64,000 nucleotides of DNA from Myxococcota bacterium (GTDB lineage: Bacteria; Myxococcota_A; UBA9160; PR03), in assembly GCA_041611735.1 (NCBI GenBank), contig JBFIML010000016.1:1-64000 (forward strand). The letters are read 5' to 3'. The first letter of the stretch is position 1. Each line of letters starts with the position of its first letter. Below, piece after piece: positions 1 through 64,000 of the stretch. The notes beneath the pieces are model-generated. The model had not been told where the DNA came from. It saw nothing but the letters and a program-made list of their open reading frames with translations, and searched no databases. The translations under genes were made by a program, and so were the position numbers.

Positions 1-162
1 GCCTTCCGCCACCTCCTCGGCCAGATCCACCTGCCGGTCCGCCAGCACCACCTGGGCCCCGTCCTGGGCCAGGGCCTCTGCCAGGGCGCGCCCGATCCCG
101 GAGGCGGCGCCGGTCACGAGGGCCGTGCGGCCGTGGCGGGGACCATCGGCTGCGGATTCCAC
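1..162 (-). CDS. Short-chain dehydrogenase/reductase (SDR), N-terminal part; runs off the window start
   Basis: Manual translation from GTG at 162: MESAADGPRHGRTALVTGAASGIGRALAEALAQDGAQVVLADRQ. It has the TGxxxGIG Rossmann motif and a GAGGAG RBS 8 nt upstream. Not in the ORF track. Confidence 0.85.
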   Translation of the reverse strand, partial: MESAADGPRHGRTALVTGAASGIGRALAEALAQDGAQVVLADRQVDLAEEVAEG

Positions 163-302
163 GCTCGCATCTCCTCGCACTGCGTTCTAGCACACCCGAG
201 GGGGCCGGATCCGGCCGAAAGGCGTGGCTCCATCGTGTGGCCAGGGCCTAGACTCGGGCTATCGCGGGTCGGCGGCTGAGGCGGGTCGGCGGTGGAGGCG
301 GC

Positions 303-1109
303 ATGGGAAAGCAGACCCCGCTCGATCCCCTGTTCGAGGTCGTCGACGAGGCGACGTCTCGCGATTCGACGCCTGGCCTTCTGGCAACCTCCTTGCCGGG
401 CACCGTCCGCGACGCGATCCCCCGCGCCTGCCTCGGGTGCGCGGAGCGGCTCCTCCCGCACCTGGCCCAGAACCTTCGTCTGGGCGTCCAGCTCGAAACC
501 CTCGAGCTGGCGCACGCCGCCTGGCGCAGTCTGCTCGACGCGCTTCCGGTGGGCCTGCTGCTCGTGGGCGAGGCGGGCGACGTGCTCGAAGCCAACCGGA
601 CCGCGCAAGCCATCCTCGATCAGCGCGACGGTCTCGTCACCCACGAGGGCCGGCTGCGCGGGGCAACCTCCGAGGCCACCCGGGCCCTCGATCGGGCCTG
701 CCGCGCGCGGGGCTCCCCGTCCGCGCCGGACGCGGGCCGGGTGCTGAACCTGCCCCGGCCGTCGGGGCTCCGGGCCCTCCAACTCCTGGCCCGGCCGCTC
801 GCGCTTCCGGAAGCCGGCCCGTGTGGGCTCGGCTGTCCGGTGGCGGCGCTCTTCGTGAGGGACCCCGAGGCGGAGCCCGCCCTGGACGTGGATCGCGTGC
901 AACGCCTGTACGGGCTCACCCCACCCGAGGCCCGGGTGGCGGTCGAGCTCGCCCGCGGCCGCTCGCTGGTCGAGATCGCCACGCGGCTCGGTGTGCAGGA
1001 GAACACCGTGCGCTGGCATCTCAAGCAGGTCTTCGCGCGCACCGGAACCCACCGACAGGTGGATCTCGTGCGCCTGCTGCTGTCCGGCTTGATGGAGCTG
1101 ACTCCCTGA
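303..1109 (+). CDS. LuxR-type HTH transcriptional regulator with PAS-like middle region
   Basis: C-terminal GLTPPEARVAVELARGRSLVEIATRLGVQENTVRWHLKQVFARTG is a LuxR HTH. LDALPVGLLLV...VLEANRTA is PAS-like. Confidence 0.85.
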   Translation: MGKQTPLDPLFEVVDEATSRDSTPGLLATSLPGTVRDAIPRACLGCAERLLPHLAQNLRLGVQLETLELAHAAWRSLLDALPVGLLLVGEAGDVLEANRTAQAILDQRDGLVTHEGRLRGATSEATRALDRACRARGSPSAPDAGRVLNLPRPSGLRALQLLARPLALPEAGPCGLGCPVAALFVRDPEAEPALDVDRVQRLYGLTPPEARVAVELARGRSLVEIATRLGVQENTVRWHLKQVFARTGTHRQVDLVRLLLSGLMELTP

Positions 1110-1213
1110 GCCCAGGGTCCTCGAACGGCACCCGCGTCGCCGTTTCTCGAGCGGGCAGCCCCGGCCGTGGGACTATGCTACCCGAGGCCGCATCGCAGCG
1201 GGGCACACCTGGG

Positions 1214-2410
1214 ATGCGCATCGCCCTGGCGCACATGCGCCACGCCCGGACCGGGGGGACCGAGCGCCATCTGAACCAGATCGCGGTGCACCTGGCCGAG
1301 CAGGGCCACGCCGTCACGATCGTGTGCCGCAGCCACGCGGAAGCGCCTCACCCGGCCGTGCGCTTCGTGGTGCTGAGAGGCTTCGCGCCGTCCAGCGCAT
1401 GGCGGATGTGGGACTTCGCGCGGCGTCTCGAGCACCACGTGATGGAAAGCGCCTACGACCTGGTCTACGGCCTCGGCAAGACGTGGACCCACGACCTGAT
1501 CCGGCTCGGCGGCGGCTGCCACGCCAGCTATCTGGAGCGTGCCCACGGCGAGAGCCGTTCGGCCCTGGCTCGCGTCCTGCGCGCCAGTGCGCTCAAGAAC
1601 CGACTGGCCCTGGCCATCGAGGCCCGAGCCCTGGCGCCAGGCGCCTGCCGACGGGTGGTCGTGAACTCGGAGATGGTGGGCCGCGACGTGCAGCGGCGTC
1701 ACGGCGTGCCTGCCGAGCGCATCGTGTTGATCCGCAATGGCGTGGACCTGGCAGCCTTCCGCCCGGACCCCGCCGACGCGGCGGCCCAGGCCCTGCGTCA
1801 CGTCTGCGGCTTCCGGGCCGAGGACCGGGTCTACCTCTTCCTCGGCAGCGGCTACGGTCGCAAGGGCCTGGACCGGCTGCTCGACGCCTTCCCCGGCGTG
1901 CTCGCGCAGCGTCCGGAGGCACGTCTGCTGGTGGTGGGCGCCGACTCGAGCCGACGCCGCTGGGAGGCCCGGGCCCGCCAGCTCGGTCTCGGCGCGCGCG
2001 CGTGCTTCCTCGGCCCGCGCAGCGACACCGTGCACTGCTACCGGGCCGCCGACGTCTACGTGCTCCCGTCCCGCTACGACCCCTTCGCCAACACCACCCT
2101 CGAAGCGCTGGCCTCGGGATTGCCGGTGGTGACCAGCTCCAGCAACGGGGCCAGCGAGCTGCTGCGAGGCGGTGGCGCGGGCAGCCTGCTGCCCGAGGAC
2201 TTCCGCGACCCCGACCTCGTCCAGGCGCTCCTCCACTGGGCGGACCCGGGCCGGCTGGCCGAGGGAGCGCGGGCCGCGCGCCGCCTGGCCGAGCGACACC
2301 CGGTCGCCGCCGTCGCCCGGCACACCGAACGGCTGCTGCGGGAGGTCGCCCGGGAGAAGGGCGCCGCCTCCGCTGCGCCGGCCGCGCCCGGTCCTGGGTC
2401 GGGCTGCTAG
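1214..2410 (+). CDS. Glycosyltransferase family 4 (WaaG/RfaG-like LPS core glucosyltransferase)
   Basis: Real start MRIALAH..GGTER at 1214 inside ORF 224..2410. Motifs NGVD, FLGSGYGRKG and LPSRYDPFANTTLEALASGLPVV. Confidence 0.9.
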   Translation: MRIALAHMRHARTGGTERHLNQIAVHLAEQGHAVTIVCRSHAEAPHPAVRFVVLRGFAPSSAWRMWDFARRLEHHVMESAYDLVYGLGKTWTHDLIRLGGGCHASYLERAHGESRSALARVLRASALKNRLALAIEARALAPGACRRVVVNSEMVGRDVQRRHGVPAERIVLIRNGVDLAAFRPDPADAAAQALRHVCGFRAEDRVYLFLGSGYGRKGLDRLLDAFPGVLAQRPEARLLVVGADSSRRRWEARARQLGLGARACFLGPRSDTVHCYRAADVYVLPSRYDPFANTTLEALASGLPVVTSSSNGASELLRGGGAGSLLPEDFRDPDLVQALLHWADPGRLAEGARAARRLAERHPVAAVARHTERLLREVAREKGAASAAPAAPGPGSGC

Positions 2411-3117
2411 GCGCCGCCCCCGTCCGTCACGCGTTCCAGGCGCCACACGAAGTGCTGGGCGAGCAGCGACTCGAGGGGCCGCGGCACCCCGTAGCGCCAC
2501 TTGTAGCGACCTCCCCGTCCGGCCAGACGCCCGAGCTTCGAGAGCAGCGACTGCTTGCCGAAGGAGGCCCGTGCCCGCAGCCGGAAGCCGGCCTGCTCCA
2601 GCATCCCGCGCAGCGTGCCGCGGGTGAAGAAGCGGAAGTGGTAGCCCTCCTGCTTGGGCGGGTGGCCGGTCAGGGCCCGCCAGCGGTAGGTCCAGTGCAC
2701 CACGTTCGGTGTGGTCACGATCAGCCAGCCGCCGGGTCGGATCACCCGTGCCAGCTCGGCGGCCAGGGCCTCGGCCCGCACGATGTGCTCGATCACCTCG
2801 ATCAGCGTCGCGCCGTCCAGGCTCGCGTCGCGGAAGGGCAGGCCCTGGTTCAAATTGGCCACCACGCCGCCGCGGTGGCTGCGTCCAGCGGCGGCCGCGT
2901 TGGCGGGCCAGTAGTCCAGGCCGAGGCCACGCAGACCCTGCTCTGTAGCCCGCTCCAGGAACTCGCCCTGGCCGCAGCCCAGGTCGATCCAGCGTCCGGC
3001 GGCGCGGGCCTGGGGCAGCAGCCGGGCCGCGTAGTCGTACCACGGCCTGTCCGTGACGCGACGGCGCACGCGGTCGCTCTCGTGGGCGGCGGTGGCGGCG
3101 GGCGACTCGACCGTCAC
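2407..3117 (-). CDS. Class I SAM-dependent methyltransferase
   Basis: IDLGCGQG motif I, EVIEHI, and RVIRPGGWLIVTTPN. Start codon approximate (GTG at 3117). Confidence 0.85.
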   Translation of the reverse strand: MTVESPAATAAHESDRVRRRVTDRPWYDYAARLLPQARAAGRWIDLGCGQGEFLERATEQGLRGLGLDYWPANAAAAGRSHRGGVVANLNQGLPFRDASLDGATLIEVIEHIVRAEALAAELARVIRPGGWLIVTTPNVVHWTYRWRALTGHPPKQEGYHFRFFTRGTLRGMLEQAGFRLRARASFGKQSLLSKLGRLAGRGGRYKWRYGVPRPLESLLAQHFVWRLERVTDGGGA

Positions 3118-3291
3118 CGCCTCGCTCCGGGAGACCTCGTCGCCAACGCGCGCCCCACGCGGACCACGATAGCCGGTGGGGAGGTCCCGGGCTCCCGGGC
3201 GTGCCGGGCCGTGCCCAGCGATCGGGCCGGCCTGCTTCGCTAGTGTCCCGTCGCGCGCGTCTCGGGGAGCGCGGCACATTCTCGGGAGAGC

Positions 3292-4128
3292 GTGAGCGAG
3301 ACACGGCGGGCTCGGGCGGACACGGGCGAGGAGCCGGCCGGGGCAGCGGGGCCGGGCCTCTCGGGCTGTGTGGTCGCCATGGACGAGGAGGACCGCATCG
3401 CGGACTGCCTCGCCTCCCTGGACTTCTGCGACGAGATCGTCGTGGTGGACTCCCATTCCTCGGACCGCACCCGTGAGCGTGCGGCGGAGCGGGGCGCGCG
3501 CGTGATCGAGCGCGACTGGCCCGGCCACGTGGCCCAGAAGGAGTTCGCCGTCCGGGCCGCGCGGAACGACTGGATCCTCGCCCTGGACGCCGACGAACGC
3601 ATCTCGCCGGAGCTGCGCCGCGAGATCCTGGCGCTCCGTGAGGCCGGCTTTCCCGCCTACGCGGGCTGGCGCATGCCACGCCGCTCCAGCTACCTGGGCC
3701 GCTGGATCCGGCACGGCACCTGGTACCCGGACCTCCAGCTCCGGCTCTTCGACCGCCGCCGGGCGCGCTGGGGCGGCGACGATCCCCACGACCGGGTCGA
3801 GACCGAGGGCCCGATCGGGCGCCTGCGGGGCGAGATCCTGCACCACCCGTACCGGAGCCTGGCGGAGCACCTGGCCACCATCGACCGCTACACGACGATC
3901 ATGGCCGAGGGCATGCGCCGTCGCGGCGAGCGCGCGCGGCGCCGCGACTGGGTGCTGCGGCCCTGGGGGCGCTTCCTGGTCTTCTACGTGGTGCGCGGCG
4001 GCTTCCTGGAAGGCTGGCGCGGGCTCCTGATGGCCTACCTGGCGGCCCATTACGTGCGGCTCAAGTGGGCCAAGCTCTACGTGCTCCAGCGCGGGGAGCA
4101 GCAGCAACCCGAGCCGCCGGCCTCATGA
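3292..4128 (+). CDS. Glycosyltransferase family 2 (WaaE/KdtX-like beta-1,4-glucosyltransferase)
   Basis: VVVDSHSSDRT, WILALDADE, WYPDLQLRLF and GFLEGWRG motifs typical of this GT2 subfamily. Confidence 0.9.
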   Translation: MSETRRARADTGEEPAGAAGPGLSGCVVAMDEEDRIADCLASLDFCDEIVVVDSHSSDRTRERAAERGARVIERDWPGHVAQKEFAVRAARNDWILALDADERISPELRREILALREAGFPAYAGWRMPRRSSYLGRWIRHGTWYPDLQLRLFDRRRARWGGDDPHDRVETEGPIGRLRGEILHHPYRSLAEHLATIDRYTTIMAEGMRRRGERARRRDWVLRPWGRFLVFYVVRGGFLEGWRGLLMAYLAAHYVRLKWAKLYVLQRGEQQQPEPPAS

Positions 4129-5598
4129 CGGCGGCCCGGTGGCGTTGCGGACCAGCTGCGCGTAGAAGGCGACGGCGCCGGGGAGGTCCGCTACCGCCAG
4201 CCGTTCGTTCGTTCCGTGGGCGCGGGCCAGGTCCCCGGGGCCTGCCTGGAAGGGGGCGAAACGGTAGACGTCTTGCGTGAGCGGGCCGAACCAGCGTGCG
4301 TCGGTGGCTCCGAGCACCAGGTTCGGTGCCACCAGCACGTCCGGGAAGATCTGGCGGATGGTGCGCGACAGGATCGCGAAGCCCCAGGAGTCCGTGTCGG
4401 CCGTCGGTGAAGGCTCGCTGGCGAAGGCCCCGTGCTGCGCGACCTCGATGCGGTCGTCGTCGATGCTGCGGCGCACGTGCGCGATCACACCCTCCATCGT
4501 GTCTCCGGGCAGGATGCGGAAGTTGACCACCGCCCGGGCGCGGATCGGGAGCACGTTGTCCTTGGGCGAGCCCTCGAACATGGTGGCCGCCGTGGTGGTG
4601 CGCACCAGGGCATTGCCGAGCGGGGAGCGACCCAGGCGCCGGATCACCAGGGGCTCCGTCAGCCACAGATTCGCCAGGGCCACGCGCATGGGTAGGTCCC
4701 CAGCGGACCCGACCGCCAGCAGCAGTCCCCGGCTCGCGTCGCCCAGACCCCGCGGCATCTGATCGCGCTCCAGGCGATGGATGGCACTGGCCAGGATGCC
4801 GACCCCGCTCTGGGGCGGTGGACGGGAAGAGTGGCCGCCCTTGGAGGTGACGCGCAGCTCGAGCGAGAGGTAGCCCTTCTCGGCGATGCCCACGAGGGCG
4901 ATGGTGCGCGAGACCCCTGGCACGACACCCGGGAGCGCCAGCGCGCCCCCCTCGTCCAGCACGAGCTCCGGCGCGACGCCGCGCGCGGCCAGCAGCTCCG
5001 CCGTCCTGCGGGCCCCGTCGCCGCCACCCACCTCCTCGTCGTGGCCGAAGGCCAGGTACAAGGTGCGGGCGGGACGAAAACCCTCCCGGGCCAGACGGTC
5101 CACCGCCTCGCAGAGCGCCACGAGGCTCCCCTTGTCGTCCAGGGCACCGCGCCCCCACACCCAGCCGTCGGCGACCGTGCCCGCGAAGGGCGGATGCTCC
5201 CAGTCGTCCTCGGTGCCGGGCTGGACCGGCACCACGTCGTAGTGGGCCATGAGGACCACCGGCGCCAGGGCCGGATTGCTGCCGGCCCAGCGAAAGAGGA
5301 GCCCAGCGCGGCCCACGCGCTCCCGCTCGAGGCGGCGGTGGAGGGCGGGCCAGGTCTCGGCCAGAAAGGTCTGGAAGCCCTGGAAGGCCGCCGCGTCGAC
5401 CTGCTGCACGTCTTCGTACGCGACGGTCGGGATGCGGACGGCCTCGGCGAGACGCTCCGCCATCGTCTCCGCCGCTACCCCCATCCGCTCCACGGGCTCC
5501 ACGGCGACGTCCGTGGGGAGCAAGCGCGCCGTGCGCACCGCCATCACGGCGGCGAGCCCGACCCCCAGCAGCAGGAGCGCGCGGAGAAGCCTGCGCAT
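4123..5598 (-). CDS. M20 family metallopeptidase/amidohydrolase (PM20D1/CPS1-like), N-terminally anchored
   Basis: MAHYDVVP, GRGALDDKG, GHDEEVGG, LDEGG and GATDAR...AHGTNER, plus an N-terminal hydrophobic helix. Confidence 0.92.
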   Translation of the reverse strand: MRRLLRALLLLGVGLAAVMAVRTARLLPTDVAVEPVERMGVAAETMAERLAEAVRIPTVAYEDVQQVDAAAFQGFQTFLAETWPALHRRLERERVGRAGLLFRWAGSNPALAPVVLMAHYDVVPVQPGTEDDWEHPPFAGTVADGWVWGRGALDDKGSLVALCEAVDRLAREGFRPARTLYLAFGHDEEVGGGDGARRTAELLAARGVAPELVLDEGGALALPGVVPGVSRTIALVGIAEKGYLSLELRVTSKGGHSSRPPPQSGVGILASAIHRLERDQMPRGLGDASRGLLLAVGSAGDLPMRVALANLWLTEPLVIRRLGRSPLGNALVRTTTAATMFEGSPKDNVLPIRARAVVNFRILPGDTMEGVIAHVRRSIDDDRIEVAQHGAFASEPSPTADTDSWGFAILSRTIRQIFPDVLVAPNLVLGATDARWFGPLTQDVYRFAPFQAGPGDLARAHGTNERLAVADLPGAVAFYAQLVRNATGPPS

Positions 5599-5634
5599 GG
5601 GAGCGCGAGTATGGCACGCACTCCGGGACGCAGC

Positions 5635-6684
5635 CTAGCCCGGGGCGATCAGGTAGCGATCCGTGTGGGGGAGCCACCAGCCGGCCTGGCGGTGGTGGGT
5701 GGGGTGGCGAGTGAACGGGCGCCGCGCATCCTCCACCGCCAGGTTGCCCGCCACCGCGATGCGCGGCACCTCGCCCACCCCGAGGCCGAGGCGCCGGCAG
5801 TGGCGCAGGTAGCCGATCTCGGCGGGGTCGAAGCCCATCAGGAAGGCGGCCAGCGTGTCCACCGCCAGGGCGTCGGTCCCGGCCAGGGCGAGCCGCCAGG
5901 GCACGAGGTCGCCATCCGCCGGGCCGCTCCCCTCCATGCCCTCCCAGCCGTCGATCACCGCCAGGTGCGGCCACGCGCGCGCCGCCACCCGTGCCAGATT
6001 CACGTTCAAGGCCGCATAGCCCTGGTGCATGGCCATCTTGCTCGAGCCGGTCAGGCGTCCCACCAGGGCGGCCTTGCTCCACTCGGCCAGGCGCGACTCC
6101 CGGATCCGGCGCGGTGCCAGGCGCTCCAGGGTGGCCAACCGCAGGCGGTCGCCGTGCTCTCCCGCCAGGGTCCGGTTCACCAGGGACCCCATCACGATGT
6201 TCTTCACGGCGAGGGTCACCCCCACCGCATCGTGGGTCTTCGGCGGGCACACCGACACCCGGAAGTCGGCCTCGGCCACGCGGCGCGAGAGCTCCACCGG
6301 GAAGGGACGCAGACGGCGGTCGAAGACCCGGACCGGGATCGAGGCGTCCGCGTTCAGGTCCACGAGCTCCACGTCGTACTCGGCGACCAACGCCTCGTAG
6401 CCGTAGCGGCGGAAGCCCTCGCGGGTGGGCGAGACCCCAGCGCCCTCGGCCACGACGATCGGGCCGTCCCAGCGGGCGCGCAGGAAGTCGAGTACGGCTC
6501 GCACCGCGTCCACGTGGGTCGCCGCCAGCGGGCGGTCCACGCGCACGAAGTTGGGCTTCACCAGGACGCGGCGCACGCCTTCGAGGCGCACCTCCTTGGC
6601 GATGGCCTCGAGCGCCCCGGCGACGCTCTCCGTGCGGCTGCGGCCCCGGGTGAGGGCCACCGTGGCCTGATCGCGTCTTCCCAC
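5635..6684 (-). CDS. DUF362 domain-containing protein
   Basis: VLVKPN, PKTHDAVGVTLAVKN, IDGWEGMEGSGP and DALAVD..A..MG. GTG start at 6684 with a GGAGGA RBS. Confidence 0.85.
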   Translation of the reverse strand: MGRRDQATVALTRGRSRTESVAGALEAIAKEVRLEGVRRVLVKPNFVRVDRPLAATHVDAVRAVLDFLRARWDGPIVVAEGAGVSPTREGFRRYGYEALVAEYDVELVDLNADASIPVRVFDRRLRPFPVELSRRVAEADFRVSVCPPKTHDAVGVTLAVKNIVMGSLVNRTLAGEHGDRLRLATLERLAPRRIRESRLAEWSKAALVGRLTGSSKMAMHQGYAALNVNLARVAARAWPHLAVIDGWEGMEGSGPADGDLVPWRLALAGTDALAVDTLAAFLMGFDPAEIGYLRHCRRLGLGVGEVPRIAVAGNLAVEDARRPFTRHPTHHRQAGWWLPHTDRYLIAPG

Positions 6685-6727
6685 GGCTCCTCCGTTGCGT
6701 GCTGGACAGGGTACCGTATGAGGCGTC

Positions 6728-7408
6728 GTGACGCGTCGTGAGCTGGCCCATCGCATCGAGCACAGCCTGCTGCGCCCGGAGGCGACGGCGGCGCAGGTGC
6801 GTACGCTCTGCGAAGAGGCGCGCCGCTACGGATTCGCGGCCGTGTGCGTCCCGCCGGTCTGGGTGGCGCGCGCTGCGCGCATCCTCGCCGGAGAGCGCAC
6901 CCGCATTGCGAGCGTGATCGGCTTTCCCCATGGCACGACGCTTGCGGCGGTCAAGGCCTTCGAGGCGGAGCAGGTGCTCGACCGGGGCGCCCACGAGCTC
7001 GATCTCGTGCTCCACGTGGGAGCGCTGCGGGGTGGCGACGACGCCGCGATCCTGGACGAGGTGCGGGCGGTGGTGGACGTGGCGCATCGCCAGCCGCGGA
7101 CCGTCGTGAAGGTGATCCTGGAGACGGGTCTGCTCTCCGACGAGGAGAAGACCCACGCCGCCCGTATCGCAGCTTCGGCGGGAGCCGACTTCGTCAAGAC
7201 CTCGACGGGCTTCGGGCCGGGCGGCGCCAGCGTCCACGACGTGGCGCTCCTGCACCGGGCGGTGGGTGACCGCCTCGGGGTCAAGGCGGCGGGCGGCATC
7301 CGCGACCTGGCCACCGCCCGGGCCCTGCTGGCGGCGGGGGCCACGCGCCTCGGCTGCTCCGCGTCGGTGGCCATCGTGAGCGAGCTCCCCGAGGGTCCCG
7401 AGGCGTGA
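6728..7408 (+). CDS. deoC: Deoxyribose-phosphate aldolase
   Basis: VIGFPHG, VKVILETG, ADFVKTSTGF, GVKAAGGIR and RLGCS. Confidence 0.95.
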   Translation: MTRRELAHRIEHSLLRPEATAAQVRTLCEEARRYGFAAVCVPPVWVARAARILAGERTRIASVIGFPHGTTLAAVKAFEAEQVLDRGAHELDLVLHVGALRGGDDAAILDEVRAVVDVAHRQPRTVVKVILETGLLSDEEKTHAARIAASAGADFVKTSTGFGPGGASVHDVALLHRAVGDRLGVKAAGGIRDLATARALLAAGATRLGCSASVAIVSELPEGPEA

Positions 7409-7576
7409 AGGCGCGTTCACGCGCTTGCCCCCTGCGGCCCGGTCGCCAGCTTCGCCGAGCCTCCCTCGACCGGTCCCGGCCGAGTGCTTGCCATGCATCG
7501 CGCAGCCCGCACCGCGTTGGCGGTGCTCGTCCTCGCCGGGCCTCGGATCACGAGGCCCGTGGAGGTGCGCTTCCGG

Positions 7577-8485
7577 CTACGGAGGGGGCGCCGACGGCCC
7601 GGGGGCTTCGACCCCGCCGGGCGCCACCAGGGCGAGGGCGGCGGGACGCACCTCGAGGCCGACCGGGGTCGTTCCCCAGTGGTCCCCGTCCACCTGCACC
7701 GCCACCGGCTCGCGGGCGTCGATGTGCACCTGGCGCCCGGTGAGCTGGACGGCCCCGGGCAGATGGGAGACGCGCCCCAGGAACGCCGCCGCCACCGCGC
7801 CCACCAGATGGGCGCTGCGCGCCCGGCGCAGCAGACACAGGTCCAGGTGTCCGGAGTCGCAGCGCGCTCGTTCCGTCACCCGGAAGAGCCCGCCGTAGTG
7901 GCGCACGTTGCTCACCACCACCAGGGCTCCGGCCAGGGGCTCGCCGCCGTCCACCCGCACCGCCAGGGCGGGCTCCTGGTAGTGGCGCCAGGTGCGCCAG
8001 ATGGCCGGGAGGTAGCCTGCGTAGCCGAGCGTTCCGACGCGGCGGCGGCGCACGGTCTCGGTCACCTGGGCGTCGAAGCCGGCGCTCACCACGGTGACGA
8101 AGCGCTGGCCGTCTACCAGGCCGAGGTCCACCCGCCGCACCGGCCGCGCCTCGAGGAGCGCCACGAAGGCGTCCAGCCGCCGCGGGATCCCGAGCTCCCG
8201 GGCCAGGTTGTTGGCGTTCCCGACCGGGAGGCTGGCGATCGGCGTGCGGGCGGGATCCGCGAGCCCGTTCACCGCCTCGTTCAGGGTGCCGTCGCCGCCG
8301 GCCACCACCAGGCAGTCGGCCCGGCCCTCCGCCTCGCCGGCCCAGGTGCGGGCGTCACCGCGCCGCCGGGTGAGGCGGCACTCGACCTCGTGTCCCCGCG
8401 CCGTGAGCCGTGCCGCCAGCTGCTGCGCGGCCCCTCCGGCGCGACCGTGCCCGGCGATCGGGTTGGCAACGACCTGGATCCTCAC
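7577..8485 (-). CDS. Diacylglycerol kinase family lipid kinase (YegS/BmrU-like)
   Basis: NPIAG, AGGDGTLNE, LPVGNANNLA, SAGFDA and QVDGD. Confidence 0.9.
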   Translation of the reverse strand: MRIQVVANPIAGHGRAGGAAQQLAARLTARGHEVECRLTRRRGDARTWAGEAEGRADCLVVAGGDGTLNEAVNGLADPARTPIASLPVGNANNLARELGIPRRLDAFVALLEARPVRRVDLGLVDGQRFVTVVSAGFDAQVTETVRRRRVGTLGYAGYLPAIWRTWRHYQEPALAVRVDGGEPLAGALVVVSNVRHYGGLFRVTERARCDSGHLDLCLLRRARSAHLVGAVAAAFLGRVSHLPGAVQLTGRQVHIDAREPVAVQVDGDHWGTTPVGLEVRPAALALVAPGGVEAPGPSAPPP

Positions 8486-8904
8486 GCGCCCGGCTGACGC
8501 GGGCGGAAGGTGGGCAGGGCCCGGGTCTCCGAGACCGGCTCGAAGACCACCTCCACCGGGAGGTCGAGCAGCAGGCGCTCGGGCGGGCAGTCACGCAGGC
8601 GACTCACCAGGCGCACACCCTCTTCGAGCTCGACGACCACCACCACGTAGGGGACGTCGGCGGCCCAGGGCGGGTAGGGCGCCCGGTGGGTCACGGTCCA
8701 GGTGTGGAGGCGCCCGCGTCCGCTGGAGGGCGCCCACTGCCAGTCGGGCGACCCGCAGCGGGCGCAGCGGTGGCGGGGCAGGTGACGCCAGGCGTCGCAG
8801 GCGCGGCAGCGCTGGAAGCACAGCCGTCCCCGGGCGCACTCCGCGTAGAACTCCGCGGCGAGCCCCTCGGGCTGCGGGAGCGGCTGTGCCCGGGCCTCGC
8901 TCAT
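8482..8904 (-). CDS. DUF35 Zn-ribbon/OB-fold protein
   Basis: [14 protein letters not shown] zinc ribbon, GRLHTWTV and [14 protein letters not shown] at 8904 overlaps the upstream stop. Confidence 0.9.
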
Positions 8905-10064
8905 CGGTCCCGCGCCAGGATGGCGACGCTTCCGTCGCCGAAGTCGCCCCAGCCGGTGACGAGGCCGAGCTCCGCATCCGGCACCTGTCCGGCCCCGGCG
9001 CTTCCGCGTAGCTGGCGCACCGCCTCCACCACGTGGTTCAGACCCCAGACGTGGGCCTCGGACAGCAGGCCGCCGTGGGTGTTCACGGGCAGCTCGCCGC
9101 CGCGCTCGATGCGGCCGCCGGCCACGAAGTCGCCGGACTCGCCGGGCCTGCACAGGCCGAGGGCCTCGAGCTGGAGCAGTACCACGTAGGTGAAGCAGTC
9201 GTAGATCTGGAGGAAGTCGAGATCCCGGGCAGCGACGCCGGCCCGGGCGAAGGCGCGGGGCGCCGCGTGCTGGAGCCCGATCTCGAGCAGATCGCGCCGG
9301 CCGGCCACGTCGTCGGCGGGCACCGGCCGCCCCTGGGCCGCGCCGAGGATCCCCACCGGCGGGTGGCGCAGGTCCCGGGCCCGCTCGCTACGGCTCACCA
9401 CCACCGCGCAGGCGCCGTCGGTCTCGAGACAGCAGTCGAGGAGCCGAAACGGCGTGGTGATCCACGGCGACGCCAGGTACTGCTCGAGGTCGAGGGGCCG
9501 GCCGTGCATCACGGCCCGCGGGTTCGTCTGGGCGTGCCGGCGACAGGCCAGCGCTACCGCCCCGGTGGCCTCCGGGCGGATCCCGTAGCGCTGCTGGTGG
9601 CGGGTGGCGATCCAGGCATAGAACTGGGCCGGCGCCACGGCGCCGTAGGGCAGGTACCAGTCGAGCACGGTCCGCGTCATGGTGGGGATGTCGAAGCGCT
9701 CGCGCGGCCGGCCGGGCTTCGGCCGGATCGCCGAGTAGCCGTTCCAGCCGAGCACCACCAGCACGTGCTCCGCCGCCCCGTGGGCGAGAGCCATGGCGGC
9801 GGTCTCCAGCGCCGCCACGGGGCTCGCACCGCCCATGTGCAGGGTCACCGCGTAGCGCAGCTCCGCCAGCCCGAGCTCCGCCGCCAGCGCCTCGGCGGTC
9901 ACGTACACGGGCGGCGGGATCAGGCCGTCCACCTCGCGGGCCGGGAGCCCCGCATCGTCCAGGGCACGCCGCGCGGCCTCGAGCATCTGCTCGACCGCGC
10001 TGCGCTCCGCACCGCGCAGGTACTCCGTCTCCCCGACGCCGGTGATGGCGGCCCCGCCCTGCAA
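8901..10064 (-). CDS. Thiolase-like (SCP-x/Ltp2-type) protein
   Basis: [24 protein letters not shown] and [11 protein letters not shown]. Start approximate (TTG at 10064). Confidence 0.9.
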
Positions 10065-10123
10065 GCCCGTCCCGTGCCCTCCCGGCGCACGACGGTATCG
10101 CAGGCCGGCGTGCCGCGGCGGCT

Positions 10124-11500
10124 TCAGCCCCGGAGCATCGGCAGCACCAGGGTCGCGAGGCTCAGCACGAAGAAGAAGCCGCACATGTCGGTCACGGTGG
10201 TGAGGACCGGGCCCGAGGCCAGCGCCGGATCGTAGCCGAGCCGCTTGATGAGGAGCGGCACGGTGCCTCCGATCGAGACCGCCACCACCGTGTTCAGCGC
10301 CAGGGCGGCTCCCACCACGAACCCGAGGGTGGGGTTGCCCTTCCAGAGCACCGCCACCGACGCCAGCAGGAGGCCCAGGGCGAGCCCGTTCAGGCAGCCC
10401 ACCAGGATCTCCTTGGTCCAGACCCGCATCGCCTCGGTGGGCCGCGTCACCCCGAGTGCCAGCTCGCGCAGGCTCACCGCCACCGCCTGGTTGCCCGAGC
10501 AGCCGCTCATGTCCGAGATGATGGGCAGGAAGACCGCCAGGGCGATGACGGCCTGCAGGGTGTCCTGGTAGAGGGCGATCACGCTTGCCGCCACCACGTT
10601 CAGCACGATGTTGATGGACAGCCAGGAGAGGCGCCGGGCCGAGCGCGTGAGCACCGGCATGGAGCGCAGCTCCTCACCGCCCACGATGCCGCGCGCCTTG
10701 AGCTGGTTCGCCTCGGCGCGCTGCACCCGGGCCGCGTCCACGTCCTGGCGGCGCAGGATTCCGACCAGCATCTTGCCGTCCGCCACCACCGGGAGGCCGA
10801 GAAAGGCGTGGCGATCGAACAGCTCGAAGAGCTCGTCGAGGCTCGCATCGGCGCGGACGCACACCGGGTCCCGGATCAGGATCGACGCGATGGAACGGTC
10901 GCCGCGCGCCAGCAGCAGGTCGCGCAGGGGCACGACGCCCCGCAGCGCTCCGTCGGGCCCGGCGGCATACACGTACTGGACCACGTAGCCCGCGTAGCGC
11001 TCCACGTGGGTGCGCAGGTGCGACACCACCTCCTGCACGGTGGCGTCCTCCGGGACGGCCACGTACTCGGTGACCATGAGCCCGCCGGCACTCTCCGGCG
11101 GGTACTGGAGCAGGGTGCGGACGGACTCCGCCGTCTCGGGGGTCGCCTCGGCCAGGATGGCTTCGGCCTCGTGGGCCTCGAGCTGGCCGAGCAGGTCCGC
11201 CCGCGCGTCGCTTCCGAGCTCTTCGAGGATCCCGGCCGCCGCCTGGGGCGCGAGCTCGCCCATGGCCTCGGCGGCGTAGGCCTCCGGAAGCGACGCCACC
11301 ACCTCGGCGGCCCGCTCCGGGTCGAGCAACGCCAGCACCTCGCCGCGCTCCTCGGGCGCCAGGTGGGCGAAGGCGTGCACGCGGTCCGCCTCCGGGAGCG
11401 CGTCCACCTGCTGGCGCAGGGACGTGGCGTCGCCGCGGCGCGCCAGCTCGAGCAGGGACTCCCAGGGCTTGCTCTCGGCCAGGGCTTCGGGCTCCGCCAC
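10124..11500 (-). CDS. mgtE: Magnesium transporter MgtE
   Basis: MgtE N-domain, [13 protein letters not shown] pair, and TM region with SGCSGNQ and [18 protein letters not shown] at 11500 with a GGAGG RBS. Confidence 0.93.
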
Positions 11501-11793
11501 GGATGCCTCCACGCCCTCCGGCCGCTGGCGCGGGGGCGGCTCGTAACCGGGCGCCGTCCGGCGCCGGCCTTCCCCGGGCGGTCGGCAGGCCGGGGCGCAA
11601 ACCGGAGCGTCTCGTGGGGGGGGAGCGGGGCGACGCCGGGCGCTGCGCTCCTTCTCCGACGACGTCGCCCCTCTGTATATCCGCGGTTCTGGCCCCCGCA
11701 AGTGGGCGGCTCGGGCGGCCACTCGCCGCGCCCTTTACAGCCTCCGTGGGACTGAGCCACCCTCTGGCGACGCACGCTCCAGGCGGGTCCACC

Positions 11794-14232
11794 ATGAGCC
11801 GTCTACGGACGCTCGACCGGGTCCTCCTCGGGGTCCTGGTCCCCGTTTGGTCCGTCTGCTTCGTGCTCCACATCCATCGGAACCTGACCGATCGCCTGTT
11901 CGCAGCGCCGATCTACGTCTCCGCATCCGAATCTCCCAAGGCTTATCCGCGCCTCGATGCTCAGCATCCATTTGTCATCTCCGCTTTCGCAGAACTTCTT
12001 GATGGCGACACCTTGGTTCGCGTGGGCGAACGCGATCTCACCGGCGTCGGACCGTTCTGGTTCGAGATGTACCTACTGGAGCAAGCAGGCAAGCACGGTC
12101 CAACTAGCGTAGAGCTGGGCGTCCTCCGTCAGGGCCAAGAACTCACGCAGAGCATCTCGCTTCGACCGTGGCTATTCACTTGGCGCTATCTGCCCCTAAG
12201 CCTGGCCTTCGCGGGCATGGGTGTACTCGTTCTGCTCCGCGCGCCAGGCCTCGCTGTGTCACGACCCTTCTTCCTAGCCAGTACGATCTACAGTCTTCTA
12301 TGGCTGCGTTGGGGACCGGGCTCCATCTGGAGCAACATCGCCACGATCGGCTCGATTGCTTTCGCGTTGGGGGCCGCACCTCCCCTTGCGCTTCGCGCAG
12401 CGATACTGCTTCCTGAGCGTCGTTTGCGTCACCCCGGTTGGGCGAGGATATTGCCTTGGTCCTTCGCCCTGCTCGCCCCCGCCTACCTCAGCTATAGCTG
12501 GAGCATCCTCATACCGTCCCGTCCTGCCGGTCGACTCACCGCCCTGCTCTGGGTCGCCTTCGGCACCGCCCTACTGGTCGTCTTGAGCCGCGGCTACTAT
12601 CTTGCGGACCCGATCGGTCGCCGTCGTATCAAGTGGTTTCTCTACGGATTCTGGGTCGGGGCTCTTCCCGTGATCGTTGCGGATGTTTGGGGCATCGTGG
12701 ACCCCCGTTACTGGTGGGTGGCGTCCGCGATGTCCATCACTCTGATGCTCATTCCCATCTGCTGTTTCCTCGCCATCGTCCGCTACAACTTTCTCGACAT
12801 CGATCGCGCCATCAGCGTCACAGCCTCGTACACGCTCCTCTCGGTGCTCGCCGTAGCGGGCCTGCTCGCCCTGATGCCGCGAGCGAGCCAGGCCGCCAGC
12901 ACGATGCTGGGCATCGAGTCCGAGATGACCCACCTGGTGATCGCCTTGATCCTCGCCGGCATCGTTGTGCCCGCCCATCGTCGCCTCCGCCCCTGGCTGG
13001 ACCGCATCTTCTTTGCAGAGCGATACCGCCTTGAGCAGGGCGTCGAACGGCTGTTGCGCGAACTTGCGACCTGTGCGGACATGCCTGCAGTGGTGTCGCT
13101 CGTTGCAGACCGCATTCAGGCTCTTGTTCCGTGCGAGAGCTGCGCCGTCTACGTACGGGCCACGGAGACGTTCGTCCTCGCCTCGGCGCGTGGCCGCGGC
13201 ATTCCGCCGGCCCTCTCGGCAAGCTCCGCGTGGACGCAGCTCGCCGGCCGAACGACCCCGGTCGGGCTGCTCCAGAAGGATGGCCGAGAACTCGCACGGG
13301 CACTCCCCCCAGCGGATGCAGCCGCCCTCGCCTCCTTCGGTGCTGGTGTCTTGATTCCCCTCCAGCAGGGAGAGGAGCTCGCAGCACTCGTCTGCATTGG
13401 CTCCAAGCTCTCGGGCGACGTATTCACAGCCACGGATCGCGCCCTGTTCGCGGCTGTGGCCGAACGCGCCTCCTCAACGCTCGTAGGCTTCGATCAACGT
13501 GAGACGCTGGAGCAGGCCCGCTCCATGCAGGCCGCGTTGCGGCGTTATGTTCCGGGCGCGGTTGCAGAAGAAATCGAACGACAAGCAGACCTGGTGGAGG
13601 GGCCCCGCGAGGTCTCGGTGCTGTTCGTGGACATCCGCTCCTACACGAGTCTCGCGGAGTTGTATCCGATCGAAGAGATCTTCTCGACCGTCAATCGCTA
13701 TACGAAAGCCGTCTCGGAGGTGGTCCGCCGCCACGGGGGCAGCGTAGTGGAGTTCCATGGCGACGGACTGATGGCGGTGTTTGGGGCTCCGCGTACGGTA
13801 CCGCACAAGGAGGCTTCGGCCGTGACCGCGGCACGCGAGGTCGTGTCGCTGGTGGAGACGGAGTTCTTGGTCACGGCGCGCGATACGACGTCCGTTCCGC
13901 TCACGGTGGGCGTTGGCATCGCTACAGGCGACGCCTTCGTAGGAAACATCCGCGCCGTGGATCGCGACATCTGGAGCGTGATCGGGAACACGACGAATCT
14001 CGCCGCTCGGCTTCAGGCCTTGACGCGAGAGCTGGACGCGTGGATCGCGATCGATGCGACCACACACCGTCGTGCTGAGCGAGCGGCGGCCGACTTCGAG
14101 CTGAACTGCGACCTCTTGATCCGAGGTCTTTCCGGGACGCTGGATGTTTTCGCCCTATCGCGTGCGAAGAAACCGGAGTCACTTGAGAGAGGGTGTCGTG
14201 CTGCGCTCGTCAGTCCTCCAGCGGGTCGATGA
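11794..14232 (+). CDS. Multi-pass membrane class III nucleotide cyclase (periplasmic PDZ-like loop, multiple TMs, GAF, cyclase domain)
   Basis: VLFVDIRSYT, EFHGDGLMAVFG and IGNTTNLAARLQ. The GAF-like region ends GSKLSGDVFTATD. ATG at 11794. Confidence 0.88.
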   Translation: MSRLRTLDRVLLGVLVPVWSVCFVLHIHRNLTDRLFAAPIYVSASESPKAYPRLDAQHPFVISAFAELLDGDTLVRVGERDLTGVGPFWFEMYLLEQAGKHGPTSVELGVLRQGQELTQSISLRPWLFTWRYLPLSLAFAGMGVLVLLRAPGLAVSRPFFLASTIYSLLWLRWGPGSIWSNIATIGSIAFALGAAPPLALRAAILLPERRLRHPGWARILPWSFALLAPAYLSYSWSILIPSRPAGRLTALLWVAFGTALLVVLSRGYYLADPIGRRRIKWFLYGFWVGALPVIVADVWGIVDPRYWWVASAMSITLMLIPICCFLAIVRYNFLDIDRAISVTASYTLLSVLAVAGLLALMPRASQAASTMLGIESEMTHLVIALILAGIVVPAHRRLRPWLDRIFFAERYRLEQGVERLLRELATCADMPAVVSLVADRIQALVPCESCAVYVRATETFVLASARGRGIPPALSASSAWTQLAGRTTPVGLLQKDGRELARALPPADAAALASFGAGVLIPLQQGEELAALVCIGSKLSGDVFTATDRALFAAVAERASSTLVGFDQRETLEQARSMQAALRRYVPGAVAEEIERQADLVEGPREVSVLFVDIRSYTSLAELYPIEEIFSTVNRYTKAVSEVVRRHGGSVVEFHGDGLMAVFGAPRTVPHKEASAVTAAREVVSLVETEFLVTARDTTSVPLTVGVGIATGDAFVGNIRAVDRDIWSVIGNTTNLAARLQALTRELDAWIAIDATTHRRAERAAADFELNCDLLIRGLSGTLDVFALSRAKKPESLERGCRAALVSPPAGR

Positions 14233-16585
14233 TGACGGGAGGGCCCACCCCCAAGGCCGACCGGAGCAGGCGGATTCGTTGCGTGAGCGCCTCGGGTGCC
14301 ACCTGGGGGCAGAAGTGCCCCTCGAACTGGAACATGCAGCCAGGAGTAGCAGGCAAAGCGGGAATTCCTGCTGGCACGAACTGGTAGAATGCGGCGCTCG
14401 TCGAGCCGTTGACGTTTCCGATGAGAGGTGACCTCGCCACGTCGAGCATGGGAACGGATTCGCGGATTGGCAGCAGGTGGGGGATTGGGCCCAAGGCCCA
14501 AGCCAAGGATCGTGTGGCGTTGTTGGGTACGAAGCTGTCGCCGATGCCCTCGGTGAGCAGGATGCTCGCCCGGCTAACGTCACCGACGTTGAGAGGGTAG
14601 CGGTATAGAAAGGGCGCGTGGTTGTGGGAGTCCTGTCCGTCGAAACCCATTTGGAAGAGAGCGAACCCGTACCAGATCTCGGCCGGGCTCAAGGTGGAGA
14701 AGAAGAGCGGCAGGAACGTCAGGAAGCTGTCGGCTGCCTGATGCAGCAGGATTTCGACGAAGCGTCCCGCGCCGGCTACCAGCGCAGCCGCGCGAATCTC
14801 GGGAGCGTACGGCAAGAGCGCGGGGCCATGGACCGCCCCGTTGCTGATGCCCACGTAGCTGAGCGAGGCCGTCAGGTCGAGGTCCGGAACGCCGTCCCCG
14901 AGCGGGCGGCCGGCTGCATCGAGGGGGAGCACGTCAAGAGCGCCGAACGTGCCGATCAGGCGCAGGAAGTCGAGCTGCTCTGCGTTCGCCATGGCGTGGA
15001 AGTCGGGGATCTTCTGGGAGGTGAGGAGTCCGAAAATCAACGCCTGGGCCTGAAGCGAGCCCGCGAGCCCGAAGTCGGTGACGCCTGGGGTGACCTCACG
15101 ATTGATCGGATCCGTGAATCCAACGACGGCGAAACCCTCCTGCGCTAGTGTCGTGCCCTGCTTGGAGGGCTGGCCGCCGGCGGCGAAGGGAACTTCTCGT
15201 TCGGCGCTGCCTGGGTTGCCATGTTGATAGATGACCATGGGTGCTGGGGCATCGCGGGCAGTATGCGGAAGCGCCAGGACAAAGGGCACGTCTTTGGTTC
15301 CGGTCTGGATCGGAAGCCCCCGATCGTCGCGCGCGAAGTTCCGGCCGACGCGCCACTCGAAGGCTTTCCACGTGCCGTACACGATGGCGCCGACGCCGGG
15401 AAGCGAAGAGGGCACGACGGACCCGATGCGGAAGGTCGGGGGCGGGGCATTCATGAGGGTGCTTCGGATCGTTAGGAGGTCCTGCGGGATGCCGTCGTCG
15501 CTGCGGATGGAGATGCGAAGCGCTAGGGCCACCTGGGCCGTCGCAATCGGAACGGCGGCGTGGCGGCTCAGCGCGTCGAGCACTTCTTGCGTCAGGTGGC
15601 GCGCCTGGGTTGCCTGCGGTGTTTCCCCGATGGACGCTGGTCCGAGCAGCTTTGCGAAGCTCGGTGACGGATCGAAAGGGCGACTCGGATCGGCGACCGC
15701 TCGCCGCGTTACGACGAGGCCATAGCTCTTTCCTGGCGTTAGCGGGACTGCCGGAAAGATCAGCATGACGTGAGAGGTCCTGACCTCACCGAACACGGTA
15801 ATCGTGTCGCTCCGCAACTTCGCTTCGAAGGGGATGCGCGCACCATGATTCAGGCCGGCTGGATCCAGGTCGAAGAGGCCCACGCTGGCTAGCGGATCTA
15901 GAGAGTCCTGCACGGTGGTCGGCAGGGAGCTGGGATCGGGTCGGTCGGAGAACTCGACCACGAGATGGGCGATGGGGCTGAATCCATCCAGGCGATTGGC
16001 CAGCCCGACGAGTGACGTGAATAGCGCGCGGTCGAGTTCGCCCGGAACGGCAGGTACCTCGAGGTGAACCCGCGAGCCCGTTGCCGTGCGCGCGTCTTGC
16101 ACAAGCCAGATGTCATCCGGGAAGGGGGTGACGCCGCGTGGGTTCTCGCGATCGTAGATGACGTGCGCGGGAGCGCCGCGCCCCGCGGTGGAGAAGACAA
16201 GCTCGCGGTGAGCTTGGGGACCGGGGGGTTGCCCGAGCCAACGGACCACGCATTGGGCGGCGGCAGGCAGGTCGACTTCGGGAAGGAGCACGAGACTCCT
16301 GCCGTTCAAACTGAAGCTTTTCGTCGTGACTTTCTTATTTCCGCAACGCAGCCAGGTGAGCGGGTGAGACGGGAGGAACTCGAAGTCGAGGCGAATCAAT
16401 GCCGTGCGCGGAACGTTCACGGCGCCTTGGGCGGGATTGCTCGAGACCAGGGGCGGGAATCGATTGGACCAGCGGGCACCAGCCGCGGCCAAACAGAGTG
16501 AGAGCAAGAGCGCGATCCGGCCGTATCCCAAGGCCACGGAGGCGATTCGCGGGCCGGAGAACAGTCTCGCCACGAAAGAGACCAT
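14210..16585 (-). CDS. Secreted Ig-like (Big_5/SbsA) domain plus alpha/beta-hydrolase (lipase-like) protein
   Basis: Signal peptide, then an Ig-like start PPLVSSNPAQGAVNVP. PFPDD..LDGFSP resembles the lipase N-domain. Also IYQHG, the GISNG nucleophile elbow, D in GIGDSFVP and H in EGHFC. Confidence 0.75.
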   Translation of the reverse strand: MVSFVARLFSGPRIASVALGYGRIALLLSLCLAAAGARWSNRFPPLVSSNPAQGAVNVPRTALIRLDFEFLPSHPLTWLRCGNKKVTTKSFSLNGRSLVLLPEVDLPAAAQCVVRWLGQPPGPQAHRELVFSTAGRGAPAHVIYDRENPRGVTPFPDDIWLVQDARTATGSRVHLEVPAVPGELDRALFTSLVGLANRLDGFSPIAHLVVEFSDRPDPSSLPTTVQDSLDPLASVGLFDLDPAGLNHGARIPFEAKLRSDTITVFGEVRTSHVMLIFPAVPLTPGKSYGLVVTRRAVADPSRPFDPSPSFAKLLGPASIGETPQATQARHLTQEVLDALSRHAAVPIATAQVALALRISIRSDDGIPQDLLTIRSTLMNAPPPTFRIGSVVPSSLPGVGAIVYGTWKAFEWRVGRNFARDDRGLPIQTGTKDVPFVLALPHTARDAPAPMVIYQHGNPGSAEREVPFAAGGQPSKQGTTLAQEGFAVVGFTDPINREVTPGVTDFGLAGSLQAQALIFGLLTSQKIPDFHAMANAEQLDFLRLIGTFGALDVLPLDAAGRPLGDGVPDLDLTASLSYVGISNGAVHGPALLPYAPEIRAAALVAGAGRFVEILLHQAADSFLTFLPLFFSTLSPAEIWYGFALFQMGFDGQDSHNHAPFLYRYPLNVGDVSRASILLTEGIGDSFVPNNATRSLAWALGPIPHLLPIRESVPMLDVARSPLIGNVNGSTSAAFYQFVPAGIPALPATPGCMFQFEGHFCPQVAPEALTQRIRLLRSALGVGPPVIIDPLED

Positions 16586-16606
16586 CCCGCTCTGGTTGCG
16601 GCAAGG

Positions 16607-16637
16607 ATTCTCGCACGTTGGCGGGTGGGCTTGTCAA
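16607..16637 (-). promoter_or_regulatory. Possible sigma70 promoter for the Ig/lipase gene
   Basis: Minus strand TTGACA (16637-16632), 19-nt spacer, TG-n-GAGAAT (16612-16607), about 21 nt before the ATG. The spacer is long. Confidence 0.3.
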
Positions 16638-16651
16638 GCGTCGTGGCTGGG

Positions 16652-17713
16652 GTGGTGCCAACGTTCGCCAGTCTCGTCCCGAGACGCAGGCGCTACCTTC
16701 CCCCGGTGCCCGCGCTCCCGGACCCCTTCCTCGTCGAGGACTTCGAGCCCGCCGGCCGGCGCCTGCCCGCCCCGCTGCTCGCCGCCCGGGTCGAGGCGGG
16801 CCTGCGCGAGCTGGCCGATTGCCGCGCCTGCCCGCGCAACTGCCGGGTGAACCGTCTGGCCGGAGAGACGCGCGTCTGCCACACGGGTCGCGACGCCGTG
16901 GTCTCGAGCGCCTTCCCCCACTTCGGCGAGGAGGACTGCCTGCGGGGCTGGCGCGGCTCCGGGACGATCTTCTTCGGCCTCTGCAACCTGCGCTGCGTCT
17001 TCTGCCAGAACTGGGACATCTCCCAGCAGCGCCAGGGTCGCCCGAGGACCGCCACCGAGATCGCCGGCACCATGCTGGCCCTCCAGGATGCGGGCTGTCA
17101 CAACGTGAACTTCGTGACTCCCGAGCACGTGGTCCACCAGGTGATCGAGGCCATCGCCGCCGCCGTGCCGCGCGGCTTCCGCCTGCCCATCGTCTACAAC
17201 ACGAGCGCCTACGACGCGCTCGGCTCCCTGCGTCTCCTGGACGGCCTCGTGGACGTCTACATGCCGGACTTCAAGTTCTGGAGCCGCGAGTCGGCGCGCC
17301 GCTACGCCCGGGCCAAGGACTATCCGGAGCGCGCCCGCGAGGCGATCCAGGAGATGCACCGGCAGGTGGGTCCGCTCCGCTTCGGGCCCGACGGACTGGC
17401 GAAACGAGGTGTCCTGGTGCGGCACCTGGTCATGCCCGGCCTGCTGGCGGAGAGCGCCGCCATCTTCGACTGGCTGGTCCGGGAGATCTCCCCGGACACC
17501 TACGTGAACGTGATGGGCCAGTACCGGCCGGGGTACCAGGTCGGCGCGATCGCCCGGGACGGCAGGCCCAAGCACCCGGAGATCGATCGCCGACTCACGG
17601 CGGCCGAGCTCGCCGCCGCCCACGAGGCAGCCCGCCGCGCCGGCCTCTGGCGTCTCGACGCGCGGAGGCCCGACCCGCGTCTGGCGGATGCCCGGCCCGT
17701 GCGCGTTCTGTGA
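16652..17713 (+). CDS. Radical SAM protein, PflX-like
   Basis: CRACPRNCRVNR, HFGEEDCLRG..GSGTIFF, CNLRCVFCQN, YMPDFKF and VRHLVMPG. Start approximate. Confidence 0.88.
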   Translation: MVPTFASLVPRRRRYLPPVPALPDPFLVEDFEPAGRRLPAPLLAARVEAGLRELADCRACPRNCRVNRLAGETRVCHTGRDAVVSSAFPHFGEEDCLRGWRGSGTIFFGLCNLRCVFCQNWDISQQRQGRPRTATEIAGTMLALQDAGCHNVNFVTPEHVVHQVIEAIAAAVPRGFRLPIVYNTSAYDALGSLRLLDGLVDVYMPDFKFWSRESARRYARAKDYPERAREAIQEMHRQVGPLRFGPDGLAKRGVLVRHLVMPGLLAESAAIFDWLVREISPDTYVNVMGQYRPGYQVGAIARDGRPKHPEIDRRLTAAELAAAHEAARRAGLWRLDARRPDPRLADARPVRVL

Positions 17714-17720
17714 CTTCGGG

Positions 17721-18104
17721 CTAGCGCAGCTCCGCGGGGGCGAAGCGGTACGTCGTGTGGCGGTCCACCGAGAAGAGCAGCAGCCAGCGCTTCTGCTCGA
17801 CGAAGCTTACCTCGTAGCGGTCCACGGCCCGGCGGCGCGCGTAGCGGCCGTCGGCGTAGCGGGCCACCTGGAAGGCCAGGGCCGCCTGCTCGGCGGGAGA
17901 CAGGGCCAGGCGCTCGGGATCCTCGAGGCCGATGCGCAGCTCGCGCTGTCCGCCCTCCACCGAGAGGTGCAAGCTCCCCTCGCCGTACTCCTCCACCAGG
18001 GCCTGGCGCAGCGTCCAGAGGTCCGAGAGCTCGCCGCAGGCGAGGCCGGCCGCGGTGACGGCCGCGGCGAGGAGCACCCCGGCCCGGCGGCTTCGCGCGC
18101 TCAC
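17721..18104 (-). CDS. Hypothetical lipoprotein
   Basis: MSARSRRAGVLLAAAVTAAGLAC lipobox. GTG overlaps the upstream stop. Confidence 0.65.
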   Translation of the reverse strand: MSARSRRAGVLLAAAVTAAGLACGELSDLWTLRQALVEEYGEGSLHLSVEGGQRELRIGLEDPERLALSPAEQAALAFQVARYADGRYARRRAVDRYEVSFVEQKRWLLLFSVDRHTTYRFAPAELR

Positions 18105-18667
18105 GCGCCGAAGCTCCGCATGGCGGCGTGCATCGCCAGGCCGCCCACCACGAAGGGTGCCGTCCAGAGGGCCAGCAGGACGAGCCGCACGCCCAGGGTC
18201 CGGGGCTCGAAGCGCAGCAACAGGTACAGGGGCACCGAGACCACCCACAGCACCACGTTGGAGAGTGCCCACAGGAAGCGGCGGCGCATCAGGGCGTGCA
18301 ACGCCGCGGCCAGGGTCACCGCCATCCACGGGATCCCGGCGGCCAGGAAACCCATCCCCCAGCTGTCCATCCACGCCTCGATCGCCTGCAGGTCGGCCTC
18401 GGCGAAGCGACCCTGAGCACCGGCCACGATGCGCTCCTGCACCCGCTCGTTCACGGCGGCCACACCCCCGACCACCCCGGGCCGGTCCGACAGCTCCACG
18501 CGCTCCGCCTCGTCCCGGTAACGCTTCGGCACGCTGGGGGCGTTGTCCGTGAAGTGGACGACGCCGCGCTCGTCGGTCCAGCGCCAGGCCTCACCGGCCG
18601 CCGGGGCGGACGAGACGGCGAGTGCCAGGCAGGCGGCGCCGGCGAGGATCGCTGCGCGTGCTCCCAT
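18101..18667 (-). CDS. DUF4124 domain protein with C-terminal membrane helices
   Basis: Signal peptide, WRWTDERGVVHFTDN (DUF4124), then about three TM helices. Confidence 0.75.
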   Translation of the reverse strand: MGARAAILAGAACLALAVSSAPAAGEAWRWTDERGVVHFTDNAPSVPKRYRDEAERVELSDRPGVVGGVAAVNERVQERIVAGAQGRFAEADLQAIEAWMDSWGMGFLAAGIPWMAVTLAAALHALMRRRFLWALSNVVLWVVSVPLYLLLRFEPRTLGVRLVLLALWTAPFVVGGLAMHAAMRSFGA

Positions 18668-18769
18668 CTCCGGCCTCCGCTGGTTCCTCGCCTCCGGATC
18701 GTCGGTCCGGGAGCCCGGCTGAAGCCAGGCCGGATCGGGTACCCTGAGCGGGCCTGCGGGAGGACCCCC

Positions 18770-19825
18770 ATGCCGTACCGCGTCATCCAGTGGAGCACGG
18801 GCAACGTGGGCCACTTCGCCCTGCGCGCCATCCTCTCCCACCCGGAGCTCGAGCTGGCCGGGGTCTGGGTGCACTCGGAGAAGAAGGCCGGGCGCGACGC
18901 GGGCGAGCTGTGTGGCCTCGCGCCCGTGGGCGTGGTCGCCACCCACGACACCGACGCGCTGCTCGAGAGCGACGCCGACTGCGTCTGCTACACGGCCACC
19001 GCGGATCTGCGGCCCGGTGAGGCCGTCGCCGACATGGCGCGCCTGCTCGCCTCCGGCAAGAACGTGGTTTCGAGCTCGGTGGTGGGCCTGGTGCATCCCA
19101 AGACCCTGAACCCCGATTTCACCGCGCAGCTCGAGCAGGCCTGCCACCAGGGCGGGACCTCCTTCTTCACCTCCGGCATCGACCCGGGCTTCGCCAACGA
19201 CACGCTGCCCCTCGTCCTCTCGGGCCTGGCCGAGGGCTGGGACCAGGTGCGCATCCTGGAGATCATCAACTACGCCACCTACGACCAGCCCCAGGTGCTG
19301 TTCGACATCATGGGCTTCGGGAAGCCCCTGGACGCGAAGCCGCTGCTGCTCATGCCGGGAGTGCTCACCCAGGGCTGGGGCGGGACGCTGCGCCTGCTGG
19401 CCGAGGGGCTCGGCGTCAGCCTCGACGAGATTCGCGAGGTGCACGAGCGGAGGCCCGCCGAGCGAGCCATCCGGATCGGCGCGCACAGCGTGGAGCCCGG
19501 CACCACTGGCGCGCTCCGCTTCGAGGTGCAGGGGATCGTGGGCGGCCGGCCCCGCCTGGTGGTCGAGCACGTGACGCGCCTCGACGACGAGCTGGCCCCG
19601 GAGTGGCCGCGCGGGGCCGGCTACCGGGTCGTCATCTCCGGCTCGCCCCGCATCGTGTGCGACCTGCACATGGAGGACGAGTACGGCGACCACGCCGTGG
19701 GCGGCGTGGTGCTGACGGCCACGCGGCTCGTGAACGCGATCCCGGCCGTGTGCCAGGCCCGACCGGGCCTGCTCTCGGCCCTCGACCTCCCGCTCGTCGC
19801 GGGGCGGGGCCGGATGCGGGAGTGA
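18770..19825 (+). CDS. NAD(P)-dependent dihydrodipicolinate-reductase-like / amine dehydrogenase family protein
   Basis: MPYRVIQWSTGNVG, SGIDPGFAND and TATRLVNAIPAVC..PGL. Confidence 0.85.
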   Translation: MPYRVIQWSTGNVGHFALRAILSHPELELAGVWVHSEKKAGRDAGELCGLAPVGVVATHDTDALLESDADCVCYTATADLRPGEAVADMARLLASGKNVVSSSVVGLVHPKTLNPDFTAQLEQACHQGGTSFFTSGIDPGFANDTLPLVLSGLAEGWDQVRILEIINYATYDQPQVLFDIMGFGKPLDAKPLLLMPGVLTQGWGGTLRLLAEGLGVSLDEIREVHERRPAERAIRIGAHSVEPGTTGALRFEVQGIVGGRPRLVVEHVTRLDDELAPEWPRGAGYRVVISGSPRIVCDLHMEDEYGDHAVGGVVLTATRLVNAIPAVCQARPGLLSALDLPLVAGRGRMRE

Positions 19826-19830
19826 CGACC

Positions 19831-20742
19831 ATGCCCGAACTCATCCTCCACCACTACGAGATGTCCCCCTACGCCGAGAAGATCCGGCTGGTGATGGGAC
19901 TCAAGAACCTGCGCTGGCACTCGGTCCTGATCCCGATCGTGATGCCGAAGCCCGATCTCACCGAGCTCACGGGGGGCTACCGCCGCACGCCGACGCTCCA
20001 GATCGGTGCCGACGTCTACTGCGACACCAAGGGGATCGCGCGCGTCCTTGAGCGCCTGCACCCCGAGCCGAGTCTCCACCCGCCGGGCACGGAGGCGATC
20101 CTTCCGGGTCTCTCCCGCTGGGCAGAGACGAGCTTCATGATGGTGGTGACGATCCTGCTCGGGATGGGCGGCGTCTTCGACGAGGCCTTCCTGGAGGATC
20201 GCCGCAAGATGGTGCCGGGCGTCGACTTCGACAAGGCGAAGCTGCTGGTGCCCGCCAAGCGGCTGCAGCTGCAGGCCAACCTGGATCGGCTGGAGCAGCA
20301 GCTCGCCGACGGGCGCCGCTTCCTGCTGGGCGAGGCCCCGAGCCTGGCGGACCTCTCCGCCTACCATCCCCTGCTTCCGGTGCGTCTGCACCCGGCGCTG
20401 CGGCCCCTGCTCGAGCCCCTGCGCCGGCTGCCCGCCTGGATGGACCGGGTGTCCGGCATCGGCCACGGCAAGCGCGAGGAGATGGAGGCCGCCGAGGCGA
20501 TCGCCATCGCCGGCGACGCCCGCCCCGTCCCCTTCGCGGGCCAGCCGGCGCCCCTTCCGGAGGGTCTCGTCTACGGAGACCGGGTGGCGGTCTTCCCGGA
20601 GGAGCCGGGCTCCGGCAGCGTGGTGGGGGAGCTCCTGGCCTCGGACGTGCACGAGATCGCCGTGCGTCGGCACGCCGAGCGGGCCGGGGAGGTGGTGGTG
20701 CACTTCCCGCGCGAGGACTACCTGGTGGTGCGGGCGGCCTGA
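19831..20742 (+). CDS. Glutathione S-transferase family protein
   Basis: ILHHYEMSPYAEKIR, LTGGYRRTP, YCDT, SLADL and C-terminal VVHFPR. Confidence 0.9.
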   Translation: MPELILHHYEMSPYAEKIRLVMGLKNLRWHSVLIPIVMPKPDLTELTGGYRRTPTLQIGADVYCDTKGIARVLERLHPEPSLHPPGTEAILPGLSRWAETSFMMVVTILLGMGGVFDEAFLEDRRKMVPGVDFDKAKLLVPAKRLQLQANLDRLEQQLADGRRFLLGEAPSLADLSAYHPLLPVRLHPALRPLLEPLRRLPAWMDRVSGIGHGKREEMEAAEAIAIAGDARPVPFAGQPAPLPEGLVYGDRVAVFPEEPGSGSVVGELLASDVHEIAVRRHAERAGEVVVHFPREDYLVVRAA

Positions 20743-20748
20743 GCGCCG

Positions 20749-22758
20749 TCAGTCGCCGAGCGTGAAGGCGACCAGCGCATCGCCCAGGCGGGTTCGCCCC
20801 CGGGCGTGGCCGCCGGCGGCGATCACCACGTAGGGACGCCCCTCGATCTGGTAGGCCATGGGCGTGGCCTGGCCTCCCGCCGGCAGCCGGCCCTTCCAGA
20901 GCTCCTCGCCGCTGGCCAGGTCGAAGGCGCGCAGGTAATCGTCCATGGCGGCGGCGATGAAGACGAGGCCCTGGGAGGTGATGACCGGTCCGCCCAGGTT
21001 CGGGACCCCCATGCGCAGGGGGATCGGCACGGGCGCCAGGTCGCGCACCGTCCCGAAGGGCACCTGCCAGGCGATCGTGCCCCGGGCCAGGTCCACCGCC
21101 GCGAGCGTGCCCCAGGGCGGCGGCGTGCAGGGGAGACCCAGGGGCGACAGCACGGGGAAGCGCCGCATGGCGTAGGGCGTGCCGCGCTGCGGGCCGAGCT
21201 CGTCCTCCGGATGGGCGCGGCGCTCCGCCTCCACCTCGTCCCGGGGCACCAGCCGCACGGCGAAGGGGACGTTGGAGACGTTGGCCACCAGGAGCTGGCG
21301 CCCCACATCGACGGCGACGCCACCCCAGTTCGAGCCTCCCGCATTGCCTGGATACATGAGGGTGCCCTGCAGCGTGGGCGGTGTGTAGATGCCCTCGTAG
21401 CGCAGCGAGCGCAGCAGCTCCCGACAGCGTCCGCGGTCCCAGGGCGTGAGCCCCCAGGCCTGCTCCGGGGTGAGGGTGTGGGGGACCAGAGGTGGGGGCC
21501 GGGTGGGGAAGGGCTGGGTCGGCGAGAGGCGCTCGCCGGGCGCGCCGCCCTGTGGAACCGGCCGCTCCTCCACCGGAAAGACCGGTGCCCCGGTCTCCCG
21601 GTGCAGCACGAAGAGCAGCCCCATCTTGGTGGCCTGCACCACCACGGGGATCTCCCGGCCGTCGCGCCGCAGCGTGGTCAAGGTGGGCTGCGCCGGGACG
21701 TCGTAGTCCCAGAGGTCGTCGTGCACGGTAGGAAAGTGCCAGACGACCTGGCCCGTGGAGGCCCGCAGGGCGACCAACGAGCTTCCGTAGTGGTTCATGG
21801 AGGCCCGCGGTCCGCGCCAGTAGTCGTTGGCGGCGTTGCCCGTGGGCAGGAACACGAGGTCGCGCTCTGCGTCCACGGACATGGGTGCCCAGACGTTGGG
21901 GGTGCCGAGGGCGTGGCCGGCTGCGCTCGTGGTCCCGGGGGTCGGCACGAAGCCGGGCGGCGCCAGGTCCCAGCTCCAGACCTGGCGGCCACTGCGCGCG
22001 TCGAAGGCGCGCACCAGGCCGCTCGGGGCGTCGATGCGGACGTTGTCGCTCACCGCGGCCCCCACCACCACAAGGTCCCCCGCCACCACGGGCGACGAGG
22101 TGGACTGGTACTCCCCGATCCAGAGCGGCTCGCCCGCCGCCGGAGCCAGCGCAACCTCGCCTCCCGCGCCGAAATCCGGGCAGCGCAGTCCCGTGGCGGC
22201 GTCGACGGCCACCAGACGCGCGTCGACGGTGGTGGTGAAGAGACGTCGGGCGCAGGGCGCGTCCGGGGCGGCTCGCGCGTCGCGCCAATGGGCGACGCCC
22301 CGGCACACGAGCTGGTTCCCGTAGCGCCCCGTGAGGTCGATCTCCGGGTCGAAGCGCCACAGCAGCGCCCCCGTCGCGGGGTCCAAGGCGAAGACGCGGT
22401 TGAAGGGCGAGCACACGTAGAGGACGCCCTCCACCAGGATGGGTGTCGCCTGGAAGGCGGTGGCGGTCGGGATCGCGCCGCGCCCGTCCGAGACGTCGCC
22501 GGTGTGGAAGCTCCAGGCCACCCGCAGGCGGTCCACGTTCTCGGCGGTGATCGCGTCCAGGCGCACGAAGCGCTGCCCGCCCGGGTCGTTCCCATAGCTC
22601 GGCCAGGGGCTCGCCGGACGCGGCCGGGCGGGTCCGGGGTCCGCCGCACGCTCGCAGCCCGCGGCCGCCAGGGCGAGCAGCCCCAACGCGCCGAGCAGAC
22701 GCAGACTGCGCCTCGCGCTCGCCGACCGGGCTCCCTGGGCGCGGCTCCACCAGGCCAT
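20749..22758 (-). CDS. PQQ-dependent glucose/quinate-family dehydrogenase, probable lipoprotein
   Basis: WPSYG..GGQRF, FQATPI, CRGV, HDDLWDYD, PPPWG and ATPMAY..AGGH. Lipobox LAAAGC. Start at ATG 22758; the ORF-track extension is antisense to the next gene. Confidence 0.9.
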   Translation of the reverse strand: MAWWSRAQGARSASARRSLRLLGALGLLALAAAGCERAADPGPARPRPASPWPSYGNDPGGQRFVRLDAITAENVDRLRVAWSFHTGDVSDGRGAIPTATAFQATPILVEGVLYVCSPFNRVFALDPATGALLWRFDPEIDLTGRYGNQLVCRGVAHWRDARAAPDAPCARRLFTTTVDARLVAVDAATGLRCPDFGAGGEVALAPAAGEPLWIGEYQSTSSPVVAGDLVVVGAAVSDNVRIDAPSGLVRAFDARSGRQVWSWDLAPPGFVPTPGTTSAAGHALGTPNVWAPMSVDAERDLVFLPTGNAANDYWRGPRASMNHYGSSLVALRASTGQVVWHFPTVHDDLWDYDVPAQPTLTTLRRDGREIPVVVQATKMGLLFVLHRETGAPVFPVEERPVPQGGAPGERLSPTQPFPTRPPPLVPHTLTPEQAWGLTPWDRGRCRELLRSLRYEGIYTPPTLQGTLMYPGNAGGSNWGGVAVDVGRQLLVANVSNVPFAVRLVPRDEVEAERRAHPEDELGPQRGTPYAMRRFPVLSPLGLPCTPPPWGTLAAVDLARGTIAWQVPFGTVRDLAPVPIPLRMGVPNLGGPVITSQGLVFIAAAMDDYLRAFDLASGEELWKGRLPAGGQATPMAYQIEGRPYVVIAAGGHARGRTRLGDALVAFTLGD

Positions 22759-22866
22759 GCAGGTCCTTCCTCCCGCGGCCCGGGCATCTTCTCCGCAGCG
22801 CTCCTGCGCCGTCAAGCGGCGGGCGGGGTATCCTCGGCACCGGGCATCGGATCCCGGGAGGACCGC

Positions 22867-23988
22867 ATGGCCGCCATGCCGGGCACCGCGATCCAGGACG
22901 TTCCCCTGCAGGACGTCGAGTGGGAGGAGTGCTGCCTCCAGCCCGGGCGCAACCCCGAGCTCGAGCGGGAGCTGCGGGCCGAGTTCGGCATGGTGCCGCC
23001 CGCCGCGCGCTACTTCGCCGACTGTCCCTGGATCGGCCGCTCCCTGGTGGCCTTCCATTTCGAGCGGGGCCGTCTCGTCCACCTGCCCGCGGACCTGACC
23101 GACCGGATCGGCCTCGTGGTGAGCCAGGACAGCTCCTGCCGCTACTGCTACGCGGCCCACCGACTGATCCTGCGCTCCCTGGGCCTGTCCGAGTCGCGCA
23201 TCCGGCGTCTGGAGCAGGACCTCCTGGCTGCGGACCACGCGCCCCGCGAGCGGGCGATCCTCGACTTCGCCCGCGCGTTCTCCCGGGCGAGTCCCCTGCC
23301 CACCCAGGACGACATCCGGTCGCTGCGGCAGGCGGGCCTGGACGAAGCCGCCGTCAAGGAGGTCGCCGTGGTGGCGGGCTACTCCGTGGCGGCGTGCCGG
23401 TTCTCGACGCTCCCGGCGCTTCCGCCCCAACGGCTCGAAGCCCTGCCGGATCGCTGGTTCATGCGCGTCGCGCGGCCGCTCCTGGCCCGTGCCATCCGGC
23501 GGGGCTTTCGTCCCGGACGACCGGAGCGCCTGGCTCCGGAGCAGGCGGCGGGCCCCTTCGCCTTCCTGGTGCGCGAGCTCGACGGCCTGCCCCTGGCCCG
23601 CTCCATGCGCCAGGTGATCGACGAGGCCTGGGCCTCGCCGCTCCTCCCGCGCCGGACCAAGGGGCTGGTCTTCGCGGTGGTGGCGCGCGGTCTCGGCTGC
23701 CCGCTCTCCGAGCAGGAGGCGACGCGCCTGCTCGCCGCGGAGGGCCTCGAGCCCCAGGCCCTGCGGCCCGTCCTGGAGCACCTGGCGTCGCCGGACCTGG
23801 ACCCCACGGAGCGCGAGGCGGTGCCCTTCGCCCGGGAGACGATCTGGTACCGGCCGGCGTCCATCCAGCGCCGGGCCCGGGAGGTGTGTGGACAGCTCGG
23901 CGCGCCGCGCTTCCTCGAGCTCCTCGGCGTCGCGGCGCTGGCGAACATGGTGTGCCGGCTCGCCGCCACCTTCCACGCCCTGCGATGA
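22867..23988 (+). CDS. Two-domain AhpD/carboxymuconolactone decarboxylase-like protein
   Basis: IGLVVSQDSSCRYCYAAH (CxxC) and RERAILDFA. The second repeat has LPRRTKGLVFAVVARGLGCPLS. Confidence 0.75.
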   Translation: MAAMPGTAIQDVPLQDVEWEECCLQPGRNPELERELRAEFGMVPPAARYFADCPWIGRSLVAFHFERGRLVHLPADLTDRIGLVVSQDSSCRYCYAAHRLILRSLGLSESRIRRLEQDLLAADHAPRERAILDFARAFSRASPLPTQDDIRSLRQAGLDEAAVKEVAVVAGYSVAACRFSTLPALPPQRLEALPDRWFMRVARPLLARAIRRGFRPGRPERLAPEQAAGPFAFLVRELDGLPLARSMRQVIDEAWASPLLPRRTKGLVFAVVARGLGCPLSEQEATRLLAAEGLEPQALRPVLEHLASPDLDPTEREAVPFARETIWYRPASIQRRAREVCGQLGAPRFLELLGVAALANMVCRLAATFHALR

Positions 23989-24764
23989 AGCTGGCCGTCT
24001 TCCTGGGCGCCGCGGCCGTCGTCCTCGCCGGGGCCTGGTGGCGCGTGCGTGGGGAGACCCTGCGCCTGCGCGCCCGCCTGGAGGCGGCGGTCGAAAGCCT
24101 GGAGCGCCTGCAACGCTCCTTGGCCCGGGTGGCTCCCGAGCAGCTGGTGGACCGCATCGCAGCGGGCGGTCTTCCGACCCGCGGCGAGCGCAAGGAGGTG
24201 ACCGTCCTGTTCGCCGACATCGTGGGCTTCACGGCGCTCAGCGAACGGCTCGAGCCCCACGTCCTGGTGGAGGTCCTGAACGGCTACTTCGCGCGCATGA
24301 ATCGGGCCATCGACGCGCACCGCGGGCACGTCTCGACCCTGATCGGCGACGGGATCCTGGCCCTCTTCGGTGCCTTCGAGCCGAACCCCTGGCAGGGGGA
24401 CGACGCCGTGCACGCGGCCCTGGCCATGCGGGCCGCCCTCGACGAGTACAACCGCGAGCTCGAGAACCGAGGCCTCCCCCGCCTCGCCGTCGGGATCGGG
24501 CTGCACCGGGGCGTGGGGGTGGCGGGGCTCGTGGGCAGCCCCGAGCGCAAGGACTTCGCCGTGGTGGGCGGGCCGGTGAACGTGGCGGCCCGGGTCCAGG
24601 GACTGACGCGCCGCTACGAGACCGATGCACTCCTCACCGAGGACCTGCAGCGCACCCTCGATCCGCGCTTCCTGCTGCGGCGCTTCCCCCCGGCGGAGCT
24701 GCGCGGCATCTCCCGGCCCGTGCCGGTTTTCGCCGTCGACGGCTTCGCCGCCTCAGGAGCCTGA
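23985..24764 (+). CDS. Single-TM class III adenylate/guanylate cyclase-domain protein
   Basis: N-terminal TM, coiled coil, VLFADIVGFT, LIGDGILALFG and VNVAARVQ. ATGA overlap with the upstream gene. Confidence 0.88.
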   Translation: MKLAVFLGAAAVVLAGAWWRVRGETLRLRARLEAAVESLERLQRSLARVAPEQLVDRIAAGGLPTRGERKEVTVLFADIVGFTALSERLEPHVLVEVLNGYFARMNRAIDAHRGHVSTLIGDGILALFGAFEPNPWQGDDAVHAALAMRAALDEYNRELENRGLPRLAVGIGLHRGVGVAGLVGSPERKDFAVVGGPVNVAARVQGLTRRYETDALLTEDLQRTLDPRFLLRRFPPAELRGISRPVPVFAVDGFAASGA

Positions 24765-25562
24765 TCCAGCACCGGGCGCGTGGTTTGGGCGTCCATCGGG
24801 GCGGCGCGCCGCCCCGGCGCCACACTCCGGGCAGGTGTGAGCCTCCTGGGGGATTCCGCCGAGCTCCGGATCCACCTGCGCGACCTCTTCCGCGCTGGTG
24901 GGCAGCACGAGCTTGTTGGCGTGGTGGTTCATTGCGACCCCGCACTCCGGACACGTCATGGGCGGCGGGGGCGGGGCGGCCTCCCCCGGTGCCGCCACGT
25001 GCATGCGCCCGTGGCGCAGCACCGTCGCCATCCAGACCAGCTCGTCCAGGAACTCCCCGGTGCGTCGCACGAAGGCCTGCTCGCGCAGGGTGCCCGTGGC
25101 GTCGAAGACGCGCTCCACGCTCCCGAAGTAGACGTCCGTGAAGATCATGGCCAGGCCGAGCTCCCGGGCCACGGGCAGGAAGCTCTGGATCACGCGGGAG
25201 CCGCCGAAGGGCCCGGCGCTCACCCCCACCACGCCTACGGGCTTGTGGATGTACTCCTCCAGGCAGGTGTCGAGGGCGTGCTTCAGGAGACCCGGGAAGC
25301 TGTGGTTGTACTCCGGCGCCACCACCACCAGCCCGTCGCAGCGGTTCATGCGGTCGGCGAAGCTCGCCTCCTTGGCCTCCTCCCCCGCGTCGTCCAAGGG
25401 GAGCCGAAGGTCCAGAAGGTCGATCAGCTCGGTCACGACGCCCGAGCGCTTGCCCAGCTGCTCTGCCACGAAGTGGGCTGCGTGGGCCGAGAGACGGCCC
25501 TTGCGGGTCGTGCCGAGGATCACCGGCAGGTAGAGCGGACGGTCCACGGTCTCGGGTGTCAT
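24753..25562 (-). CDS. NADPH-dependent FMN reductase with C-terminal CxxC...CxxC extension
   Basis: ILGTTRKGR, APEYNHSFPGLLKHALD and KPVGVVGVSAGPFGG. Tail CPEC...CPEC. Confidence 0.88.
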   Translation of the reverse strand: MTPETVDRPLYLPVILGTTRKGRLSAHAAHFVAEQLGKRSGVVTELIDLLDLRLPLDDAGEEAKEASFADRMNRCDGLVVVAPEYNHSFPGLLKHALDTCLEEYIHKPVGVVGVSAGPFGGSRVIQSFLPVARELGLAMIFTDVYFGSVERVFDATGTLREQAFVRRTGEFLDELVWMATVLRHGRMHVAAPGEAAPPPPPMTCPECGVAMNHHANKLVLPTSAEEVAQVDPELGGIPQEAHTCPECGAGAARRPDGRPNHAPGAGSGS

Positions 25563-26596
25563 GTCGGGTCCTTCCTGGCTCGCGCCCCGGGCCGGACGAA
25601 GCCTGCGCCCCGGGTCTGGAGCCGGATGCGATGCACGGCCGTTGCCGCCGTGACGAAGAGCTCCGAGCCGTCGCCCCCGAAGGCGGCGTTCGAGGTGGCG
25701 ACGCCGGTCAGGATGCTACCGAGGTGCGTCCCATCCGGCGCGAAGACGTGCACCCCGCCCGGACCGGCGGCAAACAGGTGGCCGGCCGCGTCCACGGCGA
25801 AGCCGTCCGGGAAGCCGGGCCAGCGCCGGGTCCAGGGCGTGGCGTCGAAGAACAGGCGCCCCGGGCCGAGCTTGCCGTCCTCGCGCACCGGGTAGCTCAT
25901 CCAGACCGGCCGTCGGGGGTCCGAGTTCGAGACGTAGAGGGTGCGCTCGTCGGGGGACAAGGCGATCCCGTTCGGGGCCGAGAGCTCGCGCGTCAGGAGT
26001 TCCAGCTCGCCGTCCGGGCGTAGGCGGTAGACGCCGCTCCAGGTCAGCTCCCGGGCCGGGTCCTCGAAGGCGCGCGGCAGGCCGAAGGGCGGGTCCGTGA
26101 ACCAGAGCTCCCCGTTCGCGCGGAAGAGCAGATCGTTGGGGCTGTTCAGGCGCCGGCCCTGGTAGCGGTCGGCCAGCAGCGTGCGGCTTCCGTCCGCCTC
26201 GAGCCGCGACACGCGCCGGTCGCCGTGCTCGCAGAGGACCAGGCGCCCCCTGGCGTCCAGGGCGAGGCCGTTCGAACCCGGCTCGCGCCCGGCGAAGGGC
26301 TCGGGCCCCGCCCAGCCGCTCGGCGTGAGGAAGGGCCGCGCTCCCCCGCCCGCCCGCCACAGAAAGACCGTGTTGCGCGCCACGTCCGAGAAGAACAGGC
26401 CTCCGCGCCGCGCGTCCCACACGGGACCTTCGAGCCACGTGAAGCCCTCGGCCACCGTCTCGAGCCGGGCGTCGGCAGGGACCAGGGCGTCGAAGCGGGG
26501 ATCCACGCGCCAGAGCTCCCCGGCCCGGGCGGCGCTGCTCGCGCCGAACGCCGCGCCGAGGACGAGGGCGGCCCGCCAGCGTCGTCGTCGCGTCAC
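25559..26596 (-). CDS. SMP-30/gluconolactonase family protein, secreted
   Basis: Signal peptide, EGPVW, GSNGL, LNSPNDL, PNGIALSPD and PDGFAVD. Confidence 0.9.
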   Translation of the reverse strand: MTRRRRWRAALVLGAAFGASSAARAGELWRVDPRFDALVPADARLETVAEGFTWLEGPVWDARRGGLFFSDVARNTVFLWRAGGGARPFLTPSGWAGPEPFAGREPGSNGLALDARGRLVLCEHGDRRVSRLEADGSRTLLADRYQGRRLNSPNDLLFRANGELWFTDPPFGLPRAFEDPARELTWSGVYRLRPDGELELLTRELSAPNGIALSPDERTLYVSNSDPRRPVWMSYPVREDGKLGPGRLFFDATPWTRRWPGFPDGFAVDAAGHLFAAGPGGVHVFAPDGTHLGSILTGVATSNAAFGGDGSELFVTAATAVHRIRLQTRGAGFVRPGARARKDPT

Positions 26597-28224
26597 TTCC
26601 CGACCCCCGGGATGCCGAGCGGCATGCGGTAGAGGGCGGAGCGCGCCGTCAGGTAGAGGCTGCGCCCATCGGCGTCGCCCCAGGCAAAGTTGGCCGGGAG
26701 CCGCGGCGGCCGGATCGTGCCCAGGTGCCGCGCGTCGGGCGAGAGCACCCACACGCCGCCGGGGCCCGACACATAGAGGTTGCCGGCGCGATCGACCTCG
26801 AGGCCGTCGAGGGCCTCCTCGCCGGGGGCCCCGGTCATGTCGAAGAAGACCTGGCCGTCCGAGAGTCCACCGTCCGACGCCACCCGGTAGCGCATCACCA
26901 CCTTCTTCTCCGGGTCCCAGTTGGTGACGTAGAGGAAGCGCTCGTCCGGAGAGAAGGCGATCCCGTTGGGACCCTGGAGGTCGCGGGACACGAGACGCAG
27001 GTTCCCGTCCTTCCAGGCGTAGACGCCACTCCAGGGCAGCTCCTTGCGCGGGTCGTCGAAGAAGCGCGGCAGGCCGAAGGGCGGATCCGTAAAGTAGAGG
27101 GTGCCGTCGGAGTGCCAGAGCAGGTCGTTCGGGCTGTTGAGACGCCGTCCGTCGTAGCGATCCGCCAGGACCGTCAGGCGGCCGTCGCGCTCCAGGCGGC
27201 TCACCCGATGGCGCCCGTGCTCGTCGATGGTGAGGCGGCCCTGGGGGTCGAGGGCCAGGCCGTTGGAGCCCGGCTGCTCGTACTCGGCCGCGTCGGCGCC
27301 GTCGTAGCCGCTCTGCTCCCGGAAGACGGTGAGGGCGCCACCGTCGCGCGGGTCGTAGCGGTAGATGCGGTTGGCATTGGGATCGCTGAAGAGCAGCACG
27401 CCCTCGTCCGGGAGCCACAGGGGCCCCTCGGTGAACTGGAAGCCCTCGGCCAGCTTGAAGACCTTGGGATTCGGGGGAACGATGGCGTCGAGACCGGGAT
27501 CCAGGCGCACGACCTCGACGTTCACCTCCTCCGGCTCCACCGCCCAGGGGCCGGTCTCGCCACTCGGGTGGAACTCGAGCTTCGCCTCCCGCATCCAGAT
27601 GAAGTTCGCCGGGGGATCCGAGAGCGGGCCGTTCGCCCCGAACACGGCAATCAGGATGCGCTGGCCCGGCCGCACGTGGCGTCCGATCACCACACGGTTC
27701 GGCGCGTTCCAGCCCGCTACCATGGAGCCGCCGCGCTGCGCCAGGCGCCGGGGCAGCTCCCCGTCCACCCAGACCTCGGCGTAGTCGTCCACCGCCGTCT
27801 GGAAGACCACCGTCGCCCCGCTCGGGTCGAAGGCGCCGATCCGCTCCGGAATCGTGATCTGGATCCGGTACCAGGAGAAGCACAGGCGTCCCGTGGAGCG
27901 GCGGGCCGCCAGGGTCTCCGGCGCGATGACCGGCCAGGCCGAGTCGTCGAAGTCGGCGCGGCCCGCGTGGGGCGACACGTCCCAGGTGCGGACCGGGGCC
28001 CCGGTGGGCTGGCCGTCGGCCCCCGGGGCCCGGTGCATGACCTCCACCACACGCACGTCGGACCAGCGCCACGCGCCCCCGACCAGGCGTACGCCTTCGG
28101 CCGTGGCGAGATCCACCCCGGCCGCCGGCGGGCCCATCGGCTCAGGCGGACCCGCCGGCGCCGCGCCGGCCCCGCCCGCCGCCGTCCATGCGGCCAGCAG
28201 CGCCACGCCCAGTGCCGCTCTCAC
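26593..28224 (-). CDS. SMP-30/gluconolactonase with N-terminal galactose-binding-like domain, secreted
   Basis: N-domain DFDDSAW..SWYR..VDDYAEVWVDG. C-domain FTEGP, GSNGL, NSPNDL, PNGIAFSPD and DGLEVD. Confidence 0.88.
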   Translation of the reverse strand: MRAALGVALLAAWTAAGGAGAAPAGPPEPMGPPAAGVDLATAEGVRLVGGAWRWSDVRVVEVMHRAPGADGQPTGAPVRTWDVSPHAGRADFDDSAWPVIAPETLAARRSTGRLCFSWYRIQITIPERIGAFDPSGATVVFQTAVDDYAEVWVDGELPRRLAQRGGSMVAGWNAPNRVVIGRHVRPGQRILIAVFGANGPLSDPPANFIWMREAKLEFHPSGETGPWAVEPEEVNVEVVRLDPGLDAIVPPNPKVFKLAEGFQFTEGPLWLPDEGVLLFSDPNANRIYRYDPRDGGALTVFREQSGYDGADAAEYEQPGSNGLALDPQGRLTIDEHGRHRVSRLERDGRLTVLADRYDGRRLNSPNDLLWHSDGTLYFTDPPFGLPRFFDDPRKELPWSGVYAWKDGNLRLVSRDLQGPNGIAFSPDERFLYVTNWDPEKKVVMRYRVASDGGLSDGQVFFDMTGAPGEEALDGLEVDRAGNLYVSGPGGVWVLSPDARHLGTIRPPRLPANFAWGDADGRSLYLTARSALYRMPLGIPGVGK

Positions 28225-28673
28225 GAGCCGTCTCCCGACGCCGTCACCTTCACCACGTAGTAGAGGAAGGGACCGCGCACGGCCTGGAACCAGTGCGGCG
28301 TTCCGTTCGGCACCACCACCACGTCGCCGGCTGCGAGCTCGCGGGTCTCGCCGTTGCGGATCGCCGCGCCACGGATCTCGTCCGCAGCGACGGTCTCGCC
28401 GTCCACCACGCTCCCACCGGTCACGAACGTGGCCGAGCCTTCCAGCACGTAGATCACGTCCGTGTCCCGGACGTGCACCTCCGACTGGCCCGGCGCCTCA
28501 CGCCGGCTGGCATGCACCTTGTAGGAGTCGTTCTCCAGCAGCGGGGCGCCCCTGGCGAAAGCCGCTGCCACGCTTCCCTTCGGCAGGTAGGTCACGTCCG
28601 CGGCGTCGGCCCGCAGGGCCACGGCGGCCAGGGCTCCGGCCACGAGGGCCGCGATGCGGATGGGCTTCGACAT
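28221..28673 (-). CDS. Secreted cupin-domain protein
   Basis: Signal peptide, EVHVRDTDVIYVLEG and GDVVVVPNGTPHWF. GGAGGAG RBS before ATG 28673. Confidence 0.85.
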   Translation of the reverse strand: MSKPIRIAALVAGALAAVALRADAADVTYLPKGSVAAAFARGAPLLENDSYKVHASRREAPGQSEVHVRDTDVIYVLEGSATFVTGGSVVDGETVAADEIRGAAIRNGETRELAAGDVVVVPNGTPHWFQAVRGPFLYYVVKVTASGDGS

Positions 28674-29182
28674 GCTGTGTCTCCTCCGCCGGGCGGTCCC
28701 CAACGGACCGCCTGGGCTGCGACCTTGGCGATGGCCTCGTCCTGCTCGGCGCTGGCGGCGCCGCTCACACCCACCGCGCCCACCACCGTGCCGCCGACCC
28801 GGATCGGGACGCCGCCCTGGAGCGGCGTCATCTCCGGCACCGCCACCAGCGACGTGCGGCCGTTGCGGATCGCCGTCTCGAAATCCGCGGTCGCGCGTCG
28901 GAAGATCGCGGCGGTCTGCGCCTTGTGGGTGGCCACGGGAGCCGCCGCCGGGAAGGTCCCGTCCAGCCGCTCGAGGTACAGGAGGTGCCCGCCGGCATCG
29001 ACCACGGCGATGGCACCGCCCGCTCCGTTGCCGCGGGCCTCGGCGGCAGCCGCTGCCGCCACGGCCTTGGCCTGCTCCAGGGTGAGGATCGGGGCTCGCG
29101 CGATCTCCGCAGTCTCGCCGAAGGCGCCGCCCGCCACGGCGACCAGTGCCAGTGCGCCGAGACACGTACGTACGGACTTCAT
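28592..29182 (-). CDS. GlcG/HbpS-type haem-binding protein, secreted
   Basis: IAVVDAGG, KAQTAA and GGVPI..VVGAVGVSG..EQDE, with a signal peptide. Confidence 0.88.
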   Translation of the reverse strand: MKSVRTCLGALALVAVAGGAFGETAEIARAPILTLEQAKAVAAAAAAEARGNGAGGAIAVVDAGGHLLYLERLDGTFPAAAPVATHKAQTAAIFRRATADFETAIRNGRTSLVAVPEMTPLQGGVPIRVGGTVVGAVGVSGAASAEQDEAIAKVAAQAVRWGPPGGGDTACRSPSASRPSWPEPWPPWPCGPTPRT

Positions 29183-29195
29183 GAGGGTCTCCTTC

Positions 29196-29606
29196 TCACT
29201 TCACCGGCGAGGCGAAGGACGCCTCGCCGAGAAGCGTCTCCGCGAAGGCGCACCACATCTGCACCTTCGCCACGTCCGGCACGTAGTCCGGCAGGGGGAT
29301 CGAGCGGTTCAGCCGGTCGCCCTTCACGTCGAGGCGCTGGAGCAGATGGGTGCGCCCCTGGGAGTCCACCACCTGCCAGTGCGGGTCCGGCGTGCCGGGC
29401 GGCTCGAAGTCCGCAGAGAGCGTGAGGATCGAGTGCCCGCCCTGGTGCTGGTGGGTCACGGTCCCGCCGTTCACCTTGACGCCGGAGAAGGGGCCACTCA
29501 CGTGGGTCTCGTCCGCGGCCCATCCCGTGGCGGCCGTCGAAAGACCCATCCCGAACAGGACCAGGGCCACGAGCCCGGTCCATCCACGCCGTCGTACACG
29601 CTGCAT
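29196..29606 (-). CDS. Secreted DM13-like protein
   Basis: Signal peptide. SGPFSG..GGTV, PDPHWQVVD and VQMWCAFAETLLGEASF resemble DM13. AAGGAG RBS. Confidence 0.65.
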   Translation of the reverse strand: MQRVRRRGWTGLVALVLFGMGLSTAATGWAADETHVSGPFSGVKVNGGTVTHQHQGGHSILTLSADFEPPGTPDPHWQVVDSQGRTHLLQRLDVKGDRLNRSIPLPDYVPDVAKVQMWCAFAETLLGEASFASPVK

Positions 29607-29646
29607 GGGAGCTCCTTTCGGGGCGGGACCGCCGCGTCGGAGCCAC

Positions 29647-30428
29647 TCACGCCGCGCGCGCGATCTCCGCTGTCGTGCGCGCTTCGATTCCGGGTCCGGG
29701 CAGCCGGTGACAGGCGGGCCCCTGCGGGTGGGCGAGCGCCGCGTCCACGAGGGCGAGAACCGGCGCTGCGGTGAGGAGATCCAGGTGGCCGAGCCCCACC
29801 ACCCGGGCCAGCACGTGACCCGGCGTCGCGTACGGGCGCGCGAAGAAGCCCGGCACCACGCGGTCCGCATCGGACGCCACGGCCAGGAGCTGCGAACCCG
29901 GTGGCACGGGGAGCCGCGCCAGCTCGCGCAGGAGCGGCGCGCCGGGGATCATCTGCCAGACGGCGCGCGACACCGCGCCGAGCAGGAGCGCCCCGGCCAG
30001 GGCCAGGGGCGTGCCGCGATGGGGTGTCCCGAGGGTCACCACGCGCCGCACGCGAGCGCCCCGGTCGAGGCACTTCAGGAGGTACGTGGCGACGAGTCCG
30101 CCGAGCGAGTGTCCCACCACGTCCACCCATCCGAAGTCGCCCTCGCCGGCCAGACGCTGGAGCTCGTCGTGCACGCGGCGCGCGGAGTCGCGCACGTCGC
30201 CGAGATGCAACGCCGCGGCGCCGGCCAGGGCGAAGCGCAGCACGGGCCGGCGGTGCGCGCGTCGCAGGTGACGCTCCAGCGGGAGCAGCACCCGGCTCGA
30301 GGTGCCGAAGCCGTGCAGGAGCAGATGGGGGGGCTGCCGGCCAGGGCCCGTGCGGCGGGGCGGTCGCCCACCACGAGGCCGTGTACCGCCTCGTGGAGGA
30401 GCGCCCGCAATCCCACCTGTCCGGCCAT
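29647..30428 (-). pseudogene. Frameshifted lipase/esterase (alpha/beta hydrolase)
   Basis: ATG 30428 reads MAGQVG...GSPP, then the coding frame shifts by 1 nt at or next to a G7 tract (30327-30333) into LLLHGFG...VGHSLGG...LGTPHRGT...D...GH. Confidence 0.7.
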
Positions 30429-30463
30429 CTTCGCGCCTCCGCTCCCCCCCCGGACGCCGCTCC

Positions 30464-30490
30464 GATGCCGCTTCGCGCCTGGCAGGTACG
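30464..30490 (-). promoter_or_regulatory. Putative ECF-sigma promoter for the leftward arm
   Basis: Minus strand cGTACC-N16-GCATCggag, about 36 nt upstream of ATG 30428. Confidence 0.55.
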
Positions 30491-30502
30491 CTGCCACCCA
30501 GG

Positions 30503-30529
30503 CGTCACCGCCCCCCGCTCGCCGGCATC
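30503..30529 (+). promoter_or_regulatory. Putative ECF-sigma promoter for the rightward arm
   Basis: cGTCAC-N16-GCATCggag upstream of the DUF417 gene. Confidence 0.55.
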
Positions 30530-30587
30530 GGAGCCCACGTTCCCGTCTCCCGGCTCGGCCCGGGAGCGGACCGCAAAGGAGATCGCC

Positions 30588-31013
30588 ATGCAGTTCCTGG
30601 CTCACTGGGCGGAGCGGCTCGCCGCGCCCGCCCTTCGTTTCAGTCTGGCCGTGGTCCTATTCTGGATCGGGGCCCTCAAGTTCGCCCACCCGGAGCCCGT
30701 GGTGGAGCTGCTCCAGGCCTCCTTCTGGTTCCTGGCCCACCCGGGGGTGGTCTACGGGCTCGGCGTGCTCGAGGTGGGGGCGGCGCTGCTCCTGGTGCTG
30801 GGCATCGGACTGCCTCTGGTGGGGATCCTCTGCATGGGGCTGTTCACCGGCACCCTCGCCATCTTCCTGGTGGCCCCCGGGGTGAGCTTCGGCCAGGCGG
30901 GCTTCCCGAACCTCTCCCTGGCGGGAGAATTCCTGCTCAAGGATCTCGTGCTCTTCGCGGCGTCCCTCGCCGTGGTGGGTCTGGCATCCCCCAAGGCCGA
31001 GCCCGCCCGCTAG
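30588..31013 (+). CDS. DUF417/YkgB (RclC-like, DoxX clan) membrane protein
   Basis: LRFSLAVVLFWIGALKF, GVLEV and GEFLLKDLVL. AAGGAG RBS. Confidence 0.85.
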   Translation: MQFLAHWAERLAAPALRFSLAVVLFWIGALKFAHPEPVVELLQASFWFLAHPGVVYGLGVLEVGAALLLVLGIGLPLVGILCMGLFTGTLAIFLVAPGVSFGQAGFPNLSLAGEFLLKDLVLFAASLAVVGLASPKAEPAR

Positions 31014-31037
31014 GGTGGAGCCCCGGAGGAGCGAGTC

Positions 31038-32156
31038 ATGAAGGCCATCGCCGTCGTCCCGAAGTCCCGCGCCGTGCGTCTCGTGGAGGTGAAGGCGCCG
31101 CGCATCGCCACGCCCACCGACGTGGAGGTCCAGATCCTCGACGTGGGCGTGTGTGGCACGGATCGGGAGATCTGCGCCTTCGAGTACGGCACCCCGCCGC
31201 CCGGCTCGGACCGGCTCGTGATCGGCCACGAGTCCCTGGGCCGGGTGGTGAATGTGGGCGCCGAGGTGACGCGCGTGCGCCCCGGCGACCTGGTGGTCCC
31301 CATGGTGCGGCGGCCCTGCCCGCACGACTGGTGCACCGCCTGTCGCGCCGGTCGCCAGGACTTCTGCTTCAGCGGAGACTTCCGCGAGCGCGGCATCAAG
31401 CAGGCCGACGGCTACATGGCCGAGCGCATCGTGGACGACGAGAAGTACATGAACCCCGTGCCGCCCGAGCTGCGCGAGGTGGCGGTGCTGGTCGAGCCCC
31501 TCACCATCGCCGAGAAGGCGTTGATCCAGCTGTGGCTGATCCAGGAGCGCCTGCCCTGGGGCTGCCCCCACAAGCCCGGCAAGAACCACGGCCACTGCCG
31601 GCGGGCGGTGGTGCTGGGAGCCGGGCCCGTGGGGCTGCTGGGCGCCATGGCGCTGGCCGCCAGCGACTTCGAGACCGTCGTCTACTCCCGGGAGCCGGCC
31701 CCGAACCCGAAGTCCGAGCTCGTCGAGGCGATCGGCGCCCGCTATGTGAGCTCCGAGAAGCTGCCGGTGGCGGAGCTTCCGGCGGAGATCGGCACCATCG
31801 ACGTGGTCTACGAGGCCGCCGGCGCCTCGCGGGTCGCCTTCGAGATGCTCCAGGTGCTGGGCGCCAACAGCGTCTTCATCTTCACCGGGGTGCCGGGCCG
31901 CAAGGCGCCCATCGAGTTCGATACGGACCTGCTGATGCGAAACCTGGTGCTCAAGAACCAGATCGTGTTCGGCACCGTGAACGCCGGGCGGGATGCCTTC
32001 GAGGCCGCCATCCGTCACGTGGCCGAGTTCAAGCGCCACTGGTCCGATGCGCTCTCGGGCCTGATCAGCGGCCGTCATCCGGTGGAGGACCACCGCGAGT
32101 TCCTGGTGGGACGCCCCACCGGGATCAAGCACGTGCTCGAGTTCGGGAAGGACTGA
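31038..32156 (+). CDS. Zn-dependent glucose 1-dehydrogenase (MDR family, archaeal-type GDH)
   Basis: GVCGTDREI, GHESLG, VRRPC..C..C...FC..ERGI, VLVEP, GAGPVG and VLKNQIVFGTVNA. Confidence 0.88.
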   Translation: MKAIAVVPKSRAVRLVEVKAPRIATPTDVEVQILDVGVCGTDREICAFEYGTPPPGSDRLVIGHESLGRVVNVGAEVTRVRPGDLVVPMVRRPCPHDWCTACRAGRQDFCFSGDFRERGIKQADGYMAERIVDDEKYMNPVPPELREVAVLVEPLTIAEKALIQLWLIQERLPWGCPHKPGKNHGHCRRAVVLGAGPVGLLGAMALAASDFETVVYSREPAPNPKSELVEAIGARYVSSEKLPVAELPAEIGTIDVVYEAAGASRVAFEMLQVLGANSVFIFTGVPGRKAPIEFDTDLLMRNLVLKNQIVFGTVNAGRDAFEAAIRHVAEFKRHWSDALSGLISGRHPVEDHREFLVGRPTGIKHVLEFGKD

Positions 32157-32159
32157 GGC

Positions 32160-34127
32160 GTGGACTCCTCGGCAGAGTGGCTGGAGTCGGACGGTCTCGG
32201 CGGCTTCGCGTCCGGCACGCGGGCGGGGGTGCGCACGCGCCGCTACCACGCGCTCCTGCTGGTGGCGACGACGCCGCCCACGGGGCGGGTCGTGCTGGTG
32301 AACGGCTTCGACGCCTGGCTCGAGACGGCGGGCGGCCGCTTCCCGCTCTCCGCCCAGGCGTACACCCCGGACGTGGTGTACCCGGACGGGGCGCGTCACG
32401 TGGAAGCCTTCCGCCACGACCCCTGGCCGCGCTGGACCTTCGGCTTCCCGGACGGGACGCGCGTGGAGCAGGAGCTCTTCGTTCCCCACGAGTCGGCCGC
32501 GATGGTCGTGGCCTGGCGGCGCACCGCCGGCACGGGGCCCGCCCGTCTCGAGGTGCGGCCTCTCCTCTCGGGGCGTGACTATCACGCGCTGCACCGGGAG
32601 AATCCGTCGTTCGGCTTCGAGACCGAGGTGACGGGCGAGCGGCTGACCTGGCGGTGCTATGCGGACCTGCCGGCCGTCCGGGCCCGCACCAACGGCGCGT
32701 TCCAGCACGAGCCGCTGTGGTTCCGCAACTTTCGCTACGACGAGGAGCGCGCGCGCGGCCTCGACTTCGTGGAGGACCTGGCCTCGCCGGGGGCGCTGCG
32801 TTTCGACCTGGCGGCGGGGGAGGGCCTCTGGCTGCTGGCGGCGGAGGGTCACGAGAGCGCCCTCGGGGACCCCGGTGAACGCGTGGCGGAGGTCGCCGCG
32901 CGCGTGCGTCGCGCCGAGGCGCGGCGCCGCAGCGCCTTCCCCACGCCGCTGCACCGGGCCGCCGACGCCTATCTGGTGCGCCGCGGAGCCGGACGCAGCG
33001 TGGTGGCCGGCTACCCCTGGTTCACGGACTGGGGGCGCGACACCTTCATCGCCCTGCGCGGCCTCGTGCTCGCCGCGGGTCGCCTGGACGTGGCGCGCGA
33101 CATCCTGCTCGAGTGGGCCGCGAGCGTCTCCGAGGGGATGCTCCCGAACCGCTTCCCGGACCGGGGCGAAGCCCCCGAGTTCAACGCCGTGGACGCCTCG
33201 CTCTGGTACGTGGTGGCGGTCCACGAGTACCTGGCGGCGGTGCAGGCCGCGGGCCGGCCGGCCGCGCAGCGGGAGCGCGCCACCCTGGAGGACGCCGCCG
33301 ACGCGATCCTCGCCGGCTACGCGCGCGGCACGCGCCACGGCATCCGCGTGGACGCGGACGGCCTGCTGGCCGCCGGCGAGCCCGGCGTGCAGCTCACCTG
33401 GATGGACGCCAAGGTGGGCGATTGGGTGGTGACCCCGCGCATCGGCAAGCCCGTGGAGGTGCAGGCGCTCTGGCTGAATGCCCTCCACCTGGCGCGCGAT
33501 CGCTCTCCCGCCTGGCGCGAGCTCTTCACCCGCGGCAAGGGCGCCTTCGCCGAACGCTTCTGGAACGAGGCCCAGGGCGGCCTCCACGACGTGGTGGACG
33601 TGGACCACGTGTCGGGCACCGAGGACGCGGCGTTCCGCCCCAACCAGATCTTCGCCGTGGGTGGGCTTCCGCTCGCGCTCCTCGAGGGCAAGCGCGCGCG
33701 TCGCCTGGTGGACGCGGTGGAGGCGCGCCTGTGGACGCCGCTGGGGCTGCGCTCCCTGGCCCCTGGCGAGCCGGGCTACGCGCCTCGCTACGAGGGTGAC
33801 GTGCGCGAACGCGACGGGGCCTACCACCAGGGCACCGTGTGGCCCTGGCTGCTCGGTCCCTTCGTGGAGGCCTGGCTGCGCGTGCGCGGAGACGGCGCTG
33901 CCGCGCGGAGCGAGGCGGACACGCGCTTCCTGGCCCCCTTGCGCGCCCATCTCGAGGAGGCGGGCCTCGGGCACGTCTCGGAAATCGCCGACGCAGAGCC
34001 TCCCCACCACCCGCGCGGCTGCCCGTTCCAGGCCTGGTCCCTGGGCGAGCTGTTGCGCCTGACGGAGGGCGTCCTGGCGGCGCCCCGCGTATCCCCTCCG
34101 CGCACCGCGGCATCGAAGCGGCGCTGA
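32160..34127 (+). CDS. Amylo-alpha-1,6-glucosidase (glycogen debranching, GDE_N + GH133)
   Basis: EWLESDGLGGFASGT..TRRYH, AGYPWFTDWGRDTFI, TWMDAK, RPNQ, YHQGTVWPW and QAWS. Confidence 0.93.
   Translation: MDSSAEWLESDGLGGFASGTRAGVRTRRYHALLLVATTPPTGRVVLVNGFDAWLETAGGRFPLSAQAYTPDVVYPDGARHVEAFRHDPWPRWTFGFPDGTRVEQELFVPHESAAMVVAWRRTAGTGPARLEVRPLLSGRDYHALHRENPSFGFETEVTGERLTWRCYADLPAVRARTNGAFQHEPLWFRNFRYDEERARGLDFVEDLASPGALRFDLAAGEGLWLLAAEGHESALGDPGERVAEVAARVRRAEARRRSAFPTPLHRAADAYLVRRGAGRSVVAGYPWFTDWGRDTFIALRGLVLAAGRLDVARDILLEWAASVSEGMLPNRFPDRGEAPEFNAVDASLWYVVAVHEYLAAVQAAGRPAAQRERATLEDAADAILAGYARGTRHGIRVDADGLLAAGEPGVQLTWMDAKVGDWVVTPRIGKPVEVQALWLNALHLARDRSPAWRELFTRGKGAFAERFWNEAQGGLHDVVDVDHVSGTEDAAFRPNQIFAVGGLPLALLEGKRARRLVDAVEARLWTPLGLRSLAPGEPGYAPRYEGDVRERDGAYHQGTVWPWLLGPFVEAWLRVRGDGAAARSEADTRFLAPLRAHLEEAGLGHVSEIADAEPPHHPRGCPFQAWSLGELLRLTEGVLAAPRVSPPRTAASKRR
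34088..34114 (+). promoter_or_regulatory. Putative internal ECF-sigma promoter upstream of the aquaporin gene
   Basis: cGTATC-N16-GCATCgaag, with the same spacing as the two divergent copies, about 30 nt before ATG 34144. Confidence 0.5.
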
Positions 34128-34143
34128 CTCCGAGGAGGCGCGA

Positions 34144-34935
34144 ATGGGCGAGGCGCTGCGCCGGCACTGGCCCGAGTACCTGATCGAAGCGGGCGGCATC
34201 GCGACCTTCATGGTGAGCGCGGTCTCCTTCACGGTGCTGCTCGAGCACCCGGCGTCGCCGGTGCGCCAGGCCCTGGGGCACCCGCTGCTGCGCCGCGCGC
34301 TGATGGGACTCGCCATGGGGAGCACCGCCATCGCCCTGGTCTACTCGCGGTGGGGAAAGCAGTCCGGAGCCCACTTCAACCCGGCGCTCACCTTCACCTT
34401 CTGGCGCCTCGGCAAGGTGAGGGGCGCGGACGCCCTGTTCTACGTGGCCGCCCAGCTGGCGGGCGCCGTGGTCGGGGTGCTCGCGGCGGGCGTGGTGCTC
34501 GGCGCCTTCGCCGTCGAGGTGAGCTTCGCCGCCACCGTGCCGGGCTCGCGCGGGACGCTCGTCGCCTTCCTGGCCGAGGTGGCGATCTCGTTCGGCCTGA
34601 TGGCCACGGTGCTCGTCACCACCAACCGGGCGCCCCTGGCCCGCTACACCGGGCTCTTCGTGGGCGCCCTCGTGGCGCTCTACATCACGCTCGAGGCGCC
34701 ACTCTCGGGCATGAGCATGAACCCGGCACGCACGCTCGGATCGGCGGCCGGCGCCCAGCTCTTCTCGTCGCTCTGGGTCTACTTCGCCGCCCCGACCCTC
34801 GGGATGCTGACGGCGGCGGAGTGGGTGCGGCGCCGCCACGGCGCGGCGCACGTACGCTGCGCCAAGCTGCACCACCAGAACGACCGGCGCTGCATCTTTC
34901 GCTGCGGCTACCGGGCCGCGGCCCAGGAGGCATGA
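34144..34935 (+). CDS. Aquaporin (MIP family) with Cys/His-rich C-terminal tail
   Basis: SGAHFNPALT and SGMSMNPART NPA boxes. Tail CAKLHH..RCIFRC. Confidence 0.92.
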   Translation: MGEALRRHWPEYLIEAGGIATFMVSAVSFTVLLEHPASPVRQALGHPLLRRALMGLAMGSTAIALVYSRWGKQSGAHFNPALTFTFWRLGKVRGADALFYVAAQLAGAVVGVLAAGVVLGAFAVEVSFAATVPGSRGTLVAFLAEVAISFGLMATVLVTTNRAPLARYTGLFVGALVALYITLEAPLSGMSMNPARTLGSAAGAQLFSSLWVYFAAPTLGMLTAAEWVRRRHGAAHVRCAKLHHQNDRRCIFRCGYRAAAQEA

Positions 34936-36482
34936 TCGTGGATCGCTACGACGTGATCGTGATCGGGACGGGGGCGGGCGGTGGGACCCTCGCCTGGAAG
35001 CTGGCTCCCTCCGGCAAGCGCATCCTGTTGCTGGAGCGCGGCGACTTCGTGCCCCGGGAGCGCGAGAACTGGGATCCCCGCGCCGCCATCACCCTGGGTC
35101 GCTACCACGCCGACGAGACCTGGTACGATGGGCAAGGGCGCGCCTTCCGGCCCGGCACCCACTACAACGTGGGGGGCAACACCAAGTTCTACGGCGCCGC
35201 GCTCTTCCGGCTGAGAGAGCGCGACTTCGACGAGATCAAGCACCACGGCGGGGTTTCCCCGGCCTGGCCCCTGGACTACGACGACTTCGCGCCCTGGTAC
35301 GACCAGGCCGAGCGCCTGTATCACGTGCACGGGAGCCGCGGCGAGGACCCGACCGAGCCGCGGGCGGACCGCCCCTACCCGCACCCCGCGGTGAGCCACG
35401 AGCCCCGCATCCAGCGCCTCCACGACGATCTCGTCCGGCTCGGGGTGCGGCCCTTCCACGTCCCGGTCGGAGTCCTCCTGGACGAGAGCAACCCGCTGCG
35501 CAGCCGCTGCATCCGCTGCTCCACCTGCGACGCCTTCCCGTGCCTGGTGAACGCCAAGGCGGACGCGGACGTGCTCTGCGTGCGGCCGGCCCTCGAGCAT
35601 CCGACCGTGACGCTCCATACGAGGACCCGGGTCCTGCGCCTGGAGACGAGCCCCTCGGGCCGAGAGGTCAGGCGGGTCGTCGCCGAGCGCGACGGGGTCG
35701 AGGAGACCTATGCCGCCGACCTGGTGGTGGTGGCGTGCGGCGCCATCAACTCGGCGGCGTTGCTGCTGCGTTCGGCCAACGAACGCCATCCTCGCGGCCT
35801 CGCCAACGGCTCGGGCGCCGTGGGCCGCTATTACATGTGCCACACGAACTCCATGCTGGTGGCCCTCTCCCGTGAACCGAACCCGACCCAGTTCCACAAG
35901 ACCTTTGCCCTGAACGACTTCTACTTCGGCGCCGACGACTTCCCGTACCCGCTTGGGTCGATCCAGATGATCGGGAAGGCCCACCCGGAGGTGCTCGGCG
36001 AGGGCGCACCGCGTGGCACCCCGCGCAAGGTCCTCGAGCTCATGGCGAGCCACGGGATCCCGTTCTGGCTCACCTCCGAGGACCTGCCGGACCCGGAGAA
36101 CCGGGTGGTGAGCGGGCCGGACGGCGAGCTCCAGCTCCACTACCGGGACAACAACCTGGAAGGACACCGGCGCCTGCACGCGCGGCTGAAGGCGCTGCTG
36201 GCCCAGGCGGGCTGCGACGCGGAGCGTCTGATCCCCACCAACCTGTACGTGGGCGGCCGCATCCCCGTGGCCGGGGTGGCCCACCAGTGCGGGACGGTGC
36301 GCTTCGGTCGCGAGCCCGCGACCTCGGTCCTGGACGTCTACTGCAAGGCCCACGAGCTCGACAACCTCTACGTAGTGGACGGGAGCTTCTTCCCCTCGAG
36401 CGGCGCCGTGAACCCGGCCCTGACCATCGCGGCCAACGCGCTGCGCGTGGGGACCCACCTCCAGGAGCGGCTCGGCGCATGA
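34932..36482 (+). CDS. GMC family FAD oxidoreductase
   Basis: YDVIVIGTGAGGG, VGGNTKFYGA, CIRCSTCDAFPC, AHQCGTVRFG and NPALTIAANA. Confidence 0.92.
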   Translation: MIVDRYDVIVIGTGAGGGTLAWKLAPSGKRILLLERGDFVPRERENWDPRAAITLGRYHADETWYDGQGRAFRPGTHYNVGGNTKFYGAALFRLRERDFDEIKHHGGVSPAWPLDYDDFAPWYDQAERLYHVHGSRGEDPTEPRADRPYPHPAVSHEPRIQRLHDDLVRLGVRPFHVPVGVLLDESNPLRSRCIRCSTCDAFPCLVNAKADADVLCVRPALEHPTVTLHTRTRVLRLETSPSGREVRRVVAERDGVEETYAADLVVVACGAINSAALLLRSANERHPRGLANGSGAVGRYYMCHTNSMLVALSREPNPTQFHKTFALNDFYFGADDFPYPLGSIQMIGKAHPEVLGEGAPRGTPRKVLELMASHGIPFWLTSEDLPDPENRVVSGPDGELQLHYRDNNLEGHRRLHARLKALLAQAGCDAERLIPTNLYVGGRIPVAGVAHQCGTVRFGREPATSVLDVYCKAHELDNLYVVDGSFFPSSGAVNPALTIAANALRVGTHLQERLGA

Positions 36483-37519
36483 AGACGAGGCGGCGGCCCG
36501 CGCTGGCGGTCCTGCTGGTCGCCCTGGCGGCGCTGGTCTCCGCCGCACCGGCGCCCGCAGCCGGGCTGCGGGCCGTCGAGGCGGTGGGCTTCACCGTCTC
36601 GGACCTCGACCGCTCCGTCGCCTTCTTCACCCAGGCGCTGGGCTTTCGCGAGCTCGGGCGCGCCGAGGTGCTGGGCCCGGAGGTGGAGCGCCTGGAGGGC
36701 GTCTTCGGGGCGCGGCTGCTGACCGCGCGTCTGCGCCTGGGCACGGAGACCGTGGAGCTGGTGGAGTACCTGGCGCCCCGGGGCCGGCCCGTGCCGGCGG
36801 ACTCGCGCGGCAACGATCGCTGGTTCCAACATTTGGCCATCGTGGTGCGCGACATGGACCGGGCCTACCAGGTGCTGCGCGAACATCGCGTCGAGCACCT
36901 CTCGTCCGGACCCCAGACCCTCCCCGCCTGGAATCCCGACGCCGCTGGCATCCGCGCCTTCTACTTCCGGGACCCGGACGGCCACCCCCTGGAGCTGATC
37001 CAGTACCCGCCCGGCAAGGGCGACCCGCGCTGGCAGCGACCGGGCCAGGACCTCTTTCTCGGCATCGACCACACCGCCATCGTCGTGGCGGACACCGAGG
37101 CCAGCCTGCGCTTCTACCGGGATCTGCTCGGGATGCGCGTGGCTGGTACCAGCGAGAACCACGGCACCGAGCAGGAGCACTTGAACGGGGTCTTCGGCGC
37201 GCGGCTCCGCATCACCGCCCTGCGCGCCCCCGCCGGCCCCGGCATCGAGCTCCTGGAGTACCGCACCCCGCGCGACGGCCGTCCGCGGCCCCCCGACGCG
37301 CGGTCCAACGACCTGCTGACCTGGCGCACCGGCCTCGTGGTGGACGACGTGGAGCGTTCTACCAAGCACCTTCTCCAGGCCCGGGCGACGTTCGTCTCCC
37401 CCGGGCCGGTGCGCCTACCCGATGCCGCCCTGGGCTACGAGCGCGCATGTCTCGTCGGCGACCCCGACGGCCACGTGCTGCGTCTCGTGGAGCCGGTGGG
37501 CATCCCGAAGGAGCGCTGA
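36479..37519 (+). CDS. Secreted two-domain VOC/glyoxalase family protein
   Basis: Signal peptide, TVSDLDRSVAFF, FQHLAIVV, FRDPDGHPLEL, IDHTAIVV and DPDGH. Confidence 0.88.
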   Translation: MKTRRRPALAVLLVALAALVSAAPAPAAGLRAVEAVGFTVSDLDRSVAFFTQALGFRELGRAEVLGPEVERLEGVFGARLLTARLRLGTETVELVEYLAPRGRPVPADSRGNDRWFQHLAIVVRDMDRAYQVLREHRVEHLSSGPQTLPAWNPDAAGIRAFYFRDPDGHPLELIQYPPGKGDPRWQRPGQDLFLGIDHTAIVVADTEASLRFYRDLLGMRVAGTSENHGTEQEHLNGVFGARLRITALRAPAGPGIELLEYRTPRDGRPRPPDARSNDLLTWRTGLVVDDVERSTKHLLQARATFVSPGPVRLPDAALGYERACLVGDPDGHVLRLVEPVGIPKER

Positions 37520-37520
37520 C

Positions 37521-40220
37521 ATGGCCACTGCCCCGAAGACCGCAGGCCCCTCGACCCGCGTGGACGACGCCCTCGCCGAGGCCACCCGCCTCGAGCAGGA
37601 TGCCCGCCGCGAGCGCCACTGGAAGCGCTGGGGCCCGTACCTGGCCGAGCGCCAGTGGGCGACCGTACGCGAGGACTACTCGGAGCACGGCGAGGTGTGG
37701 GACGCCTTCCCCCATGACCACGCCCGCAGCCGCGCCTACCGCTGGGGCGAGGACGGGCTGCTGGGCCTGTGCGACCACAAGGGCCGCCTCTGCTTCGCGC
37801 TGGCACTCTGGAACGGGCGCGATCCGATCCTGAAGGAGCGTCTGTTCGGCCTGACGGGGCCCGAGGGCAACCACGGCGAGGACGTGAAGGAGCACTACTT
37901 CTACCTGGACGCGATGCCCACCCATTCCTACGGGAAGGCCCTCTACAAGTATCCCCAGGCGGAGTTCCCCTACGGCCGGCTGGTGGCCGAGAACCGCGGG
38001 CGCAGCAAGGGCGAACGCGAGTTCGAGCTGGAGGACAGCGGCGTCTTCGAGGCCGGGCGCTACTTCGACGTGATCGCCGAGCACGCCAAGGCCAGTCCGG
38101 ACGACCTCTTGATCCGGGTGACCGTGGCGAACCGCGGCCCCGAGGCGGCCCGTCTGGATCTCCTCCCTACGCTCTGGTTCCGCAACACCTGGTCCTGGGG
38201 GCGCACGGGAGAGGGCTATCCGCCCAAGCCGAGCCTCACGGCCGCGGGCGACGCGACCCTGGTGGCCGAGCACGCAGAGCTCGGGCGCTTCCGGCTCCAG
38301 CTCGAGCGCGGGCCGGACGGGAGCCCGCCCGAGCTGCTCTTCACCGAGAACGAGACCAACACGCAGCGCCTGTTCGCCTGGCCGAACGCCACGCCCTTCG
38401 TGAAGGATGCCTTCCATGCCTACGTGGTGGAGGGGCGTCACGAGGCCGTGAACCCGGCGCGCACCGGCACCAAGGCGGTGGGGCGCTACCGGCTGGAGAT
38501 CCCAGCGGGCGCCAGCGTCTCGGTGCGCCTGCGGCTCGCGGCCGAGAGAGAGGTCTCGGAGCGCCCCTTCGACGACTTCGACGCCGTCTTCGCCGCGCGG
38601 CTGCGGGAGGCGGATGCCTGGTACGCGAGCCTGCTGCCGTCCACGCTCGACTCCGAAGCGGCGCGCACCGCGCGCCAGGGTTACGCCGGGCTCCTCTTCA
38701 CCAAGCAGTTCTACCACTACGTGGTCCAGGACTGGCTCGAAGGGGACCCGGCCCAGCCGCCGCCGCCAGCGGGCCGCCGCCACGGCCGCAACCACGAGTG
38801 GGGGCACCTCTACAACCGCGACGTGCTCTCCATGCCGGACAAGTGGGAGTACCCCTGGTTCGCAGCCTGGGACCTGGCCTTCCACATGATCCCGTTCGCG
38901 CGCCTGGACCCGCACTTCGCCAAGCACCAGCTACTGCTGTTCCTGCGCGAGTGGTACCTGCACCCGAACGGCCAGATCCCGGCCTACGAGTTCGCGTTCT
39001 CGGACGTGAACCCGCCCGTGCACGCCTGGGCGGCCTGGCGCACCTACAAGATCGCGGCGGCTCGGGGCAAGCGGGACCGCGCCTTCCTGCGCCGGGTGTT
39101 CGACAAGCTGATCATGAACTTCACCTGGTGGGTGAATCGCAAGGACCCGGATGGCCACAACCTGTTCGCGGGTGGCTTCCTCGGGCTCGACAACATCGGC
39201 GTCTTCGACCGCTCCAAGCCGCTCCCGACCGGTGGGCACCTGGAGCAGGCCGACGGCACCGCCTGGATGGCCTTCTACTGCGGGACCATGCTCTCGATCG
39301 CCCTCGAGCTGGCGCGGGAGGACCCGGTCTACGAGGACATGGCGTCGAAGTTCTTCGAGCACTTCGTCGCCATCGTGGACGCCATCAACACGCTGGGCGG
39401 CAACGGGCTCTGGGACGAGGCGGACGGCTTCTACTACGACCAGCTCCACGTGGACGGCATGCACATCCCGCTCCGCGTCCGCTCGCTGGTCGGCCTGATT
39501 CCGCTCCTGGCAGTGGAGCTCCTGGACGACGCCGCCATCCAGCCCATGAAGGGTTTTCGCTCCCGGATGGAGTGGTTCCTGGCCAACCGACCGGATCTCG
39601 GCCGTCACATCTCCTACTGCACGATGGGCCGCCACGGGCACCGGCTGCTGGCGGTGCCCTCCGAGGACCGCCTGGTGCGGGTGCTTCGCTACCTGCTCGA
39701 CGAGGAGGAGTTCCTCTCGCCCCACGGGATCCGCTCGGTCTCGAAGGTCCACGCCCGGGCCCCCTACGTGTTCCATCTGGACGGCGTCGAGCACCGGGTG
39801 GACTACGAGCCCGGCGAGTCCACCACCGGGATCTTCGGGGGCAACTCGAACTGGCGCGGCCCGATCTGGTTCCCGATCAACTACCTGCTGGTGGAGGCCC
39901 TGGAGCGCTACCACCACTACTACCGGGACGGCCTGCGCGTGGAGTGTCCGACGGGCTCCGGGCGCATGCTGACCCTCCAGGAGGTGGCGCGCGAGATCGC
40001 CTCGCGCCTGGTGGGGATCTTCCTGCCGGACGCGGCGGGCATGCGGCCCTGGCACGGCGAAGACCCGCGCTGGGCCCGCGACCCGCACTGGCGGGAGCTC
40101 CAGCTCTTTCACGAGTACTTCCACGGGGAGACGGGCCGCGGCTGCGGCGCCAGCCACCAGACCGGCTGGACGGCTCTCGTGGTCAAGCTGATCGACGACC
40201 TGGGAAGGGCGAAGGGGTAG
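37521..40220 (+). CDS. GH63 / MGH1-like glucosidase
   Basis: WKRWGPYLAERQWATVREDYS, GNHGEDVKE, MPDKWEYPWFAAWDLAFH, GGNSNWRGPIW and GASHQTGWT. Confidence 0.92.
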   Translation: MATAPKTAGPSTRVDDALAEATRLEQDARRERHWKRWGPYLAERQWATVREDYSEHGEVWDAFPHDHARSRAYRWGEDGLLGLCDHKGRLCFALALWNGRDPILKERLFGLTGPEGNHGEDVKEHYFYLDAMPTHSYGKALYKYPQAEFPYGRLVAENRGRSKGEREFELEDSGVFEAGRYFDVIAEHAKASPDDLLIRVTVANRGPEAARLDLLPTLWFRNTWSWGRTGEGYPPKPSLTAAGDATLVAEHAELGRFRLQLERGPDGSPPELLFTENETNTQRLFAWPNATPFVKDAFHAYVVEGRHEAVNPARTGTKAVGRYRLEIPAGASVSVRLRLAAEREVSERPFDDFDAVFAARLREADAWYASLLPSTLDSEAARTARQGYAGLLFTKQFYHYVVQDWLEGDPAQPPPPAGRRHGRNHEWGHLYNRDVLSMPDKWEYPWFAAWDLAFHMIPFARLDPHFAKHQLLLFLREWYLHPNGQIPAYEFAFSDVNPPVHAWAAWRTYKIAAARGKRDRAFLRRVFDKLIMNFTWWVNRKDPDGHNLFAGGFLGLDNIGVFDRSKPLPTGGHLEQADGTAWMAFYCGTMLSIALELAREDPVYEDMASKFFEHFVAIVDAINTLGGNGLWDEADGFYYDQLHVDGMHIPLRVRSLVGLIPLLAVELLDDAAIQPMKGFRSRMEWFLANRPDLGRHISYCTMGRHGHRLLAVPSEDRLVRVLRYLLDEEEFLSPHGIRSVSKVHARAPYVFHLDGVEHRVDYEPGESTTGIFGGNSNWRGPIWFPINYLLVEALERYHHYYRDGLRVECPTGSGRMLTLQEVAREIASRLVGIFLPDAAGMRPWHGEDPRWARDPHWRELQLFHEYFHGETGRGCGASHQTGWTALVVKLIDDLGRAKG

Positions 40221-40264
40221 GGCGTCGGGTCCCTGCGCCATGGCACCGCCGAGCGCCTCGGCAG

Positions 40265-40522
40265 CTAGCGTCTGGCGGGCAGCGCCTCGAGGATGGCGCG
40301 CACCAGCTCCGGGGGCGCGTCCGCGGGCGGGGGCCCGTCCGGATCCGTGAAGGCGGCCTTCCCGAGCCGGATCGTCTCCCGATAGCTGGCCAGGTAGTCC
40401 ACGCACCAGGGGCAGATGGACAGGTGGCTCTCGAACACCTCCCGCTCGTCCGCGGGCAGCTCCTCCTCCAGGTAGGCGTCCAGGAACTCGATGAAGTCGC
40501 GGCAGGTAAGGGTGCGGCTCAT
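40265..40522 (-). CDS. zf-HC2 (ZAS) soluble anti-sigma factor
   Basis: TCRDFIEFLDAYL..FESHLSICPWC (C...HxxxCxxC). No TM helix. Confidence 0.88.
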   Translation of the reverse strand: MSRTLTCRDFIEFLDAYLEEELPADEREVFESHLSICPWCVDYLASYRETIRLGKAAFTDPDGPPPADAPPELVRAILEALPARR

Positions 40523-41118
40523 GTCAGCGCTTCCCGGAGGTGCGGGTCGAGCAGGCTGCGCAGCGCCTGCCTCGCCCGGTGCAGGCGCGTCTTCACCGCG
40601 TCCGGCTTGATGCCGAGAGCCAGGGCCGTCTCCTCCGTATCCAGCTCTTCGATGTCGCGGAGCAGCAAGACGGTACGGTAGCTCTCGGGCAGGCGGTCGA
40701 GGGCCTCCCGGACCCGGGCCATGAGCTCCCGTTGCTCCACGTGCGCCTCGGGCGGGAGCGCCCAGGCCGGCCCGGGGTCGGCCCGGTGGCCGTCCTCCCG
40801 GAAGCAAGGCAGGAGCGGCTCGAGGGGCTCCTCGCGGCGGCGGCGCCGGGAGCGAAGCCGCATCAAGGCGGCGTTCACCACGATCCGGTGCAGCCAGGTG
40901 GAGAGGCGCGCCTCGCCGTGGAAGCCCTCCAGGGCCTCGTAGGCGTGCAGGAAGGCCTCCTGCACCGCGTCCCGGGCGTCCTCCTCGGAGCGCAGGATGC
41001 GCTGGGCCACCGCCAGCAGCCGGCCCGCCTGGCTCCGCACCAGCTTCTCGTAGGCGATCGGGTCGCCCTGGCGCAGGCGATCCAGGAAGGGCTTCTCGTC
41101 CTCGAAGGCGAGTCCCAT
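40519..41118 (-). CDS. ECF RNA polymerase sigma factor
   Basis: DARDAVQEAF, STWLHRIVVN, LPESYRTVLLLRD and AVKTRLHRAR. The start may instead be 41154. Confidence 0.92.
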   Translation of the reverse strand: MGLAFEDEKPFLDRLRQGDPIAYEKLVRSQAGRLLAVAQRILRSEEDARDAVQEAFLHAYEALEGFHGEARLSTWLHRIVVNAALMRLRSRRRRREEPLEPLLPCFREDGHRADPGPAWALPPEAHVEQRELMARVREALDRLPESYRTVLLLRDIEELDTEETALALGIKPDAVKTRLHRARQALRSLLDPHLREALT

Positions 41119-41415
41119 GGCCGGGCTCTCCCTGGTCGCAGCCCCGGCGGCCATCCCGACGCGGGACCGCAAGCCATGATACTCCCGGGGGCTCGGTCCT
41201 GGCTAGAGGCCCGGCGGAACGTCCGGCGGGCTCCGCACGCCGCAAGGCCTCGTGGAGGCGCACGCCCGAGCCGTGGAGCAGCCTCCCAGCCACACCGGGC
41301 GCGCCCTCGAGACGCAGCCAGGCGGCACCCGGTGCTGCACGCGTGTCTCCCATGCTCGATGGCCAGCACGCGGCCTTCGGGGGCAGCAGGTCTGGCCCTC
41401 TCAGCCGGAGAGCCC

Positions 41416-41424
41416 TGCTAGAGT
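41416..41424 (+). promoter_or_regulatory. Extended -10 element, probably giving a leaderless transcript
   Basis: TG-C-TAGAGT, 7 nt before ATG 41432, with no RBS. Confidence 0.4.
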
Positions 41425-41431
41425 CGCGGTC

Positions 41432-41737
41432 ATGGTGCTCGAAGTGGCGATGCTGGACGTTCGTCCGGGTGAGTCCGAAGCGTTCGAAGTGGCCTTCCTC
41501 GAGGCGCAGCAGATCCTCTCCGCTAGCCTGGGTTACCAGCGACATGAACTCCGGCGTTGCCTCGAAGCCGGTGACCGATACCTCCTGCTTGTCTGGTGGA
41601 GCTCTCTGGAGAGCCATACGAAGGGGTTCAGGCAATCGCCCGAGTACCAGCGCTGGAGTGACCTCCTCCATCCCTTCTATGACCCGTTCCCAACGGTGGA
41701 GCACTATGTCGGGGTGCCGGGGGCTGCCCCTGACTGA
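41432..41737 (+). CDS. Antibiotic biosynthesis monooxygenase (ABM) family protein
   Basis: MVLEVAMLDVRPG..FE.AF, YLLLVWW.SLESH..GFR.S and FYDPFPTVEHY. Confidence 0.9.
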   Translation: MVLEVAMLDVRPGESEAFEVAFLEAQQILSASLGYQRHELRRCLEAGDRYLLLVWWSSLESHTKGFRQSPEYQRWSDLLHPFYDPFPTVEHYVGVPGAAPD

Positions 41738-41847
41738 CAAGGCCCCAGTGGCCCGGGGCTGCGCCAAGGCCGACTCCGAGACGCCGAGCCCCGGGCTCGA
41801 GCCCCGCCCGGCAGGCTGCGTCGCGACACTTGGCGAGGAGGTCACCC

Positions 41848-42243
41848 ATGGTCCGCAATCGCGAGGCAATGCTCCGGATCGCGCTGATCGCCTTCGGAGT
41901 CGCCTTCCTCCTGGTGTATCCACTCATGATCGTTTGGCCCTCGGGCTGGGCCTGGCAGCCCAGCCAGCATGAGTACGAACAGATGATCGTGGGCATCTAT
42001 GCGACGCTCGGAATCTTCCTCCTGTGGGCTTCGCGCAAGCCCGAGGCACACCTGAGTCTCATCTGGTTTACGGCTTGGTCCAGCCTCGTCCATGGGGGCA
42101 TCATGGCGGTCCAAGCGCTCGTGGATCCTGCCGAACGCGGCCACTTGCCCGGAGACGTGGCAGCCCTACTTCTGGTAGCAATCGTTCTCGCCGTGCTCAC
42201 TCCTCGCGGAGTGGTTGCGCACGCCGTTCGGGACGCCGCCTGA
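41848..42243 (+). CDS. Small membrane protein (DUF6632-like)
   Basis: WPSGWAW..YEQMIVGIYATLG..HLSLIWFT.WSSLVHG. GAGGAGG RBS. Confidence 0.75.
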   Translation: MVRNREAMLRIALIAFGVAFLLVYPLMIVWPSGWAWQPSQHEYEQMIVGIYATLGIFLLWASRKPEAHLSLIWFTAWSSLVHGGIMAVQALVDPAERGHLPGDVAALLLVAIVLAVLTPRGVVAHAVRDAA

Positions 42244-42431
42244 CAGGGGGGAGCACGAACCGGCCGAAGCGGACCGCCGGATTGCCACGTTCTCGGCATC
42301 TCCTTCTTCAGGCATGCTCGCGGTCCGGGAGCCTCCGCTGAATGAGGTAGGCGCCGAGTCCACTTCGCGATCCCTGCCCCGCAAAGCTCAGAGGGTTCGA
42401 AGCGTGGGCCGCAAGCCATCCTTCACGTGGA

Positions 42432-42731
42432 ATGAGAAGCCTGCCCCGAGTCATCATCGCATTGCTGCCCCTCGCCCTGGTGCCCGTACTGGTGCACCTG
42501 ATTGCCAGCGGCCGACTCGATCTCGGCGGGGGCGAAAAGGATCTCGTGTGGGTGCTTCCCTGGCTCCTCTGGTCTCTCCTGTTTGCGGCGAGTTCCTTGG
42601 TTCTGTGGCGCCGTGGTTGGTCGCTGTCAAGCTCACTGCTTGGGTCGTCGCTCGTTGGTCTCGCCGGCGTTCTGGTGGCAGGCATACTCTTGGCGGCCCT
42701 CGGGCAGCTCGGCGTGGCCGGCCGTTTCTAG
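42432..42731 (+). CDS. Hypothetical 3-TM membrane protein
   Basis: 99 aa with three hydrophobic helices and a LDLGGGEKD loop. Confidence 0.6.
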   Translation: MRSLPRVIIALLPLALVPVLVHLIASGRLDLGGGEKDLVWVLPWLLWSLLFAASSLVLWRRGWSLSSSLLGSSLVGLAGVLVAGILLAALGQLGVAGRF

Positions 42732-42935
42732 ACCGGCTTCACGCTGGCCGCCGCTACATCCAGCGAGCTACAGCCCTTTCGAATCGATCCGGGATGGCGT
42801 TCGGCACGAGACGTCGGCGATTGGAACCCTCCGAGGCGCTTCGCTTCGCGAGTGGGTTGCTCAGCAGTGATCTCGCCATGCCTGCGGGCGCGGCGCTCAG
42901 CGAGATGGGCCGGCTGAGAAGCCGCTCCGGCTTGT
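42728..42935 (+). repeat. Degenerate attC-like hairpin repeat, copy C
   Basis: Inverted ends CGGCTTC (42734-42740) / GAAGCCG (42918-42924). Internal ATCCGGGATGG-CGTTC and GGCGCTCAGCG..GGGC.CGGCTGAG match copy B. Confidence 0.45.
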
Positions 42936-43039
42936 CGACCTCGGCACGCCCTCATCGCAGCGTGGTAGGTGCCTGGCGACGGGACTCGGACGCGGGGAGG
43001 TCATCTCGCACGTCGGCGATCCTGTAGTATCTCGGGACC

Positions 43040-43951
43040 ATGGCGAACCGGGCCGATCTTCCCTCCACCGATGGAATCACCAGAGTCGGGGAAGCATGGG
43101 TTCACTGCCGGCGGGGTGGAAGCGGACCCGCGGTCGTCCTCCTGCATGGTTTCCCCTTGTCGGGGCACACCTGGGACAAAGTGGTCTTGCAACTTCGAGA
43201 TCGCTTCACCTGCTATACACCGGACCTCATCGGGTTGGGAGAATCGCACAGCACGGCCGCTGACGATTATTCCTCGCAAGGACAAGCCCGGGCTCTCCGC
43301 GGAACGCTGCTGCAGCTCGGCATCGAGTCCTATGCGCTCGTGGGCAACGACACGGGCGGTTGGATTGCTCGCGAACTCGCTCTGATCGACAAAGAACGGA
43401 TATCGCGCCTAGTTCTGACGAACACCGAGATTCCGTTCCATCGGCCGCCCTGGATCCCGATGTACCAGACTCTGGCCCACGTCCCCGGGCTGAGGGGCAT
43501 GATCCGGAACTTGCTGAGGGTCCCGGCGCTTCGCAGATCGTCGCTTGTCTTCGGGGGCTGCTTTTACGATCTGACTCACCTGGAGGGTGAGTTCCAGGGA
43601 CGCTTCGTCGAACCCTTGATTCGGACCGAGGCTCGGATGGAGGGTGCACTGCAGTTCTTGAGACGCATGAAGTTCTCGAGGCTCGACGAATTCCATCACC
43701 TGCACCAGCAGCTGACGCTTCCGACACTCTTCGTTTGGGGAGCGGACGACCCGACGTTTCCAGAGTCGAGGGCTCGAGAGATGGCCCGGCAGTTCCCGAA
43801 CGTGGCAGGGTTCCACTTGGTGAAGAACGCGAAACTCCTCGTCCACGAAGAGCACCCGCAGGAGGTGGCTCGGCACATCGAGCGATTCCTGGGCGAGCCC
43901 GGCCCTGGCCGGGGTCCCGAGATGGGCTCGAGTGCGAAGGCCTTGCAATAG
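43040..43951 (+). CDS. Alpha/beta hydrolase with Asp nucleophile (haloalkane dehalogenase/epoxide hydrolase-like)
   Basis: LLHGFP, PDLIGLGES, VGNDTGG and WGADD. Confidence 0.85.
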   Translation: MANRADLPSTDGITRVGEAWVHCRRGGSGPAVVLLHGFPLSGHTWDKVVLQLRDRFTCYTPDLIGLGESHSTAADDYSSQGQARALRGTLLQLGIESYALVGNDTGGWIARELALIDKERISRLVLTNTEIPFHRPPWIPMYQTLAHVPGLRGMIRNLLRVPALRRSSLVFGGCFYDLTHLEGEFQGRFVEPLIRTEARMEGALQFLRRMKFSRLDEFHHLHQQLTLPTLFVWGADDPTFPESRAREMARQFPNVAGFHLVKNAKLLVHEEHPQEVARHIERFLGEPGPGRGPEMGSSAKALQ

Positions 43952-44074
43952 GGCGCTGGGGCTGCCGCCGCGCTGCCGTCCAGTGAGGTCTGGTAGCGTC
44001 TTGGTATCGGGCTCGGGGGGTTTCGCGCAGGCGGTCAGTGGGCGAGGCACAGCCTGGCCCCCGGTGCGTCGGGC
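43944..44074 (+). repeat. Degenerate attC-like hairpin repeat, copy A
   Basis: Begins at the stop codon (CAATAGGGCGCTGGGGCTG) and ends CAGCCTGGCCCCCGGTGCGTCGGGC, close to GTTRRRY. The middle aligns with copy B. Confidence 0.5.
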
Positions 44075-44122
44075 AGAGACTGCTCCCATCCCCATCGTCC
44101 AGGCCGAGGCTCAGGAGTACGT

Positions 44123-44818
44123 ATGGAACTGGATATGTCTCTCGAGGAGGCGATGCGAACTCAGCGATCGATCCGCCGCGTCAGACCAGACCCCGTGGAT
44201 GATGCTCTGGTTCTACATCTGCTCGAACTCGCTCTCAAGGCCCCTTCGGGCGGCAATCGCCAGAACGCTGAATTCGTGGTCGTCCGGGATCCCGAGGTGA
44301 AAAGGGGGCTCGCTCGTCTGAATCGCGTGGCGTGGAGCACATACGGTCGGATCTGGAAGTTCTTCGCCAGGAGCGATCCGAAGACGCTCCGCACCATGAA
44401 GGCGGTAGATTGGGAGGCGGATCACTACGAGGAGATTCCCGTGGTGATCGTCGCATGCCTGCGCTGGACCGCGTACGGTCCCATCGTCAGCGGATGGCGA
44501 CCGCCATTCCCTCCATTCCTCGGGGGCATCTACTACGGCTCCATCTTCCCCGCGGTCCAGAACCTGCTGCTCGGCGCCCGAGCCGCGGGACTCGGGGCCT
44601 CCCTCACCGTGATGCCTCTCTGGAGCGTTTCATTGGCCCGGCGAGTCCTGAAGCTTCCGCTGTGGGTATCCCCGGTAGCGGCGATCCCGATCGGCTGGCC
44701 TCTCGGGCGCTACGGTCCGACCACTCGCAGGCCTGTGGGTGACGCCGTGCATTTCGACCGATACGGCGACCGTCCGTATCGTGGGAGGACCGCCAAGTCC
44801 GTCGAGTCTGCCGCGTGA
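44123..44818 (+). CDS. Nitroreductase family protein
   Basis: MRTQRSIRR, APSGGNRQ, SIFPAVQNLLL.ARA.GLG and IPIGWP..YGPTTRRP. Confidence 0.9.
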   Translation: MELDMSLEEAMRTQRSIRRVRPDPVDDALVLHLLELALKAPSGGNRQNAEFVVVRDPEVKRGLARLNRVAWSTYGRIWKFFARSDPKTLRTMKAVDWEADHYEEIPVVIVACLRWTAYGPIVSGWRPPFPPFLGGIYYGSIFPAVQNLLLGARAAGLGASLTVMPLWSVSLARRVLKLPLWVSPVAAIPIGWPLGRYGPTTRRPVGDAVHFDRYGDRPYRGRTAKSVESAA

Positions 44819-44956
44819 CAAGGCGCCCCAGCACGCTGCTGTGGTCATCGCGGGCTCCAGCGCATCCGGGTTGGTACCGTTCTGGCGCGGAGGCTCGAAG
44901 GCCGTGGCGTTGGCGGTCAGCGCCGGGGGCGCGGCTGAGCGCCCGATCCAGTGGAC
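44813..44956 (+). repeat. Degenerate attC-like hairpin repeat, copy B
   Basis: Begins at the stop codon (GTGACAAGGCGCCCCAGC). GGCGCCCCAGC (44822-44832) pairs with GCTGAGCGCC (44934-44943) with one bulge and one mismatch. Ends CGATCCAGTGGAC. Confidence 0.55.
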
Positions 44957-44978
44957 GGAACCACAGAAGTCCTTCCGA

Positions 44979-45869
44979 ATGGGGGGAAACGCGGTGATCC
45001 AGGACTATCGGGTGTCCGAACGGCCGGCATGGCACTTGATCGCACAGGAGACCCTTGGCATCGCCGCGGTGGCCGCGCTGTTCCCTTTCGGAATCAAACG
45101 GTCGCATCGCCGCACGGCCCGCCGACGGGATCAGAGGACCGTCGTTCTCGTCCACGGCTACCTCGCGAATCGGTCGACGCTATTCCCGATAGCTGCGTAC
45201 CTTCGTTTCCGGGGCGTCGAGCAGGTGCTTACCTTCAACTACAGTTCCAGCGCCGGGGTCGAGCAAGCCGCGCTTACGCTGCGTGAGTACCTGCGGCGGC
45301 ACGTGCGCGGTGGCCGCATCGATCTCGTTTGCCATAGCCTGGGGGGGCTCGTGGCCCGGGTCTACATCCAGGAACTGGGTGGCGCGCGTCGCGTCGATCG
45401 GTGTGTGACCCTTGGTACGCCTCATCGCGGCACCTACAATTCCTATTGGCTCAATTCACGCGTTGGGAGCGAGCTTCGACCCGATTCTGCTCTCCTTTCC
45501 CGTCTCCATGGCTCCCGAGCGAGGGCTTCAAGCGTACGCTTTCTCTCGTTGGTCGCTGGCTCCGACAACCTGGTCGTTCCCCGTGTCTTTGCGAGTCACG
45601 AGCAGGAGATTCACGTCCCCGACCTCGGGCACGTCTCGATGCTCTTCTCGCCGCGGGTTCTCGGTATGGTCGCGGACCATCTCGTCACACCCGAGGCAAC
45701 GAGAGGCGTGCTCGAGCGGTCACCGGGGCGGGCTTGGGGGCTTGCCGATGCCTGGTCCCGTATGGGCGCCGTCGCTGGACGGACGTTCGCATCGCTCTGG
45801 CGGACGCGGCATCGAGGGTTCGATGCGCAGCGGACCGTCGGGGGGGAGGCGAGGGCTCGAGCGTTGTAG
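44979..45869 (+). CDS. Lipase/esterase-type alpha/beta hydrolase
   Basis: VLVHGY, CHSLGG, LGTPHRGT, D in SDNLVVP and H in LGH. Start approximate. Confidence 0.85.
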   Translation: MGGNAVIQDYRVSERPAWHLIAQETLGIAAVAALFPFGIKRSHRRTARRRDQRTVVLVHGYLANRSTLFPIAAYLRFRGVEQVLTFNYSSSAGVEQAALTLREYLRRHVRGGRIDLVCHSLGGLVARVYIQELGGARRVDRCVTLGTPHRGTYNSYWLNSRVGSELRPDSALLSRLHGSRARASSVRFLSLVAGSDNLVVPRVFASHEQEIHVPDLGHVSMLFSPRVLGMVADHLVTPEATRGVLERSPGRAWGLADAWSRMGAVAGRTFASLWRTRHRGFDAQRTVGGEARARAL

Positions 45870-45925
45870 AAGCGACCCGTCAGCCAGGGGCTTGACAGCA
45901 CGGCCTACATGGAAAGTGGCGTGAC

Positions 45926-46153
45926 GTGAGACGAGTTCTGCTGCTGTCGATCCTGGTCGGGGCCGCCCCGGCTCTCGCGGGTGCTCACGATGCGGCCCTG
46001 CGGATCGAGGCGGTACGGATCGGCAGCGTAGCATTCTTCGGGGTGCCGCGGAGAACATGCGGCGCGGAGACGGTGCTCGAGAAGGGTTCCTTCTACCAGG
46101 TTCGGGCTTCCGGTCTCGTCGTGGCGGGTAGCGCAAAGCGTCTGGTCCACTAG
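45926..46153 (+). CDS. Possible small secreted protein or gene remnant
   Basis: 75-aa ORF starting with a signal-peptide-like MRRVLLLSILVGAAPALA. No family recognised. Confidence 0.3.
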   Translation: MRRVLLLSILVGAAPALAGAHDAALRIEAVRIGSVAFFGVPRRTCGAETVLEKGSFYQVRASGLVVAGSAKRLVH

Positions 46154-46261
46154 GAGTACGCGAGTGGATGTCGGGTGCCTCGATTCCGGACGCTAGGACG
46201 CACCGATGCCGGGTGTGGAGGATCGTGGCGACGGAGCCGCAAACGGGGCCTCGGCGGGGAG

Positions 46262-46981
46262 TCAGGCTGCAGGGCGAGCCAGGGACTCGTGCACGAGGAT
46301 GCGGTGGCAGGACTCGCAGGTCACCAGCACCCGACCGGAGCGCAGGTCCACGCCGCTCTGGGGCGGGATCCGGATCTGGCAGCCGGGGCAGGAGCTGCCG
46401 GAGACCACCACGGTGGCCGGGCGCCGGTGGGAGGCCACCCGCTCGTACTGCTCCAGGATGACGCCGTCCAGCTGGCCGGCCCGCTCGGCCCGGGCCTCCC
46501 GCACGCGCCCCAACTGCTCGGCCAGCTCGGCATCGCGGGCGTCGAGGCCGCGCCGCTCCTCCTCGGCCCGCGCCTCTGCCTGCTTCGCCTGCGCCGCGAG
46601 GCGGGCCAGCTCCTGCTGTCCGGCCTCTACGCGCTCCATCAGCTCGAGGATCTCGGTCTCGTGGCGCGACTTGGCCTGGCGCGCCGCCGACATCTCGTGG
46701 AGCAGGGCCTGGTAGGCGGCCTTGCTGGTGACCTCGTACTGCTGGACGTCGAGCCGGGTGAGGACAGCCTCGGTGTCGGCCAGGGCGCGCTCGAGCTCCC
46801 GCTCCCGGTGCTGATCGGCGGCAATCGTCTGCTGTAGCGTGTCCATGGCCGCCACGCGCTCGGCGCGTTGCTGGGCGAGGGCCTCCCGCCGCCGGGGCAG
46901 CTCCGTCTGCTCGCCCTCGAGCCGAGCCAGCCGGGCATCCAGCTCCTCGAGACCGAGGAGGCGCTGCAGGATCTCCCTCAC
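46262..46981 (-). CDS. Coiled-coil protein with C4-type zinc ribbon (zf-RING_7; CT398/HP0958-like)
   Basis: LQRLLGLEELD long coiled coil, YERV and CPGC..IPPQ..CESCHRIL. Confidence 0.9.
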   Translation of the reverse strand: MREILQRLLGLEELDARLARLEGEQTELPRRREALAQQRAERVAAMDTLQQTIAADQHRERELERALADTEAVLTRLDVQQYEVTSKAAYQALLHEMSAARQAKSRHETEILELMERVEAGQQELARLAAQAKQAEARAEEERRGLDARDAELAEQLGRVREARAERAGQLDGVILEQYERVASHRRPATVVVSGSSCPGCQIRIPPQSGVDLRSGRVLVTCESCHRILVHESLARPAA

Positions 46982-47105
46982 GCCTTCTGTCTACGCCCGG
47001 CCCGGACGCAGGTCAAGCCGGGGGGCCGGGAGGCTCCCGGCCGGAACGACTATGCTCCTTACCCGCCGGTGGCACGGCCGTCGGGCAAGGGAGTCGAGGG
47101 GAAGC

Positions 47106-48542
47106 GTGACCTGGGAGCGCGCCCGCGCGGGCTACGACGAGATCTTCGGGGCCGACACGGCGCCCCGTCCCCACTACGCCGGCATCGTCTCGGTGCTCGA
47201 GTCCCTGAGCGAGCGCGAGCTGGCGCGCCGGGAGCGCCTCCAGGGCCTCTCGCTCCTCAACCAGGGCATCACCTTCGCCGTCTACGGAGACCGCGGCGGC
47301 ATCGAGCGCATCTTCCCCTTCGACTTCGTGCCACGCGTCCTGCCCGCCGAGGAGTGGCGCCGCATCGAGGTGGGTCTCGTGCAGCGTGTGACGGCCATCA
47401 ACCTCTTCCTGCGCGACGTCTACACGGACCAGCGCTGCCTCCGCGAGGGCGTGCTTCCCTGGGAGCTGGTGCTCTCCCGCAAGGAGTACAAACGTCCACT
47501 GCGGGGCATCGTGCCGCCCGGCCAGGTGTATACCCACGTGGTGGGAACCGACCTCGTGCGCGACGCCGAGGGCAACTACCTGGTGCTCGAAGACAACTGC
47601 CGCTGTCCCAGCGGCGTCTCCTATGTGCTCGAGAACCGGAGTGTCCTGAACCGCACCTTCCCGGAGCTCTTCAGCGTCTACCCGGTGCGTCCGGTGGGGG
47701 GCTACCCGCGCATGTTGCTCGACACGCTGCGCTTCGTGGCGCCGCGTTGGAGTGAGGGCGCCCAGGTGGTGGTGCTCACCCCAGGTATCCACAACTCGGC
47801 CTACTTCGAGCACTCCTTCCTGGCCCGGGAGATGGGGGTCCCGCTCGTGGAAGGCCGGGACCTGCTGGTGGAGGACGACCTCGTCTTCATGCGCACCACC
47901 GAGGGGCGACGCCGGGTGGATGTGATCTACCGGCGCGTGGACGACGACTTCCTCGACCCCCTCACGTTCCGCAAGGACAGCACCCTGGGCGCCCCCGGTC
48001 TGGTGGACGCCTACCGGGCCGGCAACGTGGCCCTCGCCAACGCGCCCGGCGCCGGCGTGGCGGACGACAAGGCCACCTACGCCTTCCTGCCCGATCTGAT
48101 CCGCTTCTACCTGGGCGAGGAGCCGGTCCTGGGCCAGGTGCCCACCTGGGTGGGCTTCCGTCGCGACGACTTCCAGTACATGACCGAGCACCTGGGCGAG
48201 CTCGTGGTGAAGACCACCGGCGACGCCGGCGGCTATGGCATGCTGATGGGCCCCTTCGCCTCCAAGCGCGAGATCGCCGAGTACCGCGAGCGCATGCGCG
48301 CGAACCCCGAGGGCTACGTGGCCCAGCCGCTGGTGGAGCTCTCGAGCCATGCCACCTACCTGGAGCGGCGCTTCGTGCCGCGTCGCATCGATCTCCGCCC
48401 CTTCATCCTGTACGGCGACCGGGTGCGCGTGCTGCCCGGCGGCCTCACCCGAGTGGCGCTGCGCGAGGGCTCCTACGTGGTCAACTCATCCCAGGGCGGC
48501 GGCAGCAAGGACACCTGGGTGCTGGAGGAGAAGGCGGGATGA
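47106..48542 (+). CDS. Circularly permuted type 2 ATP-grasp protein
   Basis: YDEIF, GITFAVY, FPFDFVPR, EDNCRCPSGVSY, NSAYFEH, YRRVDDDFLDP and VVNSSQGGGSKDTWVL. Confidence 0.93.
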   Translation: MTWERARAGYDEIFGADTAPRPHYAGIVSVLESLSERELARRERLQGLSLLNQGITFAVYGDRGGIERIFPFDFVPRVLPAEEWRRIEVGLVQRVTAINLFLRDVYTDQRCLREGVLPWELVLSRKEYKRPLRGIVPPGQVYTHVVGTDLVRDAEGNYLVLEDNCRCPSGVSYVLENRSVLNRTFPELFSVYPVRPVGGYPRMLLDTLRFVAPRWSEGAQVVVLTPGIHNSAYFEHSFLAREMGVPLVEGRDLLVEDDLVFMRTTEGRRRVDVIYRRVDDDFLDPLTFRKDSTLGAPGLVDAYRAGNVALANAPGAGVADDKATYAFLPDLIRFYLGEEPVLGQVPTWVGFRRDDFQYMTEHLGELVVKTTGDAGGYGMLMGPFASKREIAEYRERMRANPEGYVAQPLVELSSHATYLERRFVPRRIDLRPFILYGDRVRVLPGGLTRVALREGSYVVNSSQGGGSKDTWVLEEKAG

Positions 48543-49492
48543 TGCTGGCTCGCGTGGCCGACGCCCTCTATTGGCTCGGGCGTTACCTGGAGCGGGCCGA
48601 GAACGTGACCCGCCTGCTGCACGTGACGAGCGAGCTCACCGTCGAGCTCGAGGGCCTCGACGAGACCCTGGCCCAGACCGAGTGGGACACGCTGCTCGCG
48701 GCGATCCCGGGGGCCGAGCGCGCGCGACTGGACTTCTCGCCCGCCGCGGGCCTGAGCGTTCCCTACGTGGGGGCGCTGCTCCTCGACGACGCCAACCTCG
48801 TCTCGGTGCGCCACTCCCTCGGCATGGCCCGGGAGAACGCGCGGGCAATCCGCGAGGTGCTCACCCGCGAGGTCTTCCAGCAGCTGAACGAGGCCTGGCG
48901 GGAGCTCGAGCGGCACGGCCGGCGGCCGCCACGGGACCCGGCCGCGGCCCTCGACATCGTGAACCAGACGCAGCAGGCCATCCTGACCACCCTCGGCGCC
49001 ATCGAGCACACCCTGAGCCGCGACCAGGGCTGGACCTTCATGAAGCTCGGCGAGGCGCTCGAACGCACCCTGCGTACGGGGCTCGTGCTGCGCGCCAAGC
49101 TGCCCGCGCTGCGCGAGAAGGAGGCGGATCCTCCGCTCGTCTACGCGCGCTGGCGCAGCCTGCTGCGCGGGGTGGCCTCGCTCGAGAACTTCCGGCGCGT
49201 GCACGGCGCCGGGCTGGAGCCCGACCGGGTGCTGCACTTCCTGCTCTTCGACCCGGTGGCGCCGCGCTCCGTGCGCTGCGGGGTCACGCGCATGAAGGGC
49301 TATCTGGACCAGCTCCCAGAGGCGTCCGAGGTGAGCCGCGCCGACCGCATCCTGGGCCGGCTGCTCGCCGCCCTCCGCTACGAAGACCAGGAGATCCTCG
49401 CGGCGCCCGACCCGTTGCCCTTCCTGGATCGCCTGATCTCCGCCCTCGGCGAGACCCACGAGGCCGTGGCGCGGCAGTACTTCCTGAGCTGA
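48539..49492 (+). CDS. Alpha-E domain protein
   Basis: MLARVADALYWLGRYLERAE, ARENAR and second ER motif LGEALER..PRSV. Confidence 0.92.
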   Translation: MMLARVADALYWLGRYLERAENVTRLLHVTSELTVELEGLDETLAQTEWDTLLAAIPGAERARLDFSPAAGLSVPYVGALLLDDANLVSVRHSLGMARENARAIREVLTREVFQQLNEAWRELERHGRRPPRDPAAALDIVNQTQQAILTTLGAIEHTLSRDQGWTFMKLGEALERTLRTGLVLRAKLPALREKEADPPLVYARWRSLLRGVASLENFRRVHGAGLEPDRVLHFLLFDPVAPRSVRCGVTRMKGYLDQLPEASEVSRADRILGRLLAALRYEDQEILAAPDPLPFLDRLISALGETHEAVARQYFLS

Positions 49493-49496
49493 CGCC

Positions 49497-50477
49497 ATGT
49501 GGCTGCGTGTCGAGCACCGACTGCACTTCGCCTACGACGGCTGGATCTCCCAGAGCCACATGAATCTGCGCGTCGAGCCGCGCACGACGTCGCATCAGAC
49601 GCTGCGCTCCTTCCTGATCGCCGTGGGACCCCCGACCCGGGTGCACCGCCATCTCGACTGGATCGGCAACCACGTCCATCGCTTCAGCATCCACGACTTC
49701 CACGACCGCATCGAGGTTCTGGTGCGCTCCCTGGTGCGCACCCACCCCCAGGCGCTCACGCCTACGGCCCTGGCCCGAGCGCCCCGGCCCATGGAGCAGC
49801 TGGAGGAGCTGCTGGACTGGGTCCGCTTCGACGGTCCGGTGACCCGCTCGTCGCGACTGGAAGCCCTGGCCCGGGAGCTGCCCGTCGCCGCCGGCGAGCC
49901 ACTCGGGGCCCAGGTGGAGGGCATCGGCCGCTTCGTCCACCAGCGCTTTCGCTACGTGCCCGAGGTGACCGATTGGAAGAGCACCTCGGACCACCTGCTC
50001 GAGACCGGAGCGGGCGTCTGCCAGGACTTCACCCACGTGATGCTCGCGCTGCTGCGGCTGCGCGGGATCCCGTGTCGCTACGTGAGCGGGTACCTGCATA
50101 CGGACAGCGCGGGGTCCGCCCAGAGCCACGCGTGGGTGGAAGTGCACGCCGGCGAGCCCGGCTGGGTGGGCTACGACCCGACCCATGCCCGCCCGCCCGA
50201 CGAGCGCTACGTGGTCGTGGCCAGCGGGCGCCATTACGACGACGTTCCGCCGAACCGCGGCATCTACCGGGGCACCGCGCGCGAGATCCTGGGCGCCGAG
50301 GTCCGCACCGAGGAGGCGGGCCCGCCGGACGTGGCGGGCCTGCACGAGGAGACCGCTGCCATCGAGGTGCCGGTCTTCCGGGAGATCCCGGTGCCCAGCC
50401 GCGCATCGGACGCTGCCCTGCCCGAGGCGCAGCAGGAGCAGCAGCAGCAGCAGGCGCGAGGCGCGCCGGAGCCGTAG
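49497..50477 (+). CDS. Transglutaminase-like protein (Bact_transglu_N + core)
   Basis: GVCQDFTH, RYVSGY, HAWVE and GYDPT triad motifs, with a poly-Gln tail. Confidence 0.92.
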   Translation: MWLRVEHRLHFAYDGWISQSHMNLRVEPRTTSHQTLRSFLIAVGPPTRVHRHLDWIGNHVHRFSIHDFHDRIEVLVRSLVRTHPQALTPTALARAPRPMEQLEELLDWVRFDGPVTRSSRLEALARELPVAAGEPLGAQVEGIGRFVHQRFRYVPEVTDWKSTSDHLLETGAGVCQDFTHVMLALLRLRGIPCRYVSGYLHTDSAGSAQSHAWVEVHAGEPGWVGYDPTHARPPDERYVVVASGRHYDDVPPNRGIYRGTAREILGAEVRTEEAGPPDVAGLHEETAAIEVPVFREIPVPSRASDAALPEAQQEQQQQQARGAPEP

Positions 50478-50483
50478 GCCGGG

Positions 50484-51089
50484 TCAGTCGTGGGCAGGCG
50501 GCGGCGCCGCCACCGCGGGGGGGCTCCCCGCCCGGCGCCCTGCCAGCACCGTCACCGAGGGCTCGTACTCCCCGCGCCCGGACTGGTTCTGCAACACGAT
50601 GCGGATCACGCCCTGGGCGTCGAAGCTCGCCTGGCTGGTGGACACGATCTTGCGGCCCGCCCGCGCGGGCAGCTCCGCCGTGAGGTCCACGGCGTCGAGG
50701 CCGCCCGGCGGCGGCTCGAGGGTCATCCACTCCTCGGTGGTGCCCGTGAGGATCCCGCCCACCACGAAGCCCTGGCCGCTGCCGCGCACCTGCACCGGCA
50801 CGTTGCCCGGGAGGTCCGGCGCCGTCGTGTCGAGCTCGAAGGCGACCTGGTAGCGCCCGTCCTCCCGGACCGTGAGCTGGAGGTTGCCCTGGATCTCGCG
50901 CTGCAAGCCGCTCTCGGCCTGCACCGTGACGCCCTCCAGCTCGTAGCTCCCGGAGCGCGCCGCCGCGTCCGCGGCGGAGACGGGGGCGAAGGGCATGCCG
51001 CCGGCCAAGGGCGCGCGGGATTCCGAGGACCCGCAGGCCAGGGCCGCCGCCACGAGGACCGCGGTCAGGAAGTGCCCGGTGCCGACCAT
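50484..51089 (-). CDS. Hypothetical lipoprotein
   Basis: MVGTGHFLTAVLVAAALAC lipobox, beta-rich body and a GGAGG RBS. Confidence 0.7.
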   Translation of the reverse strand: MVGTGHFLTAVLVAAALACGSSESRAPLAGGMPFAPVSAADAAARSGSYELEGVTVQAESGLQREIQGNLQLTVREDGRYQVAFELDTTAPDLPGNVPVQVRGSGQGFVVGGILTGTTEEWMTLEPPPGGLDAVDLTAELPARAGRKIVSTSQASFDAQGVIRIVLQNQSGRGEYEPSVTVLAGRRAGSPPAVAAPPPAHD

Positions 51090-51106
51090 GCTCCGGCCTC
51101 CGTTGC

Positions 51107-51115
51107 ATTGTACCA
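51107..51115 (-). promoter_or_regulatory. Extended -10 promoter element
   Basis: Minus strand TG-G-TACAAT, 17 nt upstream of ATG 51089. Confidence 0.45.
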
Positions 51116-51280
51116 GCCACGGGTCCTCTTCCTGCGCTGCCCGAGCGAGGGGCTCCGACACCCGCAGGGCCGGCTCAAGGCGGGCGTCGGCACTTCCGAT
51201 TCAGCAGTGGGGCGGGGGACGGAATACCTGCCCCGCGGGGCACGAGGTCTCCGCCACCCTTCGGCACGAGGACACCGCCC

Positions 51281-52255
51281 ATGATCCGCCCGGCCGATCC
51301 GCCCGACGAACCCAGGCGCCTCGCGGCGCTGCGGGAACTCGAGATCCTCGACACGCCGCCGGAGGAGCGCTTCGACCGCTTCACGCGCCTGGCCCGTCGC
51401 ATGTTCGGCGTTCCCATCGCGCTGGTCAGCCTGGTGGATGCCCGACGCCAGTGGTTCAAGTCGCGGCAGGGCCTCACGGCCACCGAGACGCCGCGGGACA
51501 TCTCCTTCTGCGGCCACGCGATCCTCGGTGAGGACGTGCTGGTGGTCGCCGATGCGCGGCGCGACGAGCGCTTCGCCGACAACCCGCTGGTGAGCGGTGA
51601 CCCGAACATCCGCTTCTATGCCGGCTATCCCCTCGAAGCCCACGACGGCAGCAAGCTCGGAACCCTGTGCCTGATCGACCGGCAGCCGCGCGATTTCGCC
51701 GAGGAGGACCGCGTTCTGCTCCAGGACCTCGGCCAGATGGTGGAGGCGGAGCTGGCCGCCTTGCGCCTGGCCACCGTGGACGAGCTCACGGGGCTCTCCA
51801 ACCGGCGCGGGTTCCGGGCCGTGTCCCACAAGGCGCTAGCCCTCTGCAAGCGCATGAAGCGACCCGCCACGCTGCTCTTCTTCGATCTCGACGGGTTCAA
51901 GCCCATCAACGACCGCTTCGGCCACGCCGAGGGCGACCGGGCACTGCGCGAGGTGGCGGGCCTCCTGCTGGACAGCTTCCGCGACTCGGACGTGGTGGCC
52001 CGCCTCGGCGGCGACGAGTTCTGCGTCCTGCTGACCGGCACCGGCGAGAAGGATCTCGACCGCCCCCTGCACGGCCTCGAGGCGCACATTGCGGCTCGCA
52101 ACGCGGCATCCGATCGCAAGTATCCTCTGGCGTACAGCGTGGGCGTGGTCCGCTACGACCCCGTCCGCCACGCCTCGGTGGACGACCTGCTCGAAGAGGC
52201 CGACCGCCTGATGTACGAGCAGAAGCGCGAACGCCGCGCCGCCGGGGCGCGCTGA
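51281..52255 (+). CDS. GAF-GGDEF diguanylate cyclase
   Basis: RQWFKS..SFCGHAI..IRFYAG GAF, DELTGLSNRR, DLDGFKPIND and RDSDVVARLGGDEF. Confidence 0.93.
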   Translation: MIRPADPPDEPRRLAALRELEILDTPPEERFDRFTRLARRMFGVPIALVSLVDARRQWFKSRQGLTATETPRDISFCGHAILGEDVLVVADARRDERFADNPLVSGDPNIRFYAGYPLEAHDGSKLGTLCLIDRQPRDFAEEDRVLLQDLGQMVEAELAALRLATVDELTGLSNRRGFRAVSHKALALCKRMKRPATLLFFDLDGFKPINDRFGHAEGDRALREVAGLLLDSFRDSDVVARLGGDEFCVLLTGTGEKDLDRPLHGLEAHIAARNAASDRKYPLAYSVGVVRYDPVRHASVDDLLEEADRLMYEQKRERRAAGAR

Positions 52256-52304
52256 GGCGCGGGGGGAAGCTGCGATCCCTGCCACAAGCCGCCAGTACGA
52301 GAGC

Positions 52305-53177
52305 GTGCGCAGGTTCCTGCCGGGCCTCGCCGTGGCGCTGGCGCTGCTTCTGGCAGCGGGCCAGCTCGGCTACATGTGCTCGCGCTCCGAGCTCGGCGAC
52401 CTGCGCGCCGACCTGACCCTGGCCCGGCAGACCGAGGCCGAGCTGCGCGAACGGCTGGCCCTGGAGGCGCGCCTGGGTGCGCCGCCGTCTGCCGCTCCGG
52501 AGGTCGATCCGGAGGCCGCCGCAGCCTCCGCTGCCGCCGCCGACGAAGCCGTCGCGGCGGCCCGGGCCGAAGCGGCGGATGCCGGTGCCCGAGCCGAAGC
52601 CGCCGCGCGGCAGCTCGATGAGGCCGTTGTGCAGCTGCGGCGCGCGAAGCAGGCGGCCGAGCAGGACCGGCGCGCCTTCGCCGCGGCTCGGGTCCGTCTG
52701 GAGCAGGAGCGCACCCGGCTCCGTGAGCGCGTCGCGGCGGCGCCCGCGCCGCGCGTGACCACGCGGCCCGCGCCCGAACCCCCGCCCCGGGTGGCGGCGG
52801 TCCAGCCGCCCGCGAAACGCGCTGCGCCGCCGAGCGTGGCGGCGTCGCAAGCGCCGGCGAAGGCCGTCGAGCCGGCGGCGCAGAGCTGTCCCGAGCTCGA
52901 GGCGCCGAAGTTCACGTTGCGCGACATCGGTGAGTTCGAGACTCGCCTCGGGGGACGCCTGTTGCTCCGCCTCGAGGTGGACGGCGGCCAGCTCGCGTTG
53001 CGCATCGGCTCCGGGGCCCGCAGCCGCTACCTGCTCTCCGAGCCGCCCCAGCGCTTCGCTTTCGACTGCGCGGGAACCGCCTACGTGGTCGCTGTCTGCG
53101 ACATCACGAACTCGCCGCTCTCGGTGAGCGGTCGGGTCTCGCGGGCCGAGGACTGGCGCGACGCCTGCCGCGGTTAG
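52305..53177 (+). CDS. Hypothetical membrane-anchored coiled-coil protein
   Basis: N-terminal TM, Ala/Glu/Arg coiled coil, Pro-rich linker and a small Cys-containing C-terminal beta domain. Confidence 0.7.
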   Translation: MRRFLPGLAVALALLLAAGQLGYMCSRSELGDLRADLTLARQTEAELRERLALEARLGAPPSAAPEVDPEAAAASAAAADEAVAAARAEAADAGARAEAAARQLDEAVVQLRRAKQAAEQDRRAFAAARVRLEQERTRLRERVAAAPAPRVTTRPAPEPPPRVAAVQPPAKRAAPPSVAASQAPAKAVEPAAQSCPELEAPKFTLRDIGEFETRLGGRLLLRLEVDGGQLALRIGSGARSRYLLSEPPQRFAFDCAGTAYVVAVCDITNSPLSVSGRVSRAEDWRDACRG

Positions 53178-53244
53178 GGCGCTCAGCCGATCGGTTCGAC
53201 CCCAGCCCGTCCGGGCCACCCGCGCGAGCGCCCGGGTTGGCCCC

Positions 53245-53640
53245 TCAGCCGGTTCGGGCCTTCTGGCGGATCTTCTCCAGGACGATGTGGGAGAGGGCCT
53301 CGTCGCCGAAGATTCCGACCCGGATGCGCAGGTGCGTGAGCCGGTCGCTGCGCCGCTGCAGGGTGACGAGGATGCGCCGCTCGTCGGCGCCGCGCGCCGT
53401 CACGGATGCGGAGGTCCCGTCCTTCTCGGTGGCGGTCACGGTCAGGTCCAGGTCCGCCAGGGCCGCGCGGGAGGCGGACCAGGCCTGGTCGAGGGTCAGC
53501 TCCTCGGTGGACTCGAGGTCGCCGCGCACGTAGGCGACCGTCCCCGCTCCCGCTGCCGCGCCCCCGGCCAGGAGCACGGCGGCGCAGCCCGTGGGAGCGA
53601 GCAGCGCCAGGCAGACCAGCAGCCGAAGGCCGGTTCCCAT
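53245..53640 (-). CDS. DUF3568 family lipoprotein
   Basis: Lipobox PTGC, GAAAGAGTVAYVRGDL and IRVGIFGDEALS..LEKI. Confidence 0.85.
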   Translation of the reverse strand: MGTGLRLLVCLALLAPTGCAAVLLAGGAAAGAGTVAYVRGDLESTEELTLDQAWSASRAALADLDLTVTATEKDGTSASVTARGADERRILVTLQRRSDRLTHLRIRVGIFGDEALSHIVLEKIRQKARTG

Positions 53641-53690
53641 GAGGCTGGTGAGCGTAGCCCAGCGCCCGGTCGGTCGCGTGGCCTTGCGGC

Positions 53691-54326
53691 CTAGATCCAG
53701 CCGAGCAGCGGGCCGAACACGATCAGGCACGTCGCATCGAAGCCGTAGATCGTGCCCACCGCGGCCGCCTTGCGCCGCACGGACTGCATGTCGTGCACCC
53801 AGAAGGCCACCAGGAAGAAGGTCAGGTAGCCCAGGATCACGATTGGGATCGGCGAACCCGCACTCCACCACCAGTAATCCCAGGTGAGGGCGTCCACCGC
53901 GTTCAGGAACAGCTCCACCACCACGCAGCCGATCGACCAGGTGACGGCCAGGAACCAGCGGTTCGGGACGCCGCAGATGCGCAGGCCGGGGTCCCGGGGC
54001 AGCATCTTGGCCGCTGCCACGCCCAGGAAGGCGAACATCAGGCTGATCTCGATGTTCAAACCGATCAGGATCAGGAAAGCCGTATCGCCCGGGGCCGCCC
54101 AGACCGGCGCGTACTGGGTGAAGTGGAAGACCAGGGCGTTCCAGATCTCGTTGAACCAGTCCATGCCCCAGAAGGCGAGCCCCGCGAAGAGCACGTTCCA
54201 ATTGCGCCGCTCCACCTCGACGGAATACACATAGACCACCAGCACGAGGGTCGGGATCACCGTCCAGTTGAACAGGCTGCCGTCGCGCAGGTTGCCGAGC
54301 GCCTGTTGGGCGAACTCCGTGGGCAC
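53691..54326 (-). CDS. Conserved hypothetical multi-pass membrane protein
   Basis: About six TM helices with polar intramembrane motifs DWFNEIWN, NIEI and VELFLN..W.YWWW. AAGGAG RBS before GTG 54326. Confidence 0.8.
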   Translation of the reverse strand: MPTEFAQQALGNLRDGSLFNWTVIPTLVLVVYVYSVEVERRNWNVLFAGLAFWGMDWFNEIWNALVFHFTQYAPVWAAPGDTAFLILIGLNIEISLMFAFLGVAAAKMLPRDPGLRICGVPNRWFLAVTWSIGCVVVELFLNAVDALTWDYWWWSAGSPIPIVILGYLTFFLVAFWVHDMQSVRRKAAAVGTIYGFDATCLIVFGPLLGWI

Positions 54327-54476
54327 GATCAGGGCTCCTTGCGGTCGCGGGCAGCATACCCGAAGCCGCCCGCGCGCGGCGGACCGCCCTTCGGCCCTGG
54401 AAGCACCCGGGTCCGGATCATCGGCGTTGGCCTTGGATCCCCGACCCATCCAAGCCCCGCACGGGCCGGCGCAAGC

Positions 54477-55457
54477 TCACGCCGCTCCGCGACCCGGGCT
54501 TGCCTGTTCGAGCCAGCGGCGTACGCCCTCGCGGAGCTCTACCCGGGGCTCGAAGCCGAGCTCCGTGCGAGCGCGATCCACCCGGTAGTCGTACGGGCGT
54601 CCTACGACGCGCACCGCGTAGCGCGTCAGGCGCGGCTCGCGCCCCCGTAGCCGGCCCCAGCCTTCCAGGGCCGTGGCGGCCAGGAGGGCGAGCGGGTAGG
54701 GCACGTGCCCTCGCGGCGGTGGCACGCCCAGGCCCCCGGCCAGGAACACGACGAACTCGTTCCAGCTGGGATTCCCCGGATGGTTCAGATTGTAGGTGCG
54801 CCCCCCGGCGCGCGGATCGGCGAGCACGCGCGCCACGCACTCCACCACGTCCTCCACGTGGATGGCATCCACCCGCTGGCGTCCGCTTCCGATCATCCGG
54901 GCCCGTCCCGCGCGCAGATTCTCCACCAGCTTGGGCAGGAACTTGTCGTCGCCAGGGCCATAGATCGGTGTCGGCCGCAGCACCGTGAGGGCGAGCTCGC
55001 CGCGCGCCTCGTGGGCGCGCAGGAGCTCCTCGGCCTCGATCTTCGTGTCGCCGTAGGGATCGCCCGTCTTGCGCAGGGGCGCCGTCTCGTCGAGCGGGAC
55101 GCCCGAGGCACGCCCGTACACGGAGACCGAGCTCAGGTGGACGAAGCGACGTACCCCGGCGGCCACCGCGGCGCGCGCCAGGTTGCGGGTCCCGTCGCGA
55201 TTGATGCGCCGGGCGTGATCCATGCGCTGCCCGTAGCCCACGGCGGCGGCCAGGTGGACGACGGCCGCGTGGTCCGGCAGCAGCGAGGCGAAGCTCTCGG
55301 GCGCCGTGAGGTCGCCTCGCACCACGCGCTGGGCGGAAAGGCCCCGCTCGGACTCCGGGGGCAGGAGCAGCGCCGTGGTCTCGTGGCCGTCGCGGGCGAG
55401 GCGGGGGAGCAGGTTCCGGCCCAGGAAGCCCCCGGCCCCGGTGACGAAGATCTGCAC
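54477..55457 (-). CDS. NAD-dependent epimerase/dehydratase (extended SDR, 3-beta-HSD-like)
   Basis: VTGAGGFLG, HLAA, SSVSVYG, YGDTK and RPTPIYGPGD. Confidence 0.9.
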   Translation of the reverse strand: MQIFVTGAGGFLGRNLLPRLARDGHETTALLLPPESERGLSAQRVVRGDLTAPESFASLLPDHAAVVHLAAAVGYGQRMDHARRINRDGTRNLARAAVAAGVRRFVHLSSVSVYGRASGVPLDETAPLRKTGDPYGDTKIEAEELLRAHEARGELALTVLRPTPIYGPGDDKFLPKLVENLRAGRARMIGSGRQRVDAIHVEDVVECVARVLADPRAGGRTYNLNHPGNPSWNEFVVFLAGGLGVPPPRGHVPYPLALLAATALEGWGRLRGREPRLTRYAVRVVGRPYDYRVDRARTELGFEPRVELREGVRRWLEQASPGRGAA

Positions 55458-55460
55458 GCC

Positions 55461-56366
55461 CTAGATCCGTGCCGCCACGCCGTACCGGGCGAACCGGTCC
55501 TGGAGCTCCGCGTAGAAGCCGTCCTCCGGCGGGCGGATGCCGAGCGGCGTGCGCCCCGTCCCGAGGCGGGGCAGCTTCGCCTCCCAGAGATGGTTGTAGG
55601 GCAGCAGCGTGAGCGTGCGCACGCCGAGGTCCCGGAGCAGGTGCGCCGTGGCCGCCACGTTCTCCGGGTCGCTGTTCCAGCCGGGGATCACCGCCATGCG
55701 CACTTCGAGGGAAACGCCGCGCCGCAGCAGCTCCGCCAGGTTCTCCAGGATCTGGAGGTTGTCCTGCCCCGTGAAGCGGGTGTGGCGTAGCGGGTCCGCC
55801 GCCTTCACGTCGAAGAGCACGAGGTCGAGCCACGGCAGCAGCGGCTCCAGCAGGCCGAAGGGGTAGGCCCCGCAGGTCTCCAGGGCCACGTGCAACGCCT
55901 CGGCCTTCGCCCGGGGCAGGAACTCGCGCAGGAAGCCCGCGTGCAGCACGGGCTCCCCGCCCGAGAGGGTGAGGCCCCCGCCCGAGGCCTCGTAGAAGGC
56001 GCGATCGCGCAGCAGCAGCTCGAGAAGCTCGGGCGCCCCCCAGCTGCGTCCCACCTGGCGCAGGGCACGTCCGGGGCACACGTCCACGCACTTCCCGCAC
56101 GCGGTGCAGCGGGCGAAGTCCACGCGTGCCGTCCGCTCGGAGCGGATCGCCCCCTCCGGACACACCCCGAGGCAGCGCACGCAGCCCTCCAGGCAGTGCT
56201 CCGCGTAGTAGGCGAGCTCCGGCGACGCCTGCTTCGCCTCGGGGTTCTGGCACCAGGCGCAGGCCAGGGAGCAGCCCTTGAAGAAGACCACGCTGCGGAT
56301 GCCCGGCCCGTCGTGGATCGAGAAGCGCTGCACGTCGAAGACGATGGCCTGGTGGGGCAGGGTCAC
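55461..56366 (-). CDS. Glycyl-radical enzyme activating enzyme (radical SAM with ferredoxin insert)
   Basis: QRFSIHDGPGIRSVVFFKGCSLACAWCQNPE, two auxiliary Cys motifs (CVRCLGVCP, CTACGKCVDVCP) and SGGEP. Confidence 0.93.
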   Translation of the reverse strand: MTLPHQAIVFDVQRFSIHDGPGIRSVVFFKGCSLACAWCQNPEAKQASPELAYYAEHCLEGCVRCLGVCPEGAIRSERTARVDFARCTACGKCVDVCPGRALRQVGRSWGAPELLELLLRDRAFYEASGGGLTLSGGEPVLHAGFLREFLPRAKAEALHVALETCGAYPFGLLEPLLPWLDLVLFDVKAADPLRHTRFTGQDNLQILENLAELLRRGVSLEVRMAVIPGWNSDPENVAATAHLLRDLGVRTLTLLPYNHLWEAKLPRLGTGRTPLGIRPPEDGFYAELQDRFARYGVAARI

Positions 56367-58984
56367 GACGCCGCTCCGGGATCCTGGCAGGCGGGCCGCC
56401 CGCCGCCCCCCGCCGGGCCGTGGAGCGTCCGGGCGATGATCTCGTCCTTCATCTCCTCGGTGAGGTCGTTGAAGTAGGCGCTGTAGCCCGAGATCCGCAC
56501 CACCAGGTCGCGGTGGCGCTCCGGGTGCGCCCTGGCGTCGAGGAGTACGGCTGCGTCCACCACGTTGAACTGGACCTGCATGCCGCCGGCGGCGAAGTAG
56601 CCGCGCGTGAGATCGGCGAGGAGCCGGGTCCCGCTCTCGCCGCGCAGGTACCAGGGGTCGAGCTTCTCGTTGAGACACAGCCCGTTGCCGACTCCGGGCG
56701 AGGCGGCGCGAGCCGCCGCCATCATGGAGGCCGTCGGGCCCTCACTGTCGCAGCCGTTCCCGGGCGAGAGACCGTCCGAGAGCGGTGCTCCGGCGCGCCG
56801 CCCGCTCGGCAGCGCCCCGAGTCGTCGCCCGAAGCCCACGTGGGTGGTCATGGTCCAGAAGCCCGGCACGTAGGGTCCGCCGCGCGGGTTGCGGTGGCGG
56901 CGCACCGCGGCGCAGAAGCGCTCCACCACGTGTCGCGCCCAGTGCTCGGGGAGCCCCTGGTCCTGGCCGAACTTGGGGGTCCGCTCGGTCACCCGGGTCC
57001 GCAGCTCCTCGGCCCCTGCGAAGTCCCGGTCGACGGCGTCCAGGAGCGTCCGCAGCGAGACGCGCCCTTCCTGGAAGACCAGGCGCTCGATGGCGGCCAG
57101 CGAGTCGGCCACGTCGGCCACGCCCACGCCCTGGAGCCCCGTGGTGTCGTAGCGGGCGCCGCCCGCGGTCACGTCCCGGGCGTTCGCGACGCAGTCCTCC
57201 ACCAGCAGGGAGAGCAGCGGCGTGGGACGCCAGCGGGCGTGCGCCGTCTCGATGGCGTCGTTGCCCGCCACGGCGGTCGCCACCAGGGTCTCGAGCTCGT
57301 CCTCGAAGGCGGCGACGAGCTCCCCCATGGAGCCGAACTCGCGCGGCGTGCCCCCCTCGTCCGCGTGGGCGCCCCCGTGGAGGGCCCGGTCGAGGGCGGC
57401 GGGCAGGCTCAAGAAGCCGGCACCGGCCGCCGGGAAGTGCCGCCCCGGAATGCCCCACTCCACGCAGCCCACGATGCTGTAGTCGCGGGCGTCGGGGGGC
57501 GCCGCGCCGAGCTCCACCAGGGCCGGCACCACCGCAGCGTCGTTGAAGAAGGCGGGCATCCCGCCGCCCGCCTTCACGATCTCGCAGGCCCGGGCCAGCA
57601 GGGCCGGGTCGCTGCCGGGATGCACGCGCAGGTGCAGGTTCGGCTGGCGCAGCCGCATCTGGTCGTAGGCCTCGAGCAGCAGGAAGGAGACCTCGTGGGT
57701 GGCGTCGCGCCCCTCCGCGTCCGTGCCGCCGAGCGTGATCCCCGACGCCGACGAGAGGCCGCTGAAGTACTCGGTGGCCATGGAGTTGAAGAGGGGCAGG
57801 AGCTCCGCGGCCTTGCCCAGGAAGCAGCCCAGCAGCTCCACGGCGCGCTCGGGGCTGATGCGGCCCGCGGCCCGGTCGCGCTCGTAGTAGGGCCCGAGGA
57901 GCTGGTCCAGGCGTCCGAAGGAGATCCCGTGCTGGAAGCTCTCCTGGTGCAGCATCGCGTAGGTCAGGAAGACGCTCTGGACGGCCTCGTGAAAGCTGCG
58001 GGCCGGGCGGGCCGGCACTTGGGCCAGGATCTCCGCCAGCTCGCGCAGCTCGCGGGCTCGCTCCGGGCACGTCTCGGCGCGGGCCGCCTCGGCACAGTGA
58101 CGGCTCCAGCGCGCGCCCAGGCCGATGGCCGCGCGCGCCGCGATCGACGCCGCCTCGAGGAAGGCGGCCGCGTCGCGGTCCGTTGCGCGGGCGCGCGCGG
58201 CCTCCACGTCGGCCAGGATTCCCTCGAAGCCGCGGGCCAGCACCTTGCCGTGGTCCGGCGTCACGTGGGAGATGCCGGCGAACTGGGTCAGCACCAGGTG
58301 GCGGCCCCCCATCAGCAGGTTCGGCAGCTCCGGGTCCGAGGCCAGCATGCCCGCCTGGGCCTGGACCGAGCGCGTGAACCAGTAGGGGAGGATCTCCTGC
58401 TCCAGCCGGCGCAGCGGCTCCGCCTGGGCGGCCAGGGGATTCACCGCCCGCGTCGCCAGGCGCCGCAGCTCCGGGAGCATCAGGAGCCCGCCGAAGTCCG
58501 GGTGGATGGGAGCGCCGATCCGCTGGGAGGAGGGATTCCCCACCACCAGTTCGTCCTCGTAGATGCGCAGCGGCACCCGCTCGAGGGTCCACGCCAGGGC
58601 GCGGGCCCAGGTGACGACCGGGGGCTCCCGACGCAGTGCGTCCTCACGCCGCGCATGGAAGCGCTGGAGGGTCCGGCCCAGGCGGAGCTGCCAGCGCTTC
58701 TGGGGGATCCCCGTGCCGAGGTTACGCTCCAGCGCGCGACGGAACAACGCGAAGTGCCCCCGCGCGACCCGAGCGCCCACGGGGTCGGCGGGAGCATGCT
58801 CCCGGAAGTACTGCGTCACGAGCTCCGCCTTCTGGGTGCAGAGCCCGTAGGGCGCAGACAGCAGCGCCTGGCGCAGCCGCCCGAGACGCGCGCTCGGCGA
58901 GGGCCGGCGGCGCGTCGCGGCGACCTCCTCCGGCCGGGCTCGCGCCGGCAGGCCGCCGGAGAGGAGGGTGGGAGCGCTGCTCAT
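56363..58984 (-). CDS. Glycyl radical enzyme (PFL2/PflD-like superfamily), substrate unknown
   Basis: IYEDELVVG, SFGRLDQ, LRQPNL, Cys loop IVGCVE, SDGLSP, QVQFNV and Gly loop VVRISGYSAYF. Confidence 0.92.
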   Translation of the reverse strand: MSSAPTLLSGGLPARARPEEVAATRRRPSPSARLGRLRQALLSAPYGLCTQKAELVTQYFREHAPADPVGARVARGHFALFRRALERNLGTGIPQKRWQLRLGRTLQRFHARREDALRREPPVVTWARALAWTLERVPLRIYEDELVVGNPSSQRIGAPIHPDFGGLLMLPELRRLATRAVNPLAAQAEPLRRLEQEILPYWFTRSVQAQAGMLASDPELPNLLMGGRHLVLTQFAGISHVTPDHGKVLARGFEGILADVEAARARATDRDAAAFLEAASIAARAAIGLGARWSRHCAEAARAETCPERARELRELAEILAQVPARPARSFHEAVQSVFLTYAMLHQESFQHGISFGRLDQLLGPYYERDRAAGRISPERAVELLGCFLGKAAELLPLFNSMATEYFSGLSSASGITLGGTDAEGRDATHEVSFLLLEAYDQMRLRQPNLHLRVHPGSDPALLARACEIVKAGGGMPAFFNDAAVVPALVELGAAPPDARDYSIVGCVEWGIPGRHFPAAGAGFLSLPAALDRALHGGAHADEGGTPREFGSMGELVAAFEDELETLVATAVAGNDAIETAHARWRPTPLLSLLVEDCVANARDVTAGGARYDTTGLQGVGVADVADSLAAIERLVFQEGRVSLRTLLDAVDRDFAGAEELRTRVTERTPKFGQDQGLPEHWARHVVERFCAAVRRHRNPRGGPYVPGFWTMTTHVGFGRRLGALPSGRRAGAPLSDGLSPGNGCDSEGPTASMMAAARAASPGVGNGLCLNEKLDPWYLRGESGTRLLADLTRGYFAAGGMQVQFNVVDAAVLLDARAHPERHRDLVVRISGYSAYFNDLTEEMKDEIIARTLHGPAGGGGRPACQDPGAAS

Positions 58985-59353
58985 GGGGCCGTTCCCGGTG
59001 TGCCCCACGATACCGTAGTCGGGCGAGGACACGGCGTCGGCCTCCAGATCCACGCTGTCCGGGGTCTCGAAGAGCTGGTCGGGCGGGCTTGCCCTGCTCG
59101 CGCGCCTTTCCCCGGCCCCTTCCGCTGGCGCGCGTGGGACGTTGACCCAGCGCTCGCCCCCGCGCCCGGCCCAAGGTCCTCGACGCAGACCGCCTCAGCG
59201 ATGGAGACCCCGGGGGAGATGTCGCGAGCCTGCAACAAACCGGGCTCGATCGCAGCCATCGTTGAATATTTCACCCCGCCGCTCCGACATAGACTCGACC
59301 CCTCCGCCAACCCGGGATCCCGGCTGCGGCACGCCCGCCGGGACGGAGGCATC

Positions 59354-60427
59354 GTGAAGGCTCCCCTGCCCGAGAACGAGGCGGCGCGCCTCGACGCCCT
59401 GCGCAGCTATCGGATCCTCGACACGTTGCCGGAGGCCTCCTACGACGACATTACCCACCTGGCCTCGGTGCTCTGCGAGGCGCCCATCGCCCTGGTAAGC
59501 CTGGTGGACAGCGATCGCCAGTGGTTCAAGTCGAGGCACGGCCTGGAGGCCACCGAGACGCCGCGCCACGTGGCCTTCTGCGCCCACGCGATCCTCCAGT
59601 CCGAGCTCATGGTCGTCCCCGACACCCGGGCCGACGAGCGCTTCGCGGACAACCCGCTCGTCACCAGCGCTCCCAACATCCGCTTCTACGCCGGGGCCCA
59701 GCTCGTCACCGGCAAGGGCGAAGCCCTGGGGACACTCTGTGTCATCGACCAGGTCCAGCGCACGCTGAGCGATGCCCAGGCGGATGCGCTGCGGGCGCTC
59801 TCCCGGCAGGTCATGGCGCAGCTCGAGCTCCGGCGGCACATTGCGGAGCAGCAGCGCTACCGGCGCATGCTCGAGGCCTACCACCGGGAGCTCGAGGACA
59901 GCAATGCGCGGCTCGAAGCCCAGAGCCTGACCGACGACGTCACCGGCTTCCACAACACGCGCTTCCTGCACCACTACCTGGACGACCAGCTGGCGCTCGC
60001 CACGGCCCGGGGCGAAGCGCTCTCCCTGGTCTTCTTCGACATGGACGGCTTCAAGGCGGTGGTGGATGCCCACGGGCACCTGCTGGGCGCCCGGGTCCTC
60101 CGGGAGGTCGCCGCGGCCGTCCACCGCATGCTCGACCGCGACGACCGCATCGTGCGCTACGGCGGCGACGAGTACGTGGTGATCCTGCCCGGGCAGGCCC
60201 GCGACCAGGCCCTGGCCAAGGCGGAACGGATCCGGGACGTCATCGGCTCGACGGCCTTCCTGCTGAGCGAGGAGCTCGACGTCCGGGTGACGGCGTCCCT
60301 GGGCGTCGCCACCTTCCCGGACGACGCCCGGGACAAGCGGCAGCTCCTGATGGAGGCGGACCACTGCCTCTTTCAGAGCAAGCGGGACGGCAAGAACCGG
60401 GTGTCGCGGAAGACGGGTGGGGGATGA
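59354..60427 (+). CDS. GAF-coiled coil-GGDEF protein (GGDEY variant)
   Basis: GTG 59354 with a GGAGG RBS, GAF RQWFKS..FCAHAI, DDVTGFHN and RYGGDEY. Confidence 0.9.
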   Translation: MKAPLPENEAARLDALRSYRILDTLPEASYDDITHLASVLCEAPIALVSLVDSDRQWFKSRHGLEATETPRHVAFCAHAILQSELMVVPDTRADERFADNPLVTSAPNIRFYAGAQLVTGKGEALGTLCVIDQVQRTLSDAQADALRALSRQVMAQLELRRHIAEQQRYRRMLEAYHRELEDSNARLEAQSLTDDVTGFHNTRFLHHYLDDQLALATARGEALSLVFFDMDGFKAVVDAHGHLLGARVLREVAAAVHRMLDRDDRIVRYGGDEYVVILPGQARDQALAKAERIRDVIGSTAFLLSEELDVRVTASLGVATFPDDARDKRQLLMEADHCLFQSKRDGKNRVSRKTGGG

Positions 60428-60443
60428 GCGCGCAGCGGCATAC

Positions 60444-60668
60444 TCAGGGCTCGGGAAGATCCCGGGCCGCCACGATGTTGGCGGTTTCCGTCTCCGGATC
60501 GAAGACGAGGCGCGCCTCTCCCGAGGCGAGCTGCGCGGTCACCCGGGCGATCTTCTCCTCGAAGCTCCGCTCGACGGCGCCGTAGTCCGTGCCGTCGCGG
60601 CTCACGAACTCCTCCACGAGGCCGCGCAGAGCTTCGGGGCTCAGCTGGTCGGGAGAGAGCTCGATCAT
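60444..60668 (-). CDS. YheU (UPF0270) family protein
   Basis: LSPEALRGLVEEFVSRDGTDYG..L.SGEARLVFD. Confidence 0.88.
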   Translation of the reverse strand: MIELSPDQLSPEALRGLVEEFVSRDGTDYGAVERSFEEKIARVTAQLASGEARLVFDPETETANIVAARDLPEP

Positions 60669-60751
60669 CCCCGCGCGAAGAAGAGCCAGTGGGTCTGTTC
60701 TTCCTCGAGCATGCGATTCTGGAAGGTCACCTGCTGCACGGCATACCTCAT

Positions 60752-61816
60752 TCACGCTCTGGCGCCGAAGCTCGGACTCACGGCACGGTTGCCCGCTCCC
60801 GCACCATGCTCAACCTTGGGAATCACCGAACTCGCCTGCAGGTCCTCGCCGCGCTTCCTGGCCGACTCCACCTGCGACTTGATCCAAGAATAGGTCTCTC
60901 GAAGACCATCCTCGAGAGGAACCTGTGGGGCCCACCCGAGCACCTTCCTGATCAATCGGTTGTCGCTGCTGCGTCCGCGCACGCCCAGAGGCCCCGGAAC
61001 GGGCTTGATCGCAAGGTTCCTCTTCTCGAACGACATGGCCAGCTCGGCCAAACCGTTGATCGAAACCATCTCGTCCTGCCCGAGATTCAACGGATGCGGA
61101 TACTCGCTGCGCATGATCCGCAGCGTCCCTTCCACGCAGTCATCGACGAACATGAAGCTGCGTTGCTGCCGCCCGTCTCCCCAGATCTCGATGGTGCCAT
61201 TCTGCTCGGCGACAATTACCTTGCGGCAAATGGCGGCCGGAGCCTTCTCCCGTCCTCCTCGCCACGTGCCCAGAGGACCGTACACGTTGTGGTAACGTGC
61301 AATCCTCGTCTCCAGGCCATAGTCCTCGCGGTAATACCCATTCAGCAGCTCCGCAAGCAGCTTCTCCCATCCGTATCCGGCCTCTGGCAGGGCGGGATAG
61401 GCCATGTCTTCGGTCAACCCCGGCCCATCCAGCCCAGCTTGCAGTTGCGTATTGTAGACACAGGCGCTGCTCGAGAAGAAGAATCGCCTCGCGCCATACC
61501 GCCGCGCAGCATCCAACATGTTTATCGAGATCAGAGCACTATCGCGCATGATGAGCGCACGATAGTTCTCGATGAACCCCATGCCTCCCATGTTCGCGGC
61601 CAGACTGTAGACCTCATCGAATCGACCCGAGCCCCGGAAGATCGCGTGCACCTGCTCGCGACGTCGGAGATCCACGTTGAAGAACACATCCGCCGGGCTG
61701 GGCTCGAACTCCGGATGCTTCCAATCAGCCGCGACCACCCAGTTCCCATCTGCCTTTAGGCGCTTGACCAGGTGGTGCCCAATGAAACCTCCGGCACCCG
61801 TTACGAGAATACGCAT
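60752..61816 (-). CDS. NAD-dependent epimerase, GDP-mannose 3,5-epimerase-like
   Basis: LAANMGGMGFI, SSSACVY, YGWEKL, GGREKAPAAICRK, WGDG.Q.RSF and GVRGRSSDN. Confidence 0.9.
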   Translation of the reverse strand: MRILVTGAGGFIGHHLVKRLKADGNWVVAADWKHPEFEPSPADVFFNVDLRRREQVHAIFRGSGRFDEVYSLAANMGGMGFIENYRALIMRDSALISINMLDAARRYGARRFFFSSSACVYNTQLQAGLDGPGLTEDMAYPALPEAGYGWEKLLAELLNGYYREDYGLETRIARYHNVYGPLGTWRGGREKAPAAICRKVIVAEQNGTIEIWGDGRQQRSFMFVDDCVEGTLRIMRSEYPHPLNLGQDEMVSINGLAELAMSFEKRNLAIKPVPGPLGVRGRSSDNRLIRKVLGWAPQVPLEDGLRETYSWIKSQVESARKRGEDLQASSVIPKVEHGAGAGNRAVSPSFGARA

Positions 61817-61843
61817 CAGTTACCCCCCCTCGGCAGCGTGGCT

Positions 61844-62908
61844 TCAGACCCGAAGTGCCTTCTTGATCTTCGCTTCACTATCCAAGGCAAACCTGAAATC
61901 GTCAGCAATGTGATGTCGCGTGCCCCTTTCGAACTTCTCCTGATCGAATGCCCAGACGGCCAATCTGGCGATCAAACGTCTGCGGAGACGCGCCAGGCCC
62001 GATCGAGGCGCACCGTGGATCGTAAGGCTTGCGTATCGAGAACCGAAGAGTGTGTAGAACTTCGACAGATAGAACTTGGAGAGAGTCGGCAGGAAAGCGG
62101 CCCATGGTGCATAGCGCGCCACGATGTAGATCACTGGATTCAAGAACAGGTCCGACTTCTTGTCGAAGAAGACACTCTTGAGCTTGTCTAGCTCGGTCGC
62201 CTGCAGGGACGTGGATCCCATGCTCTCCGAGAGATTGTCAACGTCGTTGTACAACACGACGTTGGTGGCCACGTGCGGCTGGATTCCCTGCTGACGAGCT
62301 CGGAATGAAAATTCCGTATCTGCATGGACCTGCGGACAGTACGTCTCCTGGTAGAAGCCGATGCGCTCGAAAACGCTCTTCCGGATCAGGACTCCGTCGC
62401 CGCACGTTGCCTGGGCTGGATAGATCTCGCCCTTGCAAATCTCCGGAGGCAGTTCATCCTCCCACCAACCATTGAACTTCAGCTGAAACAGGTACGGAGA
62501 AGACCAGACGCTGAACGAACCGAGAGCCCAGATCCTTCCCGGCTGATCCGCAAAATCGATGCGATTGGCCAGGTAGTCGAGCTTGTTCCTTTCGAATACC
62601 GAGACAAAACGCTCCAAGTAATCCTCTAGAATGATCGCGTCATCGTTGATCATCAGCAGCGGATCGCATCCGTCCGCAATCGCCCGTTTCACGCCGAGGT
62701 TCGTGGCGGACGCCCACCAGTGGCTGGGAGTGGCCGGGACGAGGCAGACGTCGATCCGATGTTCGTTGATCAGGTCACGGGTTCCATCCGTCGATCCAGA
62801 ATCCACCATGTAGACCCGAAAGTCACGGTACGTCTGATGTACCAGGCTCTCGAGAAAGCGCCTTGTCTTGCGCTGCCGATTGAAGGTCGGAACGACGATG
62901 CCGATCAT
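61844..62908 (-). CDS. Glycosyltransferase family 2
   Basis: IVVPTFNR, VDSGSTDGT, WWASATNLG, INDD and HADTEFS. Confidence 0.88.
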   Translation of the reverse strand: MIGIVVPTFNRQRKTRRFLESLVHQTYRDFRVYMVDSGSTDGTRDLINEHRIDVCLVPATPSHWWASATNLGVKRAIADGCDPLLMINDDAIILEDYLERFVSVFERNKLDYLANRIDFADQPGRIWALGSFSVWSSPYLFQLKFNGWWEDELPPEICKGEIYPAQATCGDGVLIRKSVFERIGFYQETYCPQVHADTEFSFRARQQGIQPHVATNVVLYNDVDNLSESMGSTSLQATELDKLKSVFFDKKSDLFLNPVIYIVARYAPWAAFLPTLSKFYLSKFYTLFGSRYASLTIHGAPRSGLARLRRRLIARLAVWAFDQEKFERGTRHHIADDFRFALDSEAKIKKALRV

Positions 62909-62923
62909 GGCTGTCCTAACTGA

Positions 62924-64000
62924 TTACAAGACGATGGAACTGTAGCTGGTGACATCCTTGGTTGCGCACTCGATGCTACCGATCATGCCGTCTACGCGGC
63001 ACGTCTCCGTTCGAATCACCCGCCCCGCGAACACGGCCAGCGGCACGTGGCGCACGCGCTGAAAACTGGAAACGGCCTGCGCAAGTTCTCGTTTGGGCCG
63101 CTTGATCTCCGGGCGTCCGCCATCCTGCCCTTGCAGGATGCAAGAGAAGCAATCGTCGTAGAGATCCAGGTAGACCACAGCGTTCTTTAGCGCTCCGTGA
63201 TCGATGGAGAGGAAGCCTTCGACACTCGTGTAGAGGAAGTAGTCGGTCTTCAAGACGTTCTCGAGCGCGAAGCGAAGCGCCAACGCGCGGCTTCGCGGCT
63301 GCTCGCGAGCATAGAGGCAGACGGGCGGAGAAGGACCCGTCAGCTCCGAATGCTCCTCCAGGAGGGCATTGAACGCTTCTGCGGCGTCGTAGGGGCATAA
63401 GAAGGTGAAGGCAGAGCCTTCCGCCTGGGCGGCCTCGCCGGTCCGGGGCAAGATGCGATCGGTCAGGGTCGCGTGTTGGCGGCTACCTGGACCTGGCGAA
63501 TCTCCCACGTCTACGATGAACGTGAGACGTTCCCTGGCCACCTGCGCACTCGCATCCCTGTCCGTGACCAAGGACCAGCTGGTCGAGGACCTCTTGCGGT
63601 TGATGGTATCCTCGAAGAATTCTATGAGAGCGTTTACGGTGTTCTCGACCGAGTAGCGCAAAGCCACCTGTCTGGCTGGTTCGGTGTCCACGGCGTTCTT
63701 CTGGATGTCCCGGTCGAATGCGTCGATATCCTGGGCCATCTTGAGGCTATCGAACGGATCTCGAAAGAAACGAATGGTGGCCGACGTCACCTCCGGGATG
63801 CAGGTTAGCTTCGATGCGATCACGGGCTTCTCGAACTGCATTGCGTCGACGATCGGAATGCCAAATCCCTCGTACAAGGAGGGAAAGACCAGACCCTTGG
63901 TGTTGATCATGAGGGCCGCGAGCTCTGCATCGGAGACGTAGCCCAGAATCTGGACGTGCTTGCTCTGGTCCGACTCCTCGAGCTTGGCTCGCCAGGCCGA
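62924..64000 (-). CDS. Glycosyltransferase family 4, 5'-truncated, with extra C-terminal domain
   Basis: The frame is open to the window end (..ILGYVSDAELAALM..). FPSLYEGFGIPIVDAM motif. Confidence 0.85.
   Translation of the reverse strand, partial: SAWRAKLEESDQSKHVQILGYVSDAELAALMINTKGLVFPSLYEGFGIPIVDAMQFEKPVIASKLTCIPEVTSATIRFFRDPFDSLKMAQDIDAFDRDIQKNAVDTEPARQVALRYSVENTVNALIEFFEDTINRKRSSTSWSLVTDRDASAQVARERLTFIVDVGDSPGPGSRQHATLTDRILPRTGEAAQAEGSAFTFLCPYDAAEAFNALLEEHSELTGPSPPVCLYAREQPRSRALALRFALENVLKTDYFLYTSVEGFLSIDHGALKNAVVYLDLYDDCFSCILQGQDGGRPEIKRPKRELAQAVSSFQRVRHVPLAVFAGRVIRTETCRVDGMIGSIECATKDVTSYSSIVL

Follow-up and report, generated by a model that had tools for sequence, protein, structure and literature searches.

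The minus-strand cluster at positions 53691 to 58984 of the window (the whole 64,000-nt stretch of a Myxococcota contig analysed here) contains a glycyl-radical enzyme (GRE), its activase and a short-chain dehydrogenase/reductase (SDR), which we read, at a probability of about 60%, as a small conserved anaerobic catabolic module built on a glycyl-radical 1,2-eliminase. The GRE is a real, conserved oxygen-sensitive radical enzyme that travels with an activase and one or two reductases; judged by its sequence, it is a new eliminase variant, and most likely a dehydratase. We coined the label 'EWG' for its clade. To our knowledge, no class of anaerobic radical enzymes is growing faster than that of the GRE eliminases. 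Whole GRE clades, PFL2 included, are still without a function according to passages of a 2026 review; for the EWG clade, unusually clear handles for assigning one are its distinctive signature in the active site, its dedicated SDR or pair of SDRs and a TetR/XylR-type sensor. The genes of the locus are as follows:

56363..58984, minus strand: GRE of the EWG clade, 873 aa (translation, Pfam, clade tree)
55461..56366, minus strand: GRE-activating radical SAM enzyme, 301 aa (Pfam, TIGR02494)
54477..55457, minus strand: extended SDR with NAD-dependent epimerase/dehydratase fold, 326 aa (Pfam Epimerase)
54327..54476, minus strand: 150-nt spacer separating SDR and membrane gene (sequence)
53691..54326, minus strand: six-helix membrane protein, very likely of the AF_1327 family (PF27271), 211 aa (homologues, Atlas, model)

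Re-examination of open reading frames and translations reproduced the four minus-strand genes, the spacings and the motifs of the preliminary description. The GTG start of the activase and the GRE stop share a 4-nt overlap, the SDR starts at a GTG 3 nt after the activase, and the membrane gene follows after a gap of 150 nt and has AAGGAG 8 nt before its GTG start. Run X5 of another study contains a 2215-nt contig that corresponds to positions 53406-55620 with 0 differences to the window; the membrane gene, the spacer, the SDR and the activase's 3' end all lie on it. As the same order is found in this independent metagenome study, it did not arise as an artefact of assembly. Run X1, possibly the source sample, has a contig corresponding to 53902-56492. 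Within the spacer (54327-54476), no promoter-like or terminator-like site was predicted, folding was no more stable than that of shuffled sequences (z -0.84), and an Rfam search returned 0 matches. The reported absence of the usual eliminase neighbours was borne out near the window GRE for microcompartment and aldehyde/alcohol dehydrogenase genes. A long plus-strand ORF at 56420-60427 runs across the GRE; over most of its length it is a high-G+C shadow frame.

The GRE matches the Pfam families PFL-like (PF02901, E 8e-160) and Gly_radical (PF01228, E 3e-23), and combines the barrel, the C-terminal glycine-radical domain and the RVxG-type loop of the superfamily. The cysteine loop IVGCVEW lies within residues 503-510 (GCVE, 506-509), and RISGY at residues 830-834 (RISGYS, 830-835). 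The predicted catalytic residues are Cys507 and Glu509 within VGCVEWG, His240 within AGISHVT, and the radical Gly833 within RISGYS. Gly833 is invariant in 23 aligned sequences, as are Cys507, Glu509 and His240 in the 23 sequences from the clade and its sister group. Passages of a 2026 review define Cys-x-Glu as the motif of GRE dehydratases (section 5.6), and name Cys433 of glycerol dehydratase as the thiyl residue, Glu435 as the base and His164 as the acid. The Cys-x-Glu motif of 1,2-eliminases/dehydratases is present in the window GRE, and glycerol dehydratase Cys433/Glu435/His164 align with Cys507/Glu509/His240, so that the equivalent of the general acid is His240. The single-cysteine, eliminase-type loop and the ferredoxin-bearing activase of the preliminary description were thus recovered as motif and Pfam domains.

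Against curated NCBIfam models the GRE stayed below every GRE cut-off: 639.9 bits for TIGR01774, the PFL2/glycerol dehydratase subfamily (cut-off 678.2; clade member L017 scores 553.6), 445.8 for HypD (1100), 403.3 for CutC (1050), 430.3 for HpsG (1000), 406 for HpfG (1000), 451.9 for PFL/PRK09983 (1109), 302.9 for indoleacetate decarboxylase (1100) and 212.9 for 4-hydroxyphenylacetate decarboxylase (1150). In the tree, the EWG clade (21 rows) is monophyletic with an SH-like support of 100, and its sister group is formed by PFL2-like enzymes (the bacterial L018 and L052). The proposal that the enzyme lies outside the characterised classes therefore stands. Placement inside the PFL2-like clade was considered and rejected, the EWG clade being sister to it and not nested, with another signature in the cysteine loop: GCVEWG...SFPAAG, as opposed to GCVE(P/I)...SF(T/L)S(S/T)D in PFL2-like enzymes. 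PFL2 of Archaeoglobus fulgidus (PDB 2F3O) is the best solved relative (513 bits over GRE residues 114-852) and has the Cys-x-Glu motif and the histidine in common with the EWG enzymes, which differ from it by their SDR partners and by a conserved N-terminal extension of about 85 residues.

As the function of PFL2 is debated between glycerol dehydratase and alkylsuccinate synthase (2026 review, in the text of section 7), its closeness could also point to an X-succinate synthase of the alkylsuccinate synthase type, adding hydrocarbons to fumarate as newly proposed for PFL2, and an XylR-type regulator does flank the locus L008. We consider this extremely unlikely: the eliminase Cys-x-Glu and histidine are invariant; among solved structures MasD and TutD reach 200 and 195 bits, compared with 463-513 bits for dehydratase-like GREs; a Pfam survey of the neighbours, which small-subunit genes could escape at the ORF or Pfam stage, detected none; and the conserved partners are SDRs rather than enzymes that process succinate adducts.

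Glycerol dehydratase (PDB 1R8W/1R9D, 463 bits) and propanediol dehydratase (5I2A, 441 bits) have the same fold as the window GRE. With fold and catalytic residues in common, the enzyme might be a divergent glycerol, propanediol or sulfopropanediol dehydratase accompanied by an ordinary aldehyde-reductase SDR, all the more as GRE dehydratases work together with reductases in known pathways (HpfG-HpfD, abstract of PMC11489063). This reading is very improbable given that the curated equivalogs score 213-452 bits against cut-offs of 994-1150, and that a different branch of the tree holds the relatives from NC10 (39% identical), with their 3-hydroxyisobutyrate-dehydrogenase-like gene and TRAP transporter. 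Moreover, 36 positions separate the EWG clade from 27 other GREs compared; they include gained aromatics (F350, F399, W510, W710) and smaller side chains (A413, G415, A519, A520). In the alignment, glycerol dehydratase Asp447 is replaced by Gly521 and Ser282 by Gly353, and its NGHS stretch reads FQHG; Asp447 and His281/Ser282 are positions that we take to belong to the substrate pocket. As judged from alignments, the pocket of the EWG enzyme is remodelled and probably larger than that of glycerol or propanediol dehydratase.

A dedicated radical SAM activase, as is characteristic of the superfamily, lies alongside the GRE. It contains the Pfam domains Radical_SAM, Fer4_12 and Fer4, with two extra ferredoxin-like 4Fe-4S motifs, and scores 293.9 bits against TIGR02494 (cut-off 174.35). 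The reductase matches Pfam Epimerase (E 3e-46, residues 3-224) and is an extended SDR, a type with a Rossmann GxxGxxG (here GAGGFLG at 7-13), a catalytic YxxxK (here YGDTK) and a C-terminal substrate domain of about 100 residues. Its best NCBIfam match over the full length is OleD (NF042422), with HpnA and 3-beta-HSD scoring close to it. OleD is a 2-alkyl-3-oxoalkanoate reductase that acts on the free beta-keto acid; assignment of the SDR to it was rejected, as the match reaches 153-165 bits where 580 are required, and no oleABC genes were seen here.

Neighbours were counted in 39 distinct EWG loci, 29 of which are assessable for the extended SDR. It adjoins the GRE in 22 of these 29, so that its earlier description as a conserved neighbour holds; the seven loci where it is not adjacent are L005, L010, L011, L013, L031, L204 and L211. 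The activase is not adjacent to at least four clade GREs (L011, L015, L031, L204). A classical SDR of the PRK06181 type, whose solved relatives are clavaldehyde dehydrogenase, ElxO and then others including 11-beta-HSD1, is adjacent in 14/39 loci, and a TetR regulator in 10/39; the preliminary description had missed both of these genes of related loci. Most clade loci have no transporter, and TetR or XylR-type regulators are present. [quoted passage not shown]

For the reaction of the module, next to the observed gene identities, clade, conserved residues and neighbour statistics, we infer its type, which way the SDR step runs and all properties of the substrate. The activase would install the radical on Gly833, from where it would move to Cys507; the thiyl radical would take a hydrogen from the hydroxyl-bearing carbon of the substrate, the hydroxyl proton would pass to Glu509, and His240 would protonate the leaving group on the neighbouring carbon. 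The product would be a carbonyl, and the chemistry of the same radical 1,2-elimination type as in glycerol and propanediol dehydratase. The extended SDR would then interconvert carbonyl and alcohol, joined in relatives by the PRK06181-type SDR; alternatively, the SDRs may supply the GRE with the right hydroxy isomer. The module occurs in metagenome-assembled genomes labelled Myxococcota, Desulfobacteraceae, Binatota and Bradymonadales, many of them marine, sediment or groundwater by record names and run labels, and because of this occurrence the substrate is probably a hydroxy compound of environmental relevance that is broken down anaerobically.

The leading sub-hypothesis, which we hold only tentatively, places the module at a 3-oxo-acid hub. 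It draws on the BKACE and APC permease in five of the nine SDR loci, and on OleD as the best curated family of the SDR. In L134 and L135, both genes form one operon with the GRE module, and the SDR of L134 is 57% identical, without gaps, to that of the window; adjacency of this kind is limited to 2/39 clade loci. The BKACE of these loci is closest to Kce (255 bits, cut-off 382). In deoxyribonate catabolism, as given in an excerpt of PMC6365646, an SDR makes a 3-keto acid which BKACE cleaves with acetyl-CoA. That pathway likewise combines SDR and BKACE, but with a classical SDR, MFS transporters and, in the excerpt, no GRE, whereas the loci here have an extended SDR and an APC-type permease. 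A tblastn search of the window's own genome found neither BKACE nor APC permease, and for three BKACE-SDR loci no EWG GRE was found in the genomes (best identities 41, 35 and 41%).

The preliminary description had proposed a lipophilic or membrane-embedded substrate, with the SDR reducing the carbonyl product and the membrane protein acting as partner enzyme, transporter or substrate presenter. On the side of the substrate, the missing transporters and TetR/XylR-type regulators fit a hydrophobic, membrane-permeant compound equally well; the nearest curated families of the extended SDR (OleD, HpnA, 3-beta-HSD) act on lipids, and 11-beta-HSD1 among the relatives of the classical SDR and the added aromatics and shrunken side chains of the GRE point the same way. 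The operons of L134 and L135 weaken the idea, since an amino-acid permease and a Kce-like BKACE encoded together with the module suggest a polar substrate. Direct support for a lipophilic substrate was not obtained, and we regard the model as unlikely.

On the side of the membrane protein, the claim of about six transmembrane helices agrees with the AlphaFold2 model, which has six long helices (pLDDT 96.5, pTM 0.91). The protein had 0 Pfam or NCBIfam matches with a Pfam copy searched without the PF27271 model; homologues of 62-89% identity, however, carry PF27271, among the matches listed 120/120 at 64-89% identity in precomputed annotation, and the nearest Atlas clusters are 100% PF27271 and named AF_1327 family, to which it very likely belongs. 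AF_1327 is a large orphan family of membrane proteins, stand-alone and very strongly conserved. In structure, the model comes closest to helix bundles that handle lipids (MmpL, the Insig homologue 4xu4, NPC1, PTCH1 and HpnN), but their Z scores of 7.4 to 5.0 lie below what the tool itself gives as chance level for helical bundles, and neither Foldseek nor a profile search against PDB sequences gave a match. Insig MvINS (PDB 4XU4), a six-helix membrane protein of similar size, superimposes with Z 7.1 and an rmsd of 3.1 over 131 residues, a lead only, as this score is below the chance level and the sequences are unrelated.

As a conserved neighbour of the GRE, the membrane gene did not hold up: it is adjacent in one of the 39 EWG loci, that of the window, and in none of the 50 GRE loci examined first, and across 80 AF_1327 loci no conserved neighbour was found. 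Five other clade genomes have both genes, on different contigs. We read the AF_1327 gene as a separate, widely conserved gene which happens to stand downstream of the module here.

A looser functional link between AF_1327 and GREs is conceivable because AF_1327 genomes are enriched for PFL-like GREs. In the window's phylum, such a GRE occurs in 24/34 AF_1327 genomes and 57/367 others, and in a second phylum in 3/5 and 25/385, counts that involve related genomes and may reflect shared habitat. Of 13 genomes, only one shows overlap of AF_1327 with the anaerobe marker NrdD. Among clade genomes other than the window's own, AF_1327 and GRE co-occur in 5/7. A same-strand AF_1327 gene stands beside a GRE-activase pair in the window, L052 and L072, which amounts to 2/80 independently sampled AF_1327 loci. 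That AF_1327 proteins are functional partners of the EWG and PFL2-like branch, handling or carrying a membrane-soluble substrate or product, seems a decidedly doubtful prospect; if true, it would link a glycyl-radical system to an integral membrane protein for the first time and offer a way into PFL2, the role of which has been under debate for twenty years. The statistical tie to GRE-bearing genomes is in itself noteworthy in an orphan family of such strong conservation.

The genes at the glycyl radical enzyme (GRE) locus were picked out by translation and profile searches; at a G+C content of about 72%, the window carries numerous shadow ORFs. All four lie on one strand, the first three being assigned by both Pfam and NCBIfam:

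56363-58984, minus strand: GRE, 873 aa, with IVGCVEW and RISGY
55461-56366, minus strand: activase with two additional 4Fe-4S motifs, its GTG start and the GRE stop sharing a 4-nt overlap
54477-55457, minus strand: extended SDR, after a 3-nt gap from the activase
53691-54326, minus strand: membrane gene, very probably of the AF_1327 family (PF27271), 211 aa, GTG start behind AAGGAG, 150 nt past the SDR

Coordinates, spacing and both motifs agree with the four-gene arrangement of the preliminary description. A contig of identical sequence from metagenome run X5, an independent study, runs from the membrane gene through spacer and SDR into the end of the activase, and the adjacency of the membrane gene to SDR and activase is therefore real. 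Scans, folding and Rfam searches around the 150-nt spacer brought up neither a promoter or terminator nor a stable fold or an Rfam match.

Against the PFL2/glycerol-dehydratase subfamily model, the window GRE scored 639.9 bits, under the cut-off of 678.2, and against each of the characterised GRE equivalogs 213-452 bits, with cut-offs of 994-1150. Among solved structures, PFL2 of Archaeoglobus fulgidus ranked first with 513 bits; glycerol dehydratase reached 463, propanediol dehydratase 441 and X-succinate synthases only about 200 bits. The function of PFL2 is debated between glycerol dehydratase and alkylsuccinate synthase, according to a 2026 GRE review. Relatives were collected by one-genome-per-species and metagenome searches, yielding, after removal of two near-identical duplicates, 39 distinct loci with 44-84% identity, from MAGs whose record titles include Myxococcota, Desulfobacteraceae, Binatota and Bradymonadales. 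A FastTree phylogeny of 49 GREs unites the sequences, as 21 rows, in a single group (SH-like support 100), with two bacterial PFL2-like enzymes as sister (support 100). This clade, here named EWG for the Cys loop, is marked by the signatures VGC(V/A/T)EWG, SFPAAG, TQ.(A/S)GI(S/A)H and R(I/V)SGYSAYF.DLT. It is rare and patchy, occurring in 8 of 401 genomes sampled in the window's phylum, the window's own included, and in one of seven other genomes of its family. The EWG enzyme is the single GRE of the window's genome, in which no NrdD was found.

Cys433, Glu435 and His164 of glycerol dehydratase, described as thiyl residue, base and acid in the 2026 GRE review, align to Cys507, Glu509 and His240 of the window GRE. 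Together with Gly833, these residues are invariant in all 23 sequences aligned. At the position of glycerol dehydratase Asp447, the window GRE has Gly521, and the NGHS stretch is replaced by FQHG; we take both positions to belong to the substrate pocket. In total, 36 positions are fixed in the EWG clade and rare or absent among 27 other GREs, including changes from large to small residues (A413, G415, A519, A520) and gains of aromatic or basic ones (F350, F399, W510, W710, H161, H346, H451, R586). Because of these substitutions, the pocket appears to be remodelled and is probably larger.

The extended SDR adjoins the GRE in 22 of 29 assessable loci, ten of the 39 being left out on account of contig ends; it is missing in L005, L010, L011, L013, L031, L204 and L211, and among GREs at most 43% identical to the window's it was found in none of 30. 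Its Atlas clusters return generic epimerase only. A classical SDR adjoins the GRE in 14 of the 39 loci, and the three that were scanned (L017, L134, L136) clear the NCBIfam cut-off for PRK06181. Immediately upstream, 10 of the 39 loci hold a TetR regulator, replaced in L008 by a XylR-type activator. At least four EWG GREs have no adjacent activase despite several kb of flank (L011, L015, L031, L204). Genes for a microcompartment, aldehyde dehydrogenase or P5C reductase, already noted as missing at the window locus, were seen at none of the 39. NC10/Methylomirabilales GREs (L020, L021; 39% identical) are accompanied by a TRAP transporter and a 3-hydroxyisobutyrate-dehydrogenase-like gene instead of the extended SDR, in a layout that resembles dihydroxypropanesulfonate-type pathways; these GREs also fall under every equivalog cut-off.

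The scores below all equivalog cut-offs, the separate clade and the conserved extended SDR argue, at the level of sequence, for the proposed reading as an eliminase-type GRE that is unassigned and has an SDR as partner. In the literature searched, the supplements of GRE network studies excepted, neither a paper on the EWG clade nor a description of a GRE-SDR-TetR module turned up.

Elsewhere in the window's genome, contig C25 (42017-46034, equivalent to 7018-11035 of sampled locus L157) carries a classical SDR and an extended-SDR domain beside an MFS_2 transporter, with no GRE. This classical SDR is PRK06181-like and 54% identical to the GRE-adjacent one of L136; as its context differs, it was rejected as a clear missing partner.

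When the search was started from the SDR, the GRE was present in six of nine loci with an SDR of at least 50% identity. Two of the sampled loci, both from Desulfobacterota MAGs, hold on one strand a six-gene operon of beta-keto-acid cleavage enzyme (BKACE), APC amino-acid permease, classical SDR, extended SDR, EWG GRE and activase:

L134:1917-9583, one strand: six-gene operon
L135:1917-6916, one strand: six-gene operon

The genes from BKACE to extended SDR are separated by 3-13 nt. The nearest family for the BKACE is Kce, with a score of 255 bits that stays under the cut-off of 382. L133, L137 and L138 hold the SDR-BKACE-permease set without a GRE, and no EWG GRE was found in their genomes; TauE, TetR or 3-hydroxyacyl-CoA dehydrogenase genes lie nearby in some of them. 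A C-S or C-N lyase, a reading prompted by the TauE genes, was rejected, since the leaving-group position is occupied by His, in comparison with CutC and IslA.

The top curated family of the extended SDR is OleD, a beta-keto-acid reductase, with a weak match, and for deoxyribonate catabolism the delivery of substrate from an SDR to a BKACE has been documented (PMC6365646). On the strength of the BKACE operons, the OleD match and this precedent, a 3-oxo acid can be suggested as shared intermediate, tentatively and with the odds against it. Two points speak against the idea: the BKACE link appears in only 2 of the 39 EWG loci, and tblastn detects neither a BKACE nor such a permease nor TauE in the window's genome. 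The account of the EWG enzymes is sharpened, in that a clade has been defined, a second SDR and a regulator have been added, and the operon of the Desulfobacterota MAGs suggests a polar acid; this operon is the best starting point available for substrate identification.

The preliminary description had also made the membrane protein part of the system and proposed a possibly lipophilic substrate. The AF_1327 family has 5381 matches, 496 representatives at 50% clustering, and members mostly of exactly 211 aa that are 62-74% identical across phyla as far apart as Myxococcota, Chloroflexota, Acidobacteriota and Bacteroidota. The window protein is modelled with six long helices at a pLDDT of 96.5, and conserved residues in the predicted helices include E37, E60, N63, E93, E138 and N142. 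Foldseek found nothing in the PDB at E ≤0.001, the best match of a profile search of PDB sequences had an E of 0.07, and no solved relative emerged; the top structural resemblances (VIA-align) are lipid-handling bundles with Z ≤7.4, scores that the tool rates as possibly due to chance. A comparison of the two halves by hhalign picked up no internal repeat (E 0.12), and the literature search found nothing on the family.

In 80 AF_1327 loci no conserved neighbour was found. Histidine kinases occur nearby in 10 of the 80, classical SDRs in 8, and cupins in related Holophagae, no more than chance would give for such common families; they were rejected as partners. Two of the 80 loci have a GRE-activase pair alongside, with AF_1327 on the GRE strand, compared with a rough chance expectation of 0.1-0.5:

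L052:4581-12115, AF_1327 on the GRE strand: aminotransferase, AF_1327, glyoxalase-like gene, crotonase-like ORF, PFL2-like GRE, activase
L072:1376-6633, AF_1327 on the GRE strand: GRE (very long branch, placement uncertain), activase, PNPOx-like gene, AF_1327

A second sample, obtained with the divergent member P0165 as query, comprised only two loci, with a GRE in neither. At the genome level, PFL-like GREs occur in 24 of 34 AF_1327 genomes of the window's phylum versus 57 of 367 others, and in the phylum of a Chloroflexota genome in 3 of 5 versus 25 of 385 (search-centre genome left out). In the window's phylum, AF_1327 is present in five of seven EWG genomes (the window's own left out) versus 18 of 73 with other GREs, and its overlap with NrdD is 1 of 13 genomes. 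These counts take in related genomes and are not independent; the co-occurrence could stem from a common habitat, and in these samples AF_1327 and GRE never share a contig outside the window. Conservation of neighbourhood backs neither the membership of the membrane protein nor the lipophilic substrate, and both survive as low-probability possibilities.

A DUF3568 lipoprotein-like gene (53245-53640, minus strand) starts 50 nt downstream of AF_1327 on the same strand, and the two are still together in a relative of about 92% identity from sediment run X6. On either side of the region lies a GAF-GGDEF diguanylate cyclase gene; the two are paralogues of 43% identity, at 51281-52255 (plus strand) and 59399-60427 (plus strand; start putative), the latter divergent from the GRE operon. 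This second gene corresponds to the final ~340 codons, the only real part, of a 1335-aa antisense frame (56420-60427, plus strand) that runs across the entire GRE gene as a high-G+C shadow frame. Genes for a circularly permuted ATP-grasp, an Alpha-E and a transglutaminase-like protein, together a widespread set of three, lie at 46839-50477 (plus strand). From about 61000 to 64000, a run of sugar-nucleotide epimerase and glycosyltransferase genes has a G+C content of 56-60%, down from about 72%, and may be an acquired surface-polysaccharide island.
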